Shown here piece after piece: positions 1 through 64,000 of a stretch of DNA of 64,000 nt. Every line of letters starts with the position of its first letter. Positions within the stretch are counted from its first letter, which is position 1. The stretch is taken from positions 27,156,001-27,220,000 of the forward strand of contig OZ024742.1 of the NCBI GenBank assembly GCA_964016885.1, read 5' to 3'. Origin of the DNA: Eledone cirrhosa. Lineage: Eukaryota. A model generated the notes under the pieces. The model saw nothing but the letters and a program-made list of their open reading frames with translations, searched no databases and was not told where the DNA came from. A program made the translations under genes and the position numbers.

Positions 1-159
1 GCAACAGTCAAAGGAGGGTCGTTTGATTAAATATTTAAATGATGTTCCTAATGGAAAATATAATTAGAGGATTATGTAACAAAACATTAATCCTCGTATA
101 GAGTTATGTATGTGTATTTAGGCCCAATTTTGCGAATGCAAATACAAATAATAATAATA

Positions 160-368
160 ATGGTTTCTTATTTAGGCACAAGGCGAAACATTTTGGAAGA
201 GGGGAAAGTCGATTAAATCAGCTCCAGTGTGTTACTGGCACTTTATTTTAACGACCTCGAAAGGAAAAGGTGATCTTGGCGGGTTTTGAACTCAGAACGC
301 AGAGGGCGATAAACATTATGCCACAAAGCATGTTGTCCGACGCTCCACCGATACTGCCAAACCAACGC
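160..368 (-). mobile_element. tRNA-derived SINE (Meta-domain type), degenerate copy
   Basis: Matches the family repeated throughout the window (aggcacaaggc...gtcgattaaatc...ctttatttta...ttgaactcagaac); the minus strand has the B-box-like GTTCAAA and an (ATT)n tail. Confidence 0.75.
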
Positions 369-750
369 ATTTATCATAACAATAATAATGATAATGATGA
401 TGATGGTTGTTATTGTTGTTTATTTAGTTATTTATTAGTCACAAGGGCTCAAATATATCCTCTAAACTAAGTACAAATATGGAATGTACTAAATACACAA
501 CAAACAGGAGTTGCTGGGGAAACCTTGTACACTATATTAAACTCATTAAACATTGTATACGCAAAATCAAATAGACAAGTAACTTCAAAAGACATGAAAA
601 GCCGGCACGAGGGTAGGATCAGGCATTTTTACGATCTAGACCTTAGCCACTCCACAAAAGCAATTCTATACTGTGGCTATATCTACATTAATAGTTAGTA
701 CACCAATAGTGGGAATTTTATCAACCATATATTATTCTAAGTTGATAATA

Positions 751-1693
751 CTCGTCTCCTATCTCGTCTCCTATAGCGTCTCCTATCGCGTCTCCTTTCT
801 CGTCTCCTATCTCGTCTCCTATCTCGTCTCCTATAGCGTCTCCTATCGCGTCTCCTATTTCGTCTCCTATCTCGTCTCCTATAGCGTCTCCTATCGCCTC
901 TCCTATCTCGTCTCCTATCTCGTCTCCTATCTCGTCTCCTATCGCGTCTCCTATCTCGTTTCCTATAGCCTCTCCTATCTCGTCTCCTATCTCGTCTCCT
1001 ATCGCGTCTCCTATCTCGTCTCCTATCTCGTCTCCTATCTCGTCTCCTATCGCGTCTTCTATCGCGTCTCCTATCGCATCTCCTATCCCGTCTTCTATCT
1101 TGTCTCCTATAGCGTCTCCTATCTCGTCTCCTATCCCGTCTCCTATCGCGACTCCTATCTCGTCTCCTATCTCGTCTCCTATCGCGTCTCCTATCTCGTC
1201 TCCTATCTCGTCTCCTAACGCGACTCCTATCTCGTCTCCTATCTCGTCTCCTATCTCTTTTCCTATCTCGTCTCCTATCTCGTCTCCTATCTCGTTTCCT
1301 ATCTTGTCTCCTATCTCGTCCCCTATCTCGTCTCCTATCTCGTCTCCTATCGCGTCTCCTATCTCGTCTCCTATCTCGTCTCCTATCGCGTCTCCTATCT
1401 CGTCTCCTATCTCGTCTCCTATCGCGTCTCCTATCTCGTCTCCTATCTCGTCCCCTATCTCGTCTCCTATCTCGTCTCCTATCTTGTCTCCTATCTCGTC
1501 CCCTATCTCGTCTCCTATCTCGTCTCATATCTCGTCTCCTATCTCATCTCCTATCTCGTCCCCTATCTCGTCTCCTATCTCGTCTCCTATCTCGTCTCCT
1601 ATCTTGTCTCCTATCTCGTCCCCTATCTCGTCTCCTATCTAGTCCCCTATCTCGTCTCCTATCTCGTCTCCTATCGCGTCTCCTATCTCGTCC
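751..1693. repeat. 12-bp minisatellite (CTCGTCTCCTAT)n
   Basis: About 940 bp of direct tandem units with variants (ctatagcg, ctatcgcg, cccctat); explains the SYLV, SPIS and RRRD ORFs. Confidence 0.97.
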
Positions 1694-1931
1694 TCAGGTT
1701 CTACCGGGGTAGGGATATTTTTCGAGTAGAACTTCTAGGGTCATGGTTCTCTTCAATCTAAACATGTTCTTCATTGTTGTGTCTGTTTTTAATTGTGATG
1801 AAGTTTTTATTGACTGCTGAGTAACTTACTAATAGTGGTTACACTTGATTGAACCCTGGACTCATATATATATAAGGCTCTGATACCATCAACACCATAA
1901 ACACAGAGCTGGCATATCTAAGAACTGACTA

Positions 1932-1987
1932 ACTGCCTGATGAGGTCATAGCCATTGAATGGCTATCATCGAAATATATATAGCAGT
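1932..1987 (+). ncRNA. Type I minimal hammerhead ribozyme (Penelope pLTR-type)
   Basis: actgc-CTGATGA-gg tc atagccat tga atggctat ca tc-GAAA-tatata-TA-gcagt. Stem I actgc/gcagt, stem II atagccat/atggctat, palindromic stem III; the element ends at the (TA)n tract near 2032. Confidence 0.88.
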
Positions 1988-2031
1988 AAATAAAGGAGTT
2001 TGAGTTCATGCAGTTGACTTATGTTTCGTGA

Positions 2032-2259
<228 letters not shown>

Positions 2260-2297
2260 GAGATGTGAGAAAAACCACAGACCCTCCATCTCAACTC

Positions 2298-2336
2298 TAC
2301 TTTTGAAAAGCAGAAGAACTGCGAAACAGGTAAAGG
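2298..2336 (+). ncRNA. Minimal hammerhead ribozyme, U3-A8 core variant
   Basis: ctt-TTGAAAA-gcag aagaa ctgc-GAAA-cagg-TA-aag. Stem II gcag/ctgc, short stem I ctt/aag; lies in a ~210-bp island between two (TA)n tracts. Confidence 0.6.
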
Positions 2337-2465
2337 AACCAAATAAATATATATATATTTTTTAAAACAGACTCCAGTTGCATTTTCGATTTCATCTTTT
2401 TTCCTTTATACTTTCACTCGTGTAGGACACCTCGGTTATTTTTCATTTTGTAAAAAAAAACTCAC

Positions 2466-2564
<99 letters not shown>

Positions 2565-2769
2565 ATTGGAAATCAGTAAAATAGAATCTCTGGCGGTTTG
2601 CAAGTAAATTCGGCCTACTTATATGAAATGATGAGTTAGCAAAGCACTCGATAAGATAGGACCTTAGAGTAATAACATACGTTTAAATAGCTTGACAAAT
2701 CGAACATTGTGGAAGGCGAAACTAACACACAATATATACCAAAGCAAAAATTGAACTAATCAGGTTATA

Positions 2770-2876
<107 letters not shown>

Positions 2877-2894
2877 ATATATGTATATATATAG

Positions 2895-2947
<53 letters not shown>

Positions 2948-3190
2948 TAGCGAGGTTTTAGATATGAAATCGTGTGTCGAAATAAATATTGTTATACTTG
3001 GGGAGGGTCATATTGCTGTAATAATAGCCAGAATTAATAACAGAACACACTCACTCGTTGGTTTCCGCTTCTTTATCTTTTATATCAGTTAATTAATTCA
3101 TTCATTCATTCTATTCTCAATGTTTACCATTGACTGGCCAACGGTAAAAAATACAGATATAATATAGATATAAACATATATATATAGTCT

Positions 3191-3233
3191 AACAAAGTTC
3201 TTTCGTTGCACATTTGCAACATCGTCAGTTGTT
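3191..3233 (-). ncRNA. Degenerate minimal hammerhead ribozyme
   Basis: Minus strand aacaa-CTGACGA-tgttgca aatg tgcaac-GAAA-gaact-ttgtt. Stems I and II are intact; the stem III/UH region is imperfect; adjacent to a TA tract. Confidence 0.6.
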
Positions 3234-4278
3234 GTATTATGGTCCTCCTGTTGTATTGTATATCAACGCCATCTTTATTTTACCTGTTTATTTATTTGAA
3301 ATAAATAAATAAATAAACAGTGTATGTGTACGTGTGTGTATGTGTGTATATACAACAGTAAATGTGACGATGTATATCTGCCTGTGATGTATAATCCATG
3401 TGAGAAGCTGTTGTATATTTAATCTGATTAAACTTATTGAATCCAACTTTCTCCTTTCTAGTTTATACGTCGGTGAAGTTGCATAATGTCTTTACTGTGT
3501 GTTTGTTTGTGTGTGTGCGTGTGTGTGTGTATGTGTGTCGGTGTATGTGTCTGTGTCTGTGTGTGTGTTTGTGTGCGTCTATGTGTGTATGTGTGTGTGT
3601 GTATGATTTGCATCCCTGACCATCCCTTCAATTTTCTTTGTTTAGGAAGTCATTTAGAGGGTGCGCTGTGGTTTTAGGGGATTTGCCTAATATCTATTAT
3701 GATGGACACCACGCTTAAAGGCATCGTGTGGCGTTCTGTGGGTGTGTGGTTTTATGTGTGTCTGCTGGGCTTTGTGTATGTGTATGTCTATGTGTCTGGT
3801 TCTATGCGTGTCTAGTGGGGTGTATATATGTGTATGTGTGTGTGTGTCTGGTGGGCTTTTTGTATGCGTGTGGTTGTATGTGTTTCTAGTGGGTTGTATG
3901 TATATGTATGTGAGGGGTTGTATGTATATGTGTGTGCATTTTTGGTGGGGTGTATGTATGTATGTCAGGTTTATGTGTATGTGCGTGTGTATGTGTGTGT
4001 ATGTGTGTATTTGTACTCGGTATATTACCGCTGGGATCTGTTGTATAGTGGACACACCATAGCCGCCAAGTTGGTGAAAGATTCGCTTCGCATTCCTTTG
4101 GTTCGTGGTTCAATCCCAGGACAAATGTCATTTACTATAGCCAGGCGTTGGCCCTTGGCTTGCGAATGCTTTAGCAGACTGTCGGTTAGACTGTGCCTGC
4201 AATTAGGTTAAGTTACACGTGTCTGTGGAATGCTTGTCTATTTACACGACAATTTCCCGACCAGGTTGTTATGTTGTG

Positions 4279-4570
4279 GAAGTGCATGGCCTCGTGGTAA
4301 GGATGTTGGACTTACGATCATAATGTCGTTGGTTCGATTCCTGGTTTGGGTTGTTTTTTTTTCTTTTTTGTTTTCTCGAGTAAAACATTTCATTTCACGT
4401 TGCTCCAGAACACTCAGCTGAAAAGAGTACCAGTAATAGCAGGGTGTTTAACTCTTCGATGGACAGGCATCAGTACAGTGTGAGGGAGTCTTGTACACTC
4501 AACTGCTTGATACCACAGATACCGGGATAAGCACCAACCAGTCGAGGCGACGGGCTCATGACAGGCATTT
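4279..4570 (+). mobile_element. CORE-type tRNA-derived SINE
   Basis: tggcctcgtggtaagg (A box), ggttcgattcc (B box), catttcacgttgctccag...actcagctg core; related copy at ~7790-8030. Confidence 0.65.
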
Positions 4571-5148
4571 TTAGACTTTGGTTGTTACGTTGATCGAACA
4601 ACAGAAACATCCATCGTCGAAACTGACTGAGGATCAGTGCGTTTGGCCTATTACGAGGTCTAAAGTAAGGTATTTTTTTTTTAAAGAATGACTGTGGTAT
4701 AAATAAAATGTAAGATTCGTTGTAATTTCTGATTGTTCAGTGAATAGGAATACTGTGTCTGCCAAAATCTATCTCTACAGAATTTCTATTCAAGATATAC
4801 CTGACTAGCGAACCATTTTCATCTTTTTAGTGGTGCAGAAATAGAAGAATCACAAATAGATCATATTTTGTCGCATAATTAAAATTGTTCAATTTATGTC
4901 AAAATTGCTTTCTTTACAATTGAAGAAGCAAATGTATTTTGGAAAAATGGTTTAAGTATGTCTAGTTTTGCTTTCTGAAGACGCTGTGTATGTGAATATA
5001 TTATACATATGTATATCGTCAGGAGTTGTGTATATCACCTAGATAACCACAAGGAAACGCATTTATGATACGTGTATACACCCGTTTGAACTTAGTAGAG
5101 TTTTCTGAAAAGAACGTAATAATTTGCATATAGTTAGCGTTCATGGTG

Positions 5149-5198
<50 letters not shown>

Positions 5199-5487
5199 CA
5201 AATAACAAAACGAAATTAAATTTCGTTTCGTTTGTAACTCACTTTTGTATGACTGACGCTTAAACAATTAAGTTAAAGATGTACATCCATATATGTATAC
5301 TGAAATACTAGTATGTATATGAATACACACACGTATACATATGTAGATGTACCAAGTTTTTTCACTGGTCACTTTACTGTGAGTGACCAGCTATTCTGTA
5401 TGTAAACACACAGACAAACCGGTTTTTAGAGTCATACTGGTTTTTGAGGAAACACCTTTCCTCCATTCTCCAGAAAGCCAGACAAGG

Positions 5488-5532
5488 AATATTGAACTAG
5501 TTTCGTTGTTGTTACAACTCATCAGCAATATT
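5488..5532 (-). ncRNA. Type I minimal hammerhead ribozyme (left-arm copy)
   Basis: Exact reverse complement of 5945-5989. Confidence 0.9.
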
Positions 5533-5944
5533 TACCTATCTTCCGGCCCCTCTAGAGAATCGTAAAAGCACTTATCGTTATATGCTTTTTCTATGAAAAT
5601 TAGTAGTGGGCAGACCAATTTGCATAGAGTGTGAGTAAGTACCGGTTCAACGGAGACGATAAAAACAAATAACAAAACGAAATTAAATTTCGTTTCGTTT
5701 GTAACTCACTTTTGTATGACTGACGCTTAAACAATTAAGTTAAAGATGTACATCCATACAAGATGTACATCCATACAAACGAAACGAAATTTAATTTCGT
5801 TTTGTTATTTGTTTTTATCGTCTCCGTTGAACCGGTACTTACTCACACTCTATGCAAATTGGTCTGCCCACTACTAATTTTCATAGAAAAAGCATATAAC
5901 GATAAGTGCTTTTACGATTCTCTAGAGGGGCCGGAAGATAGGTA

Positions 5945-5989
5945 AATATTGCTGATGAGTTGTAACAACAACGAAACTAGTTCAATATT
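5945..5989 (+). ncRNA. Type I minimal hammerhead ribozyme
   Basis: aatattg-CTGATGA-gttgt aaca acaac-GAAA-ctag-TT-caatatt. 7-bp stem I, 5-bp stem II, palindromic stem III ACTAGT, GUU cleavage triplet. Confidence 0.92.
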
Positions 5990-6237
5990 CCTTGTCTGGC
6001 TTTCTGGAGAATGGAGGAAAGGTGTTTCCTCAAAAACCAGTATGACTCTAAAAACCGGTTTGTCTGTGTGTTTACATACAGAATAGCTGGTCACTCACAG
6101 TAAAGTGACCAGTGAAAAAACTTGGTACATCTACATATGTATACGTGTGTGTATTCATATACATACTAGTATTTCAGTATACATATATGGATGTACATCT
6201 TTAACTTAATTGTTTATATATATATATATATATATAT

Positions 6238-6386
6238 AAGAAAGATGGTGTGATAAGATACCAGGTGGACCATAATGCACCAGAGTACTCAATGCTAAGG
6301 GTAGTTGGGTGGGTAATAAGAAAAGGTCCGGCCGGATCTAGCTGTCGAAACGGCCGGAGCTCAGCCGTCGGGTTCCTGACTCTTTT

Positions 6387-6389
<3 letters not shown>
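6238..6389. mobile_element. Tiny inverted insertion of the same family as 11679-12184
   Basis: 6238-6326 is the reverse-complement homologue of ~12100-12184. 6340-6389 carries GAAA-cggc...gccg-TC-ggg (3' half of the hammerhead). Flanked by TA tracts. Confidence 0.75.
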
Positions 6390-6429
<40 letters not shown>

Positions 6430-7321
6430 GTATAGAAATTATTGTGAGCAAGAAGCCAACAGTATGTCATAATATATAACTGACTATAACGTCAAAATGG
6501 AAAATAATTAACGTAAGATATGGGAAAATAATTCAAACTCAATTCAAAAAAAATCAAGACAGAGATTTTATCCCCAGATTTTGTGAAATCCAGGGAAAAA
6601 CCAATAGAGTCTTAACTCAGAATCAAATAAAGTTTAAATACCCATCCTTCAATTTGGAAAAACTACAAATGCTACATATAGTCTTAAAAACTTCTCAGTT
6701 GGGACGGTCACGGTTGGAATCGTTCATCAGTAGAGCTCAACCACTTATATATATATATATAAGTGGTTACACAACAGTTAGTTCACTATACCGAGAGCAA
6801 TTGTTTCACCTTAGCGGATCCTCAGCTTGTAATGGACTTGGTTATACGTAACGGGAAAGCCATCACTAAGTCCAAGCCGTACGAAAGGGGCAATCCGTCG
6901 TGTGGATGAACGAATAAATATTCTAAGGAATAGCAATTTCCTAAATTCAAATAATGAATTCTTCACACGTTGTCCACACGTATGGAAACACCTCTTACAT
7001 AACTACAAATCTCCGGATTGAATTACAACAACATCCTAATTTCTTACCAACTAGAAACTTTCGGACTTTCGCAGTTATCTCCCTTACACCTCTCGCACGC
7101 AATTTAGTATTGCCTGGGTGAAGTGACCGTTTCTGCGCATGCGCGTTTGTACGGTTATCCTTTCCGTTCCGTTTAACCATGCCCATTACGAGGTGAGGAT
7201 CCACTAAGGTGAAACAATTGTTCTTGGTATGGTGAACTAACTGTTGTGTAACCACTTCTACCTAATTCGTCCCATGGACTGAGTGCTCTACCATTACGGA
7301 TATTACCTTCCAGTGTTCTAC

Positions 7322-7389
<68 letters not shown>

Positions 7390-8454
7390 TTCAGTTATGA
7401 CCTGAGGGTCCCGAAGCCCGTTTTGCCATAATGTTGTTCCGCCTTCAAAGATGTGATCAACATGTCTACCAAAGGCATGGTGAACATTGATGTGTTCCTG
7501 TAATCTGGTGGACAGAAATAGTGAAGTCTATATTTATATGTTCTTGTTCGTGATTATGTGACGTTTTTGTTTGTGTTTCTGTGTGTGGGACTTGTAAATG
7601 TAAATGTGTATTTCTAGTCAGCGTCTGTAGTTGTGTTTAGATTTATATTGCTTGTTATGTTATATACATCCGCCGATTCCGACGGTGACTCTTCCAACGA
7701 AAAACAACTGACCGTGCAATGAACATATATCTGGTTGAGCATTCCACAATACCTAGTCGTAAAGTATTGCACTCACGATCATAATGTTGTGGGTGCGATA
7801 CCTAAACTGAGTTGTGTATTATGTATGTGAGCAAAACACTTCATTTTATGTTGCTCCAGTATACTTAGCTGAAGATAAGTATCAACACCAGTAGCTGCAG
7901 GTTTAACCCTGTGATAAACTGGCGTCCTGTCCAGCGGAGAGGAGTCTTGTACTCTCAGTCGCCTCATGCCATGGAAACTGGGATAAGCACCAGCCTGATA
8001 AGCCTCCAGCCTCGTGACAGATTTTATACTTTTTTTTTTACTATTCTAAACACACATCTATCCTTAAGATAATTCTTGGGGGACATCACATCTAGCGTGA
8101 AACAGTGTGTGGCAAGATTAATATTTTGAAATACAGATACAATACATTTTTACCAGTTGAGTTGACTGGAGCAAGTAGAAATAAAGTGTGTTATTCACTA
8201 ACATGAAATAAGGTGAGAATCAATATCGTGACGTTAGGATCGGGAGCAGAACACGCTAAACATTACACCACGTGCCTCCCCATTTGTGTTAACAATACTA
8301 AACCCCATGCTTGTTTCTCTATGTTATGCACCAGACTGAAGTACGTAAGAAGGTCAATCATCTCTATTATACACTAACAGAGCAAACCACGGCATGGTTG
8401 GTTGCAGATTCATAACGAAATACATTAATAGGCATAAAAGAAATGATGTATATA

Positions 8455-8543
<89 letters not shown>

Positions 8544-8544
8544 A

Positions 8545-8584
<40 letters not shown>

Positions 8585-8957
8585 ATTGAAAGTAAGAGAG
8601 ACAGTTTCATATATGTGTGTATATATATAAATAAGTGCAGAATAAGAGAGGCGTGTATATATATATATGTATACATAATATAGAGAGAGAGAAAGGGAGA
8701 GACACACTGACATAGTTATATTCATATATACGATCGTATTGTATGTGTATAAGTGTATAAATGCATATATGTTTGAATGAATACATGTGTATGCGTACGT
8801 ACGTGTGTAAAGACAAATATATTTATATATATCTATATACATATATGCATACATATACATATTTATGTCTCTCTCTCTCTCCCTCTCTATCTCTCTCTCT
8901 ATATATATATACATATATACACACACACTGAAACTCATACACACATATATATGAATT

Positions 8958-9034
<77 letters not shown>

Positions 9035-9448
9035 GTGAGGTGCGAGAGGACTGGGGGAGAATGCAGGGGGAGAAGAAGAGAGACAGATAGGTAAAAGAAG
9101 AGGAAGCAGGATGTCGTGTGAAAACCAGTCATTAATTTAAACATCTTCATTCTTCAAGGCTATTTCTCTGAATAGCAGCCAAATTTTCCTCTATCCATTA
9201 ACTAGCCCCATTGTATTGTTGCTGACTTTTATTAGGATGATAAATCATTTCACAGCCAATACTCAATGAGATTGAACAGTTTCACATCGCTTCTTCTTCA
9301 CTTTGAACTTTCTTATCTTCAAAATATTGCAAGGCAGCACACATGGTTCTTCTCTTAGACAACAAGTAGATATAATAAGGCAAAGTTATTTTATATGAGT
9401 CAACTCATATTATCATTACTATCATTATATATATTATTGTTACCATTA

Positions 9449-10125
9449 AAGGCGGTGGACTGGTAGTAATCGTTGAACGTTGGACAACATGCTTTGCAGT
9501 ATGAGGTCGATTTAAATAAAGTACCAGTAATATACTAGGGTCGATTTAATTGACACCCCTCTCCTAAAATTGTTGGCCTTGTACCTAATTCAGTGGCAAT
9601 TCTTTTTATTTCTAATCAATATTTTATGTAGATTTATTATCATTAAGGGCGGAGGATTGGAAGTTAATGGCGGTGGTTGGGCGTTGGACAACATGCTTTG
9701 CGGTATAGAGGTACAGTAATTTACTTCGGAGTTCAATCCCCAGCAAGGTTGCCATTGTCTTTCATCCTTACGGGATCGACAGTAATGTGCTGCGTTTGAT
9801 TTAATCGACTTTCCCCTCTCCCAAAATTGCTGGCCTTGCGCCTATAGTAGAAATCATAATTATTTAACAATTATTTATGGTCTGATTTCAAATCCCGCCG
9901 CAGTTAACTTTGCCTTTCATCCTTACGGGGTCGATACAATAAAGTACCAGTAATTGACTGGGATAATTGGTGGCCTTGTGCCAATAGTAGAAACAATTAT
10001 TATTTAACAATTATTATTATCATTAAAGGTGGGTCATTGGCAGTAATGGTTGAACGCAGTGGGGTCCACTTAATCGACTTCCTTACACAGAATATAGTTG
10101 GCCTAGATCAGAAACCATTATTATA
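9449..10125 (+). mobile_element. Cluster of about four partial Meta-type tRNA SINEs
   Basis: Repeated ggcggtgg..tggc A-box heads, gcctttcatccttacggggtcgat core and gtgcc...agaaa-catt tails. Confidence 0.75.
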
Positions 10126-10261
10126 TTTATCAAGAAAGCTGTGGGCCGGTAGAATCATTTCACCTTCTATACTCACATGTAATGCGTTGCCTTTCAGTTA
10201 GACTCTCTTCATATATGATTATCTATCTCACACACACACGCATATATATATATATATATAT

Positions 10262-10671
10262 ATGGAGGAAGTTATAGTTCACTTGAAGCATTGTGTTATG
10301 AGGTATAAACGTTTGTATTTGTAAAGCCAAAACAATGCAGCTATGGACATAGAATATGAATGCAAATGCAAAAGATATTGTTGACAATTAGTCTTTTACC
10401 TTAAATTTATTTAAATATCCTTAATTTTCGATATAATATCTCTTCTTCGGAGGGAAGTAAAGCGGTTAAACCAGTGTTCTAAATGACCTGGCAAGCTATT
10501 TAGAACACTGGTTTAACCGCTTTACTTCCCTCCGAAGAAGAGATATTATCTCGAAAATTAAGGATATTTAAATAAATTTAAGGTAAAAGACTAATTGTCA
10601 ACAATATCTTTTGCATTTGCATTTATATTCTATGTCCATAGCTGCATTGTTTTGGATTTACAAATACAAAC

Positions 10672-10679
<8 letters not shown>
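10262..10679. mobile_element. Foldback hammerhead element in (TA)n
   Basis: Arms ~10303-10484 and 10498-10679 are near-perfect inverted repeats with a 13-bp spacer; ~40-bp extension on the left arm only. Confidence 0.9.
10526..10566 (+). ncRNA. Minimal hammerhead, C4 variant (CCGAAGA); mirror copy ~10416-10456 (-)
   Basis: cct-CCGAAGA-a gagat att atctc-GAAA-at-TA-agg. Palindromic AATT stem III, 3-bp stem I. Confidence 0.65.
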
Positions 10680-10752
<73 letters not shown>

Positions 10753-10777
10753 TAGATAGATATATAGATATATATAT

Positions 10778-10847
<70 letters not shown>

Positions 10848-10849
10848 AT

Positions 10850-11264
10850 ATACACGGGTGTGTATGATTGTGTATAGAAGATAATATTAATAAGAGGAAT
10901 TCCAACTTTGTCTGATTTACTCGTTTTATTTACAATCCTTTAAAATTTATAATGGTATTATAATGAAATAGTATGATAGAATATTAAATTCTAAGTGTTA
11001 ATTGAACAAGTACTTTCATGCTTTCGCAATCTTCAGGTTCATAATATGTGGTGACACTCAAGTTTGCAATTTTCCACAGTTGAAAATTGCAAACTTGACT
11101 GTCACCACATATTATGAACCTGAAGATTGCAAAAGCATGAAAGTATTTGTTCAATTAACACTTAGAATTTAATATTCTATCATACTATTTCATTATAATA
11201 CCATTATAAATTTTAAAGGATTGTAAATAAAACGAGTAAATCAGGAAAGTTGGAATTCCTCTAA

Positions 11265-11270
<6 letters not shown>
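10850..11270. mobile_element. Foldback hammerhead element between (GATA)n/(TA)n tracts
   Basis: Arms ~10884-11074 and 11082-11270 are inverted, with the 7-bp spacer cacagtt. Confidence 0.9.
11003..11041 (-). ncRNA. Type I minimal hammerhead ribozyme; mirror copy 11115-11153 (+)
   Basis: tgaac-CTGAAGA-ttgc gaaa gcat-GAAA-gtac-TT-gttca. GAAA tetraloop on stem II, palindromic AGTACT stem III, 5-bp stem I. Confidence 0.85.
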
Positions 11271-11313
<43 letters not shown>

Positions 11314-11316
<3 letters not shown>

Positions 11317-11620
11317 AGGTAATTCCAAAGGAATAGCAAAGGAAAAAAGGGTGCTCTATGTATAGAACAGAACTATTTAATTAGAAAGTGAACAACACAA
11401 AATATAACTACTCCATTACCAAAGGTTTGTGGATCACAGACGATAATGATATATGTCGGGATCATTCGTCAGACAGAGGTGTTATAAAATCAGACATTAT
11501 CAGATGCTATAACATCTCTGTCTGACGACTGATCCAGACGTATATTGTTATCTTCTGTGATCCTGAAAGCTTTGGTAATGGAGTGGTTATATTTTGTGTT
11601 GTTCACTCTCTAATTAAATA
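11314..11620. mobile_element. Older foldback hammerhead element in (TA)n
   Basis: Arms 11374-11491 and 11503-11620 are inverted with many mismatches. Right arm has CTGACGA (11522-11528), a gatc/cag-closed stem II and GAAA-gc-TT (palindrome AAGCTT); stem I is poor. Confidence 0.8.
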
Positions 11621-11678
11621 TATATATATTCGAAAGAAAGTAATATTGTTTTTCAAATGTATATAAATATATATATAT

Positions 11679-12183
11679 AGGAAAAAGTATAACCCCGACG
11701 GCAGAGCTCAAGCCGTTTCGACCGCTATTTCTGGACTAAATTAGAATTTTTAGTCTGGTGAATAAATAACCGAACTTGTTAAGGGGGTACTTCCTTATAT
11801 GGGAAGATTGTAGTTGTCAAGAGGATTAGTTCACAAATAAGTCTATCATGGCATTTGGTGGGAGGTAGGGGTGGCTGAACTTGCCTGTAGAACAATAGGG
11901 GGGTGAGTGGAGCGGTCAAGCGTTGAAAGTGATATGTATACAACACATTTTAACCAATCCTCTTGACAACTACAATCTTCCCATATAAGGAAGTACCCCC
12001 TTGACAAGTTCGGCTATTTATTCACCAGGCTAAAAATTCTAATTTACTCCAGAAATAGCCGTCGAAACGGCTTGAGCTCTGCCGTCGGGGTGATACTTTT
12101 TCCTATTTCCCACTCTACTACCCTAAGTATTGAGTACTCTGGTGAGTTATGGTCCATCTGGTTCCTTACCACAATTCCTTTGT

Positions 12184-12184
<1 letters not shown>
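11679..12184. mobile_element. Foldback hammerhead element in (TA)n
   Basis: Arms ~11679-11831 and ~11953-12105 are inverted around a ~120-bp spacer; the right arm extends ~80 bp further. Confidence 0.88.
11995..12091 (+). ncRNA. Type I hammerhead, U3-A8 variant with long stem II and a stable stem III
   Basis: cccc-TTGACAA-gtt cggctattt (loop) aaatagccg tc-GAAA-cggc ttgagctct gccg-TC-gggg; GUC triplet. Confidence 0.75.
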
Positions 12185-12230
<46 letters not shown>

Positions 12231-13437
12231 GAGTGAAGTGTATGTAACTAGCGTCTTATCCAGGGGTGAGAGTCAGAGACTAATTTACGGCGTCCAAAAG
12301 TAAATGAAGATACTACCTACCATGATCCTTTTGATTAAAAAAAGTAACAAAAAAGAAAGAACCAAAAAATCAAAGAAAGAACAGCGTATATGTATTAAGA
12401 AAGATGTATTTTTTTATAGTTTCTTCTATTAAGACCGAACCTATTCTACTCAAGTACTATTGTTGACCTCGGTGTATAAACAACTATAGAACTAACGGTA
12501 CATAATTATTGTCATATTGTACATTTCCGTACTCCTCTTCAGTATTTCCATTGTTGCAACTCTCAAGCCATATCTCAATATTTATATTACAATCCATATC
12601 ACAATAAATTTATTCTTTCTCTCTTTTATCCTATTACATTTCCATTCTTATTTCATTCTTATCCTATTCTATTCTATTATAGTCTATTATATTCTATTCT
12701 TGGAAACATTCAAACGTACCAATGCTCCTTCATCATATTTTACAATTCCAATTAACTAAACCATTCGCTGTTCTATGATTTCTTCTTCTTCGCAATTACA
12801 TGAAGGGTAATAATTTCTTCACAGGAGAACGTTATTTAGTATTACAGAGACACCAAGTCTCCAAAAGTATACTCTAAACCCGCACCACCTTTGACAATCT
12901 GGATATCCGATTTCAGTGAAAGGGAGAAAGCATGAGAGGCGATAGCGTTCGTAACTCCATTCTGTGCAGGATTGACTGTATATGGGACCTTAATAAACAC
13001 GGAAGAAGAGAAGAATTGTTTCTACTTTGGGCATAAAGTCAGTTATTTCAGTGGAATGGGAAGCCGATTAAATCGACCTTAGTGCGTTAGTGGTACTTTA
13101 TTTTATCGACACCATAATGATGAAAGGCAATGCTAACGTTGACGGGATTGGAACGCAGAACGTAAAGGGCCCTAACTATATGCCCAGAGTCAATAAAATA
13201 AAGCACTGGAATCGATTTAATCAACTTTCTTCTCCCCCAAATTGATTGACCTTGGGCCGAAATAGAATCCATTATACAGTACTTGGAATCTAATTAGCTG
13301 ATGGTAATATTATCATTAATATATTTCAACACAAAACACTAAACGAGGTTTAACATGACTTTTATGACACGACATTTATAATTTTGTCAGATACACCCTT
13401 ATTTCATTAATACTTATCGTTAATGCACGTAAGCACC

Positions 13438-13603
13438 TTCTTCTTCTTCTTCTTCTTCTTCTTCTTCTTCTTCTTCTTCTTCTTCTTCTTCTTCTTCGAC
13501 CTGGGAAGGTCGTGGGTCCAGAATCTTCGTACACGCCTTCCAGCGGGTTCCGTCAGGAACGACCGTTTCCAAAAGAGACTAGACGAGCTCATGACGGATG
13601 TCA
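13438..13603 (-). mobile_element. 3' end of RTE-clade LINE with (GAA)n tail
   Basis: Reverse complement resembles 19160-19290 (ctggaagg...cccacgac...gaagaagaag) and is followed by a long GAA run. Confidence 0.6.
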
Positions 13604-13854
13604 TCTATCTATCTTGCTCGGCGTTTTATTCGATCTTGTTCCGACTAAAAGTAACCACGTATTAAGAAAATACTGAAAAAAAAAATAAGGAAAAAGAATC
13701 AAAATAAAACTCATCAGTTTGTTCAATATAACATGTCTGAAATATAAGCTGTCCCTTTTTACACACACACTCACACACACACACACACATGCTCACACAT
13801 ACATTAACTAACATAGACATAATCGTATAGCTGAATGTATATAGGGTTGCATAC

Positions 13855-13938
<84 letters not shown>

Positions 13939-14920
13939 AAATGTGGTTGGTGTTAGGAAGGGCATCCAGCCGTAGCAAACCTGCCAGATAGTCCTATATG
14001 AGCGAGACACGGTCACCTGACCAACCTTGCCTCAAGTGGTAGAACTCCCGTCTAACCCATGCTAGCGTGGAAGATGGACGTTAAACGAAGATAATGATGA
14101 TGATGATGATATATAGTCTTCAAATGTATTATTATTACTATATATATATTATTACTATATATATATATTATTACTATATATATTATTACTATATATAATA
14201 TTTGATTGACTTGTATTATAAATATATGTATGTGTGTATGAGCGGAGAAGAGTGTGCAGGACAGATGAGAGTGTATGTCGGTACAGAGGATATTGTGTGC
14301 TGGAGAGTAGGAGAGTGTGTGTGTAACGAGCGGAGATGTGTATGTATGTGTGTATATGTGTGAATTACTGTTCAATATATCGAGCAGTCTACGTCTTTTC
14401 TATAAATGTTTCTATCATGCAAAGATATCAGTATGAATAATTATCAGGGTTTTGGAGGATGTTTTTGCTGTTAATCTGATCATCTCTCGTCATTATCATC
14501 TCGTAAATATTTTAGCTTAGTCAGCTGACTATATTTACATATGTGTTGTATAATTTATTTCGTTGTTTGTAAACTACAGCCTATATATTCCTCTGAATTA
14601 ATAAACTGCATTGAAAAAAACTTGTTTATGGCTTGTGGTAGAATTGTGCGGAACTTGTTTAACCTGAAATGTGGAATTAAAGGGTATGGACCTCCGTCGG
14701 TTTCGACAAGTTGTGTTCCAGTTGTATGATCTACATAATAGCCAGAGCATGAATTTAACATGTAAATAACATTCCACAGGCACGAGTAACCTTAACATAA
14801 TTGAAATGGAGATTAAGCTTGACACAGTGTGTGGCAAGCCTGGCCGTTTGAAACGCAGGTAAAACACAAGTTTCCCGTGTGTGTGTGTGTGTATGTGTGT
14901 GTGTGTGTGTGTGTGTGTAT

Positions 14921-15165
14921 GACAGCTCACACCTATGCAGGTTTAGCTGGCCTCCTCCAAGGTATATCTCGTTGGAGGTGTCTTGGGTAATTTAATGATA
15001 GAGTCCCCAGTCCTGTCATCTCATTTCTACAGCTGAGTAAACTTGAGCAACGTGAAATAAAGTGTCTTGCTCAAGGAAACAACACATCACCCAGTCTGAG
15101 AATTGAATTCACAACATTTCGATTGCAAGCCCGATGCTCTAACCACTAAGTCATGTACCTTCCCA
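14921..15165 (-). mobile_element. CORE-type SINE; second copy 34775-35030 (+) with (CAA)n tail
   Basis: ccttgagcaagacactttatttcacg core. The tail aagacacctccaacgagatataccttggaggaggccagctaaacctgcataggtgtgagctgt is shared by both copies. Confidence 0.8.
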
Positions 15166-16354
15166 TCTGAGTGGACTGGAGCAACATAAAATAGTGTTTC
15201 TTGCTCAAGTACGTAACCAGGACTCCCACTTTTGACTTTATGATCATGGGTCAAACATTGCTAACCACTATTTGAATTACAAATGCAGTTTATGCAAGTG
15301 CTCTCCTAACAGTTTCCCTCATATCTAATTTACTTCACAAAACATGGGTTGATCTGTCACGCAGTGGGATCGAACATGGAACCAAGCAATTGCGATATAA
15401 TCTTCTTAACCATTCGGACATGCGTTGTATTCACAACCTGGAACTCTCTGTTAAGTGAAAGTAATGACTAACTGATTTTAGATCGTAAATCCTGTAGAAA
15501 AGTTAAAGAACATTGGAAGGATTTGTTTTTAAAAATGGCCGCTTTTACTAGATGCTTCCATATATCATAGCTAACCCTATATTACATTTGGGGATTCAAC
15601 ACTCTTCACATTCACAACTTCAATCTTATTATTTGCGTTTGTCTCAGATGACAGGCCTCATCAAACTTCCTCCGGCAGAATTATTTTATAAATGGATGCT
15701 TCTTCTTTTGTTGTTCTCCGTATTGTTTCTATTATTATCCCGCTTCTCCTCCTCCTCCACCACCACCTCCTCATTCTTCTTTTTTTTTTTTTTCTTCTTC
15801 TTCTTCTTCTTCTTCTTCTTCTTCTTCTTCTTCTTCTTCTTTCTTGATGATGCTGTCATCATCATCATCATCCTCACCATCGTCATCATCCTAGCAATCA
15901 TCATGTTATGGGCTACACATATTTTCCTTATTCTACGGAGTCACCTTTCGCCTCAGGATAGATCGATACTTAAGCCGTGCGAAAAGACTAAATCACGTTT
16001 TTATTACAATGGTAGATTCTAATTTCGGCTTTCCTATCTTTATTGCATTGTTTCTTGTTCATTAACCTTTTCATGTTCTGAACTCCACCAATAAACCATT
16101 TGCTTTTCATTCAACCCTTTCTTTATTTCCATTTCTATTTCTTCAGTTTGTGTAATCACATTTTTTTTTAAAGTATCGCCATCTTCTCTTCCTTTCAATG
16201 TATTTACCCAAACGCAACGCACTTTTACATTTATGAAAAGTAGGAAAGGCTAAATCTATTTCGTTTCCTTTCTTCTTCTTCTTCTTCTTCTTCTTCTTGT
16301 CTTTATTCTACTAGGATCAATACAAAAGTACCAGTTTGTTTTGTCAATGAGATG

Positions 16355-16410
<56 letters not shown>

Positions 16411-16455
16411 TGAGTGAGTGTGGGGGGGGGGGGCGTGTGTATGTGTAGGGGGTGA

Positions 16456-16508
<53 letters not shown>

Positions 16509-16598
16509 TGTGTGTATGTATGTGTGGGGGGGGAGTGTGTGTGTGTGAGTGAGTGCGTGTGTATGTGTGTGTGTTTGTGTGAGTGTGTGTGTGTGTGA

Positions 16599-16630
<32 letters not shown>

Positions 16631-16799
16631 GTGTGTGTGTGTGTGAGTGAGTGCGTGTGTATGTATGTGTGGGGGGGAGTGTGTGTGTGTTTGTGTGAGT
16701 GTGTGTACTATAGTCTTCGGTGGGGATATTCTACAATTATTTAACGCCGTTGGTTTGTGTACAGTAACAGTAATCTTTCAATCATGCTAGTGAATTGAA

Positions 16800-17150
16800 G
16801 TTTTCTTGTATAAGCTGTCGGCTGTGCCTAGGATGTATAGGTTTTCGAACCCGTTTAAGATTGTGAGTCCTAGTACGTGTTTTAAAGGTTTATGTTGTTA
16901 ATACTTTCTTTTTCTCATACCTGATATTCCATTTCTTGAAAATACTGATTTCATTTTCATGCCTCACTTCTTGCTTATTTCATTAAAAGATCCATGTAAT
17001 TATATCCTTTCTTCTATACCTTAGTTTCGTCCAAATAAACCGTAATCTCTATCAGAGTGCAGACATGTTTTCTTACAGTCCTAGATAATTAATTATATAT
17101 TGTCGGTCTACTTTGATCTACTTATTAGTCAAGACAGGTATGCTAAGATC
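16800..17150 (-). pseudogene. Highly decayed R4/Dong-like RLE C-terminus
   Basis: Minus-strand fragments such as ILGTA resemble LMGTAHILRK of the younger copies; many stops and frameshifts. Confidence 0.35.
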
Positions 17151-17340
17151 ATTATGGCCAGGTCGTTTTAGCCGGCTATGATTGTTGTATATCTATATTG
17201 CTCTTCTGTATCTTTGACAGCACTTAGCTGTTTTAACGGCTCGTCTAGCGACCAGTTTTCTCATGTTTATAATGGATTCAAATACACTGTCGCTTCGTCT
17301 CAATCGTGTGTTCATATACATACATACATACATACATACA

Positions 17341-17371
<31 letters not shown>

Positions 17372-18599
17372 TAGAGATATATGTGAGTGTGTGTGTATAT
17401 ATAATATATATGTATGTTTATATTTATGTGTGTGTGACACTTTATCAGGTTCTTTTTTTTTCGAAGGCTCTGCATACCCTACAAGGGACATAGCTACCGA
17501 TTTGACATCATATGTAAATACATTTGGAGTTTACAAGAAATGTGTAACCAAAACTTATTTACTTAATTCCACTGAAAGCATAGTGTGAACTTCATGTTAA
17601 TATATGTCTATTGCTTCCGTGACTATTTCTGGTTTGCCATTTCTACAAAGCGACTAAAATACCTCTTTCTCATTCACCTTTTCGCCACAAACTTTATTTC
17701 ACGTTCGTCTTGTCTATTCAACTGGTAAAAATAAATTTTGCTTGTAATTCAAAGGGCATGCCTGTGAGATCTAAGTTAATAGTATACGTGTTTGTGGAAG
17801 GTTCAGCTACTTATGCCTTAATTTCACCAGCAATCTACTTAGGCATTCTAATAAATAGAACATTCATAGTTGCAAGTGACGGAGATTAAACAGAATACAA
17901 CACCTAGCGTAGAACGTTAGAGTTAATACTGACTTTCATTCTGGCTTACTACCTCTATATTGGATCTTCCTAGTTAATAACCATAGAGTGAACTGTTGCT
18001 TCATTTGCTCTTTAATACAATCCGGAATTCCGTTTTGTATTGTTTGATTTTGTATCTTGCTTTGGTTACAGTTTTCGTTATTTCAACCATATGTAATGTT
18101 TTTATCAGTGATGTTATCTTCAACAAAATCAACACAGAAACCGAAAGGTTTTCCTTCTTATACAAGACCTAGTTCCTTCAGACAAGATATCTGAAAGACA
18201 TATGTGAAAAATGAAATCATCACGAGGTATTGTAAAGCAAATTAAATACAAATAAGAATAGCTCTAAGTACGTCAAATTAACTACGTGTATATTTTAATG
18301 TGTACGCAGTTACATTTATATGTTAATGTCTATCAAATTACGTATACATTTCACTGTCTATGTAAAAAAAACATACACACACACGAAAACATGTGACACA
18401 AACGAAACAAAAAGAACCTATAAACAATAGCGATAAAATCCGGAACAAATAAACTGGAATGCCTAATGCATACTATAATAGAAGGAAAAAAACACCAATC
18501 ACTTTTGTCCAGAGGCAAAGCTATAACAAAAAAAATGTAGGCGAATTTTATTCTGTGAATCTTATGCTATCACTTTACAAATGTAATCACATTACAAGG

Positions 18600-19660
18600 A
18601 ATACAGTCAGCGTTCTCTCGAACGTTAACACTAACAGACTGCTTCGTCTCATAACGACAATGTCTAATATAGAAACAAGATACAAGAGGATAAAGACCAC
18701 AGAATCGTCCAACGAAATACACAACATTTCCTGTATATCGGTGACTTAAAATATGTACAAGGAATAATAAACTAGAAAACCTACTTCAAACTGTGGATAT
18801 CTTAAGTAAAGATGTACGAATAATTATGGATTATCTCAAAGAGATAAATTATGCAACGGGAAGAATATTGCACTATACATAGACACTGAAATTAGAGACT
18901 TAGATTAATACCGAATACAAGCAACCGAAATGGGGTTCCTCCGAAGGGTCTTTGAAGTGACGTTACTCGATAGAGTACCTAGCTCGGAGATCAGAGAGTC
19001 ACTCCAGGAAAAGCTGCTACTTCTCTGTGTTGTGATCTTTCAACTCCGATACTATGCGCATATCGTTAGAATGTCTCAGGAAAAAATCGCGGAGCAGATT
19101 TTACAGACAAAACAAACCGACAGGAGACCCAGGGATATAACCCAAGTAAAATGGTTGGATATCATCCATCAGCTTGGCTAATCTCGCTTGGGGATCCAGC
19201 TGGATCAGTTGTAGACGGTTGCTTCTCACAGGACCTGCTGGAAGGAGTGTTTGAGGACTGCCCCCACGACTCTCTCAAGAAGAAGATGAAGATCACAACC
19301 GCCTATATAAACAACTAGGAATAAACAAAACAGCAAACTTACAACAAAAGAAAATAGAATAGGAAATTAGAAAAGAATACTATAAGAGAGTTACACTTGG
19401 TCATAATAACCATTAAATATTACAGCTTTTATATAATAAACTGAAAACAAAGTGAACTGGAACATTCAGAGTGTAAACCAGGAAATTACTGATAGTGTAC
19501 TGAAGCTACCAACCAACTCTGAGCAGTATTAAATAGAATATACTTTCGCCACATACATGGAAAACGTGGTCAGACACAAATAGAAAATTAATAAAAAATG
19601 ATAATAGTTGGAATGGGAAAACACTTAGAAGCCAATAGAATAAGACTGACCAAAAAGTTA
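18600..19660 (+). pseudogene. Ancient R4/Dong-like RT remnant interrupted by an RTE insertion
   Basis: QHFLYIGDLK (cf. HLLFMDDLK) near 18720-18750; EIRKEYYKRV and TRKLL-like motifs at 19360-19490. Confidence 0.5.
18905..19292 (+). mobile_element. RTE-clade LINE 3' fragment
   Basis: RIQATEMGFLRRV...DRVPSSEIRE...QLRYYAHIVRM...RRPR...KWLD, typical RTE ORF2 C-terminus, with a gaagaagatgaagat tail. Confidence 0.85.
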
Positions 19661-19876
19661 TTCTCTGTTTACAAGTTGTTAATATAGATTTTATTGGTGC
19701 TACTATCTACACTGCCTCAGTGTGAGTGTGTGCCCTTAAAACATATACACCAAGTCCAGACACGAATGTAGCAAACTCTTCCTGTCACTGCTTCTTTTTC
19801 CTTCAAAAGAAACACTGAGAAATAGGATCGATTGAAGGGACGGGTGGGTTGAAATTGTAATATATATATATATATA

Positions 19877-20772
19877 CGAGGTGTGTCAGAAAAGTTCCAG
19901 GACTGATGTCACAAAAGATGTATTTCAAACCCAAACTTCACACTAACAGTTTCCTCCTTCAAAGTAATCCCCCTGGAGTCTAATGCACTTTTCCATCCTT
20001 TTCTGCACGCTTGCATGCACTCCTGGAAGGATTCTTCCGGAATCCTCCGCAGTTCTTTCGTCGCGGCCTTTTTTATGTCGTCCACGTCTTCAAAACGGGT
20101 CCCCTCCGGGTCGTACTCGAAGATCCATGACTCATCATCGGTGATGACTGTCCCTAGCCAGTCTGGTTCGATTTCAAGATGCTTGAGGATGTCCTGGCAC
20201 ACTTGCATGTGTCGACCCTTCTGGTCATCGTTCAGCAGTTTTGGCACCATCTTCGCGCAGACTTTCCGCATGTCCAAATCTTCAGTGAGAATCTTCCAGA
20301 CGCTGTCCCGATTCATGCCCAGCTCATTTGCCATCAGTCGTACAGTCAGCCGACGATCGCTACGCACCATCTGCCTGACGCGCTCAACGTTAACCTCAGT
20401 CCTGGTTGTTGAGGGCCTTCCGCTCCTGGGGTCATCTTCCACGTCCTCGCGTCCTTCTTTAAACCTCTTGCACCACTCAAAAACACGTGATGGTGACATC
20501 GTCTCATCTCGATACACTTGCTGCAGCAATCTCAGTGCTTCTGACCGAGTTTTCCCCAACCGTTCGTTGTTCTGTGCTCATTGCTTGACGACCAGAAACA
20601 GAGGACATGTATATAAAATTATGAAGAAAAAGGTTTAATCGCTGCAGAGAGCTAAGATTACAGTTACATACTCCAGGAGTAATACATTGAAGGAGAAAAC
20701 TCTTAGTGTGAAGTTTGGGTTTGAAATAAATTTTTTGTGACATCAGTCCTGGAACTTTTCTGACACACCTCT
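19877..20772 (-). mobile_element. Mariner (Tc1/mariner) element, internally deleted, with long TIRs
   Basis: TA-flanked TIRs starting cgaggtgtgtcagaaaagttccaggactga, inverted at 20703-20772 and imperfectly to ~105 bp; inserted at a TA tract. Confidence 0.95.
19909..20559 (-). pseudogene. Mariner transposase remnant
   Basis: HTH region VFEWCKRFKEGREDVEDDPRSGRP, MRKVCAKMVPKLL, ITDDESWIFEYDPE, then a jump to GTRFEDVDDIK; the middle of the DD34D domain is missing. Confidence 0.92.
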
Positions 20773-21984
20773 TATATATAAGGCTAACCTGAACGGTTCA
20801 TCGACTCACCAATATACTCTCATGAAATGACCAAATGAGGTTTATTTTTCATCATAGTCCCTGGAATAAAAATATACAATTATTAGCTAGAAAAGTTGAA
20901 ATTAATGCATGTAGAATTTCACAGCTGTATCGTCATTTCTTCATAGTCAGCCTACGAAGTTTTCAACTGACGTTAGTAAATACCGGCCACTATTAACCCC
21001 AACGTGACGCTACGTGTGATAATAATTGTTTCTACTGTTGGCACAAGGTCAGCAATTATCCAAGTGCATTACTGGTCCTTTATTTTACCGACTCCGTAAG
21101 GATGAAAGGCAAAGTTAAACTCGCCGGGATTTGAACTCAGACCCTAAAGGGACATAACTATGCTAGAAAGCATGGCGGTCGTCCCTCAACCGGTACTGCC
21201 AATTCTTTGATAATAATACCTTTCCATACCACGATTCATTTATGAAGAATGTCAAATTGCTTTGAGTGGGAATAGAACCTAAATAGCCAGAGGAGTACGT
21301 TGCATCTTTGCCAGTAACGTTAGAAAACGGTCAAAGTGTTGAGTCTTTAACAATACAGTTTCACCCCACCCACCATTTTCTTTTTATCAAAACATAAAAC
21401 AAATCCATTCAATGACAGCAAAGTCAAATGGGATGAAATGAAACAGTGAGTTTAAGACGTATTTAACGGATTAAGCCAAGTTAACAGATAGAAAAATAAA
21501 AAATTATTATTTTAAAACTGTTTAATAAAAAAAAAAAGCAAGGAGTGTTTAACGAAATCAATAAATTAGTGCAGAGGGAGCGACGAATTTTAAAATCCCT
21601 CCGGGGAAAGATTTAGCGAGATTTTATATCATTATGGATAGAGTTTTGTTGTCTAAAAAATAGGGAGCGGGAAACTGAGCACGTGTACCGGATTAATGGG
21701 TCTCTCTGACATTCATTAATTGAGGTATTTCACGTTAAATATTTACAACAGGATTATTAGTATTAAAAACAAAATAATAATGATAATAATAATAATTTCT
21801 GTGATCAACATGAGGCACATGTTTGATGAAGGAGTGTAGTTGATTATATCGATCGTCTGTACGTGACAGTTCTATTAAGTCATCGATCCTAGAATGACAA
21901 AAGGTAAAGTAAACAGAGTTAGGATTTGAACTTGGAATATAAAAAAAAAAAAAGTCGTAAAATAACTGACCTAATAATGATTTA

Positions 21985-23120
21985 TGAATTAGGTACAAGG
22001 CCAGCAATTTGGGGGAAGTGAAAGTCGATTAAATTGGCCTCCGTACTTGATGTTTCTTTATTTTATCGACTCCAGAAGATGAAAGGAAAAATTGACCTCG
22101 ACTGAATTTGAATTGAGAATATAAAGAGCTGGTACTAATACCGCAAATCATGTTCTTCAAGACTCTCATGATTCTAGCAATCTACCACTATCGACTGAGC
22201 TTATAATGGTTTCTGATTTAGGAACAAGGCCTACAATTTTAAGAGGAGGTCGAAGTCGATTAAATCGACCTCAGTGCATTATTGGTATTTTATTTTATCG
22301 GCGTCGTAAGGATGAAAGTGAAAACTAATCTGGGTGGAATTTCAACTTAGAACGGAAAGGGATGTAACTCTATGTCACAAAGCCCTACTGATACAGTTGA
22401 TCCACCACCCTCTCCACCGGAGTAATAATGGTTTCTTATATAGGCACGAGGCCAGTAATTCTTTTTGGGGGGAGGGGAAAGTCTATTAAATCGACCCCAG
22501 TGCATTACTGGTGCTTTATTTTATCGACCCCATAAGGATGAAAGGTAAAGTTAACCTTGGTGGGATTTGAACTCAGATCATAAAGGGCCGTAACTCTTTG
22601 ATGCAAAACATGGTGTCTGACCCTCTACCGGTACTGGCAATCCACCACTCGTCACCGGAGTAATAATGATTTCTGCTTTAGGCACGGCACAAGGCGAACA
22701 TTTTGGGTGTAGTGGAAAGTGGATTAAATCGACCTTCAGTACGTTACTGGTGGTTTATTTTATCGACCATGAAAGGGTGAAACTAACTTCGATGGAATTT
22801 GAACTCAGAACGTAAAGTGCTGTAACTATATGCCACAAAATCATGTTGTCCGACGCTGTACCGATGCACCCTATCCACCATACTCATGTTCAGTATAATA
22901 ATGGTTTCTGATTTAGGCACAAGGCCAATACTTTGGAGGCTGGGGAAAGTCAACTAAATCGACCTCAGTGTGTAGCTGGTACTTTATTTCATCGACCCCG
23001 TAAGGATGAAAGGCAAAGCTATCCTCGACGGGATTTGAACTCAGAACATACAGGGCCGCAACACTGTGCCACAAAGCAGGGTCTCCGACGTTCTACCGCT
23101 ACTGCGAAGCCCCCACCGTC
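21985..23120 (-). mobile_element. Five head-to-tail Meta-type tRNA SINEs
   Basis: Copies start near 21985, 22204, 22423, 22661 and 22896, each with aggcacaaggcc...gtcgattaaatcgacc...ggatgaaagg...gatttgaactcaga...tccacc. Confidence 0.88.
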
Positions 23121-24277
23121 AAACGCCTGCCCACTGAGTTAATAATAATTGCATCTTCTCATATTCTGCTCCAAAGCTGACCCTGATCCAGAGGATGAGA
23201 ACATCTCTGATGTCTTTTATCGTGATCCTCTTTGCCCCAAATATTTTAGAATTAATCTTTACACAAATGTATGTCACAATAACTCTACTTGTCTCTTCGC
23301 CCTGTCTTCATGTTAAATATTACAACCCCTTGTGTCATATGCCCACCTCATACGATGTAGAACTTCATGTAACACTGAAGACAACCAGTGAATAATTAAT
23401 CTCACGAGTACATTAGAAAAGCTCCTGTCCCTTTCAAGTTGCAGAAAGAAGTTATTTTCTTTCTTCTTACTCTTTGATATGTTACTTATGACACCAGACG
23501 CTTAACCTTGTCACACAGCTTTGCTAAGTAAACTCTTTCTCCCCATGATAACTCATGGCTGAGTGGTATCTCTTTGCCTGAGCTCAACGAAGAAAAGGAA
23601 ACTGGAAATGCACTTAATGTTTTGCACATTGAAATCACCCCGTTTCGTTCTGCTGCCTCCTTCATAATGTTCTTCATTTTTCTACTGTGTGTGAATGTTT
23701 GTGCTGTTGTTATTACTTTGGTGTACGTTGTGAAAAATTTGGATTCCTTTAAAAGAGTAGATAGCCCCCCCCCCCCCCATAATCACGAATGCACATGAGA
23801 TTTGCACCTAGAAAGGTCCCTTCAGAGGCACAAAGTCAGGCAAGGGTTTTTTGTGTGGAAGACCAGCATTCTCCCTCGCATATTAGGCTCCCCTCTTCAA
23901 AGGCAAACATTGATGAAGCTTGGGACCAGTGACGTCGCAAATGATTCCTACATCAGAGTGAAGTGGAGTAAGGTGAAATAAAGTGTCTTACTTAAGGGCA
24001 CAACACACCACACTACCTGGTAATCGAACTCACAATTTGACGATGGTAAGCCCAACGCTCAACCACTAAGCCATGCACATCAACCTTAAAAGTGTAACCT
24101 TTTTTAATTGTAACTTTTTCTTGTTTGTTTCTTTAAATTGTATTGATATGTTTATTGTTTGTGTCAAGTGATCGAATATCAAAAGAACGATCTTGTTAAA
24201 AGATGTCTATCTTATGCAACTCTACACTTTCTTACATGTTATTACTTCTTGTATAGTAGAAATCGTAACGAAAATAG

Positions 24278-24831
24278 TGTTACTAAGGAGATTGTAAAGT
24301 CAGTCATCAAAACATATCGCACGAATTCGAAACACTGCTACCCAGATCTACAATAAAACGTTCAGGAAAACGAACAATGGATCATGTGACTGATTTGAAG
24401 CATGATGCACGGGGGTTTTTTTTTTTCGTTTTAGTGGCGGTAGACCGTTTAAACCGGTGGAGTTGCCAATGCAGAGAGTTGGTGTGAAGTTGACAGCGGG
24501 AGCAGACGGTCTGGGGTCGGGGCGTGGTAAAGACTGTTGGTGTATATTTGGGGATGTGAATAGTCGTCGTGAACCTGGTTTGCGAAGAATACCATTACAC
24601 AAGACATCTTGACTGGTGCGTCTATTTCTTCCGCTCTAAGCAGGTTGGTCAGCTGGACAGGCTTGTGGTTTTCCAGCCCCTGACTTTGGGCTGTTGGAGC
24701 CGCGTTGTAGTTGGAGACCGCATTTTGCAACAACAGCGTAAACAATAAAATCTTGCATAAAAAAAACAATGTTTAAAGAAGATCTGGACTCGCTGTCTAG
24801 TAAAGGTATCTAGTACCATATTATAACAACA
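24278..24831 (+). mobile_element. Possible solo LTR
   Basis: TGTTA...TAACA(ACA) ends, GC-richer interior and AATAAA near the 3' end; the target duplication is imperfect (atag/ctag). Confidence 0.3.
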
Positions 24832-25199
24832 CTAGAAGGATGTATGACAAAGTTAACCTCAGCAGGTGTTGATATCAAAACGTAAAGACAAATACTAACC
24901 ATTGGCTTAACTCCCTAAACATTCTGCGAAACCACCACCATCAACACTGCATGCTTTCAACGTTATCTGAAAAGCGATAATGTTATTTATTAGACTGATT
25001 TAACATGTCTCTGAATTGTTTCCGATTTAGGCACAAACAAACAGTTTTGGGGGAGGAAGGATGCAAAGCAAATTTGTTTTCGGTATGATTTCAAATTAGA
25101 CTGTTGAAGGCCGCAACGAAATATTGCATTGGGTTTCAGAAAACAGAAGATATAACAGTAGCTATAATTCATTTCAATAGACATGATAGCAATACAAAA

Positions 25200-25650
25200 T
25201 AATTGTTTCTACTTTTGGCACAAGGCCAGCAATTTCCCAGTAACTTACTGGGACATACAAAATGATTGTTTCTACTGTTGGCACAAGGCCAGCAATAAAC
25301 CAGTGTGTTACTGGTACTTTATTTTATCGACCACGTAAGGATGAAAGGCAAAGTTATAATGCTTTCTGATTTAGGCTCAAGGCCGATAATTTTAGGGGAG
25401 GCATTATTGGTGCTGAGTTTGGCAGTATCGGTAGAGCGTCAGACACCATGCTTTGCAGCATAGAATTATAGCCCTTTACGTTCTGAGTTCAAATCGGCCG
25501 AGGTTAACTTTGCCTTTCATCCTTAAGGTGTCGATAAAATAAAGTACCAGCAATGTACTGGCCTTGTGCCAAAAGTTGAAACTTTATTTTATCGACCCCG
25601 GATGAAAGGCAAAGCTAACCTCGACGTATTTGAACTCAGAACGTAAATGT
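25200..25650. mobile_element. Jumbled Meta-type SINE fragments in both orientations
   Basis: Multiple ggcacaaggccagcaat tails and a plus-strand copy at ~25420-25585. Confidence 0.7.
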
Positions 25651-26757
25651 CGACCAGATTTCAGTCCTCTGATATTGCAAATACGTTCTGGCATGTGTAG
25701 ATCGATTCCTTAAATACATACTAAAAACTATCGTTATATTTGAGGGATTTGAACTCAGAACGCCAATGACTGTAATTATATATCACAAAGCATGTTGTGC
25801 GAAGCTCTACCAATACTGCCAATCCACCACAATAATAACAAACATCAAATAGAAACAGTTTCGTAGATGGATAGGGAGAGGGAGACTTTTAGGGTAATCA
25901 TAGGCAGACCCCTCTCCCCATAAAACCCTTGAATATTCTGTCACATTACAGGCTTTAAAGGGACCATTTCTCAGTTGTTTTCTTCTGCATAGAAAAGAAA
26001 AGTTAGAGTAGACCAATTTAGCTACTTCAATCTCGCCGCTCTCACTCATCTTTCAAAAGACCCACTAGAGGGGAGGTGTCTACGACAGTATGTTTTCCCC
26101 CGACCACCACTAACAACAAATCTGATAGTAATAGTAGTAGGAGGAGGAGGAGTAGTAGTAACTGTAGTAGTTTAGTAGTAGTTGTAGTAGTAGCAATAGT
26201 GATAGTAGCCGTAGTAGTTGTAGTAGTAGGAGTAGTAGTAGGAGTTTTAGTGTTAAACTAGATTATCAAATTAAGTATTTTAAATTAATTTCTGGGATTG
26301 TTTATCAGCTGGACACTCCTGTTGTTTATTAATCCCAACTTTTAATGTTTATGAAAATAAGATCAGCTAGATTATGACTGTATGTATGATCCCGTAACTC
26401 CTGATAAAGTGGTAGGGGCGCCGTATTGACATACGGCATTATTGGGCATTTTTAAGCTTGGCGGAGCCCATCCCTCGCTGGGACTGAATACAGCAGGTTT
26501 ATACGTAAGGAGAGAAAGTACTAGACCCAGTACTAGAGTGGTACTCTTTTTCTAATCAACCTGGAAAGGATGAAAGGCAAAGGTAACCTCGGTGGTATTT
26601 TAACTTAGAAGGCAACGAACCAGAACGAATAACAAAGCATTCTATCCGACGTTCTAAGCATTCTGATAATTTACAGATCTTGTGTATATGAACAGTTGTT
26701 AACATTACTATTAAGACGAACTAATAGAACTGTGAAAGATAAAACACCAATCTAATA

Positions 26758-28845
26758 TCTACTTATATATATAACCAGCAATTTCTCTGTCTGTCCGACA
26801 GTGGAAACACGTGCGTAGAGAGAGAGTGAGAGTGAAAGAAAGAGACAGACTACGAGAGGGGATAGCGGGAGGGGGAGAGAGAGAGAGAGTGAATAGACGC
26901 TAAAACACGTGCTACAGAAACATTACCTTCCCCTCTCCACTGACTTTGGTCACTGAGGCCGAGGGAATCGCGCTGAGCGCGTCATAATGACGTAATGCAG
27001 ACAGCCAGACATACAGACAGATATTATAAGGGCGCAACGTTATATCTATGTATCTATCTAAAAAAAAGACTAAGAATTATATAGAGAGAACACTAAATCG
27101 CCTAATGCGGTCCCTAGGGCATAGAAAATTTGCTCAAAATACTCACAGGACCATAAGTATTACATGTCTAAAGTTTGAAAACAATCGGTTGGATGGTTCT
27201 CAAGTTTTAGTGAGCTGACAGACAGACAGACATTCTCTGTTTTAGATATATAGACTAGCAGAAAACCGCCCTCGCGTGGTTTTCTGCTAGTCTACTTATA
27301 TATACAACCAGCATATTCTCTGTCTGTCTGTCCGACAGTGGAAACACGTGCGTAGAGAGAGAGTGAGAGTGAAAGAAAGAGACAGACTACGAGGGGGGGA
27401 TAGTGGGAGGGAGAGAGGTAGAGAGAGAGAGTGAATAGACGCTAAATCACGTGCTATAGAAACATTACCTTCCCCTCTCCACTGACGTTGGTCACTGAGG
27501 CCGAGGGAATCGCTGGTTGCTATAGAGACACCTTGCACAAGCCAGAAGTAACCAGTTCGAGGCGGTTCTGACTAGACACCATGCGAAGAAGGTTTCCATT
27601 GAATTTGTGGTTGTTGCTGCTGATATTAAGGACCATTTGAAGAAGGTTGCTGCTGATGAGGTAATTTATTAATCAGATTGCGCAGTTCCATAACCTACGT
27701 TTGATTTGTTCAATTTTTTTCTTCAAATTTTTTTGTTGTTTTTTTGTTATTTCTTATTGAAAAAATATAAATAATAAAATAAAGTTAGAAATTTAAATAC
27801 AATTAAATCCGATTTAATTTCCATTTCCAGCAGCCAATGTCCAGTGTTCAATTTCATGAAAAAATTGGAAATATTTCAAAAAATTGAAAATTGAATAACT
27901 TTTGAACATTTGTTTTGACAATAAAAAAATATTTCCTTATTCACACCTAATGGTATGATTAACATTTCATAGGAATATTTTTTTCTAACCGCCAGTTATT
28001 TAAATATTATTAAAAATAAATTTTTTTTTAAAAAGAATGGAAGATTTTGTGGATATTTTTTACCACCTTCCAAGACTTAAACACTAATTCTCGCGAATTT
28101 GTGTTTTGTAATGACCCTCAGGACGCTGCTATTGTTGATTCCAATAGTGCCTGGTATTCGAATATGTTAGTATACAATTTTTTGAATAAAATTAAGGCGC
28201 AATTAGAGCTGCCAAACAAAATTTGTTTCGGCTTCGGCCCATATTATATATATATATAATGGGGATGATGATGATATACATAGTTACATATGTATATGTA
28301 ATCTCCTTATAATATATAACCAGCAATTTCTCTGTCTGTCTGTCCGACAGTGGAAACACGTGCGCGCGTGCGAATGTTTTTTGCGCACGCGTAGAGAGAA
28401 AGTGAGAGTAAAAGAAAGAGACAGACTACGAGAGGGGGATAGCGGGAGGGAGATAGGGAGAGAGAGAGAGAGAGAGTGAATAGACGCTAAAACAGGTGCG
28501 CGCGTGCGAATGTTTTTTGCGCACGCGTAGATAGAGAGTGAGAGTGAAAGAAAGAGACAGACTACAAGAGGGGGATAGCGGGAGGGAGAGAGGGGGAAAT
28601 TGAGGAGTGCTACAGAAACATATATACATTTCTCTGTGTGTGTAATATATATATATATACACACACAGAAATTTATATATATACACACAGAAATATATAT
28701 ACATTTCTGTGTGTGTAATATATATATATATATACACACATAAATATATATACACACAGAAATATATATACATTTCTGTGTGTGTAATATATATATATAT
28801 ACACACAGAAATATATATACATTTCTGTGTGTTATATATATATTT
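26758..28845. mobile_element. Mosaic of non-autonomous Helitron-like elements (family B: TC...ataaccagcaatttctctgtctgtccgacagtggaaacacgtg)
   Basis: Three plus-strand 5' ends starting TC (~26758, 27291, 28303), with a minus-strand family A 5' part at ~26988-27254; internal GA-rich and acacagaaatatat sub-repeats. Confidence 0.65.
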
Positions 28846-28885
28846 ATACTAGCAGAAAACCACCCGATGGGTGGTTTTCTACTAG

Positions 28886-29532
28886 TCTATATATATATAA
28901 AACTGAGGATGTCTGTCTATGTGTGTGTGTCTGTGAGTTTGAATCCCTAAAACTCGAGAAGTACCCAACCGATTTCTTTCAAACTTTACTTGTGTATTAC
29001 TTATGTTTCAGGGAATGTTATGCACATAAAGAAATTCAACTTGTTGATGCCCTAGGGCCTGTATTAGGGAAAACATGAGTTTTTTTTCGCTTTTTAGGAG
29101 CTTTTTGAGGCGTTACGTCTGACCGATTTCCTTAAAATTGTAACTATGTATTAGTCAGTCTCTTTTTCATAAACTGAGCAAAGAAACTGCAACTTTGTTT
29201 ATGGCCTAGGGCCCGCATTAGGTGAAACACTTCATTTTTTCAGCTTTTTATGGCTTTTTTGAGGCGTTACGTCTAGCTGATTTCCCGAAATTTCAAGGCA
29301 TATTATGCACATAAAAAAATTCATTTTCTTGGTCCCCTAGGGCCCGCATTTAGTGAAAACCTGCATTTGTCCTGCCTCATCGAGGAAAATCTTAAAGATT
29401 ATCATGCCATCAGAGTAAACGGTTTATTTTCTGTACATATTATCCAGGTATGCAGTTTTTCCACGATTAGATCTGTTGGCGGTCCGCGTTCCAAAATACC
29501 TTATCCCGTGCAACGCTGGGTACCACTGCTTG
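28886..29532 (+). mobile_element. Non-autonomous Helitron (family A)
   Basis: 5' TCTATATATA..., gtctgt micro-repeats and internal ~120-bp sub-repeats. 3' hairpin cccgtgcaacgctggg, then CTTG (CTAG in the copy at 38344) followed by T. Confidence 0.8.
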
Positions 29533-30036
29533 TATTATATAAAATTATACATACATGTGTTCAAAAATATGCAATATCTACAAAAATTCTAACTTAAAAG
29601 TTACACTTTGAAAAGCTACCCAGAACTGAAACCAGTCAGTACAGAACAAATAATATTTTCTTCCCGCCAACCCACAGTAAAGAAATATATTATATTTTGT
29701 ATCGACTAATTTATTTTTTTCATTGTGTACTGTAAATTCACATATACATATAAATAATATGAGATCCGACTTCCTAGCTGTATAATCATTTGTCCTATCT
29801 ATATATGTATAGATATGTATGTGTGTACGTTGCGTGCGTATATGTATTCATTCTTCCATATTCATTGTCAAAGTAAAATTCTTTCATTCTTGCTCTCTTC
29901 CTTCATCCTCCTGTCCCTCCCTCCCTCTATCTTTCTCTCTCTCTGTGTTTCTATGATTGGATATATAAGTGAATACATGTGTGCATATGAAGGAATACAT
30001 CCATATACATTGATATATATATATATTGATATATAT

Positions 30037-30079
<43 letters not shown>

Positions 30080-32846
30080 TAAATACATACAGAGATAGGA
30101 TGAACGCACACACATATATATATGTTATATATTTATATGGATGTATATATATAAATATATATATACATATAATTAATATACACATATACATATACGCAAA
30201 TATACATTATATATATATATATATATATACATACATATATATATACATATATATTTATATATATATATATATATATATAAATATATGTATGCATATATAA
30301 ATATATGCATACATATATATATATGCATACATATATATATGCATACATATATAATATATATATACATATACACATATGCATATATACAATATACGTGTGT
30401 GTGTGTGTGTGTATGCTTATACATAAGAATATTTATGTTTTCCCCAGGGGTTCTGCACGTCTCTGTGCTATTTATTAACTGTAGGGCCGTAAGTTGTATA
30501 TTTTATGTTTTCTTCTGAAGTTACAGCGAAGTTTTTCATTACTTCCTTGAATAGCTTCGGGATATAAAATATGTATTTTTATTTAATATCAGCATACATT
30601 TCATATCAGGTATTTTAAATATTGATACACTACGTCAACTAGTGTGTATCTATTAGTTCGGTTCCTGGATGAGCTCCTCATTTAAATATGTTGAATATTC
30701 ATATATTTCTGTTACAACTGCTTAAAGGATTTAACCCAAAATTGCAAGTGCGTAATTTCAATTTAAAATTTGAAATTTTACATCAATTTCATAATTAATA
30801 TATTGTGTTTTTGTTGATGAAGGCGCGTTGCTTAGTGATTAGAAAATTGGATTCGCAATCATGAGGTTACGAGTTCGATTCCCCTACCGGACTATGTGTT
30901 ATGTCCTTGAGCAAGACAATTTATTTCACGTTGCTCCTGCTTCCAGTAGGTAAGACCGGTATATAGTATCACCAATAGAAACCTTGTTACCTTGGTCCGA
31001 TTTTGCATGTTCTAACTCACTTGGTAAACGAATGCACTCTGAGATGTTATCGATCGACTCCTTAGATCCCTACTAAAAACTATCGTCATATTTGGCTGAT
31101 ATTTACAATATTAGAGGTATGAGATCTTGTCGATCGGGAGGGCATTCAAAAAGTCTCCACAATGATAGACATTGGCACGATCGAGTAGTAACAATACTAA
31201 TACATGTAAATATTGTTAAGTTAACTTCGTACATAATTTATAAATCTAGAACCTTTTGATAACAATAGAGATCATTTTTAATTTTTAATTCGTTTATGAA
31301 TATTTTTTTTTATGTTTTTTCCTTTTTTTTTTAGTTTGCTTATCTTTTGTTTTTCTGCGCCATGATAATGTCTTCCATTTTCTTCGCCTTCATTCCTCAT
31401 CATTCCTCTGTCAACACATTTAATCTCTCAAAGGTTAAGATTCATGAAATAATCTATACATCACCATTTGAGACGCAAGAAATCCACTCAAACCACAAGC
31501 TATCATATTAACACTTATCTTCCCTAACACATTAGCAAGATATTCTCGTCATGTACCGAACAGTACTGTGTCTCAATCACATTAAATATTTAAGTCTTTT
31601 CTCTAATTCTGAAAATGTGTACAGTTATCTGTTCATATTGATTTCATGTTGCTACAGTTATATCAGCGGTTAAAAGAATGTTGTACCCGTAAATCAAAAG
31701 ACCACTCACGCTGAATGTCCCTGAGAATTTCAATGGGGTACACGTGTCTGTGGAATGTTCAGCTACTGGCACTTCAATCTCACAAGTTGTCTGTTCAGCT
31801 GATCAAACAGTTATAACACTCGTCGTCGCAATCGACGATGGTCCTAAACATAACTCAGTTTCTTCTGATACTCCACATATGTATGTATGAGCAAGTAACT
31901 CCTGATAGAGTCGTAGGGGCGTTTCTTGGGCAGCTCAAGCCTGGCGGAGCATATTTCTTTCAGGGAAAGATAGAAAGTGAAATAGAGGAAATAAGAAGGA
32001 GATATAGAGGAAGAATCGAGCCCCAGTACTAGACTGGTACTTTTTTCTTTGACCGCGAAAAAATAAAAGGCGGGGTTTGAACACAGAGAGCAGAGTGTCG
32101 GAATAAAGCATTCGACATTCTAACGACTCAGCCAATTCGACGCCTCCACATATATTACATGGAATATTGACGGATGCACGTGTTGTGTATCGGTGTCTGT
32201 GCCTATGCCTGTTTCTGTGCATTTGTGTTGAGATTGTTTATGTATCTGTGTATATGTGTCTGTCTGTGCATTTGTAAGAGGGATTGTGTGTGTATATGTG
32301 TCATAGCATTTAGATTAATCATGTATAAGTTTGTGATTACTTTGTGCCATCTCGCCAAAGTCAAAACTTACATCTTCACCCGGATACTGTTATGATTCCA
32401 TGAATCCGGGAGTGAATCTAAAGCCATAACCAGGCTTTAGAATCTCTCTTCTATCTCATTGTTTTCCTCCTTCATATGACCAGAAATCTTTCAATCTACA
32501 ATTCATTCTTTTGTCTTACTTTCGCTTTCTACAGAATCCCTTACTCTAAGCAGTTTCAAGCATTGTTTGGGACGTAAAACACGTTAAATACACCTATTTA
32601 AAATACGCTCTTATTAGGTGGAACGGTTGTAGAAATGATTATTTAAACATCTAAGTATTCCGAAAGCGAAATATGTTCATAAATTCCTTGTCGGGTTATA
32701 TAAGGTATTTGTTTTCGATAACGTATTTCATATATACATTTGTCCTATCCACAATTCATTCATGTACTCTCACAGAGTACTCTATATGAAGGAATGCCCC
32801 GGTTAAGTGAATCATTCCGTCACGTCACCACACACACACACAGACA

Positions 32847-32903
<57 letters not shown>

Positions 32904-32997
32904 ATGATAAACGTGAGGGGAAAATAGACAAATATACCTCATTTTTTCGCCAAAGTCCCGACTGCAGTTATATATATATACACGCGTATACATGAAC

Positions 32998-33034
<37 letters not shown>

Positions 33035-33079
33035 TACCCACATTTTCTTATACATTATACATATCTATATATATAAAAT

Positions 33080-33127
<48 letters not shown>

Positions 33128-33903
33128 GTTGTGTGTGTGTGTATGTGTATATATGTATATCGTGTAATCTGTTTAATTTAATTACGTGTAATGTTTAATC
33201 ACCAAATTAAATGTAGATATTACTCAGTGTTTGACGAATTACACCTCCAATGTTCACTGCTTCCAGCCAGTCTATTGAAAATCAATTGAAATCCTTAACA
33301 TTCTGATTAAACATTGTATCATTACAGATGTCACCACACAACCAAGTGGTTAAGAGTCTAGCTTCATAATAGTTCGTGTCCAAGTTCAATCCCACTTCAC
33401 CGCATCTTGTGAATGAAATTGTGTATAGTGACACTATTTGAATGTCCATCGGAAGGTGTACATCTCTAATACAAACGACCGTCCTTTACATGTGTTTCTT
33501 GCACTATTTTCATATCTCAACATCTTACAACATCGATCATTTGAATCAAATCAATACATATTTATTATAGTTGTTTTATATTTCTTGATATAATATTTAT
33601 CATAATGAAACTCTTCATTAACATAATGTCATAGAATTCGTTTAGAAAATCTGCAGATATTTAGAATTATCGCAGTAATATATAAATGACAAAGAATATC
33701 ATTCAAGGAAAAAAAGCATATTTTCTAAACACAGTAGTTGAAAAGTTAGCGTAGAAACTTTATTAATTAATAGAGTGTTGTTATTATGCTAATATAATCA
33801 CGAATGCATATTGAGTAACATTAGTTTTAGTTAAAATTTATCTTTCCCACTGACTCTTTCGTTAAGAAAAATAGTAAAAGGGAAAAAATTGTTCGGAAGC
33901 TAT

Positions 33904-33906
<3 letters not shown>

Positions 33907-33970
<64 letters not shown>
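33907..33970. repeat. (CT)n microsatellite
   Basis: Direct reading; a (GA)n tract also lies at ~41015-41107. Confidence 0.95.
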
Positions 33971-33973
<3 letters not shown>

Positions 33974-36497
33974 CAGATAAGAACTTCGAAATTTGAGAAA
34001 ATTGATTCAGAAATGTTGAGATTACATAGTCAAGATTTTTTTTCCTGAATTAATGAATTAACTAATTTACTAAAAACTGATGTTGGTGGGTGATAAAAGT
34101 TACATTAAAATCATTGAAATATTAAAATTTAACAATGAAGGTCAAGTGAAGATAATACACACATTTATTAAATGACAGGCCAACGTGACGGTATGTATAT
34201 TGTGCGTGGCGGGCCTTGCGTATGTTAATGAGAATTTCTCGTTGAAATTTCAGACTGAAAAGTATAGTTAAACATGATAAAAAATACACTAAACAATTTG
34301 GAAAGATTCTAAATGAAATTTGACGTTCATATGTTGATTGCTTCTTTTTGTGGTGGATGTTGTAGTTGCTGTTGCTATGGTTGGTGTATATCACCATGTC
34401 AACCCTGATCGAGCAATCAAACAATAAATACTCTTTCACTACTCTGTCTATTCCTCAGACACAGAATGTCAACAATTATATTCTCCATATTTCCGTCTTT
34501 TCACATACTGTATTTAAGCTACTACTTCTAGGAGATTGGGGCATCATGTACAGGTTTCTATGACAATATATACTAGTAACATATAATGGTAAACCCCTGG
34601 AACTTGTCTGAGAAATATGGGAAAGATTTCAACATATTAAATATGTCTGTAGATGTCTCTACCTAGAAATAATGTTATACTGCAATAGAAACAGAGTCAG
34701 GAAAACGGGCTTTACCTAATCTCTGGATCCTATTAAAACTTTTAGCTAAATGGTCCTCAAATCACATTCAAGTCGCATAGCTTAGTGGTTAGAGAATTGA
34801 GCTTAAAATCGAAAGCTTGTGAGTTCAATTCTCGGACCGAGTGATGTGTTGTTTCCTTGAGCAAGACACTTTATTTCACGTTTTTCCAGTTTACTCAGCT
34901 GTAGAAATGAGATAATAGGACTGGATTCCCTATCATTAAATCACCTAAGACACCTCCAACGAGATATACCTTGGAGGAGGCCAGCTAAACCTGCATAGGT
35001 GTGAGCTGTAACAACAACAACAACAACAAATCACAGTCAGCTTTCAATTAGCGATGTAAGCTTTGAACAAAGTAACTCATGATAAACAGCAAATATGTGG
35101 TGATCATGGCTACAGCATCTTTGGTCATAATTGTGCTTAATAATGAGTTTTTTTGTTCGCTACCATGCATAAGTGATCGTTGCAGTTTTATCCATGATCA
35201 GCCTTTAGCCAGCGTACCTGAGATCAGTGGGGGTCCTACGATGATCATCACATATTTGTCTAAATGTATCCGTCGCTAATTAAGCATCTTTTCGGTATGA
35301 TTTCAAAATAACTTGGCTGTTACTTGTAGCGATTTGAACAGAGAGACTCCGTTAGTAATTCATAGTTATTTGTTACGGAATAATACCTATATGGTGTGAT
35401 TTGAGCGGGATTTGGTTGCTGTTTCCAGCATGTTGAACGCAGAAGTTCTCATTTACTGGTAATTGTATTCATTCATTACATATTCCAAGGGTGACCCAGT
35501 TGATGCTGACTATAGTCGAAGACCCCGAAAGTCTTACCTAACAACTAGGTGCTTTATCGTCGATAGAAAAATGAAAGACAAAGTTGATCTGAAAAGGAAT
35601 TGAACTCAAAACGCAAGGATATGTTGTGAGCAAGAGTTCTTATTAACTGTTAATTAATCCATATATTGCTTATTCAAAGGACGACTCAGATAACAGTGGT
35701 TATAGTCGAAGACACTGAAAGCATTACCTATCCACCAGCTACTTAATCTTTGATAGAAAGATGTATGACAGGAATTGAACTCAGAACCTAAGGATATATA
35801 ACTTAATAACAGCTCACCTGTTTCTTCTGCCACTCATAGCATTTTCAATAATTATGATATAACCAAATTCTATATATTATTCACATACTTGACAATAATA
35901 GCAATTATCCTGATTCTCTCAGCAGACAAATCAACACAATCAGTCATTGGTTCTCTCCGACTTTGCATTTAACTTGTCTAACGCAATGATATTTTTCCCG
36001 CATCACGAAATTCAGGTTAGGAATCGAATCTTAATATCGATTTTAATTGTAGTAGTTACCGTATGGAGGTTAATCATCAACCATATTCCGCTTTCATTAC
36101 TCCTATCTTTCCATAGAGCAACTTCATCGGTTCATATGTTTATATGTTTAGATTATTAATTCATGTGAAAGCTCTTTTGTTAAGGCGTCTGAGACACGTG
36201 TATGTCTGTATATAATATCTTATCTTTGATGTTGATCTATGTTGTGATGAAATTCTTCTGTTAATATTTCATTCCGTTAATCTTTTGAACTATATCAAGA
36301 AAGTTCTCTTTAAGGCGACTAAATCAAATACGTTCATTTCTCTGTCTTTTTTTTACCATAAGTTCTTCTTTATGCCATACAGATAGTTCATAGAAGCACA
36401 AGCCTTCGTCTTATATAATATACGTTCTAACATAGGCCCCACATATTCGTGGGAGGTATTACTCCATTACGTCAATCATTTTATATGACTGAAATAT

Positions 36498-36907
36498 TAT
36501 TTTATCATATATAATGTAATTATATATCATACTGACATAAGATGTTCTCGTGTATAATATATCACAAGGTATTTTATCATATATATGTAGTTATATATCA
36601 TACTGACATAAGATGTTCTCGTGTATAACATATCCACATCTCAAATGGAAAGGTATTTTATCATATATAATGTAATTATATATCATACTGACATAAGATG
36701 TTCTCGTGTATAATATATCCACATCTCAATGGAAAGGTATTTTATCATATATAATGTAATTATATATCATACTGACATAAGATGTTCTCATGTATAATAT
36801 ATCCACATCTAAATGGAAAGGTATTTTATCATATATACATATATAATTATATTTCATACTGACATACGATTTTCTCATGTATAATATCTTCACATTACAT
36901 GGAAAGG
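36498..36907. repeat. ~84-bp tandem repeat, about five units
   Basis: Repeated tattttatcatatata...catactgacataagatgttctcgtgtataa...atggaaagg. Confidence 0.9.
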
Positions 36908-36937
36908 TTTTGTTGATTATACAATATATTTCTTTTC

Positions 36938-37041
<104 letters not shown>

Positions 37042-38343
37042 CTCCCAACCCCATATATATATATATATATATACACATATATATATAACGCTATCTTCTT
37101 CATGGTTTTCCACACACCATTGGTCAACCGGAATACGTTAAAGAAGATATGCCTCTAAAATTCTGACAATGTACATTGACCCAGTACATTGTAACTGGTT
37201 GTAATGGCTACTGTAATGGGATACAAATTAGTGGAACACTGGATAGAGACCTATGAAACATTCCAGAATCTCACCTTGTGTAACATGTTTTAATATTGAC
37301 AGTGGTACTTTATAACAGCTCAACCATTTTTGTGAATGCAATTGCATAAAATCTTAGCAAGATAATCAGGTTAAGAGGACCTGTTCCCTTCTATTAGGCT
37401 GTTGCTGATATTGCTCTAAAGACCTCAGCATTGTAAGTATACATTAGGTTTACGTTGCTGAATATTTAATTTTATATTAACTCTTAATGTTCTCTTCCAT
37501 TAGCCAGACATTGTTAAGAATGTCCAAACCACGCTATAAATGGAATCATTAAAAATTAAAGTCTTTACTTCAGTTTACTGTACATTTTCGCAACGATTTC
37601 TCCGCTAGTAACGAAAAATCTCAAACATTCGAATTAACAAACTAAAAGGATAAATCGAATGATATCTTAATGAAAAGAAAATATTTTGTATAGAATTTCA
37701 CCCATTTTGAGACAAAATATTTAAGGTAGCTTACTTTGAAAATTGAATCGAAACAGTGAAACAAACAGAAATTCTCTCACTTTGTCTTTCTCCTCGTATC
37801 ATCTTTCAAAATTCACTCAAACAGTAATGAATAATGCTGGCTTTTCATATCTGTGTTTAGTTGGGAAAGATTAATAGATACAAAGGGAGAGACAGACAAG
37901 GTGAGTGTGTGTATGTCTCCGTGTTTATTTGCATGTGTGTGTGACTGTGTCTCTATATACATGTTTGGGTCTATGTGTCTGTAAATAGATGTAAGTTTGT
38001 GTGTTTGTGCGTATAGGTGTATGTGTGAGTCGGTGTTTTTGTCAATATATATTCCTCTCTGATTTGGGTAGCTAAAACGAATGAAATTGGAAAAGAGACA
38101 AAACAGGTAGAATGTACACAATTATAAATGTCGAACATTTTTGCCTATAGACAAACAGTACAACTAACGCTTAATATAATATGCAGTTTTTATAATGCAA
38201 CCGTAACCTGTGTATCAATTATAAACCAGTTTATACCAAGCTTTATATTCTCCACAATGAGAGTCCTCGGTGTTGTTGTAATCGCCGTAGATTTATTTAA
38301 TATAATCTATATAAAACTTGAAAGGCCTGTGGTTTATTGTATA

Positions 38344-39233
38344 CTAGGAGTGGTACTCGGCGTTGCACGGGATAAGGTATTTTGGAACGCGGTCGCCAAC
38401 AGACCTAATGGTGGAAAAACTGCATGCCTCGACAATATGTAAAAAAAATAAACCGAATATTCTGATGGCTGGATAATCTTTAAGATTTTCCTCGATGAAG
38501 CAGGAAAAATGCAGGTTTTCACCTAATGCGGACTCTAGGAGATCAATAAAATGAATTTCTTTTTATGTGCATAATATGCCTTAAAATTTCGGGAAAATCG
38601 GCTAGACGTAACGCCTCAAAAAATCCCTAAAAAGCTGAAAAAATGAAGTTTTTCACTTATGCGGGCCCCAGGCCATAAGAAAAGTTGCATTTTCTTTGCT
38701 CCTGGTATGAAGAAGAGACTTAACGCCTCAAAAAATCCCTAAAAACATGAACAAATGCAGTTTTTCACCTAATGCGGGTCCTAGCGGATCAAAAAGTTGA
38801 ATTTTGTATGTGCATAACACTCCCTGAAACATAAGTAATACACATGTAAAGTTTGAAAAAGGTTGGTTGGGTACTTCTCGAGTTTTAGGGATTCAAACTC
38901 ACACACACACACACACAGACACACATACATACTCAGGGAAGTGACGTAATGCAGACAGCCAGACATACAGACAGATATTATATGGGCGTGACGTTATAAG
39001 TATGTATCTATCTAAAAAGAGAAAGACTAAGAATTATAGAGAGAGATCGCTAAATCGCCTAATGTGGTCCCTAGGGCATTGAAAATTTGAAATTTGTTTT
39101 TGTTCTGAACACTCCCTGAGACGTAAGTATTACATGTGTAAAGTCTGAAAACAGTCGGTTGGGTGCTTCTCGAGGTTTAGGGGTTCAACCTCACACACAC
39201 ACAAACAGATCCTCAGTTTTATATATATATAGA
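38344..39233 (-). mobile_element. Non-autonomous Helitron (family A), minus strand
   Basis: Reverse-complement homologue of 28886-29532, with CTAG end at 38344 and TC start at 39233. Confidence 0.8.
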
Positions 39234-39529
39234 CTAGCATAAAACCACCCTGTGGGCGGTTTTCTGCTAGCAAATCTAGTGTACATACTGATATTGTTGA
39301 GATTTGGATGAGAAATGTTTTCGGCACCACATGTTCACCGTCTCTCGGTGTGTCTTTTATGCATGTATAAATATATGTTATCTATACGGTGAAATCTTTG
39401 AAATAAATATATGTTAAAACGAAAAAGGAGAAAAAGAGATTAGTGACCGAAATTTAAACGTTATGATACATAAACGTTATGATATAACGATGGAAATATA
39501 TCTTCAAATGGTCCTTGGCATGGTGTCAA

Positions 39530-39841
39530 GTCAGAACTGCCTCGAACTGGTTACTTCTGGCTTGTGCAATGTGTCTCTATAGCAACCAGCGATTCCCTCG
39601 GCCTCAGTGACCAAAGTCAGTGGAGAAGGTAAGGTAATGTTTCTATAGCGACAGTGTTTCTCATGGTAGCACCAAAGTGGAGAAAGGAAGGGGACGATAA
39701 TATTTCTGTAGCACCTACATTTGAGTTTTAGGGAAGGACAGACAGACAGACAAACAGAGAAATGCCCATATATTTCTGTGAATGTATATATATATATATA
39801 TATATATATATTACACACACAGAAATGTATATATATATTTC

Positions 39842-39906
<65 letters not shown>

Positions 39907-40577
39907 CACACACAGATATGTATATATATTTCTGTGTGTATATATATATATATTACACACACAGAAATGTATATATATTTCTTAGAACAAAATTATTATT
40001 AATGTTTTGCTGTTCATAACAATTGGAATTGAAAAATTACTTTTGAAATTATTAGTTATTTTACTAATGCTTAGATATGTAAAAATGAAGCAATGTTTCT
40101 AATAATTGTTTCTACTTTTGGTACAAGGCCAGCAATTATCCAGTACATTACTGGTACTTTATTTTATCGACCCCGTGAGGATGAAAGGCAAAGTTAACCT
40201 CGGCGGTATTTGAACTCAGACCGTAAATGGACGTAACTCCATGCTATGAAGCATGGTGTCCGACTCTCTACAGATTATGCCAATCCACCGCCCTAATGTC
40301 TGTACGTAATGAGGGAGTGAGAGGGGAGAGAAAGAAAGGCAGAGGTGAAATGACGAAGTGACTCTCTCCTCCTCCTCCTCCATCTCCCCATTCGTCACAG
40401 CGATAGACGGGAGGAATGTTAGTGTGTTACAAAGAGAAAGAGTGAGAGTGAGAGAAACAGACAGACTAAAAGAGAGGAATAGCTGGAGAGAGAGAGAACG
40501 ATAGCAACCACGCGCGCACGTGTTTCCACTGTCGGACAGACAGACAGAGAAATTGCTAGTTATATATTATAAGGAGA
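39530..40577 (-). mobile_element. Helitron-like family B fragments with an intervening Meta SINE (40103-40293)
   Basis: 39533-39650 matches 27460-27570 inverted; 40430-40577 matches the 28303 5' end inverted. Confidence 0.6.
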
Positions 40578-40895
40578 TGTTGTTCTGCTCGCGATCGTAT
40601 GTTCATGATTTCAAATCCCGGACAAGGCGGCCATTTCTGCTCTTCAACAAAAAAGTGTTTTACGTTGCTATAGCCTACACACCTAGGGAAAGAAATTAGA
40701 TGTGCCTGTAATTTAAAGAGCCGGCCTTATTCCATACTATCACGCCGAATCTCCCTGAAAAGTACGTTAATTGTACACGTATCTGTGGAATTCTCAGCTA
40801 CGTGGACATTAAATTCTTGAGAATAACTGGAACAATATAGTGGTTGTTGGAACAGACGGCGGTCTCGTATTCATTATATTTTTATCCTTCTGAGT

Positions 40896-40939
<44 letters not shown>

Positions 40940-41013
40940 ATATATATATATGTATGTATATGACCCAGCATGGCCTCAGCCGGATGGCTGGAACGGGTAA
41001 AAGAGTAAAAGAA

Positions 41014-41108
<95 letters not shown>

Positions 41109-41131
41109 TGATTCGAAAGGGTTCAAATTAC

Positions 41132-41272
41132 CCCAGGTTCCTGTTCACCAATCTGGTTACAAGGGAAAGTCACGACTGAGAACTTCTTTTCAACAAAGGT
41201 CGACTGAAGTTGAATGAGGGCTTCATAGTTCCTGTGGGTGAAACCACACTCACTAACCACGTTGACCAAAAG
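41132..41272 (-). pseudogene. Glutathione peroxidase (GPx7/GPx8-like, Cys type) exon fragment
   Basis: LLVNVVSECGFTHRNYEALIQLQSTFVEKKFSVVTFPCNQIGEQEPG contains GPx signatures VNVxSxCG and FPCNQxGxQEP. Catalytic TGT at 41246-41248; possible GT donor at 41131-41130; upstream side joined to a SINE tail. Confidence 0.85.
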
Positions 41273-42054
41273 TATCAGTAATACACTGGGTAATTGCTGG
41301 CCTTGTGCCAAAAGTAGAAACAATTATATGTTTATCCTTCTGAGTCAAGGGAAGGGGGGGGGGCACATTAACAGACGGCGTTTTCACGACATTTCTTTAA
41401 AAGCTGGAGCAGCACATTTCCTCAACAGGTCTGAGTACAGAAGATTTCTTCCAAAGAAGGATAGAAAGAGTGAGAGAATGGAGCGGAGAAAACATTATAG
41501 AGGATGAATCGACCCCAGTACTAGACTGGTGTTTGTTTTTTATCGACCTTTAATGGATGAAAGGCAAAATTGACCTCGGTGAGCAGAGAACCGAAACTAA
41601 TATTGCAAATCATTCTATCCGACTTTCTAACCACTCTGACAATCCCCCGTCTCTTATTATATTACATATTCTATTAGGAAACTCATGAACGTCACAGATG
41701 CCCATTTCCTCAAGTACGATAATGATTATTTCACCAGCTACTAATCTCTTTAGCTGAAAAATAAAACAATTTCTTTTCTTTGTATCGTTCGTTGCAAAAA
41801 TTATCTTCAATCCAAAATAGCAAGTCATATGATATAATAACTAATACCATAAACCAACTAAACTGTGATTTGTGAGAAAAGAACAATAATTAGACAGAAA
41901 AGAGTTGCATATAAACCTCATATGTTACATGGTCGTTATATATTCGCGTGTGTATGTGCTCTTGTGTGTGTAGTGTAGATATGCATTTATCATATGCAAA
42001 AATGTAATTGTAGGTTACATAAGGTGACACAATCACACACACACATATATAAAT

Positions 42055-42121
<67 letters not shown>

Positions 42122-42666
42122 CTCTAGAGAACGAGAGAGCGTGGAATTCGGTGAGTCAATAAAAATAGGAAGAGAATACAGCCATAAAAGTTGCAGATAT
42201 AATAAACTTACGTAAACTTAATTTGTAATTCTCGTGATTGCTGCTAGAGAAAGAGAAAAGTCGTCTGCTTGCAATCAAATTGGCTTGCAAATATGTATCA
42301 CGAGATATTTCTCACTAATTTATCTTCATTAATAATACAAAATTAAATTTGTTTCATTAATAATTCAAAATTGCAGATGGCTGTTCTATATTCTTTCATT
42401 ACAGCTGTCTCACCTTCCGTCAATCCTACCTTCCTGCCTTCCTCCCGTCGTTCCAGATTTTCCTTCCTTTCGTCACTTGTATTCCTCTTATACTATTTTG
42501 TTTCGTATATTTATTTGTTCGCGGGTGTATTTGATCACAGCACAGCCTGCTGTTACCTTAGTCAATATTCACATTCAACGACAATCAAAGCCGTTCTCTC
42601 ATTATAAAATAAACAATTATTATCCTTATTATCATTGTTATTGTTGTTATTATTATTATTATTATT

Positions 42667-43586
42667 CCTCGGCGTTCTATAGAGGACTAGTGGAGGGGAA
42701 GAGCGACGACGTTCTCGGAGAGATCCTGGACGTCGAAGAAGATGAGCTGTTTGCTCTCTTCCGGAGAACCTTCAGCCCAGGGCCCATGGATAACTTCCAA
42801 AAATCCTTGGCCTGGCAGTGCTACCGAGGAGCCTTGCCGGTTCGAGATAAGTTCACGGGAGTGGCATCAGCCGAGCCTGTCCGAGATGGGTGCAGAGCGA
42901 CGAAACGTCGTGCACGCACTCATTCAGTGCCCAAGCATTGCTGACTTGTGGAGCTATGTCGAACAGTTGCTGTTGCGTGTGGGACTGATCCGGTTATCGA
43001 CTGAGTGCAGTGTGCAGATGGTCTTGCCGTCTTCCTTCGAGGAGGAAGGGCAGGCGGTTTTCATCTGCTTGGTGGCAATGGCGAAAGAGATTGTGTGGTG
43101 GAAAAGGTTGAAAGGGTTAAAAACAGACACTTTCCTCTTCGGCGAATCTATAATTAACATTTTCAAGATTCACTTGAAGAGGAAAATCAGGGTGGAGAGG
43201 CAAGTGCTGCCTTCTAGCAAGTTTGTTGAAAGGTGGGTGAATGTAGCGAGAATGGTCCGAGTGAACGCGAGCGCTCTGAATATACGCCTGTAGTTTGAGA
43301 AATGGAAATATTGAGAGAGGGCGCTTGCCCTGGTGGTCAGGGTGGCCGTGGTCTTTTGTGTGGTTTTCGCCACGAGTAACCCTCGGAGGTTTCCCCCCTA
43401 TTGGAGAATTTTTCATTGTTTCAATTTTCATTTTTATTGTTTCTATATATATATGTTTCTATGTCTTTTTTTTCATTTCTTTTATAAATAATAAAAATCT
43501 TTACACGCACAAAACCCATATCGTACCGTCCTGTACCGTCTGTAATGATTTTCTTGATGTCAGCCTTTGTGGCCAATAAAGAAATC
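42667..43586 (+). mobile_element. 5'-truncated L1/Tx1-clade retrotransposon 3' end
   Basis: KSLAWQCYRGALPVRDK...HALIQCPSIADLW...FVERW (zf-RVT-type C-terminus, frameshifted); 3' UTR ending AATAAA then (ATT)n; (ATT)n on both sides. Confidence 0.75.
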
Positions 43587-43610
43587 ATTATTATTATTAT
43601 TATTATTATT

Positions 43611-44704
43611 GCTCTTTGAGTTTCAGTCATTGATGTTAGTTAACTGGAAAGTTTGTTGAAATGAATATCAAGCCACTACCTGCAGCCTCAGATATTCAGG
43701 ACGTATCGGAGGGTTCTTGCTGTTTCCAGCAAGCATGCCTTTTGAAGTGTTCCAAAAAGCGGGGCGTGACCAATTTTCTTTAAACATCCTTGTAAACTCT
43801 TTGAGATAGTACCTAGTGCGCCTATGACAATCGGGTCCACTTTGACCTCATGACAGTTACAAATCCTTTTACCTCCCACTTTAAGTGCTGATATCGGTTA
43901 AGTTTCTCCCTCTCCTTCTCTTGCACTCTCGTGTCGAATGGGCAGGCTAGATACACAAACAGGCACGATATTTGTTCCTTGTCCAAAGCACCATGTCAGG
44001 TCTATTGTGTTCCAGTTTCTTGTCCGTCTGCATCCTAAAATCCCACAGCACCTTCATCTGATCCTTTTCCATCACCGACTCTGGCTTATGCTCATACCAC
44101 TTCTCAGAATGTGGTAAATTGTTTACTTTGCATAGGTGCCAGTGGATCACCCTGCCCATCACATCATGTCTCCAGCCCTTATAGTGAGTCTGGGCTAGGT
44201 GTTTACACTCGGATACAATGTGAGCCACAGTCTCCTCTCTCTCTCCACAGATCCTACATAGTGGGCTAGCCTCCTCCTTGTAAATATGGTGTTTCAGCCA
44301 CTTCGTTTTGATGGCCTGCTCTTGCGAAGCCATTAGCATTCCTTCTGTAGCCTTTTTAAGGTCTCCTCTTTTCAACCAGTTCCATGTCTGTGGATCTCTA
44401 AATTCAGTTTTCTCAAAGAAGGCACTATGAATGGACTTTTCATGAAGGCTGCTCTTTCTCCTTGTGTTATTTCCTCCTTGGACATCCCTTGGTCTATTGT
44501 CCTCTTCTTCAGTACAATTCTGAGCATTGGCTCCCTACTATCAGTCACGTATTTGTGTAGGTTGTTTTTCTCCATCTGAACACAGTCCTCTATGCTGATA
44601 AGACCTCTTCCACCATCAGATCTCCTTAAGTAGAGTCTATCGACATCACTCCTTTTGTGGAACATGTTGTAGATAGTCAATAGCTTCCTAGTCTTCCTAT
44701 CCAT
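43611..44704 (-). mobile_element. R4/Dong-clade non-LTR retrotransposon, family A, 5'-truncated
   Basis: MDRKTRKLL...DVDRLYL.R..GGRGL, CRICGEREETVAHIVSEC (CCHC), RHD, NRPD, PIVIGALG (RLE); flanked by (ATT)n. Confidence 0.92.
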
Positions 44705-44721
44705 TATTATTATTATTATTA

Positions 44722-45565
44722 CAGCTGCATTTATCTTGCTTTATGTTCATACGAGTTATCACCAAGTCACAACCAGTGACCTCAAGAGACAACAAGGTCC
44801 GCCATGTTCAAGAAAGAACATACATACTCACACATGCATCTTTAGTGTTTAGACTTGTGATGTACTTATATTGACATAATCTTCCTTTGTATATGGGCAG
44901 TTCCCATTAGTACTATCTTTTGTATTTCTCCTATACGCGGGTTTCCTGGGATGTGCGATAAGTAATCATTAGACCTCTTAGGTATCATTCCCAGAGCGCC
45001 TACAACCACTGGTATTGTTTTAGTTCTCAATTTCCACATTTTTCCAATTTCTATCTCCAGGTCCTTATACTTGCTCAATTTTTCAAATGTTTTTATAGAT
45101 ATATTCTTGTCTATTGGAACAGACATATCAATTAGCAGGCATACCCTCTTTTTAAAGTCCTTCAATATTATATCAGGTCTATTTGCATCTATTTTTCGGT
45201 CTGTTTGGATGCTAAAGTTCCACAAGATTGAGATGTGATCTTTTTCAAGTATGGGAGGTGGTTGATGCTCCCACCAATTCTTTTGATGGGGCAGGTCAAA
45301 ATGCTTACACATTATCCAATGTATGTATTGTGCAGCTCTGTCATGCCTGTGTAGGTATTCGGTTGGAGCTATAGGACTGCACATTGAAATTATATGGTCA
45401 ATGTCTCTGGTTGTTTTTTGCATACACGGCATAATGGGCTGCATCCATTTTTTATTATGTTGGCTTGGTAATTTTTTGTTGGCAGACACTGATCTTGTGC
45501 TGATATAATCAGTCCTTCAGTCTCCGATTTCAGTCCAGAGGACGCCAACCACTGATGGGTTAAAG
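44722..45565 (-). mobile_element. R4/Dong-clade element, family B copy 1
   Basis: LKSETEGLIISAQDQ, CRVC, RHD, NRPDII, LIDMSVP, KLSKYKDL; between (ATT)n tracts. Confidence 0.92.
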
Positions 45566-45591
45566 TTGTTATTATTATTATTATTATTATT

Positions 45592-46393
45592 TGCATTTAT
45601 CTTGCTTTATGTTTATACGAGTTATCACCAAGTCACAACCAGTGACCTCAAGAGACAACAAGGTCCGCCATGTTCAAGAAAGAACACACATATTCACACA
45701 TGCATCCTTAGTGTTTAGACTTGTGATGTACTTATATTGACAGGATCTTCCTTAGTATATGGGCAGTTCCCATTAGTACTATCTTTTGTATTTCTCCTAT
45801 ACGCGGGTTTCCTGGGATTTGCGATAAGTAGTCGTTAGACCCCTTAGGTATCATTCCCAGAGCGCCTACAACCACTGGTATTGTTTTAGTTCTCAATTTC
45901 CACATTTTTCCAATTTCTATCTCCAGGTCCTTATACTTGCTCAATTTTTCAAATGTTTTTATAGATACATTCTTGTCTATTGGAACAGACATATCAATTA
46001 GCAGGCATACCCTCCTTTGAAAGTCCTTCAATATTATATCAGGTCTATTTGCATCTATTTTTCGGTCTGTTTGGATGCTAAAGTTCCACAAGATTGAGAT
46101 GTGATCTTTTTCAAGTATGGGAGGTGGTTGATGCTCCCACCAATTCTTTTGATGGGGCAGGTCAAAATGCTTACACATTATCCAATGTATGTATTGTGCA
46201 GCTCTGTCATGCCTGTTTAGGTATTCGGTTGGAGCTATAGGACTGCACATTGAAATTATATGGTCAATGGTCTCTGGTTGTTTTTTGCATACACGGCATA
46301 GTGGGCTGCACCCATTTTTTATTATGTTGGCTTGGTAATTTTTTGTTGGCAGACACTGATCTTGTGCTGATATAATCAGTCCTTCAGTCTCCG

Positions 46394-46396
<3 letters not shown>
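45592..46396 (-). mobile_element. R4/Dong-clade element, family B copy 2
   Basis: Near-identical to copy 1 but truncated slightly further; between (ATT)n tracts. Confidence 0.92.
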
Positions 46397-46448
<52 letters not shown>

Positions 46449-47995
46449 GTTTTAATTTTCTTTCATTATTGTTTCTGAGATATATGCCGTGTGTCTTCCT
46501 GACACCTAGGGCAAATAAATTCACAGTGTGCATTGGTAAGCCAGTTAATACAGCACATTGATTATAATTTTTAAAAAAAGAAAGCAGTATACATATATAA
46601 ACATATGGATATGCATATGTAAATACAAGGAGGGATATCAATCTTACAGAGATAGTGCTCTTCTCAATACGTGTGCAGTACCAGCGAAAACAATTTTCTG
46701 CACCTCGTGCAGAGAGGGTAAACCAAGGAATCATTCGCAAATATTGTTCTCTTCCTTTCTTGATCATTCCCAGGCCTGCCATAATCACTGGTATTGTAAC
46801 GGCCTTGAGGTGCCACATTTTCTCAATTTCAATAAGCAGATCTTTATATTTTCGTAGCTTGTCAAATTCTTTTGCCGCAATATTATGATCATATGGGATG
46901 CTCATATCTATCAATAAACAGACCTTGTTATGTTGATCTTTTACAATGATGTCAGGTCTATTTGCTTTTATGGTCCTGTCAGTATGTACAGGAAAGTCCC
47001 AGAGAATTGTTACTTTTTCTCCTACAGTTACAGTCTCAGGGTGATGATTTTACCACTTGTCTTCAGCTTTGATTTTGTAATGCCGACATATTACCCTGTG
47101 TAGATATTGGCCAACTCTGTCATGTCTATATTTGTATTCTAGTGGTGCTAAAACTTTACATCCAGAGACTAAGTGTCACAGAATTACCAACCAGAGACTT
47201 TTGTCACAGAATTACCAATCATTATTTGTTTTCTATTGTGGATTGTATTTGGGAGTTTTTGAATTGGTTCTCTATCATTTATACTAGAATGTCTTACTAT
47301 TGCAAGCTCATTCAGTATTTTTTGCTTTAATTCCTTTATATTCTCCCTGTGTTCTCCCTATGTTTGGTTTTTGCAATTACTGTTTCTAAGTCCTTCTCCT
47401 GCTAATTTCAGCGGGTTCAATAGGGCTTCTCATTTCTACAAACCTATTTGTGATTTGGTAAGATGGAGGTCTTTCAGTAAAGATTTGTGACTGGTTACTA
47501 TCTCCAGGAGATTCTTCAGTTCTTTCATCATTTATATTTATGTCATTCTCCACAGTCTGCTTGATCGCAGTTAGTTCAGTGTCTGTGAGTCTATTATTTC
47601 TGAAGATATACCTCCTTACATTTGCCAACTTATTTCCATCCATATCACGTCTGCTAACTTGATTCCGATTTTTCCAGATTTTGTAGGAATTTAAAGTGTG
47701 TCTGTCTTGTGATGGCTTACCTAATGCATAGTAATATGCATATATTACTTCTTTATACTCCTCTCGAGTCCATTTCATCCTTTTATGTTTTTCTTTTTGA
47801 GGTGGTTTGGGTGGTGGATCTGGAGGGCTCGAGTTAGGGCAATCCCCGATCAAGTGACCATCCAGGTCCATAATTGGAGAAGAGTTTGTGCCAGAGGAGG
47901 ACTTTTCGATCTCAGGTTGGCACCTTCCTGAGGGACGCGCTTCCTGATTAACCACAGGAAAAGCGATTTCGTATTGTGTATTAATCTTTATTTGT
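46449..47995 (-). mobile_element. R4/Dong-clade element, family C, large internal deletion
   Basis: N-terminal Myb-like region KRMKWTREEYKEVIYAYY...NNRLTDTEL (47386-47955) joined near 47170-47220 to the RLE end (RHD, RPD, IDMSIPYD, KLRKYKDL); RT absent. Confidence 0.85.
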
Positions 47996-48765
47996 TCATC
48001 TCGTAGTACATGCTTGCGTTATGCATGGTATTGGACGTACATGGAAAGTTGCCTGGCTCTTTGGGTAGTGCATTTGCTGGCTGGCACTGAGATCATTATT
48101 ACTATTATACCAGTATAGTTATGGTCATTGTTGTTGTTGATTGAGGTGATATTGTTATGGTTGCAGCTGTAAGAGGTGTACGAGAATTTTCTCAACTGTT
48201 CTTGTGGTGTGAGTGGTGTTGGTGGTGGTGGTGGCAGGGAGATTAATGCTGGGGGTGGGGGTGCTGGGAGTGGCAGTGGGTAAGTTGACATTGTAGCTTA
48301 TAGGAGTTGCTTCTCCGATGTTATTGTCTGTCTATTTTGAGTTTGAGATGTAAATGGGGTACTAGTATTCTTTTTTCCCTTTGTTTTGTCCTTTATGTGG
48401 GCTCCATACACATACATAAATATACATTCACACGTGCATACTTATGCACACGTATGTATATACACACACATATATATATACCCACACATTAGACACTGAA
48501 AAGGGAGGTAGGTAGCAGTCAGTGATAGTAGTCTAAAAATAGATTGGGGATTTACTGGTGTGAATGTGTGAGGAAGTGGTTGTGAATGTGGTGGTGGGAG
48601 AGAGAAGTGATCTTTCAACTGTCCATTTTCCTTTCACAATCTGAAATTTAGCCACAATCGACCAAAATATAAAACAAGAAAATTGTGTTGGGGAAATATT
48701 AAAAAATATATATGCACCTTTCACATCTTCAGCTAGGGAGATGATTGCATAATAATTAGTCGGAT

Positions 48766-49111
48766 TGTAGTGACCTACATTCCGAGGGCTCATGGATACA
48801 TTCTCCGTACGTTGTTTGGCTCAGTTCAGCCAATCGCTACCAGCGTAGGAGCATGTATCTCGACTTCCGCCCAGAGGGAAAATCTCTCTTGCTGCTTTGG
48901 ACTCTGAAAGGTCAACACGCAAGTATGTAACGTTGAGATTTTCCCTTTGGCCTGTCGGCCTCTTTTGGCCCGACAGCGCTTTTCCTTTCTTTCTTAAAAT
49001 TCTTTATTTTGTTTGTTCTTTTCTTTGACTTGTCAACCCACTTAACTTGCGCGGTCGGTTGTAAATAAAGCTTGTAAACTATCATAAAGTCTCATAATAT
49101 TATGTTCTACA
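48766..49111 (+). mobile_element. Solo-LTR-like element with structured interior
   Basis: TGTAG...CTACA termini, AATAAA at 49064-49069 and three hairpins at 48795-48976; no clear target duplication. Confidence 0.45.
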
Positions 49112-49355
49112 AAGCCTACAATGAACTACAACTACTCCAACAAACATTCACTTTACGGCTAACTTTGCCTCTCCCTCGCTTAACGTTATATTTCTCACTA
49201 TAACAAATAACAACAATAACATATATTCTTTCTTATTAATATTATACCATGTAGGCATAATATTATTTTTCTGCTAAAGGATTTTTGATTAAACAGAACT
49301 TATCCCCCGAAATAAACTGTGTTTTCCGATCTATGTCTGTCTCTTTTCTTCAAAT

Positions 49356-49548
49356 AATTGTTTCTATTTTAGGCACAAAGCCAGCAAATTACCCAGTAGA
49401 TTACTGGTACTTTATTTTATATCGACCCAGGAAGGATGAAAGGCAAAGTTAACCTCGGCGGGATTTGAACTGAGATCATAAAGGGACGTAACTCTATGCT
49501 TCAAAGAATGGTGCCCGACGCTCTACCGATAGTGCCAATCCACCGCCC
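49356..49548 (-). mobile_element. Meta-type tRNA SINE
   Basis: Well-preserved copy ending ccaatccaccgcc (the SINE 5' end on the minus strand). Confidence 0.85.
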
Positions 49549-50179
49549 ATTTCTTCAAATAATAATATGTAAACAGCGATTGTAATGGGAAAATATATAA
49601 AAAATATTTATGCAGTTCTCACAACTAGTGTCAGATTATTTGTAGAGATAAGTGGTGAAATAATTTGTTGAATTTTCGTGTTAGGGAATACCAAATTAGA
49701 CAAAATTTACTCCTCGAAATAAGCAACGTGCGTCGTCCGATCTATGACTGTTTCTCTTCTTCAAATAGTGTTTTCTTTAAGTTCAAAGAATTAACGTCTG
49801 TATATCTGCATGTTTCTTTTGTGTACATTTTTCGTTGTGTTTATAATACATATTTGTGTAATATAATCAATAGAGTTTGTTACTTACATATATCGTTTTT
49901 CTTTTTCTTATGATTTAAAATTCTGAGTAGTGGTGCGGCTGATATTCAGTTTCTTTTTTACTCATGTGGTCCGTTATTTTAATGAAGGAAATTATTTTAT
50001 AAGGACGATCCGTGTACAAAATTTATTTTTTGAAGGCTTCTTTGGTATTCGTCCATTATGTTTCCACTTCGTTTTCTTAGTGTTTTATTATTGGTTTGTC
50101 GATGGTGTTCGATTTATTTCAAATCTTGTGGGGAGCTTAGTTATGGGCGTCCATGATGTTATTCAGTCCCTTATTATTA

Positions 50180-50556
50180 TGGATTGGCAGTATCGGTAGA
50201 GGGTTGGATGCCATGCTTTGACGCATAGAGTTATGGCCCTTTGCAATCAGAGTTCAAATCTCGCCGAGGTTAACTTTGACTTTCATCCTTGCGGGGTCGA
50301 TAAAATAAAGTACCAGTAATGCACTGGGTAATTTGCTGGCCTTGTGCCAAAAGTAGAAACAATTATTATGATTATAAGGGCTGTGGATTGGCAGTATTTG
50401 TAGAGGGTCGGACGCCATGCTTTCCAGCATAGTTACGTCCCTTTACGCCTGAGTTCAAATCCCGCCGAGGTTGCCTTTGCCTTTCATCCTTACGAGGTCG
50501 ATAAAATAAAGTACCAGTAATGCACTGCGTAATTGCTGGCCTTGTGCCTAACAATT
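50180..50556 (+). mobile_element. Two tandem Meta-type SINEs
   Basis: ggattggcagtat...gagttcaaatc...ctttcatcctt...gtcgataaaataaagtaccag, each with an ATT tail. Confidence 0.85.
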
Positions 50557-50567
50557 ATTATTATTAT

Positions 50568-52585
50568 TGGTCTTTGAGTCTCAGTCATTGATGTTAGTTA
50601 ACTGGAAAGTTTTTTGAAATGAATATCAAGCTACTATCTGCAGCCTCAGATATTCAGGACGTATCGGAGGGTTCTTGCTGTTCCCAGCAAGCATGCCTTC
50701 TGAAATGTTCCAAAAAAGCGGGGTGAGGCCAATTTTTTTTAAACATCCCTGGAAACTTTTTGAGATAGGACCTAGTGCGCCTATGACAATCGGGACCACT
50801 TTGACTTCATGTCAGTTCCAAATCCTTTTTACCTCCCACTTTAAGTCTGGTATCGGTTAATTTTCTCCCTCTCCTTCCCTTGCACTCTCGTGTCGAATGG
50901 GCAGGCCACATCCACAATCAGGCACGATATTTTTTCCTTGTCCAAAACCACCAGGTCAGGTCTATTGTGTTCCAGTTCCTTGTCCGTCTGTATCCTAAAA
51001 TCCACAGCAACTTCACCTGATCGTTTTCCATCACCGACTCTGGCTAATGCTCATACCACTTCTCAGAATGTGGTAAATTGTTTACTTTGCTTAGGTGCCA
51101 GTGGATCACCCTGCCCATCACATCATGACTCCAGCCTTTATAGTGAGTCTGGGCTAGGTGTTTACACTCGGATACATTGTGAGCCACAGTCTCCTCTCTC
51201 TCCACAGATCCTACACAGTAGGCTATCCTCCTCCTTGTAAATATGGTGTTTCAGCCACTTCGTTTTGATGGCCTGCTCTTGCGCAGCCATTAGTATTCCT
51301 TCTGTAGCCTTTTTAAGGTCTCCTCTTTTCAACCAGTTCCATGTCTGTGGATCTCTGAATTCCGTTTTCTCAAAGAAGGTACTATGAAGGGATTTTTCAT
51401 GAAGGTTGCTCTTTCTCCTCGTTGTAATTTCCTCCTTGGACATCGCCTAGTCTATTGTCCTCTCCTTCAGTACAGTTCTGTGAATCGGCTCCTTACTATC
51501 GGTCACGTATTTGTGTAGGTTGTTTTTCTCCACCTGAACACAGTCCTCTATGCTGATAAGACCTCTTCCACCTTCAGATCTCCTTAAGTAGAGTCTATCG
51601 ACATCACTCCTCTTGTGGAACATGTTCTAGATAGTCAATAATTTCCTAGTCTTCCTATCCATTTCTTTTTGTTCAGCAACATTCCATCTCAGAATTCCCG
51701 CACTGTACCTAATAATAGACACAGCTCGGGAATTTACTGCACTTATGACATTTCTACTGTTCAGATGTGATTTTAATACGCTCCTTACTCTCCGAATATA
51801 TTCAGATCTTATCAATTCCTTCATTTTTTTGTTCTTGATGTCATTAGCCTCCAGAATACCCATTCTTCAGTGTCAATTTCCTTTATCATCTCACCTGTTG
51901 TTACCTGGATTCCGTTGCTTCTGCTCAATTAACCCTCTTCATCACAAGGACTCCACACTTACTAATACCAAATTGCATACATATATCATTGTTGAAAATA
52001 CGGACAGTGTCAACAAGCACATCCAACTCCTTTTCACTCTTCCTGAAGAGCTTAAGATCGTCCATGAAGAGGAGGTGATTGATGGTAAGCTCTACCTTTC
52101 CCAACTTGTATCATGCTCTCACTTTTCGCAGTATAATGGTCAGGGGCATGAGGGCAAGGAAAAACAACAGAGGGGACAGACTATCTCCCTGGAAGATACC
52201 TCTCTTGATCTTCACGCCTCCGAAGGATTCTCCAGCTGATATTAACTCTGTTTTCCAGGACTTCATACTTTTGCCCAACAACTGTCTGATTGTATCTGCC
52301 ACCTTGAAGATCTCTAGGCTTTTGGTGATCCAAGAATGAGGCACCATGTCAAATGCCTTTTTGTAGTCTATCCATCCTATGGCAAGACCAGTGTGTCTCC
52401 TCTTGCAATTCCTCATTACCATCTTATCAATAAGTAACTGGTCCTTTGTACCACGGGACTTCTTTCGGCATCCTTTCTGTTCGTCCGGTAACAAGCTGTT
52501 TGTGTGGAGGTGATGGTAGATTTCCTCAGACATAATGCTTGTCAACAGTTTCCACATTACGGACAGACATGTGATAGGTCTATAG
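50568..52585 (-). mobile_element. R4/Dong-clade family A, longer copy with RT
   Basis: [60 protein letters not shown], then the same CCHC/RLE end as 43611-44704. Frameshifted; sits in the (ATT)n tail of a SINE. Confidence 0.93.
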
Positions 52586-52639
52586 TTGTTATTATTATTA
52601 TTATCATTATTATTATTATTATTATCATTATTATTGAGC

Positions 52640-54413
52640 ACGGAGAATTGTCAGTATAGGTAGAGCGTCGGACAATATGCTTTGCAGCATAGAGTTACGA
52701 CTCTTTACGTTCTGTGTTCAAGGTTAGTGTTGCCGTTCATCCTTACGGTGACGAGAAAATAAAGTAACAGTAATGCACTGGCGTTGATTTAATCGACTTT
52801 CTCCTCACCAAACGTTGCTGGCCTTGTGCCTAAATCAGAAACCATTATCATTGTTGTTGATGTTGTTCTTCTTAACGTCATTAATAGTTTTATCAACTTG
52901 TCCACAAATATTTCGAGTTTTCCTTGCATTATCATACACGGATTGGCAGTATCGGTAGAGGGTCTGACGCTATGCTTTGCAGCAAAGAGTTACGGCCCTT
53001 TATGATCTGAGTTAAAATCCTGCCGAGGTTAACTTTGCCTTTCATCCTTACGGGGTCGATAAAATAAAGTACCAGTAATACACTGGGGTAATTGCTGGCA
53101 TTGTGCCAAATGTAGAAACAATTATCATACACATACGTTTTGCTGAAATACGTAGAGCCATTTCAAGTTAAAAACTGTAGAATCATCAACACCTGCTTTG
53201 CCCTTGTGTGGTTATTATGTTGCTATTTTCGTATGCTAAATTGGTGTTTTATCTGGTTGTTGTGTTGGATGCATGTAACATTATTTATGTTATTTGCTTT
53301 CGTATGTGTAAAGTATGAGCTGGAAAGGCAGTGAATTGGCAGATTTCTTAGAACATCAGATAGAATATTTTGCGGTATTTGTTTCGGCTCTCCACTATCT
53401 GAGTTCTAATTACACCAAGGACAACTTTGCCTTTCAAACATTAGAGGCCGATAAAAAAAGTACCTGTCTTGTACTGGTGTCGATTCTTCTGCTATATCTC
53501 TCTCTTTCTTCCATTCTATCATTCTCTATTTTTCTCTTGAAAAAATCTGTTGTAATCAGACCTGGAGAGGGATGGGCTCCACAAGTACTCTAGAAACGGC
53601 ATATGTCAATATGGCACCCCTATGTCTCTTTCAAGGTTTACGAGACCATGGAAAGTGATACTCCATAGTGATGGACAATTTCGTAGAGTTGTTAGAGCGT
53701 TCGATATGTGTTTCATGTCTCTGTGTTCTGAGTTAAAATCTCGCAGAGTTTCTTTCGAGGGGACGATAACAAATGTACCAATCCAGTGCTGTTGCAGGCC
53801 TCTCTTCTTCCAACTGTCAAATACTGAGTGTTTCGATCACCCGAATGTCGAGAAGATGTCTGTGTCTGTTCGCGGTTGCATGGACATCTAAAACTCTAAG
53901 TGAATGTATAGTACATACTACCAAGTCATACTCGATTGCAAGTGATGGCTGTAGCAATTCTATATGTCCTAGATTATATAGCAGTACAGGTAGAGGTTTG
54001 GACAACATGCTTTGCGGCATATCGTTACATCTTTTTACGTTCTGAGTTCAAATATCACCTGGGTTAACTTTGCCTTTCATCCTTATGGGGTCGATAAAAT
54101 AAAGAAAGAATAACGCACTAAGATGAATTTAATCGACATTTCCCTCCCCAAACAATGTTAGCAATGTGCCTAAAGTAGGAACCAGTATAGGCGGTGGATT
54201 GGCAGTATCGGTAGAGCAATGGACATCATGCTGCTTTGAGGCATATAGTTACGTCTCTTTACGTTCTGAGTTTAAATTCCGCCTAGGTTTGCTTTGCCTT
54301 TCATCCCTACGGGGTCGATAAGTCAAATTACTAGTAACGGACTAAGGTCGATTTAATCGACATTACCCTCCCCTCAAAACTGTTGTCCTCAAGCCTAAAT
54401 AAGGAATCATTAT
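52640..54413 (+). mobile_element. Cluster of Meta-type SINEs (~52640, 52938, 53980, 54190); another copy at 56092-56305
   Basis: Same family motifs as above. Confidence 0.8.
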
Positions 54414-55445
54414 TTGAAGTATGGTTAAATCTGGTTGAAGGACATTTATAAGTGATCCATAAGGTATAATTGCGGTTAAAATATACAGGCATGTATTATA
54501 ACATTGCTAAGAGTTATTTCATAATATCTTGTGTAGAATTTTATATTTACGTAATTAGTTGTTACACTTGTTTTCTTTTTTCTCTGTGTGATTAAATATA
54601 TCAGAAAAATAGAACGCTTAGAAAGTTTGATGGAGTGAGAGAGTAAATGGGTAGAATTAACTTATGTTTGAGCTAACCAACTCTATACATTAAACCTACC
54701 CATTCTCTGTCCGTTATAATAGTTAGTTTCTAACTAACGAGAAATTAAGTGTGGGACCCCTGAAAATGAAAAACTCAGTCGTTCTCATGTAGTTTTCTAA
54801 ATTCATGTGAACCATGTGGCCGCCATTACAGAGGTTATCTGAGATTGCTACAAGACACATTTGATAAGAGTGTGATGGATGCTTTCATGAGTGGTGTCTA
54901 TCTTTGATCTTCCATAGATGATAGCTTCTAGCTTTCTATCGACACACAGACAAGATTTTTCAATGTAGCATACGTTGATAAATTACTGTTTATTAAGGTG
55001 GAATAACAATGGTGGATGTTTCTAGAAAACATCGAATGTCGACAGTTAATGAATTTCCTGTGTTGTAGGAACTGCTCAAGTGGAAGACTTATACCTGGCT
55101 TATTTGTTGCGCTGGATAATTACAGACTTATGCTAACATTCAAACAAACACATATACATGCACTCACATATACATACACACACACATACGCACACACAAA
55201 CACATATATATATATACATATACATACACTGAAGACACACAGACAGATGTTCATGTTCATGGTCCACAGAACACAGAGTCATTACAAAAATTTAAATCAC
55301 ACACACACATATGTATATGTATATATATATATACATATATATATATACACCAGAATATGGAGGCGTGTAAGCACATGCACATATATATACATATATATAT
55401 GTGTGTGTGTATATATATATATATATGTGTATATAGATATGCATG

Positions 55446-55491
<46 letters not shown>

Positions 55492-55557
55492 CGCATATGT
55501 AAATATATATATATATATATATATATGCATATGTATATATATATATGTGTTTTTGTG

Positions 55558-55646
<89 letters not shown>

Positions 55647-55752
55647 TATATATGTATGTGTGTAAGCATATGCCTATACGTATATAGGTATGAGCCTAAG
55701 CATATGTGCCTGTAGGTATATATATACACACACACACACACACACATATGTA

Positions 55753-55837
<85 letters not shown>

Positions 55838-57745
55838 GCATATATGCTTACACACATACATATACATATATGCATTTATGCATACACGAATGCACACATT
55901 CATACATACATACATACAATCCTAGGTATCAATGTGAGTGTATTTACATTCATGGATGCTAAAGAATGTTCTACATTTATCAATCTAAATCGATTGTTAC
56001 TGAGTATTGTATCTCTCGGTTTACATCATGACGTCATTCTATACGAGGTTCAAATCTTGTTAAGATATATACATAAGTTCTCCATTTTTTTGGTGGATTG
56101 GCAGTATCGGTAGAGGGTCGGATGCCATGCTTTGCAGCATAGAGATACGGCCCTTTATGATCTGAGTTCAAATCCCGCCGAGGTAAACTTTGCCTTTCAT
56201 CCTTACAAGGTCGATAAAATAAAGTACCAGTCACGCACTGGGGTCGATTTAATCGACTTTCCCCTTCCCCGAAATTGCTGGCAGTGAGTCTATAAAAGAA
56301 ACCATTTTTTGCTGAGAATTGTTCTTGTCCTTGGTGTTCGTTTTTTTAGGTGTTGATGTTTCTGTGTTGTTGTTTAATATAATGTCAGCCTTTATCATAT
56401 AAACCTATTATCGAAGTGACCCAGCTTATGGCCCTCAGTCTTTTTAAAACAATGTATTTAGAATTGTGAGAGCTGTTGGCGATTAGGAATTAATTTATTT
56501 TTAGAGGGTAGGGTGGGGTGTATGGTCGTAACGCGGTATGCTCAAATCTAGGATAGGGTGGTGTAATATGTTTTTGAACGAATCACTTAATTTCATTTAA
56601 CTTGAGTCCAGTCAGCTTAAAATGACTACCAGAAATAGTTAGTGGGTAACTCTGCAATGGGCTGCAGCCCGATCAAACGGAGATTGTTGTGCAACAGGGT
56701 GATGCACTCAGTCGGTTAAACGTCAATTAAACCGAGAAAAACGTCGCCCAGATGAGCCACCGATCTGGGAACCGTCATTAACTTGTTAATCCCGAATGAA
56801 ATTACTGGAAGGATGTGATTTGAGGCTATGATGGATTCAATCTTGTGACGTAGGTCAGTGAGAAAGATTTCCTATCTTGGCTCAGAAAAAGAACAATTCA
56901 ATTGCGCTGATTATATCGACGCCGAAATGATGAATATCAAACAAGAATTTGCTTAAGTTCGAACTCAAAATACAAAGTCATGCACTGAAGCATTGTTCTT
57001 TTTATTGTTTAACCTCAGGTCATCTATGATCGAATGCAGCTGTGATAAAGTACATTTCAGTCGTGATAATTCTGTCTTTTACAGCACTGTGTGCTCTGAA
57101 TTACATTATTTACTATGTACGTTGTACGATATTTAGTTGTGATTTGAGACCGATTCTGTCGTTTCATAGCGACTACATAAAGCTTTCATTTTCAAGATAG
57201 ATCCGGGGATCGATATCGCAGCAAAAATATGGAAATATATGAATTCCTTTCTTTCAGACAACCAAATATTAACTATGTTCAGTAAATGATAATTTCGGCA
57301 CAATTGGCCCCGACAGGGTATTATTACACACCTAGAAATACAAACAAATACAGGCATATATATATATGCATGCTATACATCGGCTATATAGAATTATATA
57401 AGGACAAAGGGAATAATTAGTCTTTGCTTGAGGATTCTCGAATATGTAATATTTTTACATGAGAAATCGGAAATATGTAGATACAGGAGATATGTGAAGA
57501 TTGAAAATGCAACATTGCACTTTCTTAGAGACTGTATATACTGCATATACTGTATATACTGCAGAACAGCTTCCAGGGAATTTAGCTATATATATACACA
57601 TATAAATATAATGCGTATGTATATAAAAATATGTATATACACATATATATATATGTGAATGTGTGTGTGTGTGTGCGTATAAATATATATATGCATATAT
57701 ATATATGTATGAATGTATGTATATATGTATATGTATGTATCTATG

Positions 57746-57779
<34 letters not shown>

Positions 57780-57780
57780 C

Positions 57781-57812
<32 letters not shown>

Positions 57813-57843
57813 GTATATATATATATGTATGTATGTATATTAT

Positions 57844-58115
57844 GTCAGGTCACCAGTTTGTGCTCCTGGTAACATGTATCCCAGTACAACGTGTCCCATG
57901 GTCGGGTCGTTGGCGACTAAACTACAAACCCACCAAGGTTTCTTGGTGAGGAGGGTGACTTTGGACATCCTGCAGGACTAAAAATAAAACCTGTCTAAGG
58001 GCAAAGGAGCTCTTAAGAGTCAATGGCCATCCAAAATCACCGGGAGAGATGACCCCTTAGCCTTTGTCAAGGCAGAATTCTAGGAGAAGGAAAACTCTGA
58101 TATAACACCGGCAAC
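57844..58115 (+). mobile_element. RTE-like 5' UTR fragment
   Basis: ctaggagaaggaaaactctga motif, which I recognise from RTE 5' regions, preceded by a structured GC-richer segment. Confidence 0.4.
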
Positions 58116-58488
58116 GCTGGTGGTATCCAATGATGTTGACTTGTTCTTCTTTTGGTAAATATCATCTTGTTTAAGAGAGTGGGACTGGCTTTGTGCAGTG
58201 CCTTTGCTTACTATAAAAGCTTCACGGCACAGGCATTGCTTTATATCTGGAGATCTCTCTGCACTTGTCATCACATGGTACCATGGGCCCAACACTATGT
58301 GTCAATAATTGTCACAAGTGTAGTGTTTGTACAAGAGTTTTCAAGTCGCGGGCTGGACTAAAAAGTCACACTTGTTCAGCGCATCGGTAGGGGTTCTCCT
58401 ACATGGATATAAAGTAGTGGCCGTATTCGAAAACGAGTTGGCAGCCACCATGTATGTATATATATGTATAAATATATATATATAAATA

Positions 58489-58610
<122 letters not shown>

Positions 58611-59014
58611 GGAGGTGAGTTTTATTGTAGTACAATAAAGCAATGCAGATATCAGATAAGAAGCACTCTACAGTTTGTAGGACTGGAGTATAAATAATAT
58701 ATAAGATCAAAAGATGGTTAAAAGAGTTCCATGTATTTTATTATGCGCTTTTCAAAAACAAATATCATCATGCAATAACATTTGTGTTTTCATCAGATAA
58801 AATAGGAAGACATGATATGAAGGTAAAAAAACACTTGTAGATAGTGCAGTTTTAAATCAACATATGAAAAGTAGCTTTAGATTAATGTGTAATATTGGGG
58901 AGAAAAAAATGTTTGAGGGGGGGGGGGGAGGTTGGAAAGGATGAAATATATAGAATGATAACTGTGTTCCAAACACTACCTTAATCATGAAAAAGTTAGT
59001 TATATTCCTAAATC

Positions 59015-59565
59015 CTCCCCACACGAAACAAAGAATCAGGAAAGTTAAAGCACTCCAAAGATCGATTACAAAAAAGATAGATGGCATGACAGACCTTGAC
59101 TATTGCAGTCGATTATAAAAGCTCACCTTTGTTCTCTCTAATGTCACTGTGAGCGCTACATTATCTGCATGATGTGGAAAATATTCCATCAGCGTTGCCC
59201 AAATGATGTTGGTATCACCTTTAATGTACACCCAAGACTTGGTCCCCGTGCTATCCGCCAACGTGCAAAATCTCACTCGCATCTCATAACAACAATACGG
59301 CACAATTATTTCACCTCAATTGGCCATCTCTCTTTAACATTACACTAAAACACATGAAAACAGACCCCATCAAGTTCAAGAAATCTTTGGACAAATTCCT
59401 TCAACAAATCCCGGATAAGCCTCCTACGCTCGGATATGCCTCCGTAAACAATAACTCTTTCCTCGAGTGGGTCATGGTGCCCAAACCCTGATTTGTAAGC
59501 CTTCGCCACGTGGTGCTATTAAGCTAGGCATTGCCTGGTGCAATACTGGTCGAAACCTATCAAAG
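59015..59565 (+). mobile_element. CR1/L2-group LINE 3' remnant
   Basis: ALQRSITKKIDGMTDLDY...ERYIICMMWKIF...HPRLG...FKKSLDKFLQQIPDKP...GYASVNNNS, with stops and frameshifts. Confidence 0.8.
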
Positions 59566-59681
<116 letters not shown>

Positions 59682-59826
59682 GTATATATATATATATATA
59701 ATGGATTAAATATATATATATATATATAATAGGATTAAATTATCCTATTCGACCACACCTAACCTCGCATCACACCTAGCACGCACGAACATTAGGAAAA
59801 CTAGGGAAGGATTCGAAGCAATTAAA

Positions 59827-60399
59827 ATGGCAGTTAACCACCAGCAACCGACTACACTGGAAAATGGGCAACATAATAGCATCAATGAGCCATCTAATGA
59901 TATAGGGGCACCTAGTGATAATGCTAGTAACCAAAGTTCGGGAGGTACGCTAACTAATCGAACCCGCAGTTGCAATTGTAGGCGGAGTAGCAATTGTGCC
60001 CTAAGGGGGGATTGCCTCATGAAAAACATCGTATATGCATGTGACGTAACCACACACAACTCTACCAAAACATATATAGGAGCAACGTCCAACACATTTA
60101 AAACTAGATTTAACGCGCATATGTACACACTTAGACACGATAGACATAAGAATGCCACCTCACTGGCGGTATACATCTCCTTTTTAAAAAATAATAGTAC
60201 CCCATACAAACTTTTTTGGAAGAAGCTTACTAGATCCACGCCATACCGACCGCAGAGCGGGAGTTGTGACCTGTGTTTACTGGAATGCCATGCCATAATA
60301 CACTCTAAACTGAACCTGCTTAACAGGAAATCGGAAATGTTCTCCTCTTGCCAACACAAAATCGTGAGTTCCTTCTTCTATTTTACACCTAGCACATAG
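59827..60399 (+). pseudogene. GIY-YIG endonuclease domain of a 5'-truncated Penelope-like element
   Basis: CNC....C.L.G.C, IVY...YIGAT..TFK.R...H, CDLC..E, LLNRKSE..S.CQH; no RT upstream; begins just after a (TA)n tract. Confidence 0.85.
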
Positions 60400-60530
60400 A
60401 CGTAACATATATTACGCAACCCCCACCTAGACATAACCCTCCTTGAATATAGCTTCCCCCCTCCCCCCAACCCGTAACCCAGATAGATAGGTAGCCTAAG
60501 AGTGGAACAGTCCCCTACAAGGTTGGTGTT

Positions 60531-60607
<77 letters not shown>

Positions 60608-60618
60608 TCTCCTTTTCA

Positions 60619-60661
<43 letters not shown>

Positions 60662-62550
60662 GTATATGTGTGTGCACGCATGCATGCATATGTGCGTGCA
60701 TTGTATACATGTATACATGTATATTGTATATATATATATATATGTGTATATTGTATGCATCTGTACTATATTGTGTGTATGTGTATATGTGATATGTATG
60801 TGTATATATGTATGTGTATGTGTGTGTATGTGTATGTGTGTGTGTATGATGTGTGTATATATGTGTATATGTATGTATATTTTTTCTGTAGAAGTCTTCT
60901 CTATATGTGGTGTTTGGCATGAATTCCTCCTATAATACCCTTCTTTGAGAGGAGCACCATATGTAGAGTAACACATATGTATTGTCGAAGTTGAAACTGA
61001 GAACCACCAACCCTTCTGCTGACCCAAATGTTTACTGAGGACCAGAACACCATTCTCCGCAATATAAGAGAGGAATGCGCTTGCCGGACCATTGATGACC
61101 ATGACATCACACTCCAAGGTAATGGCAAAACACAGTGATGCTAAACACAACCAGAACACCACAACATGCACATCGGAGCAACAGAGATATAATATCAATA
61201 AGCGAATCAATTGAATTTTTTGAGTTGAAATACATATAAATATGTGTCTGTGTGTATCGGACACACGTACACATAAAGAAACTGCTGACCTAAATGTACC
61301 TGTCATGCCTGTTTGAATTCCTAAGAGAATTTTCGGTCAGTTACTATCTTGACCGATTACCATCACAATTACTACGTAGCGGTTCTTGCACGTGACTGCT
61401 GGACCCGGATGAAACGAAGACGAAGAATTTCCTTGCGTACCGTTTTGTACCACAGATGCGATCTCACTCTGCCTCGTTAATGTTCAATCGACACCAAAGT
61501 TCTACGTTCGGGGCAATAGAATTGAATCCAACCACCGACAACATAGTTGGATGACCGATAATCACACCAAACCGGAGTACTGTGATCCTTGTGATTTCGA
61601 GATATACAACCACTGACACTGTTACGAAGACCAGAAAACCATACTCAATAATATTGAACCAAGTGATTGATTTGTGCGACCAAAATAACACCACACACAT
61701 ATTGAACTAGGAATATTGGATCTTCCGTCAATGTCTGGGTGAGCAAAAATAGATTTCTATCTGCATTGGAATTTACGAACTTGTACATCTGCTGTGTGTC
61801 AAAAACAAACGCACATGACCGCACAGATAAACAATGGACTATGCCACGTGGCTTGAACCTGTAAGTGAATTGAAGGTTCTGTAACTCTGATATACAGATT
61901 ATTTATTATTAAGATGTATAAACTTGACAAAACAATTATCATCTTATATTCTCTCAACTAATCACATTTGATCATATTTCTCTATCCCGTTTTCTCCCCC
62001 CATAATTATAATATTTTTATTTGAAAAAATCGGGTTTTTTTAAATTGTGTTTTCCCCTCCAAATATTCGCTTATATTTCTTTATATATTCTCTATATATT
62101 TTTTTTATATATATATTTTTTATCTTTATTCTTATTTTCGCTTTTATCCTCCTTTATATTTTACCTTATTCTTACTTTTATACCTTATTATAGTGTAATC
62201 TTCCCCATGCCTTATTATACATTATTAATTATAGATTATTATTATTACTCTTTTTCCATTTCTAATTACCTCATGTACTTTCTCCTCCGTTATATATATA
62301 GTGTATGCCCTTTGTGTGTGTGTAGCCTCTGCACACCCACTGCACCCTACTATCGACGCCACCCCATCTATGGTTCAGCTAACCACTCGACTCCCGGGAA
62401 TGAATATGACCGCAGCTAGTAAACAAGGACCCACACACCACCCTGCCGCACCAAAATTAGACTTATCGCCCCCTACTTTTGCTCTTTACTCTCTTTGTTC
62501 TTGAATCTTTGGTTGGTAGAGTCCATGACACCAATCAAACCCCTTTTATA

Positions 62551-62595
62551 GCTCTGACGAATCCTACGGCTACGTAAGGAAGGAACATTGTAAGC
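62551..62595 (+). ncRNA. Degenerate hammerhead ribozyme
   Basis: gct-CTGACGA-a tcct acg gcta cgt a agga a-GGAA-cattg-TA-agc, then AATAAA and a TA tract; GAAA box altered. Confidence 0.55.
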
Positions 62596-62637
62596 CAATA
62601 AAAATCTTTTGATGTTGTAGACGCTCTTGTGTTCTTA

Positions 62638-62686
<49 letters not shown>

Positions 62687-62692
<6 letters not shown>

Positions 62693-63766
62693 AAGTTAAA
62701 TAAAAGTCAAATGATTAAAATTTAGCTTCGTTTATTACTGCTATATATATTTCAGTGACAGCCATCTTTGTATCATACCGATCTATCCAACATATTCTGA
62801 CCTTGAGATTGGTTATAGCACACACACACACACACTTTATCCTACATTATTTCTCACTTCTCCATATACATTATCATTACTTTTTCACCAATCTCTCATT
62901 TACTCTTTATTCTTTATTCTCTATTTATTTATTTATTTATTTTCAAATTACACAAATTATATTAATTATTTTATTTTATTATATTATTTATTTATCTTCT
63001 GTTTTCTTCATTTATTGCCTTATATTTCTTCATATACATGAAATAACCCCCCCCCCCGCCACCACCACTACGATGGTGGCGGGTGGGATGAAGAGAAAAC
63101 ACAAACTGAATACTTCTAAATTGTTAGCAGCAGCAAGGTATAAGCTGACCACTACAACAACAACAGTACCAAAATAATGGTGGGGGTCAAATGTACTGAA
63201 CAATAGCAGGCATAAACACTACAGGGAGCCTCACCCCAGAAAGAATTCTATAGACTTCTGACTGAGGAATGCTCTCAGAACTGAACAATGGGAAGTTTGA
63301 CACATTTTTTGATATTTTGTTCCTTCAACACCTTGTCCCTTCTACCATTTTATCAATTTTTAAGCTAACTCCAACAATGACAACACTAATAACTGACCAA
63401 TGAGAGGAGAAGGGGACCTGTGACACGAAAATTCGTTTGTTTGAATTCATATGACTCCAGTTCCCCAGTGAATTAACAACCCAGCAAGGAACTGGGCATA
63501 TCAGAGTATTGACAATATCATACACCTAAACAACATATGTACTTGTCTATACCATACTAATTCAAACTGCCTGAAGAGGTCACAGCCAAAGATGGCTGTC
63601 ACTGAAATATATATAGCAGTAATAAACGAAGCTAAATTTTAATCATTTGACTTTTATTTAACTTTATTTTACACTACTCCGGAGTAACCAAACCAACCTG
63701 CGCACTTCGTCGAGTGCTCCAGCCTGCATACTGAGGTGTTGGTATACAACCAACATAAACTCAAAA

Positions 63767-63768
<2 letters not shown>
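62687..63768 (+). mobile_element. Penelope-type pLTR element with inverted 5' segment in (TA)n
   Basis: 62687-62770 is the reverse complement of 63587-63670; ~100-bp 3' extension; TA tracts on both sides. Confidence 0.8.
63566..63620 (+). ncRNA. Type I minimal hammerhead ribozyme, same family as 1932-1987
   Basis: actgc-CTGAAGA-gg tc acagcca aaga tggctgt ca ct-GAAA-tatata-TA-gcagt. Confidence 0.88.
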
Positions 63769-63794
<26 letters not shown>

Positions 63795-63801
<7 letters not shown>

Positions 63802-63956
63802 ATGCTTTGGGAGGTTGATGTTGCCAATAAGAAACACACGCAAAAGTTGCTTTCACTCCAATTTATCATAAATTTAATTTATAAAAAATTGGAGTGAAAG
63901 CAACTAGTGCGTGTGTTTCTTATTGGCAACATCAACCTCCCAAAGCATAACAATAT
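63795..63956. repeat. Inverted repeat next to (TA)n, running toward the window end
   Basis: Arms ~63795-63866 and ~63887-63956 are near-perfect reverse complements. Confidence 0.85.
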
Positions 63957-64000
63957 CGGTTTCAACACACGTTTTCAGATAAAGAATCTTGCTAAAGAAA

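Follow-up and report, generated by a model that had tools for sequence, protein, structure and literature searches.

Four foldbacks in TA tracts of the Eledone cirrhosa genome

Positions 10262 to 12184 of the window, i.e., the whole stretch of 64,000 nucleotides that was analyzed, hold four palindromic insertions, P1 to P4, each composed of two mirrored arms with an unpaired tail on a single arm. The 3' ends of the arms face outward in all four. The number of palindromes, the longer arm in each, and the outward polarity agree with an earlier sequence-only reading of this DNA. P1 (10304 to 10678) follows a (TA)n target tract at 10243 to 10263; neither this nor the other (TA)n tracts of the locus has an assigned strand. 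Its tail (10264 to 10303, minus strand) belongs to the long arm only (10304 to 10484, minus strand), which corresponds to the pLTR of a Penelope-like element (PLE) with an ORF for reverse transcriptase (RT) and GIY-YIG (L181 and L193), and the 3' ends of this family pile up at 0 and -43. The short arm (10485 to 10678, plus strand) exceeds the long arm by 15 nt on the 5' side. Hammerhead-like cores are predicted at about 10450 to 10415 in the long arm (minus strand, with U4C) and from 10532 in the short arm (plus strand).

The gap between P1 and P2 is filled by (TA)n (10676 to 10750) and by a (TATC)n/TA tract (10751 to 10845, minus strand), an expanded template sequence of the P2 long end. P2 (10884 to 11271) has its tail at 10846 to 10883 (minus strand), its long arm at 10884 to 11073 (minus strand; pLTR of a putatively Neptune-like PLE with a 775-aa ORF, L183), and its short arm at 11074 to 11271 (plus strand). 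The minimal hammerhead core predicted in the long arm (about 11036 to 11000, minus strand) is intact, that of the short arm is damaged (G12A) at 11120 to 11156, and the recurrent center (11066 to 11090) is a near-perfect palindrome plus one extra G. Beyond (TA)n at 11268 to 11313 lies P3 (11374 to 11620), with its tail at 11314 to 11373 (minus strand), a long arm (11374 to 11486, minus strand; pLTR of a putatively Hydra-like PLE, L185) with a damaged core (G12C), a center of ~20 nt without a match to the family reference (11487 to 11506), and a short arm (11507 to 11620, plus strand) with intact core letters and a mismatch in helix III. The gap between P3 and P4 (11621 to 11676) consists of a short TA run, a ~40-nt nonrepeat spacer (11630 to 11668), and another short TA run. 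The short arm of P4 (11677 to 12106 overall) lies at 11677 to 11950 (minus strand) and the long arm at 11935 to 12106 (plus strand; pLTR of a second putatively Hydra-like PLE, L182 and L190). Because the short arm reaches ~120 nt further 5', the apparent spacer at 11832 to 11950 is antisense UTR of the element. The long arm has only the GAAA/helix III/GUC half of a hammerhead, and its tail (12107 to 12184, plus strand) adjoins the last (TA)n tract (12184 to 12229).

The arms differ at 3/181 positions in P1, 6/193 in P2, 15/121 in P3, and 7/155 in P4, the range from few mismatches to many that had been noticed at first sight. By these values the ages of P1 to P4 would differ, with P3 the oldest if arms are identical at birth. 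RNAs of either strand are predicted to fold with -157 to -302 kcal/mol. The separators had been described as almost only TA or GATA tracts. TA tracts were found, but the ~40-nt spacer between P3 and P4 is no repeat, and the GATA tract (about 10751 to 10845) is part of the P2 end. This tract may reflect slippage at initiation, since the sequence that follows in the P2 template (L184) is made up of TATC units and a subsequent (TA)5, and the ends of other P2 copies are of the same kind; P3 long ends likewise gain (CA)n. The four palindromes are unrelated at the DNA level, as had been stated, but not at the protein level, where their parents are detectably similar (P3 and P4, 32% identity over 101 aa; P1 and P2, 22% over 664 columns).

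An assembly artifact was rejected as the main explanation, since the arms are 2 to 12% different and duplications flank whole units elsewhere. A 131-nt short-read contig, possibly from the same sample and spanning only part of the locus, crosses the P3 center without a difference. No host gene was recognized in the 64-kb window among 30 ORFs of at least 150 aa judged by eye, a search that short exons could escape. The locus is a dense but ordinary example for the E. cirrhosa genome, and the foldback architecture has already been published.

Parent elements and altered hammerhead motifs

The four palindromes are almost certainly real and derived from PLEs. First-look searches of the species' own 3.0-Gb genome returned 1986 (P1), 156 (P2), 1236 (P3), and 3139 (P4) candidate relatives, and ORF-bearing parents were found for all four, bearing out the Penelope origin that had been proposed. 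Judged by sequence, each palindrome is a head-to-head pLTR pair of a different PLE. The arms are 94 to 98% identical to UTRs of RT-endonuclease ORFs, and the distance from the end of the parent ORF to the arm match downstream is ~340 nt for P1 and P2 and ~640 nt for P4. P2 also occurs as a direct pLTR-ORF-pLTR copy (L184, which holds the N-terminal part of the ORF), and the inverted pLTR arrangement is found in L181, L182, L185, and L193, with variable 5' ends indicative of 5' truncation.

In Pfam, the P1 parent (L193, 624 aa) matches RVT_1 (1.8e-11) and GIY-YIG (1.2e-5), and the P2 parent (L183, 775 aa) matches RVT_1 (1.6e-6) and GIY-YIG (3.4e-6). No relevant Pfam match was obtained for the parent proteins of P3 (L185) and P4 (L182 and L190). 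RT and endonuclease (EN) motifs are present in them by inspection, and the P3 protein has Atlas neighbors at 0.95 to 0.97, one cluster having GIY-YIG in 37%. The P1 parent has a reduced Cys linker before EN (the Nematis/Neptune criterion is a Zn-finger-like linker), and it may be a Nematis element. In the P2 parent, the Neptune CX2-5CxxC linker and CCHH, GxKF, and DKG are all visible. DKT and RWR were seen in P4-linked ORFs only (Hydra criteria, DKT and RWK), and both P3 and P4 parents have the Hydra-type CxCX5C linker, CxxC, and CxH, motifs that (the latter two near the C terminus, and with CCHH absent) define Hydra (PMC8557442). These motifs suggest that P2 is Neptune-like and that P3 and P4 are Hydra-like. 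An ORF piece with a CxCX5C linker and a GIY-YIG-like motif, adjoining a TA tract at 59710 to 60399 of the window, looks like a further Hydra-like PLE. In L185 (813 to 1300), the P3 long arm runs on into microsatellite-rich sequence that differs from the UTR of the ORF-bearing short arm; this sequence is common to L186 to L189 and perhaps represents a second subfamily or two templates in a single event.

A hammerhead core had been seen in every arm. This held only in part, as a full unaltered core with its helices occurs only in the P2 long arm (triplet CUU). The P1 core reads CCGAAGA, with U4C in 55/55 family arms, and GAAA is changed to AAAA in the P2 short arm and to CAAA in the P3 long arm; the P3 short arm keeps the core letters, with helix III broken. 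P4 lacks the CUGANGA box, none was found within 900 nt upstream, and its family reads CAGAAAU (82/85, 78/89, and 90/90 at the three changed positions). Rfam gave no hammerhead match in 10262 to 12184 at an E value of ≤10 and, among the 150 of 196 matches listed for the window, only HH9 at 5472 and 5934 with sub-gathering scores. Criteria for minimal hammerheads of metazoan PLEs are available, and the dual motifs of these elements lie on opposite strands, 100 to 700 bp apart (PMC4209133). P1 and P2 fit this minimal type I layout in opposite-strand pairs, P1 as a minimal hammerhead and P2 as a smaller one with no real helix II. Departures from it are the family-wide U4C of P1, the noncanonical closing pair (10.1-11.1) of the long helix II in the P3 family core, whose base is weak, and the decayed first box of P4. 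The predicted motifs are thus mostly altered, and to speak of four ribozymes overstates them. In a hairpin made by read-through, pairing of the arms would mask any motif. The 5' ends of copies do not pile up at the hammerhead cleavage sites, and the hammerheads are likely passengers. In the P4 family (12058 to 12087 in the window), the GAAA strand can fold into a rival 5-bp hairpin instead of helix III because a 6-mer is repeated, and the letters of this hairpin are well conserved despite the loss of the first core box.

Two fixed 3' ends and one tail per foldback

The 3' ends of the copies form two sharp modes in each of the four families, 38 to 78 nt apart, so that an arm is either long (with the tail) or short (without it). 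Tail-free core queries were used so that tails were not selected for. They gave 120 loci, of which 10 were dropped (6 duplicates and 4 without a usable seed arm), leaving 110 seeds; the similarity searches took the best 40 candidates each and favor young copies. Of these seeds, 48 formed direct foldbacks; for the other 62, no direct partner lay within 1.5 kb. The 48 comprised 40 long+short pairs, 1 short+short pair, no long+long pair, and 7 pairs with an eroded end. Where both ends were intact, 40/41 were long+short, or 36/37 after removal of the window's own four (P = 4e-11); one probable local duplicate (L209/L210) is included in the seeds. The same pairing was found in three junction-selected sets, in 24/24 typed loci of the first (27 fetched, 3 eroded), 16/16 of the second (30 fetched, 14 eroded or truncated), and 10/10 of the third.

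Sixty evenly spaced 10-kb stretches (600 kb) contained 35 arms in 10 foldback loci, of which 9 were long+short, 1 was complex, and none was tail-to-tail; extrapolation from this sample puts the P4 group at roughly 50,000 genome-wide. With all loci pooled, 100 pairs were head-to-head, 83 of them long+short and 13 eroded, the exceptions to the rule being 2 long+long and 2 short+short. Only 3 pairs were tail-to-tail, all of them TA-spaced, and the nonrandom polarity that had been put forward as a check was therefore observed. Within 10 kb, outward pairs were counted by hand as 26 versus 0 among the first 100 matches of a genome search, and a family-blind scan of 51 inverted repeats found 10 with outward cores, 2 with inward cores, and 39 with none.

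Priming had been placed at the RNA's 3' end, which the data do not support: there are two fixed internal positions, and the template continues past the long end into the ORF (L184 and L046). Copies that continue in tandem beyond the long end were seen in P2 and P4, with none in P1 or P3. Apparent piles of 5' ends at -240 (P1) and -170 (P3) are close to the limits of the queries.

Further foldbacks occur in the window. The same polarity had been assigned to positions 5192, 6238, and 62687, and the cores do lie on outward strands at 5261 to 6216 and 62686 to 63671; near 6238 (6249 to 6391) the polarity is also as stated, but the unit is hardly a palindrome, a tail-only arm being joined to a core arm. 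The fifth and larger foldback (5195 to 6237) has arms of 96.7% identity with HH9-like cores on outward strands and, near its center (about 5663 to 5778), a second copy of the end region, a partial tandem inside an inverted unit. The unit after a short TA run at 6238 to 6391 is P4 related, and its tail-only antisense arm and core sense arm have almost no overlap, much as in twin priming. An outward pair with a hammerhead-like core at 6825 (minus strand) lies at 6758 to 7260, flanked by TA.

One template and two primers

Do both arms derive from one RNA? Distances between the arms of a foldback are smaller than those between random pairs (P1, 0.028 versus 0.038; P2, 0.029 versus 0.054; P3, 0.062 versus 0.068; P4, 0.038 versus 0.060), rare alleles are common to both arms 6 to 22 times more often than in random pairs, and both arms mirror subfamily sites. 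The two arms thus carry the same haplotype; these are finished insertions, in which conversion between arms could also make them alike or add to their likeness, and inversion between arms could randomize the center.

Identical arms and palindromic centers are likewise explained by self-priming, the published reading of head-to-head PLE repeats, in which a single hairpin intermediate (snap-back cDNA or antisense RNA, the latter proposed in PMC3846280) makes the palindrome and the endonuclease cuts back one end, so that only one tail remains. We regard this as unlikely. The further 5' reach belongs to the short arm in 15/40 foldbacks, P1 and P4 of the window among them, to the long arm in 13/40, and to neither in 12/40, and a single cDNA from the long end cannot give a short arm that reaches further 5'. 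Nor does self-priming fit L200 and L201, whose arms barely overlap and whose long arm does not get beyond the short site; the arms of 3 rows of the 600-kb sample barely overlap in the same way.

Duplications of 13, 14, and 15 bp, read by eye, surround the whole unit at three readable sites (L011, L105, and L201), and a strict duplication filter kept 1/104 loci (3/5000 shuffles). The short sites match (TA)n for 3 to 4 nt in all four families, and at the P2 long site the template contains (TA)5 behind the TATC units.

The best mechanism, and a probable one, is two-ended priming in which a single RNA offers two fixed internal sites as starts. This use of both target ends as primers, already part of the sequence-only reading, is supported by one tail per foldback, the same alleles in both arms, and either arm reaching further 5'. 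Both nicked target strands would prime reverse transcription on the same element RNA in one event, one end at the tail site and the other at the no-tail site, and the two cDNAs would then likely join at their 3' ends. Staggered nicks may leave 3' overhangs that pair with 3 to 11 nt of UA-rich template, and a protein dimer may act on one RNA.

A recurrent center below a TATA box in P2

The exact P2 center of the window (G variant) was found at 27 loci (control, 0). With ≤1 mismatch allowed, the parent P2 center gave 1432 hits; as an exact locus counts about twice, these stand for roughly 700 loci, and a P4-related subfamily has its own fixed center at 351 loci. A genome search with an AT-rich P2 core query found nothing, and a neighboring stretch gave matches. 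At the fixed P2 stop, 4590 arms match just inside the boundary and 1413 across it. A TATA box lies at -30/-31 of the center in 46/49 linear copies, both arms stop 31 nt below it, and the TATA-defined start, seen in P2 only, is putative. Directly behind the run-off end, the center-T strand carries the variant base in 39 cases (27 G, 11 C, and 1 A) and the other strand in 3 (P = 6e-9; one doubly changed locus left out), and this bias of 39 versus 3 argues against later mutation, which would be symmetric. Reverse transcriptases are known to copy a cap. Both P2 cDNAs may run off at a 5' end set by the promoter, pick up one base without a template, and pair with each other over a near-palindrome of 5 nt.

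These data bear on self-priming from both sides. One arm is only 7 to 22 nt long in 8/30 P2 loci (6 on the extended side), which suggests some snap-back or brief hairpin self-priming, and snap-back may start some of the joins. The strand with the extra base, in contrast, starts in the short arm in 12/24 and 9/16 P2 loci, and there the tail must be copied from a second cDNA, because a short cDNA cannot supply it. A center placed 31 nt below a TATA box of the sense strand also speaks against this route.

The high copy number of one center raises a second alternative, that palindromic masters are transcribed and re-copied as units, a self-renewing nonautonomous element concerning mainly P2 and the P4-related subfamily. 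It would account for one center at roughly 700 loci, another at 351, and the G variant at 27; both orientations would be expected. Five 431-nt P2 foldbacks (L069 to L072 and L075) carry the same diagnostic alleles in unrelated flanks and also fit this reading. We consider it improbable, since the G-variant centers span at least 6 haplotypes that are also found in linear copies reaching upstream of the center, some of them ORF linked, no arm-specific difference recurs in >2 loci of the G-variant P2 set, and promoter run-off gives a fixed center without any master. The five copies also mark P2 as an element active very recently. In the center of L237, a P4-family short arm is joined directly to an inverted stub of 20 nt and the long arm of P2, either a chimera of two families or the outcome of a deletion between units of a stack.

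Palindromes are unstable, and some arms have deletions (P4 short arm), as would suit single insertions made palindromic later by host repair, conversion, or replication slippage. This is very unlikely, as the youngest copies (0 mismatches in 185 to 187 nt) are already full foldbacks with both center orientations, duplications flank the whole unit, and the short end is a fixed position. MITE or Foldback-type DNA transposons with a TA target, to which fixed outer ends, TA flanks, and the fixed P2 center might point, are hardly credible given asymmetric ends, variable 5' truncation, 13- to 15-bp duplications rather than symmetric TIRs with a short fixed TSD, and arms that match the UTRs of RT-endonuclease parents. 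Fixed ends and spacers, which the sequence-only reading would have taken as a mark of MITE-like transposons, do exist in P2 and the P4-related subfamily, yet these are not MITEs.

Returning to two-ended priming, we are inclined toward a "twin-start" form of TPRT. A single RNP would place each of the target's two 3' overhangs at a different fixed start site within the same RNA, yielding exactly one tail per complete insertion. In the upstream pLTR, both cDNAs would run off the capped 5' end and fuse, with promoter-less hammerhead foldbacks as the main in vivo product, some of which may be re-copied as palindromic units.

Relation to known systems

An inverted, 5'-truncated copy with the tail at one end and a TA bias has been described for EN+ PLEs, the mechanism being left open (PMC8557442). 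Head-to-head palindromes with 8- to 10-bp TSDs in a rotifer and TATA/Inr in a pLTR were reported together with the self-priming model (PMC3846280). The elements described here resemble these in the head-to-head 5'-truncated copy, single tail, (TA)n, and flanking duplication; they differ in being mostly ORF-less pLTR-only units in tens of thousands, with tails of 38 to 78 nt versus the published 30 to 40 and duplications of 13 to 15 bp versus 8 to 10 bp. The pairing rule is counted here, whereas the mechanisms published for EN+ PLEs are self-priming or EN resolution.

For PAc (Poseidon of Anolis), TPRT in vitro involves cleavage and extension of both strands, with two internal start sites on either side of the tail; cleavage by the hammerhead is dispensable, and a dimer is predicted (PMC11167929). 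Both-strand priming at two internal sites bracketing the tail is the likeness to our foldbacks. The accessible text of that study does not address one event using both sites or a tie to inverted copies. It reports that the start site has no homology to the target and does not differ between the strands; here, by comparison, TA matches of 3 to 4 nt are present at all four short sites. The origin of PLE inverted repeats and of the one-sided tail is described as open in PMC8557442 and PMC11167929. Searches of the open literature, including the accessible text of PMC9977147, PMC8969392, and PMC13282606, brought up no study with counts of long+short pairs or a proposal of twin starts on one RNA.

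Non-LTR retrozymes are short hammerhead-bearing nonautonomous pLTR derivatives in head-to-tail tandems (10.64898/2026.07.22.740005). They share with the foldbacks the short hammerhead pLTR derivation, but the latter are single inverted pairs. An identity of P1 to P4 with non-LTR retrozymes was rejected, as the window contains no tandem array of these units and the pairs are inverted.

LINE-1 twin priming is similar in that the other target strand also starts internally on the same RNA, from which an inversion results. The arms of L1 inversions lack overlap and their second site varies, whereas the site is fixed here and the arms usually overlap.

Countable rules (one tail, one template, either strand crossing the join, and a TATA-defined stop) separate the models, and the counts make an open mechanistic question testable in an existing in vitro system. 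Tens of thousands of such units could be mislabeled as MITEs or miRNA hairpins; Rfam miRNA matches in 10262 to 12184 are only subthreshold. If transcribed, the foldbacks would be a large source of dsRNA and, as first suggested, might be substrates for ADAR or siRNA pathways.

TA targeting, stacking, and other repeats of the window

TA targeting and repeated insertion over time, as first proposed, are supported, but evidence for a special hotspot beyond TA targeting is weak. The 600-kb sample contains 1072 TA runs of at least 6 units and 17 TA-flanked foldbacks. Another foldback lies within ~500 nt at 8/55 P2 loci versus 1.56 expected (P = 2e-4), and none of 17 random TA-flanked foldbacks has a neighboring foldback. 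Another P1 to P4 arm occurs within 150 nt of 6/114 seed ends (5.3%), 69/2144 TA-run edges (3.2%), and 0.6% of random positions. The enrichment of stacking is thus modest, and the excess relative to TA-run edges is small. Stacks of two families recur (L003), and a run of four is an extreme case of shared targeting and not a new structure. Each insertion would duplicate TA and thereby renew the target, from which stacks may grow.

A second stack lies at the end of the window, where an outward pair with 85-nt identical ends and a core at 63571 (62686 to 63768) is followed by a 163-nt palindrome across the next TA tract (63794 to 63956). Other repeats in the window include a 12-bp minisatellite of 78 copies (751 to 1692) and a transposon remnant with inverted ends of ~110 nt (19869 to 20780), by its motifs presumably Tc1/mariner-like. 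A partly tandem cluster with RT and restriction-like endonuclease motifs (43947 to 52650) we take to be LINE fragments. Dispersed SINE-like fragments, some in inverted pairs, lie at 9430 to 10090, 13080 to 13260, and 25270 to 25840.
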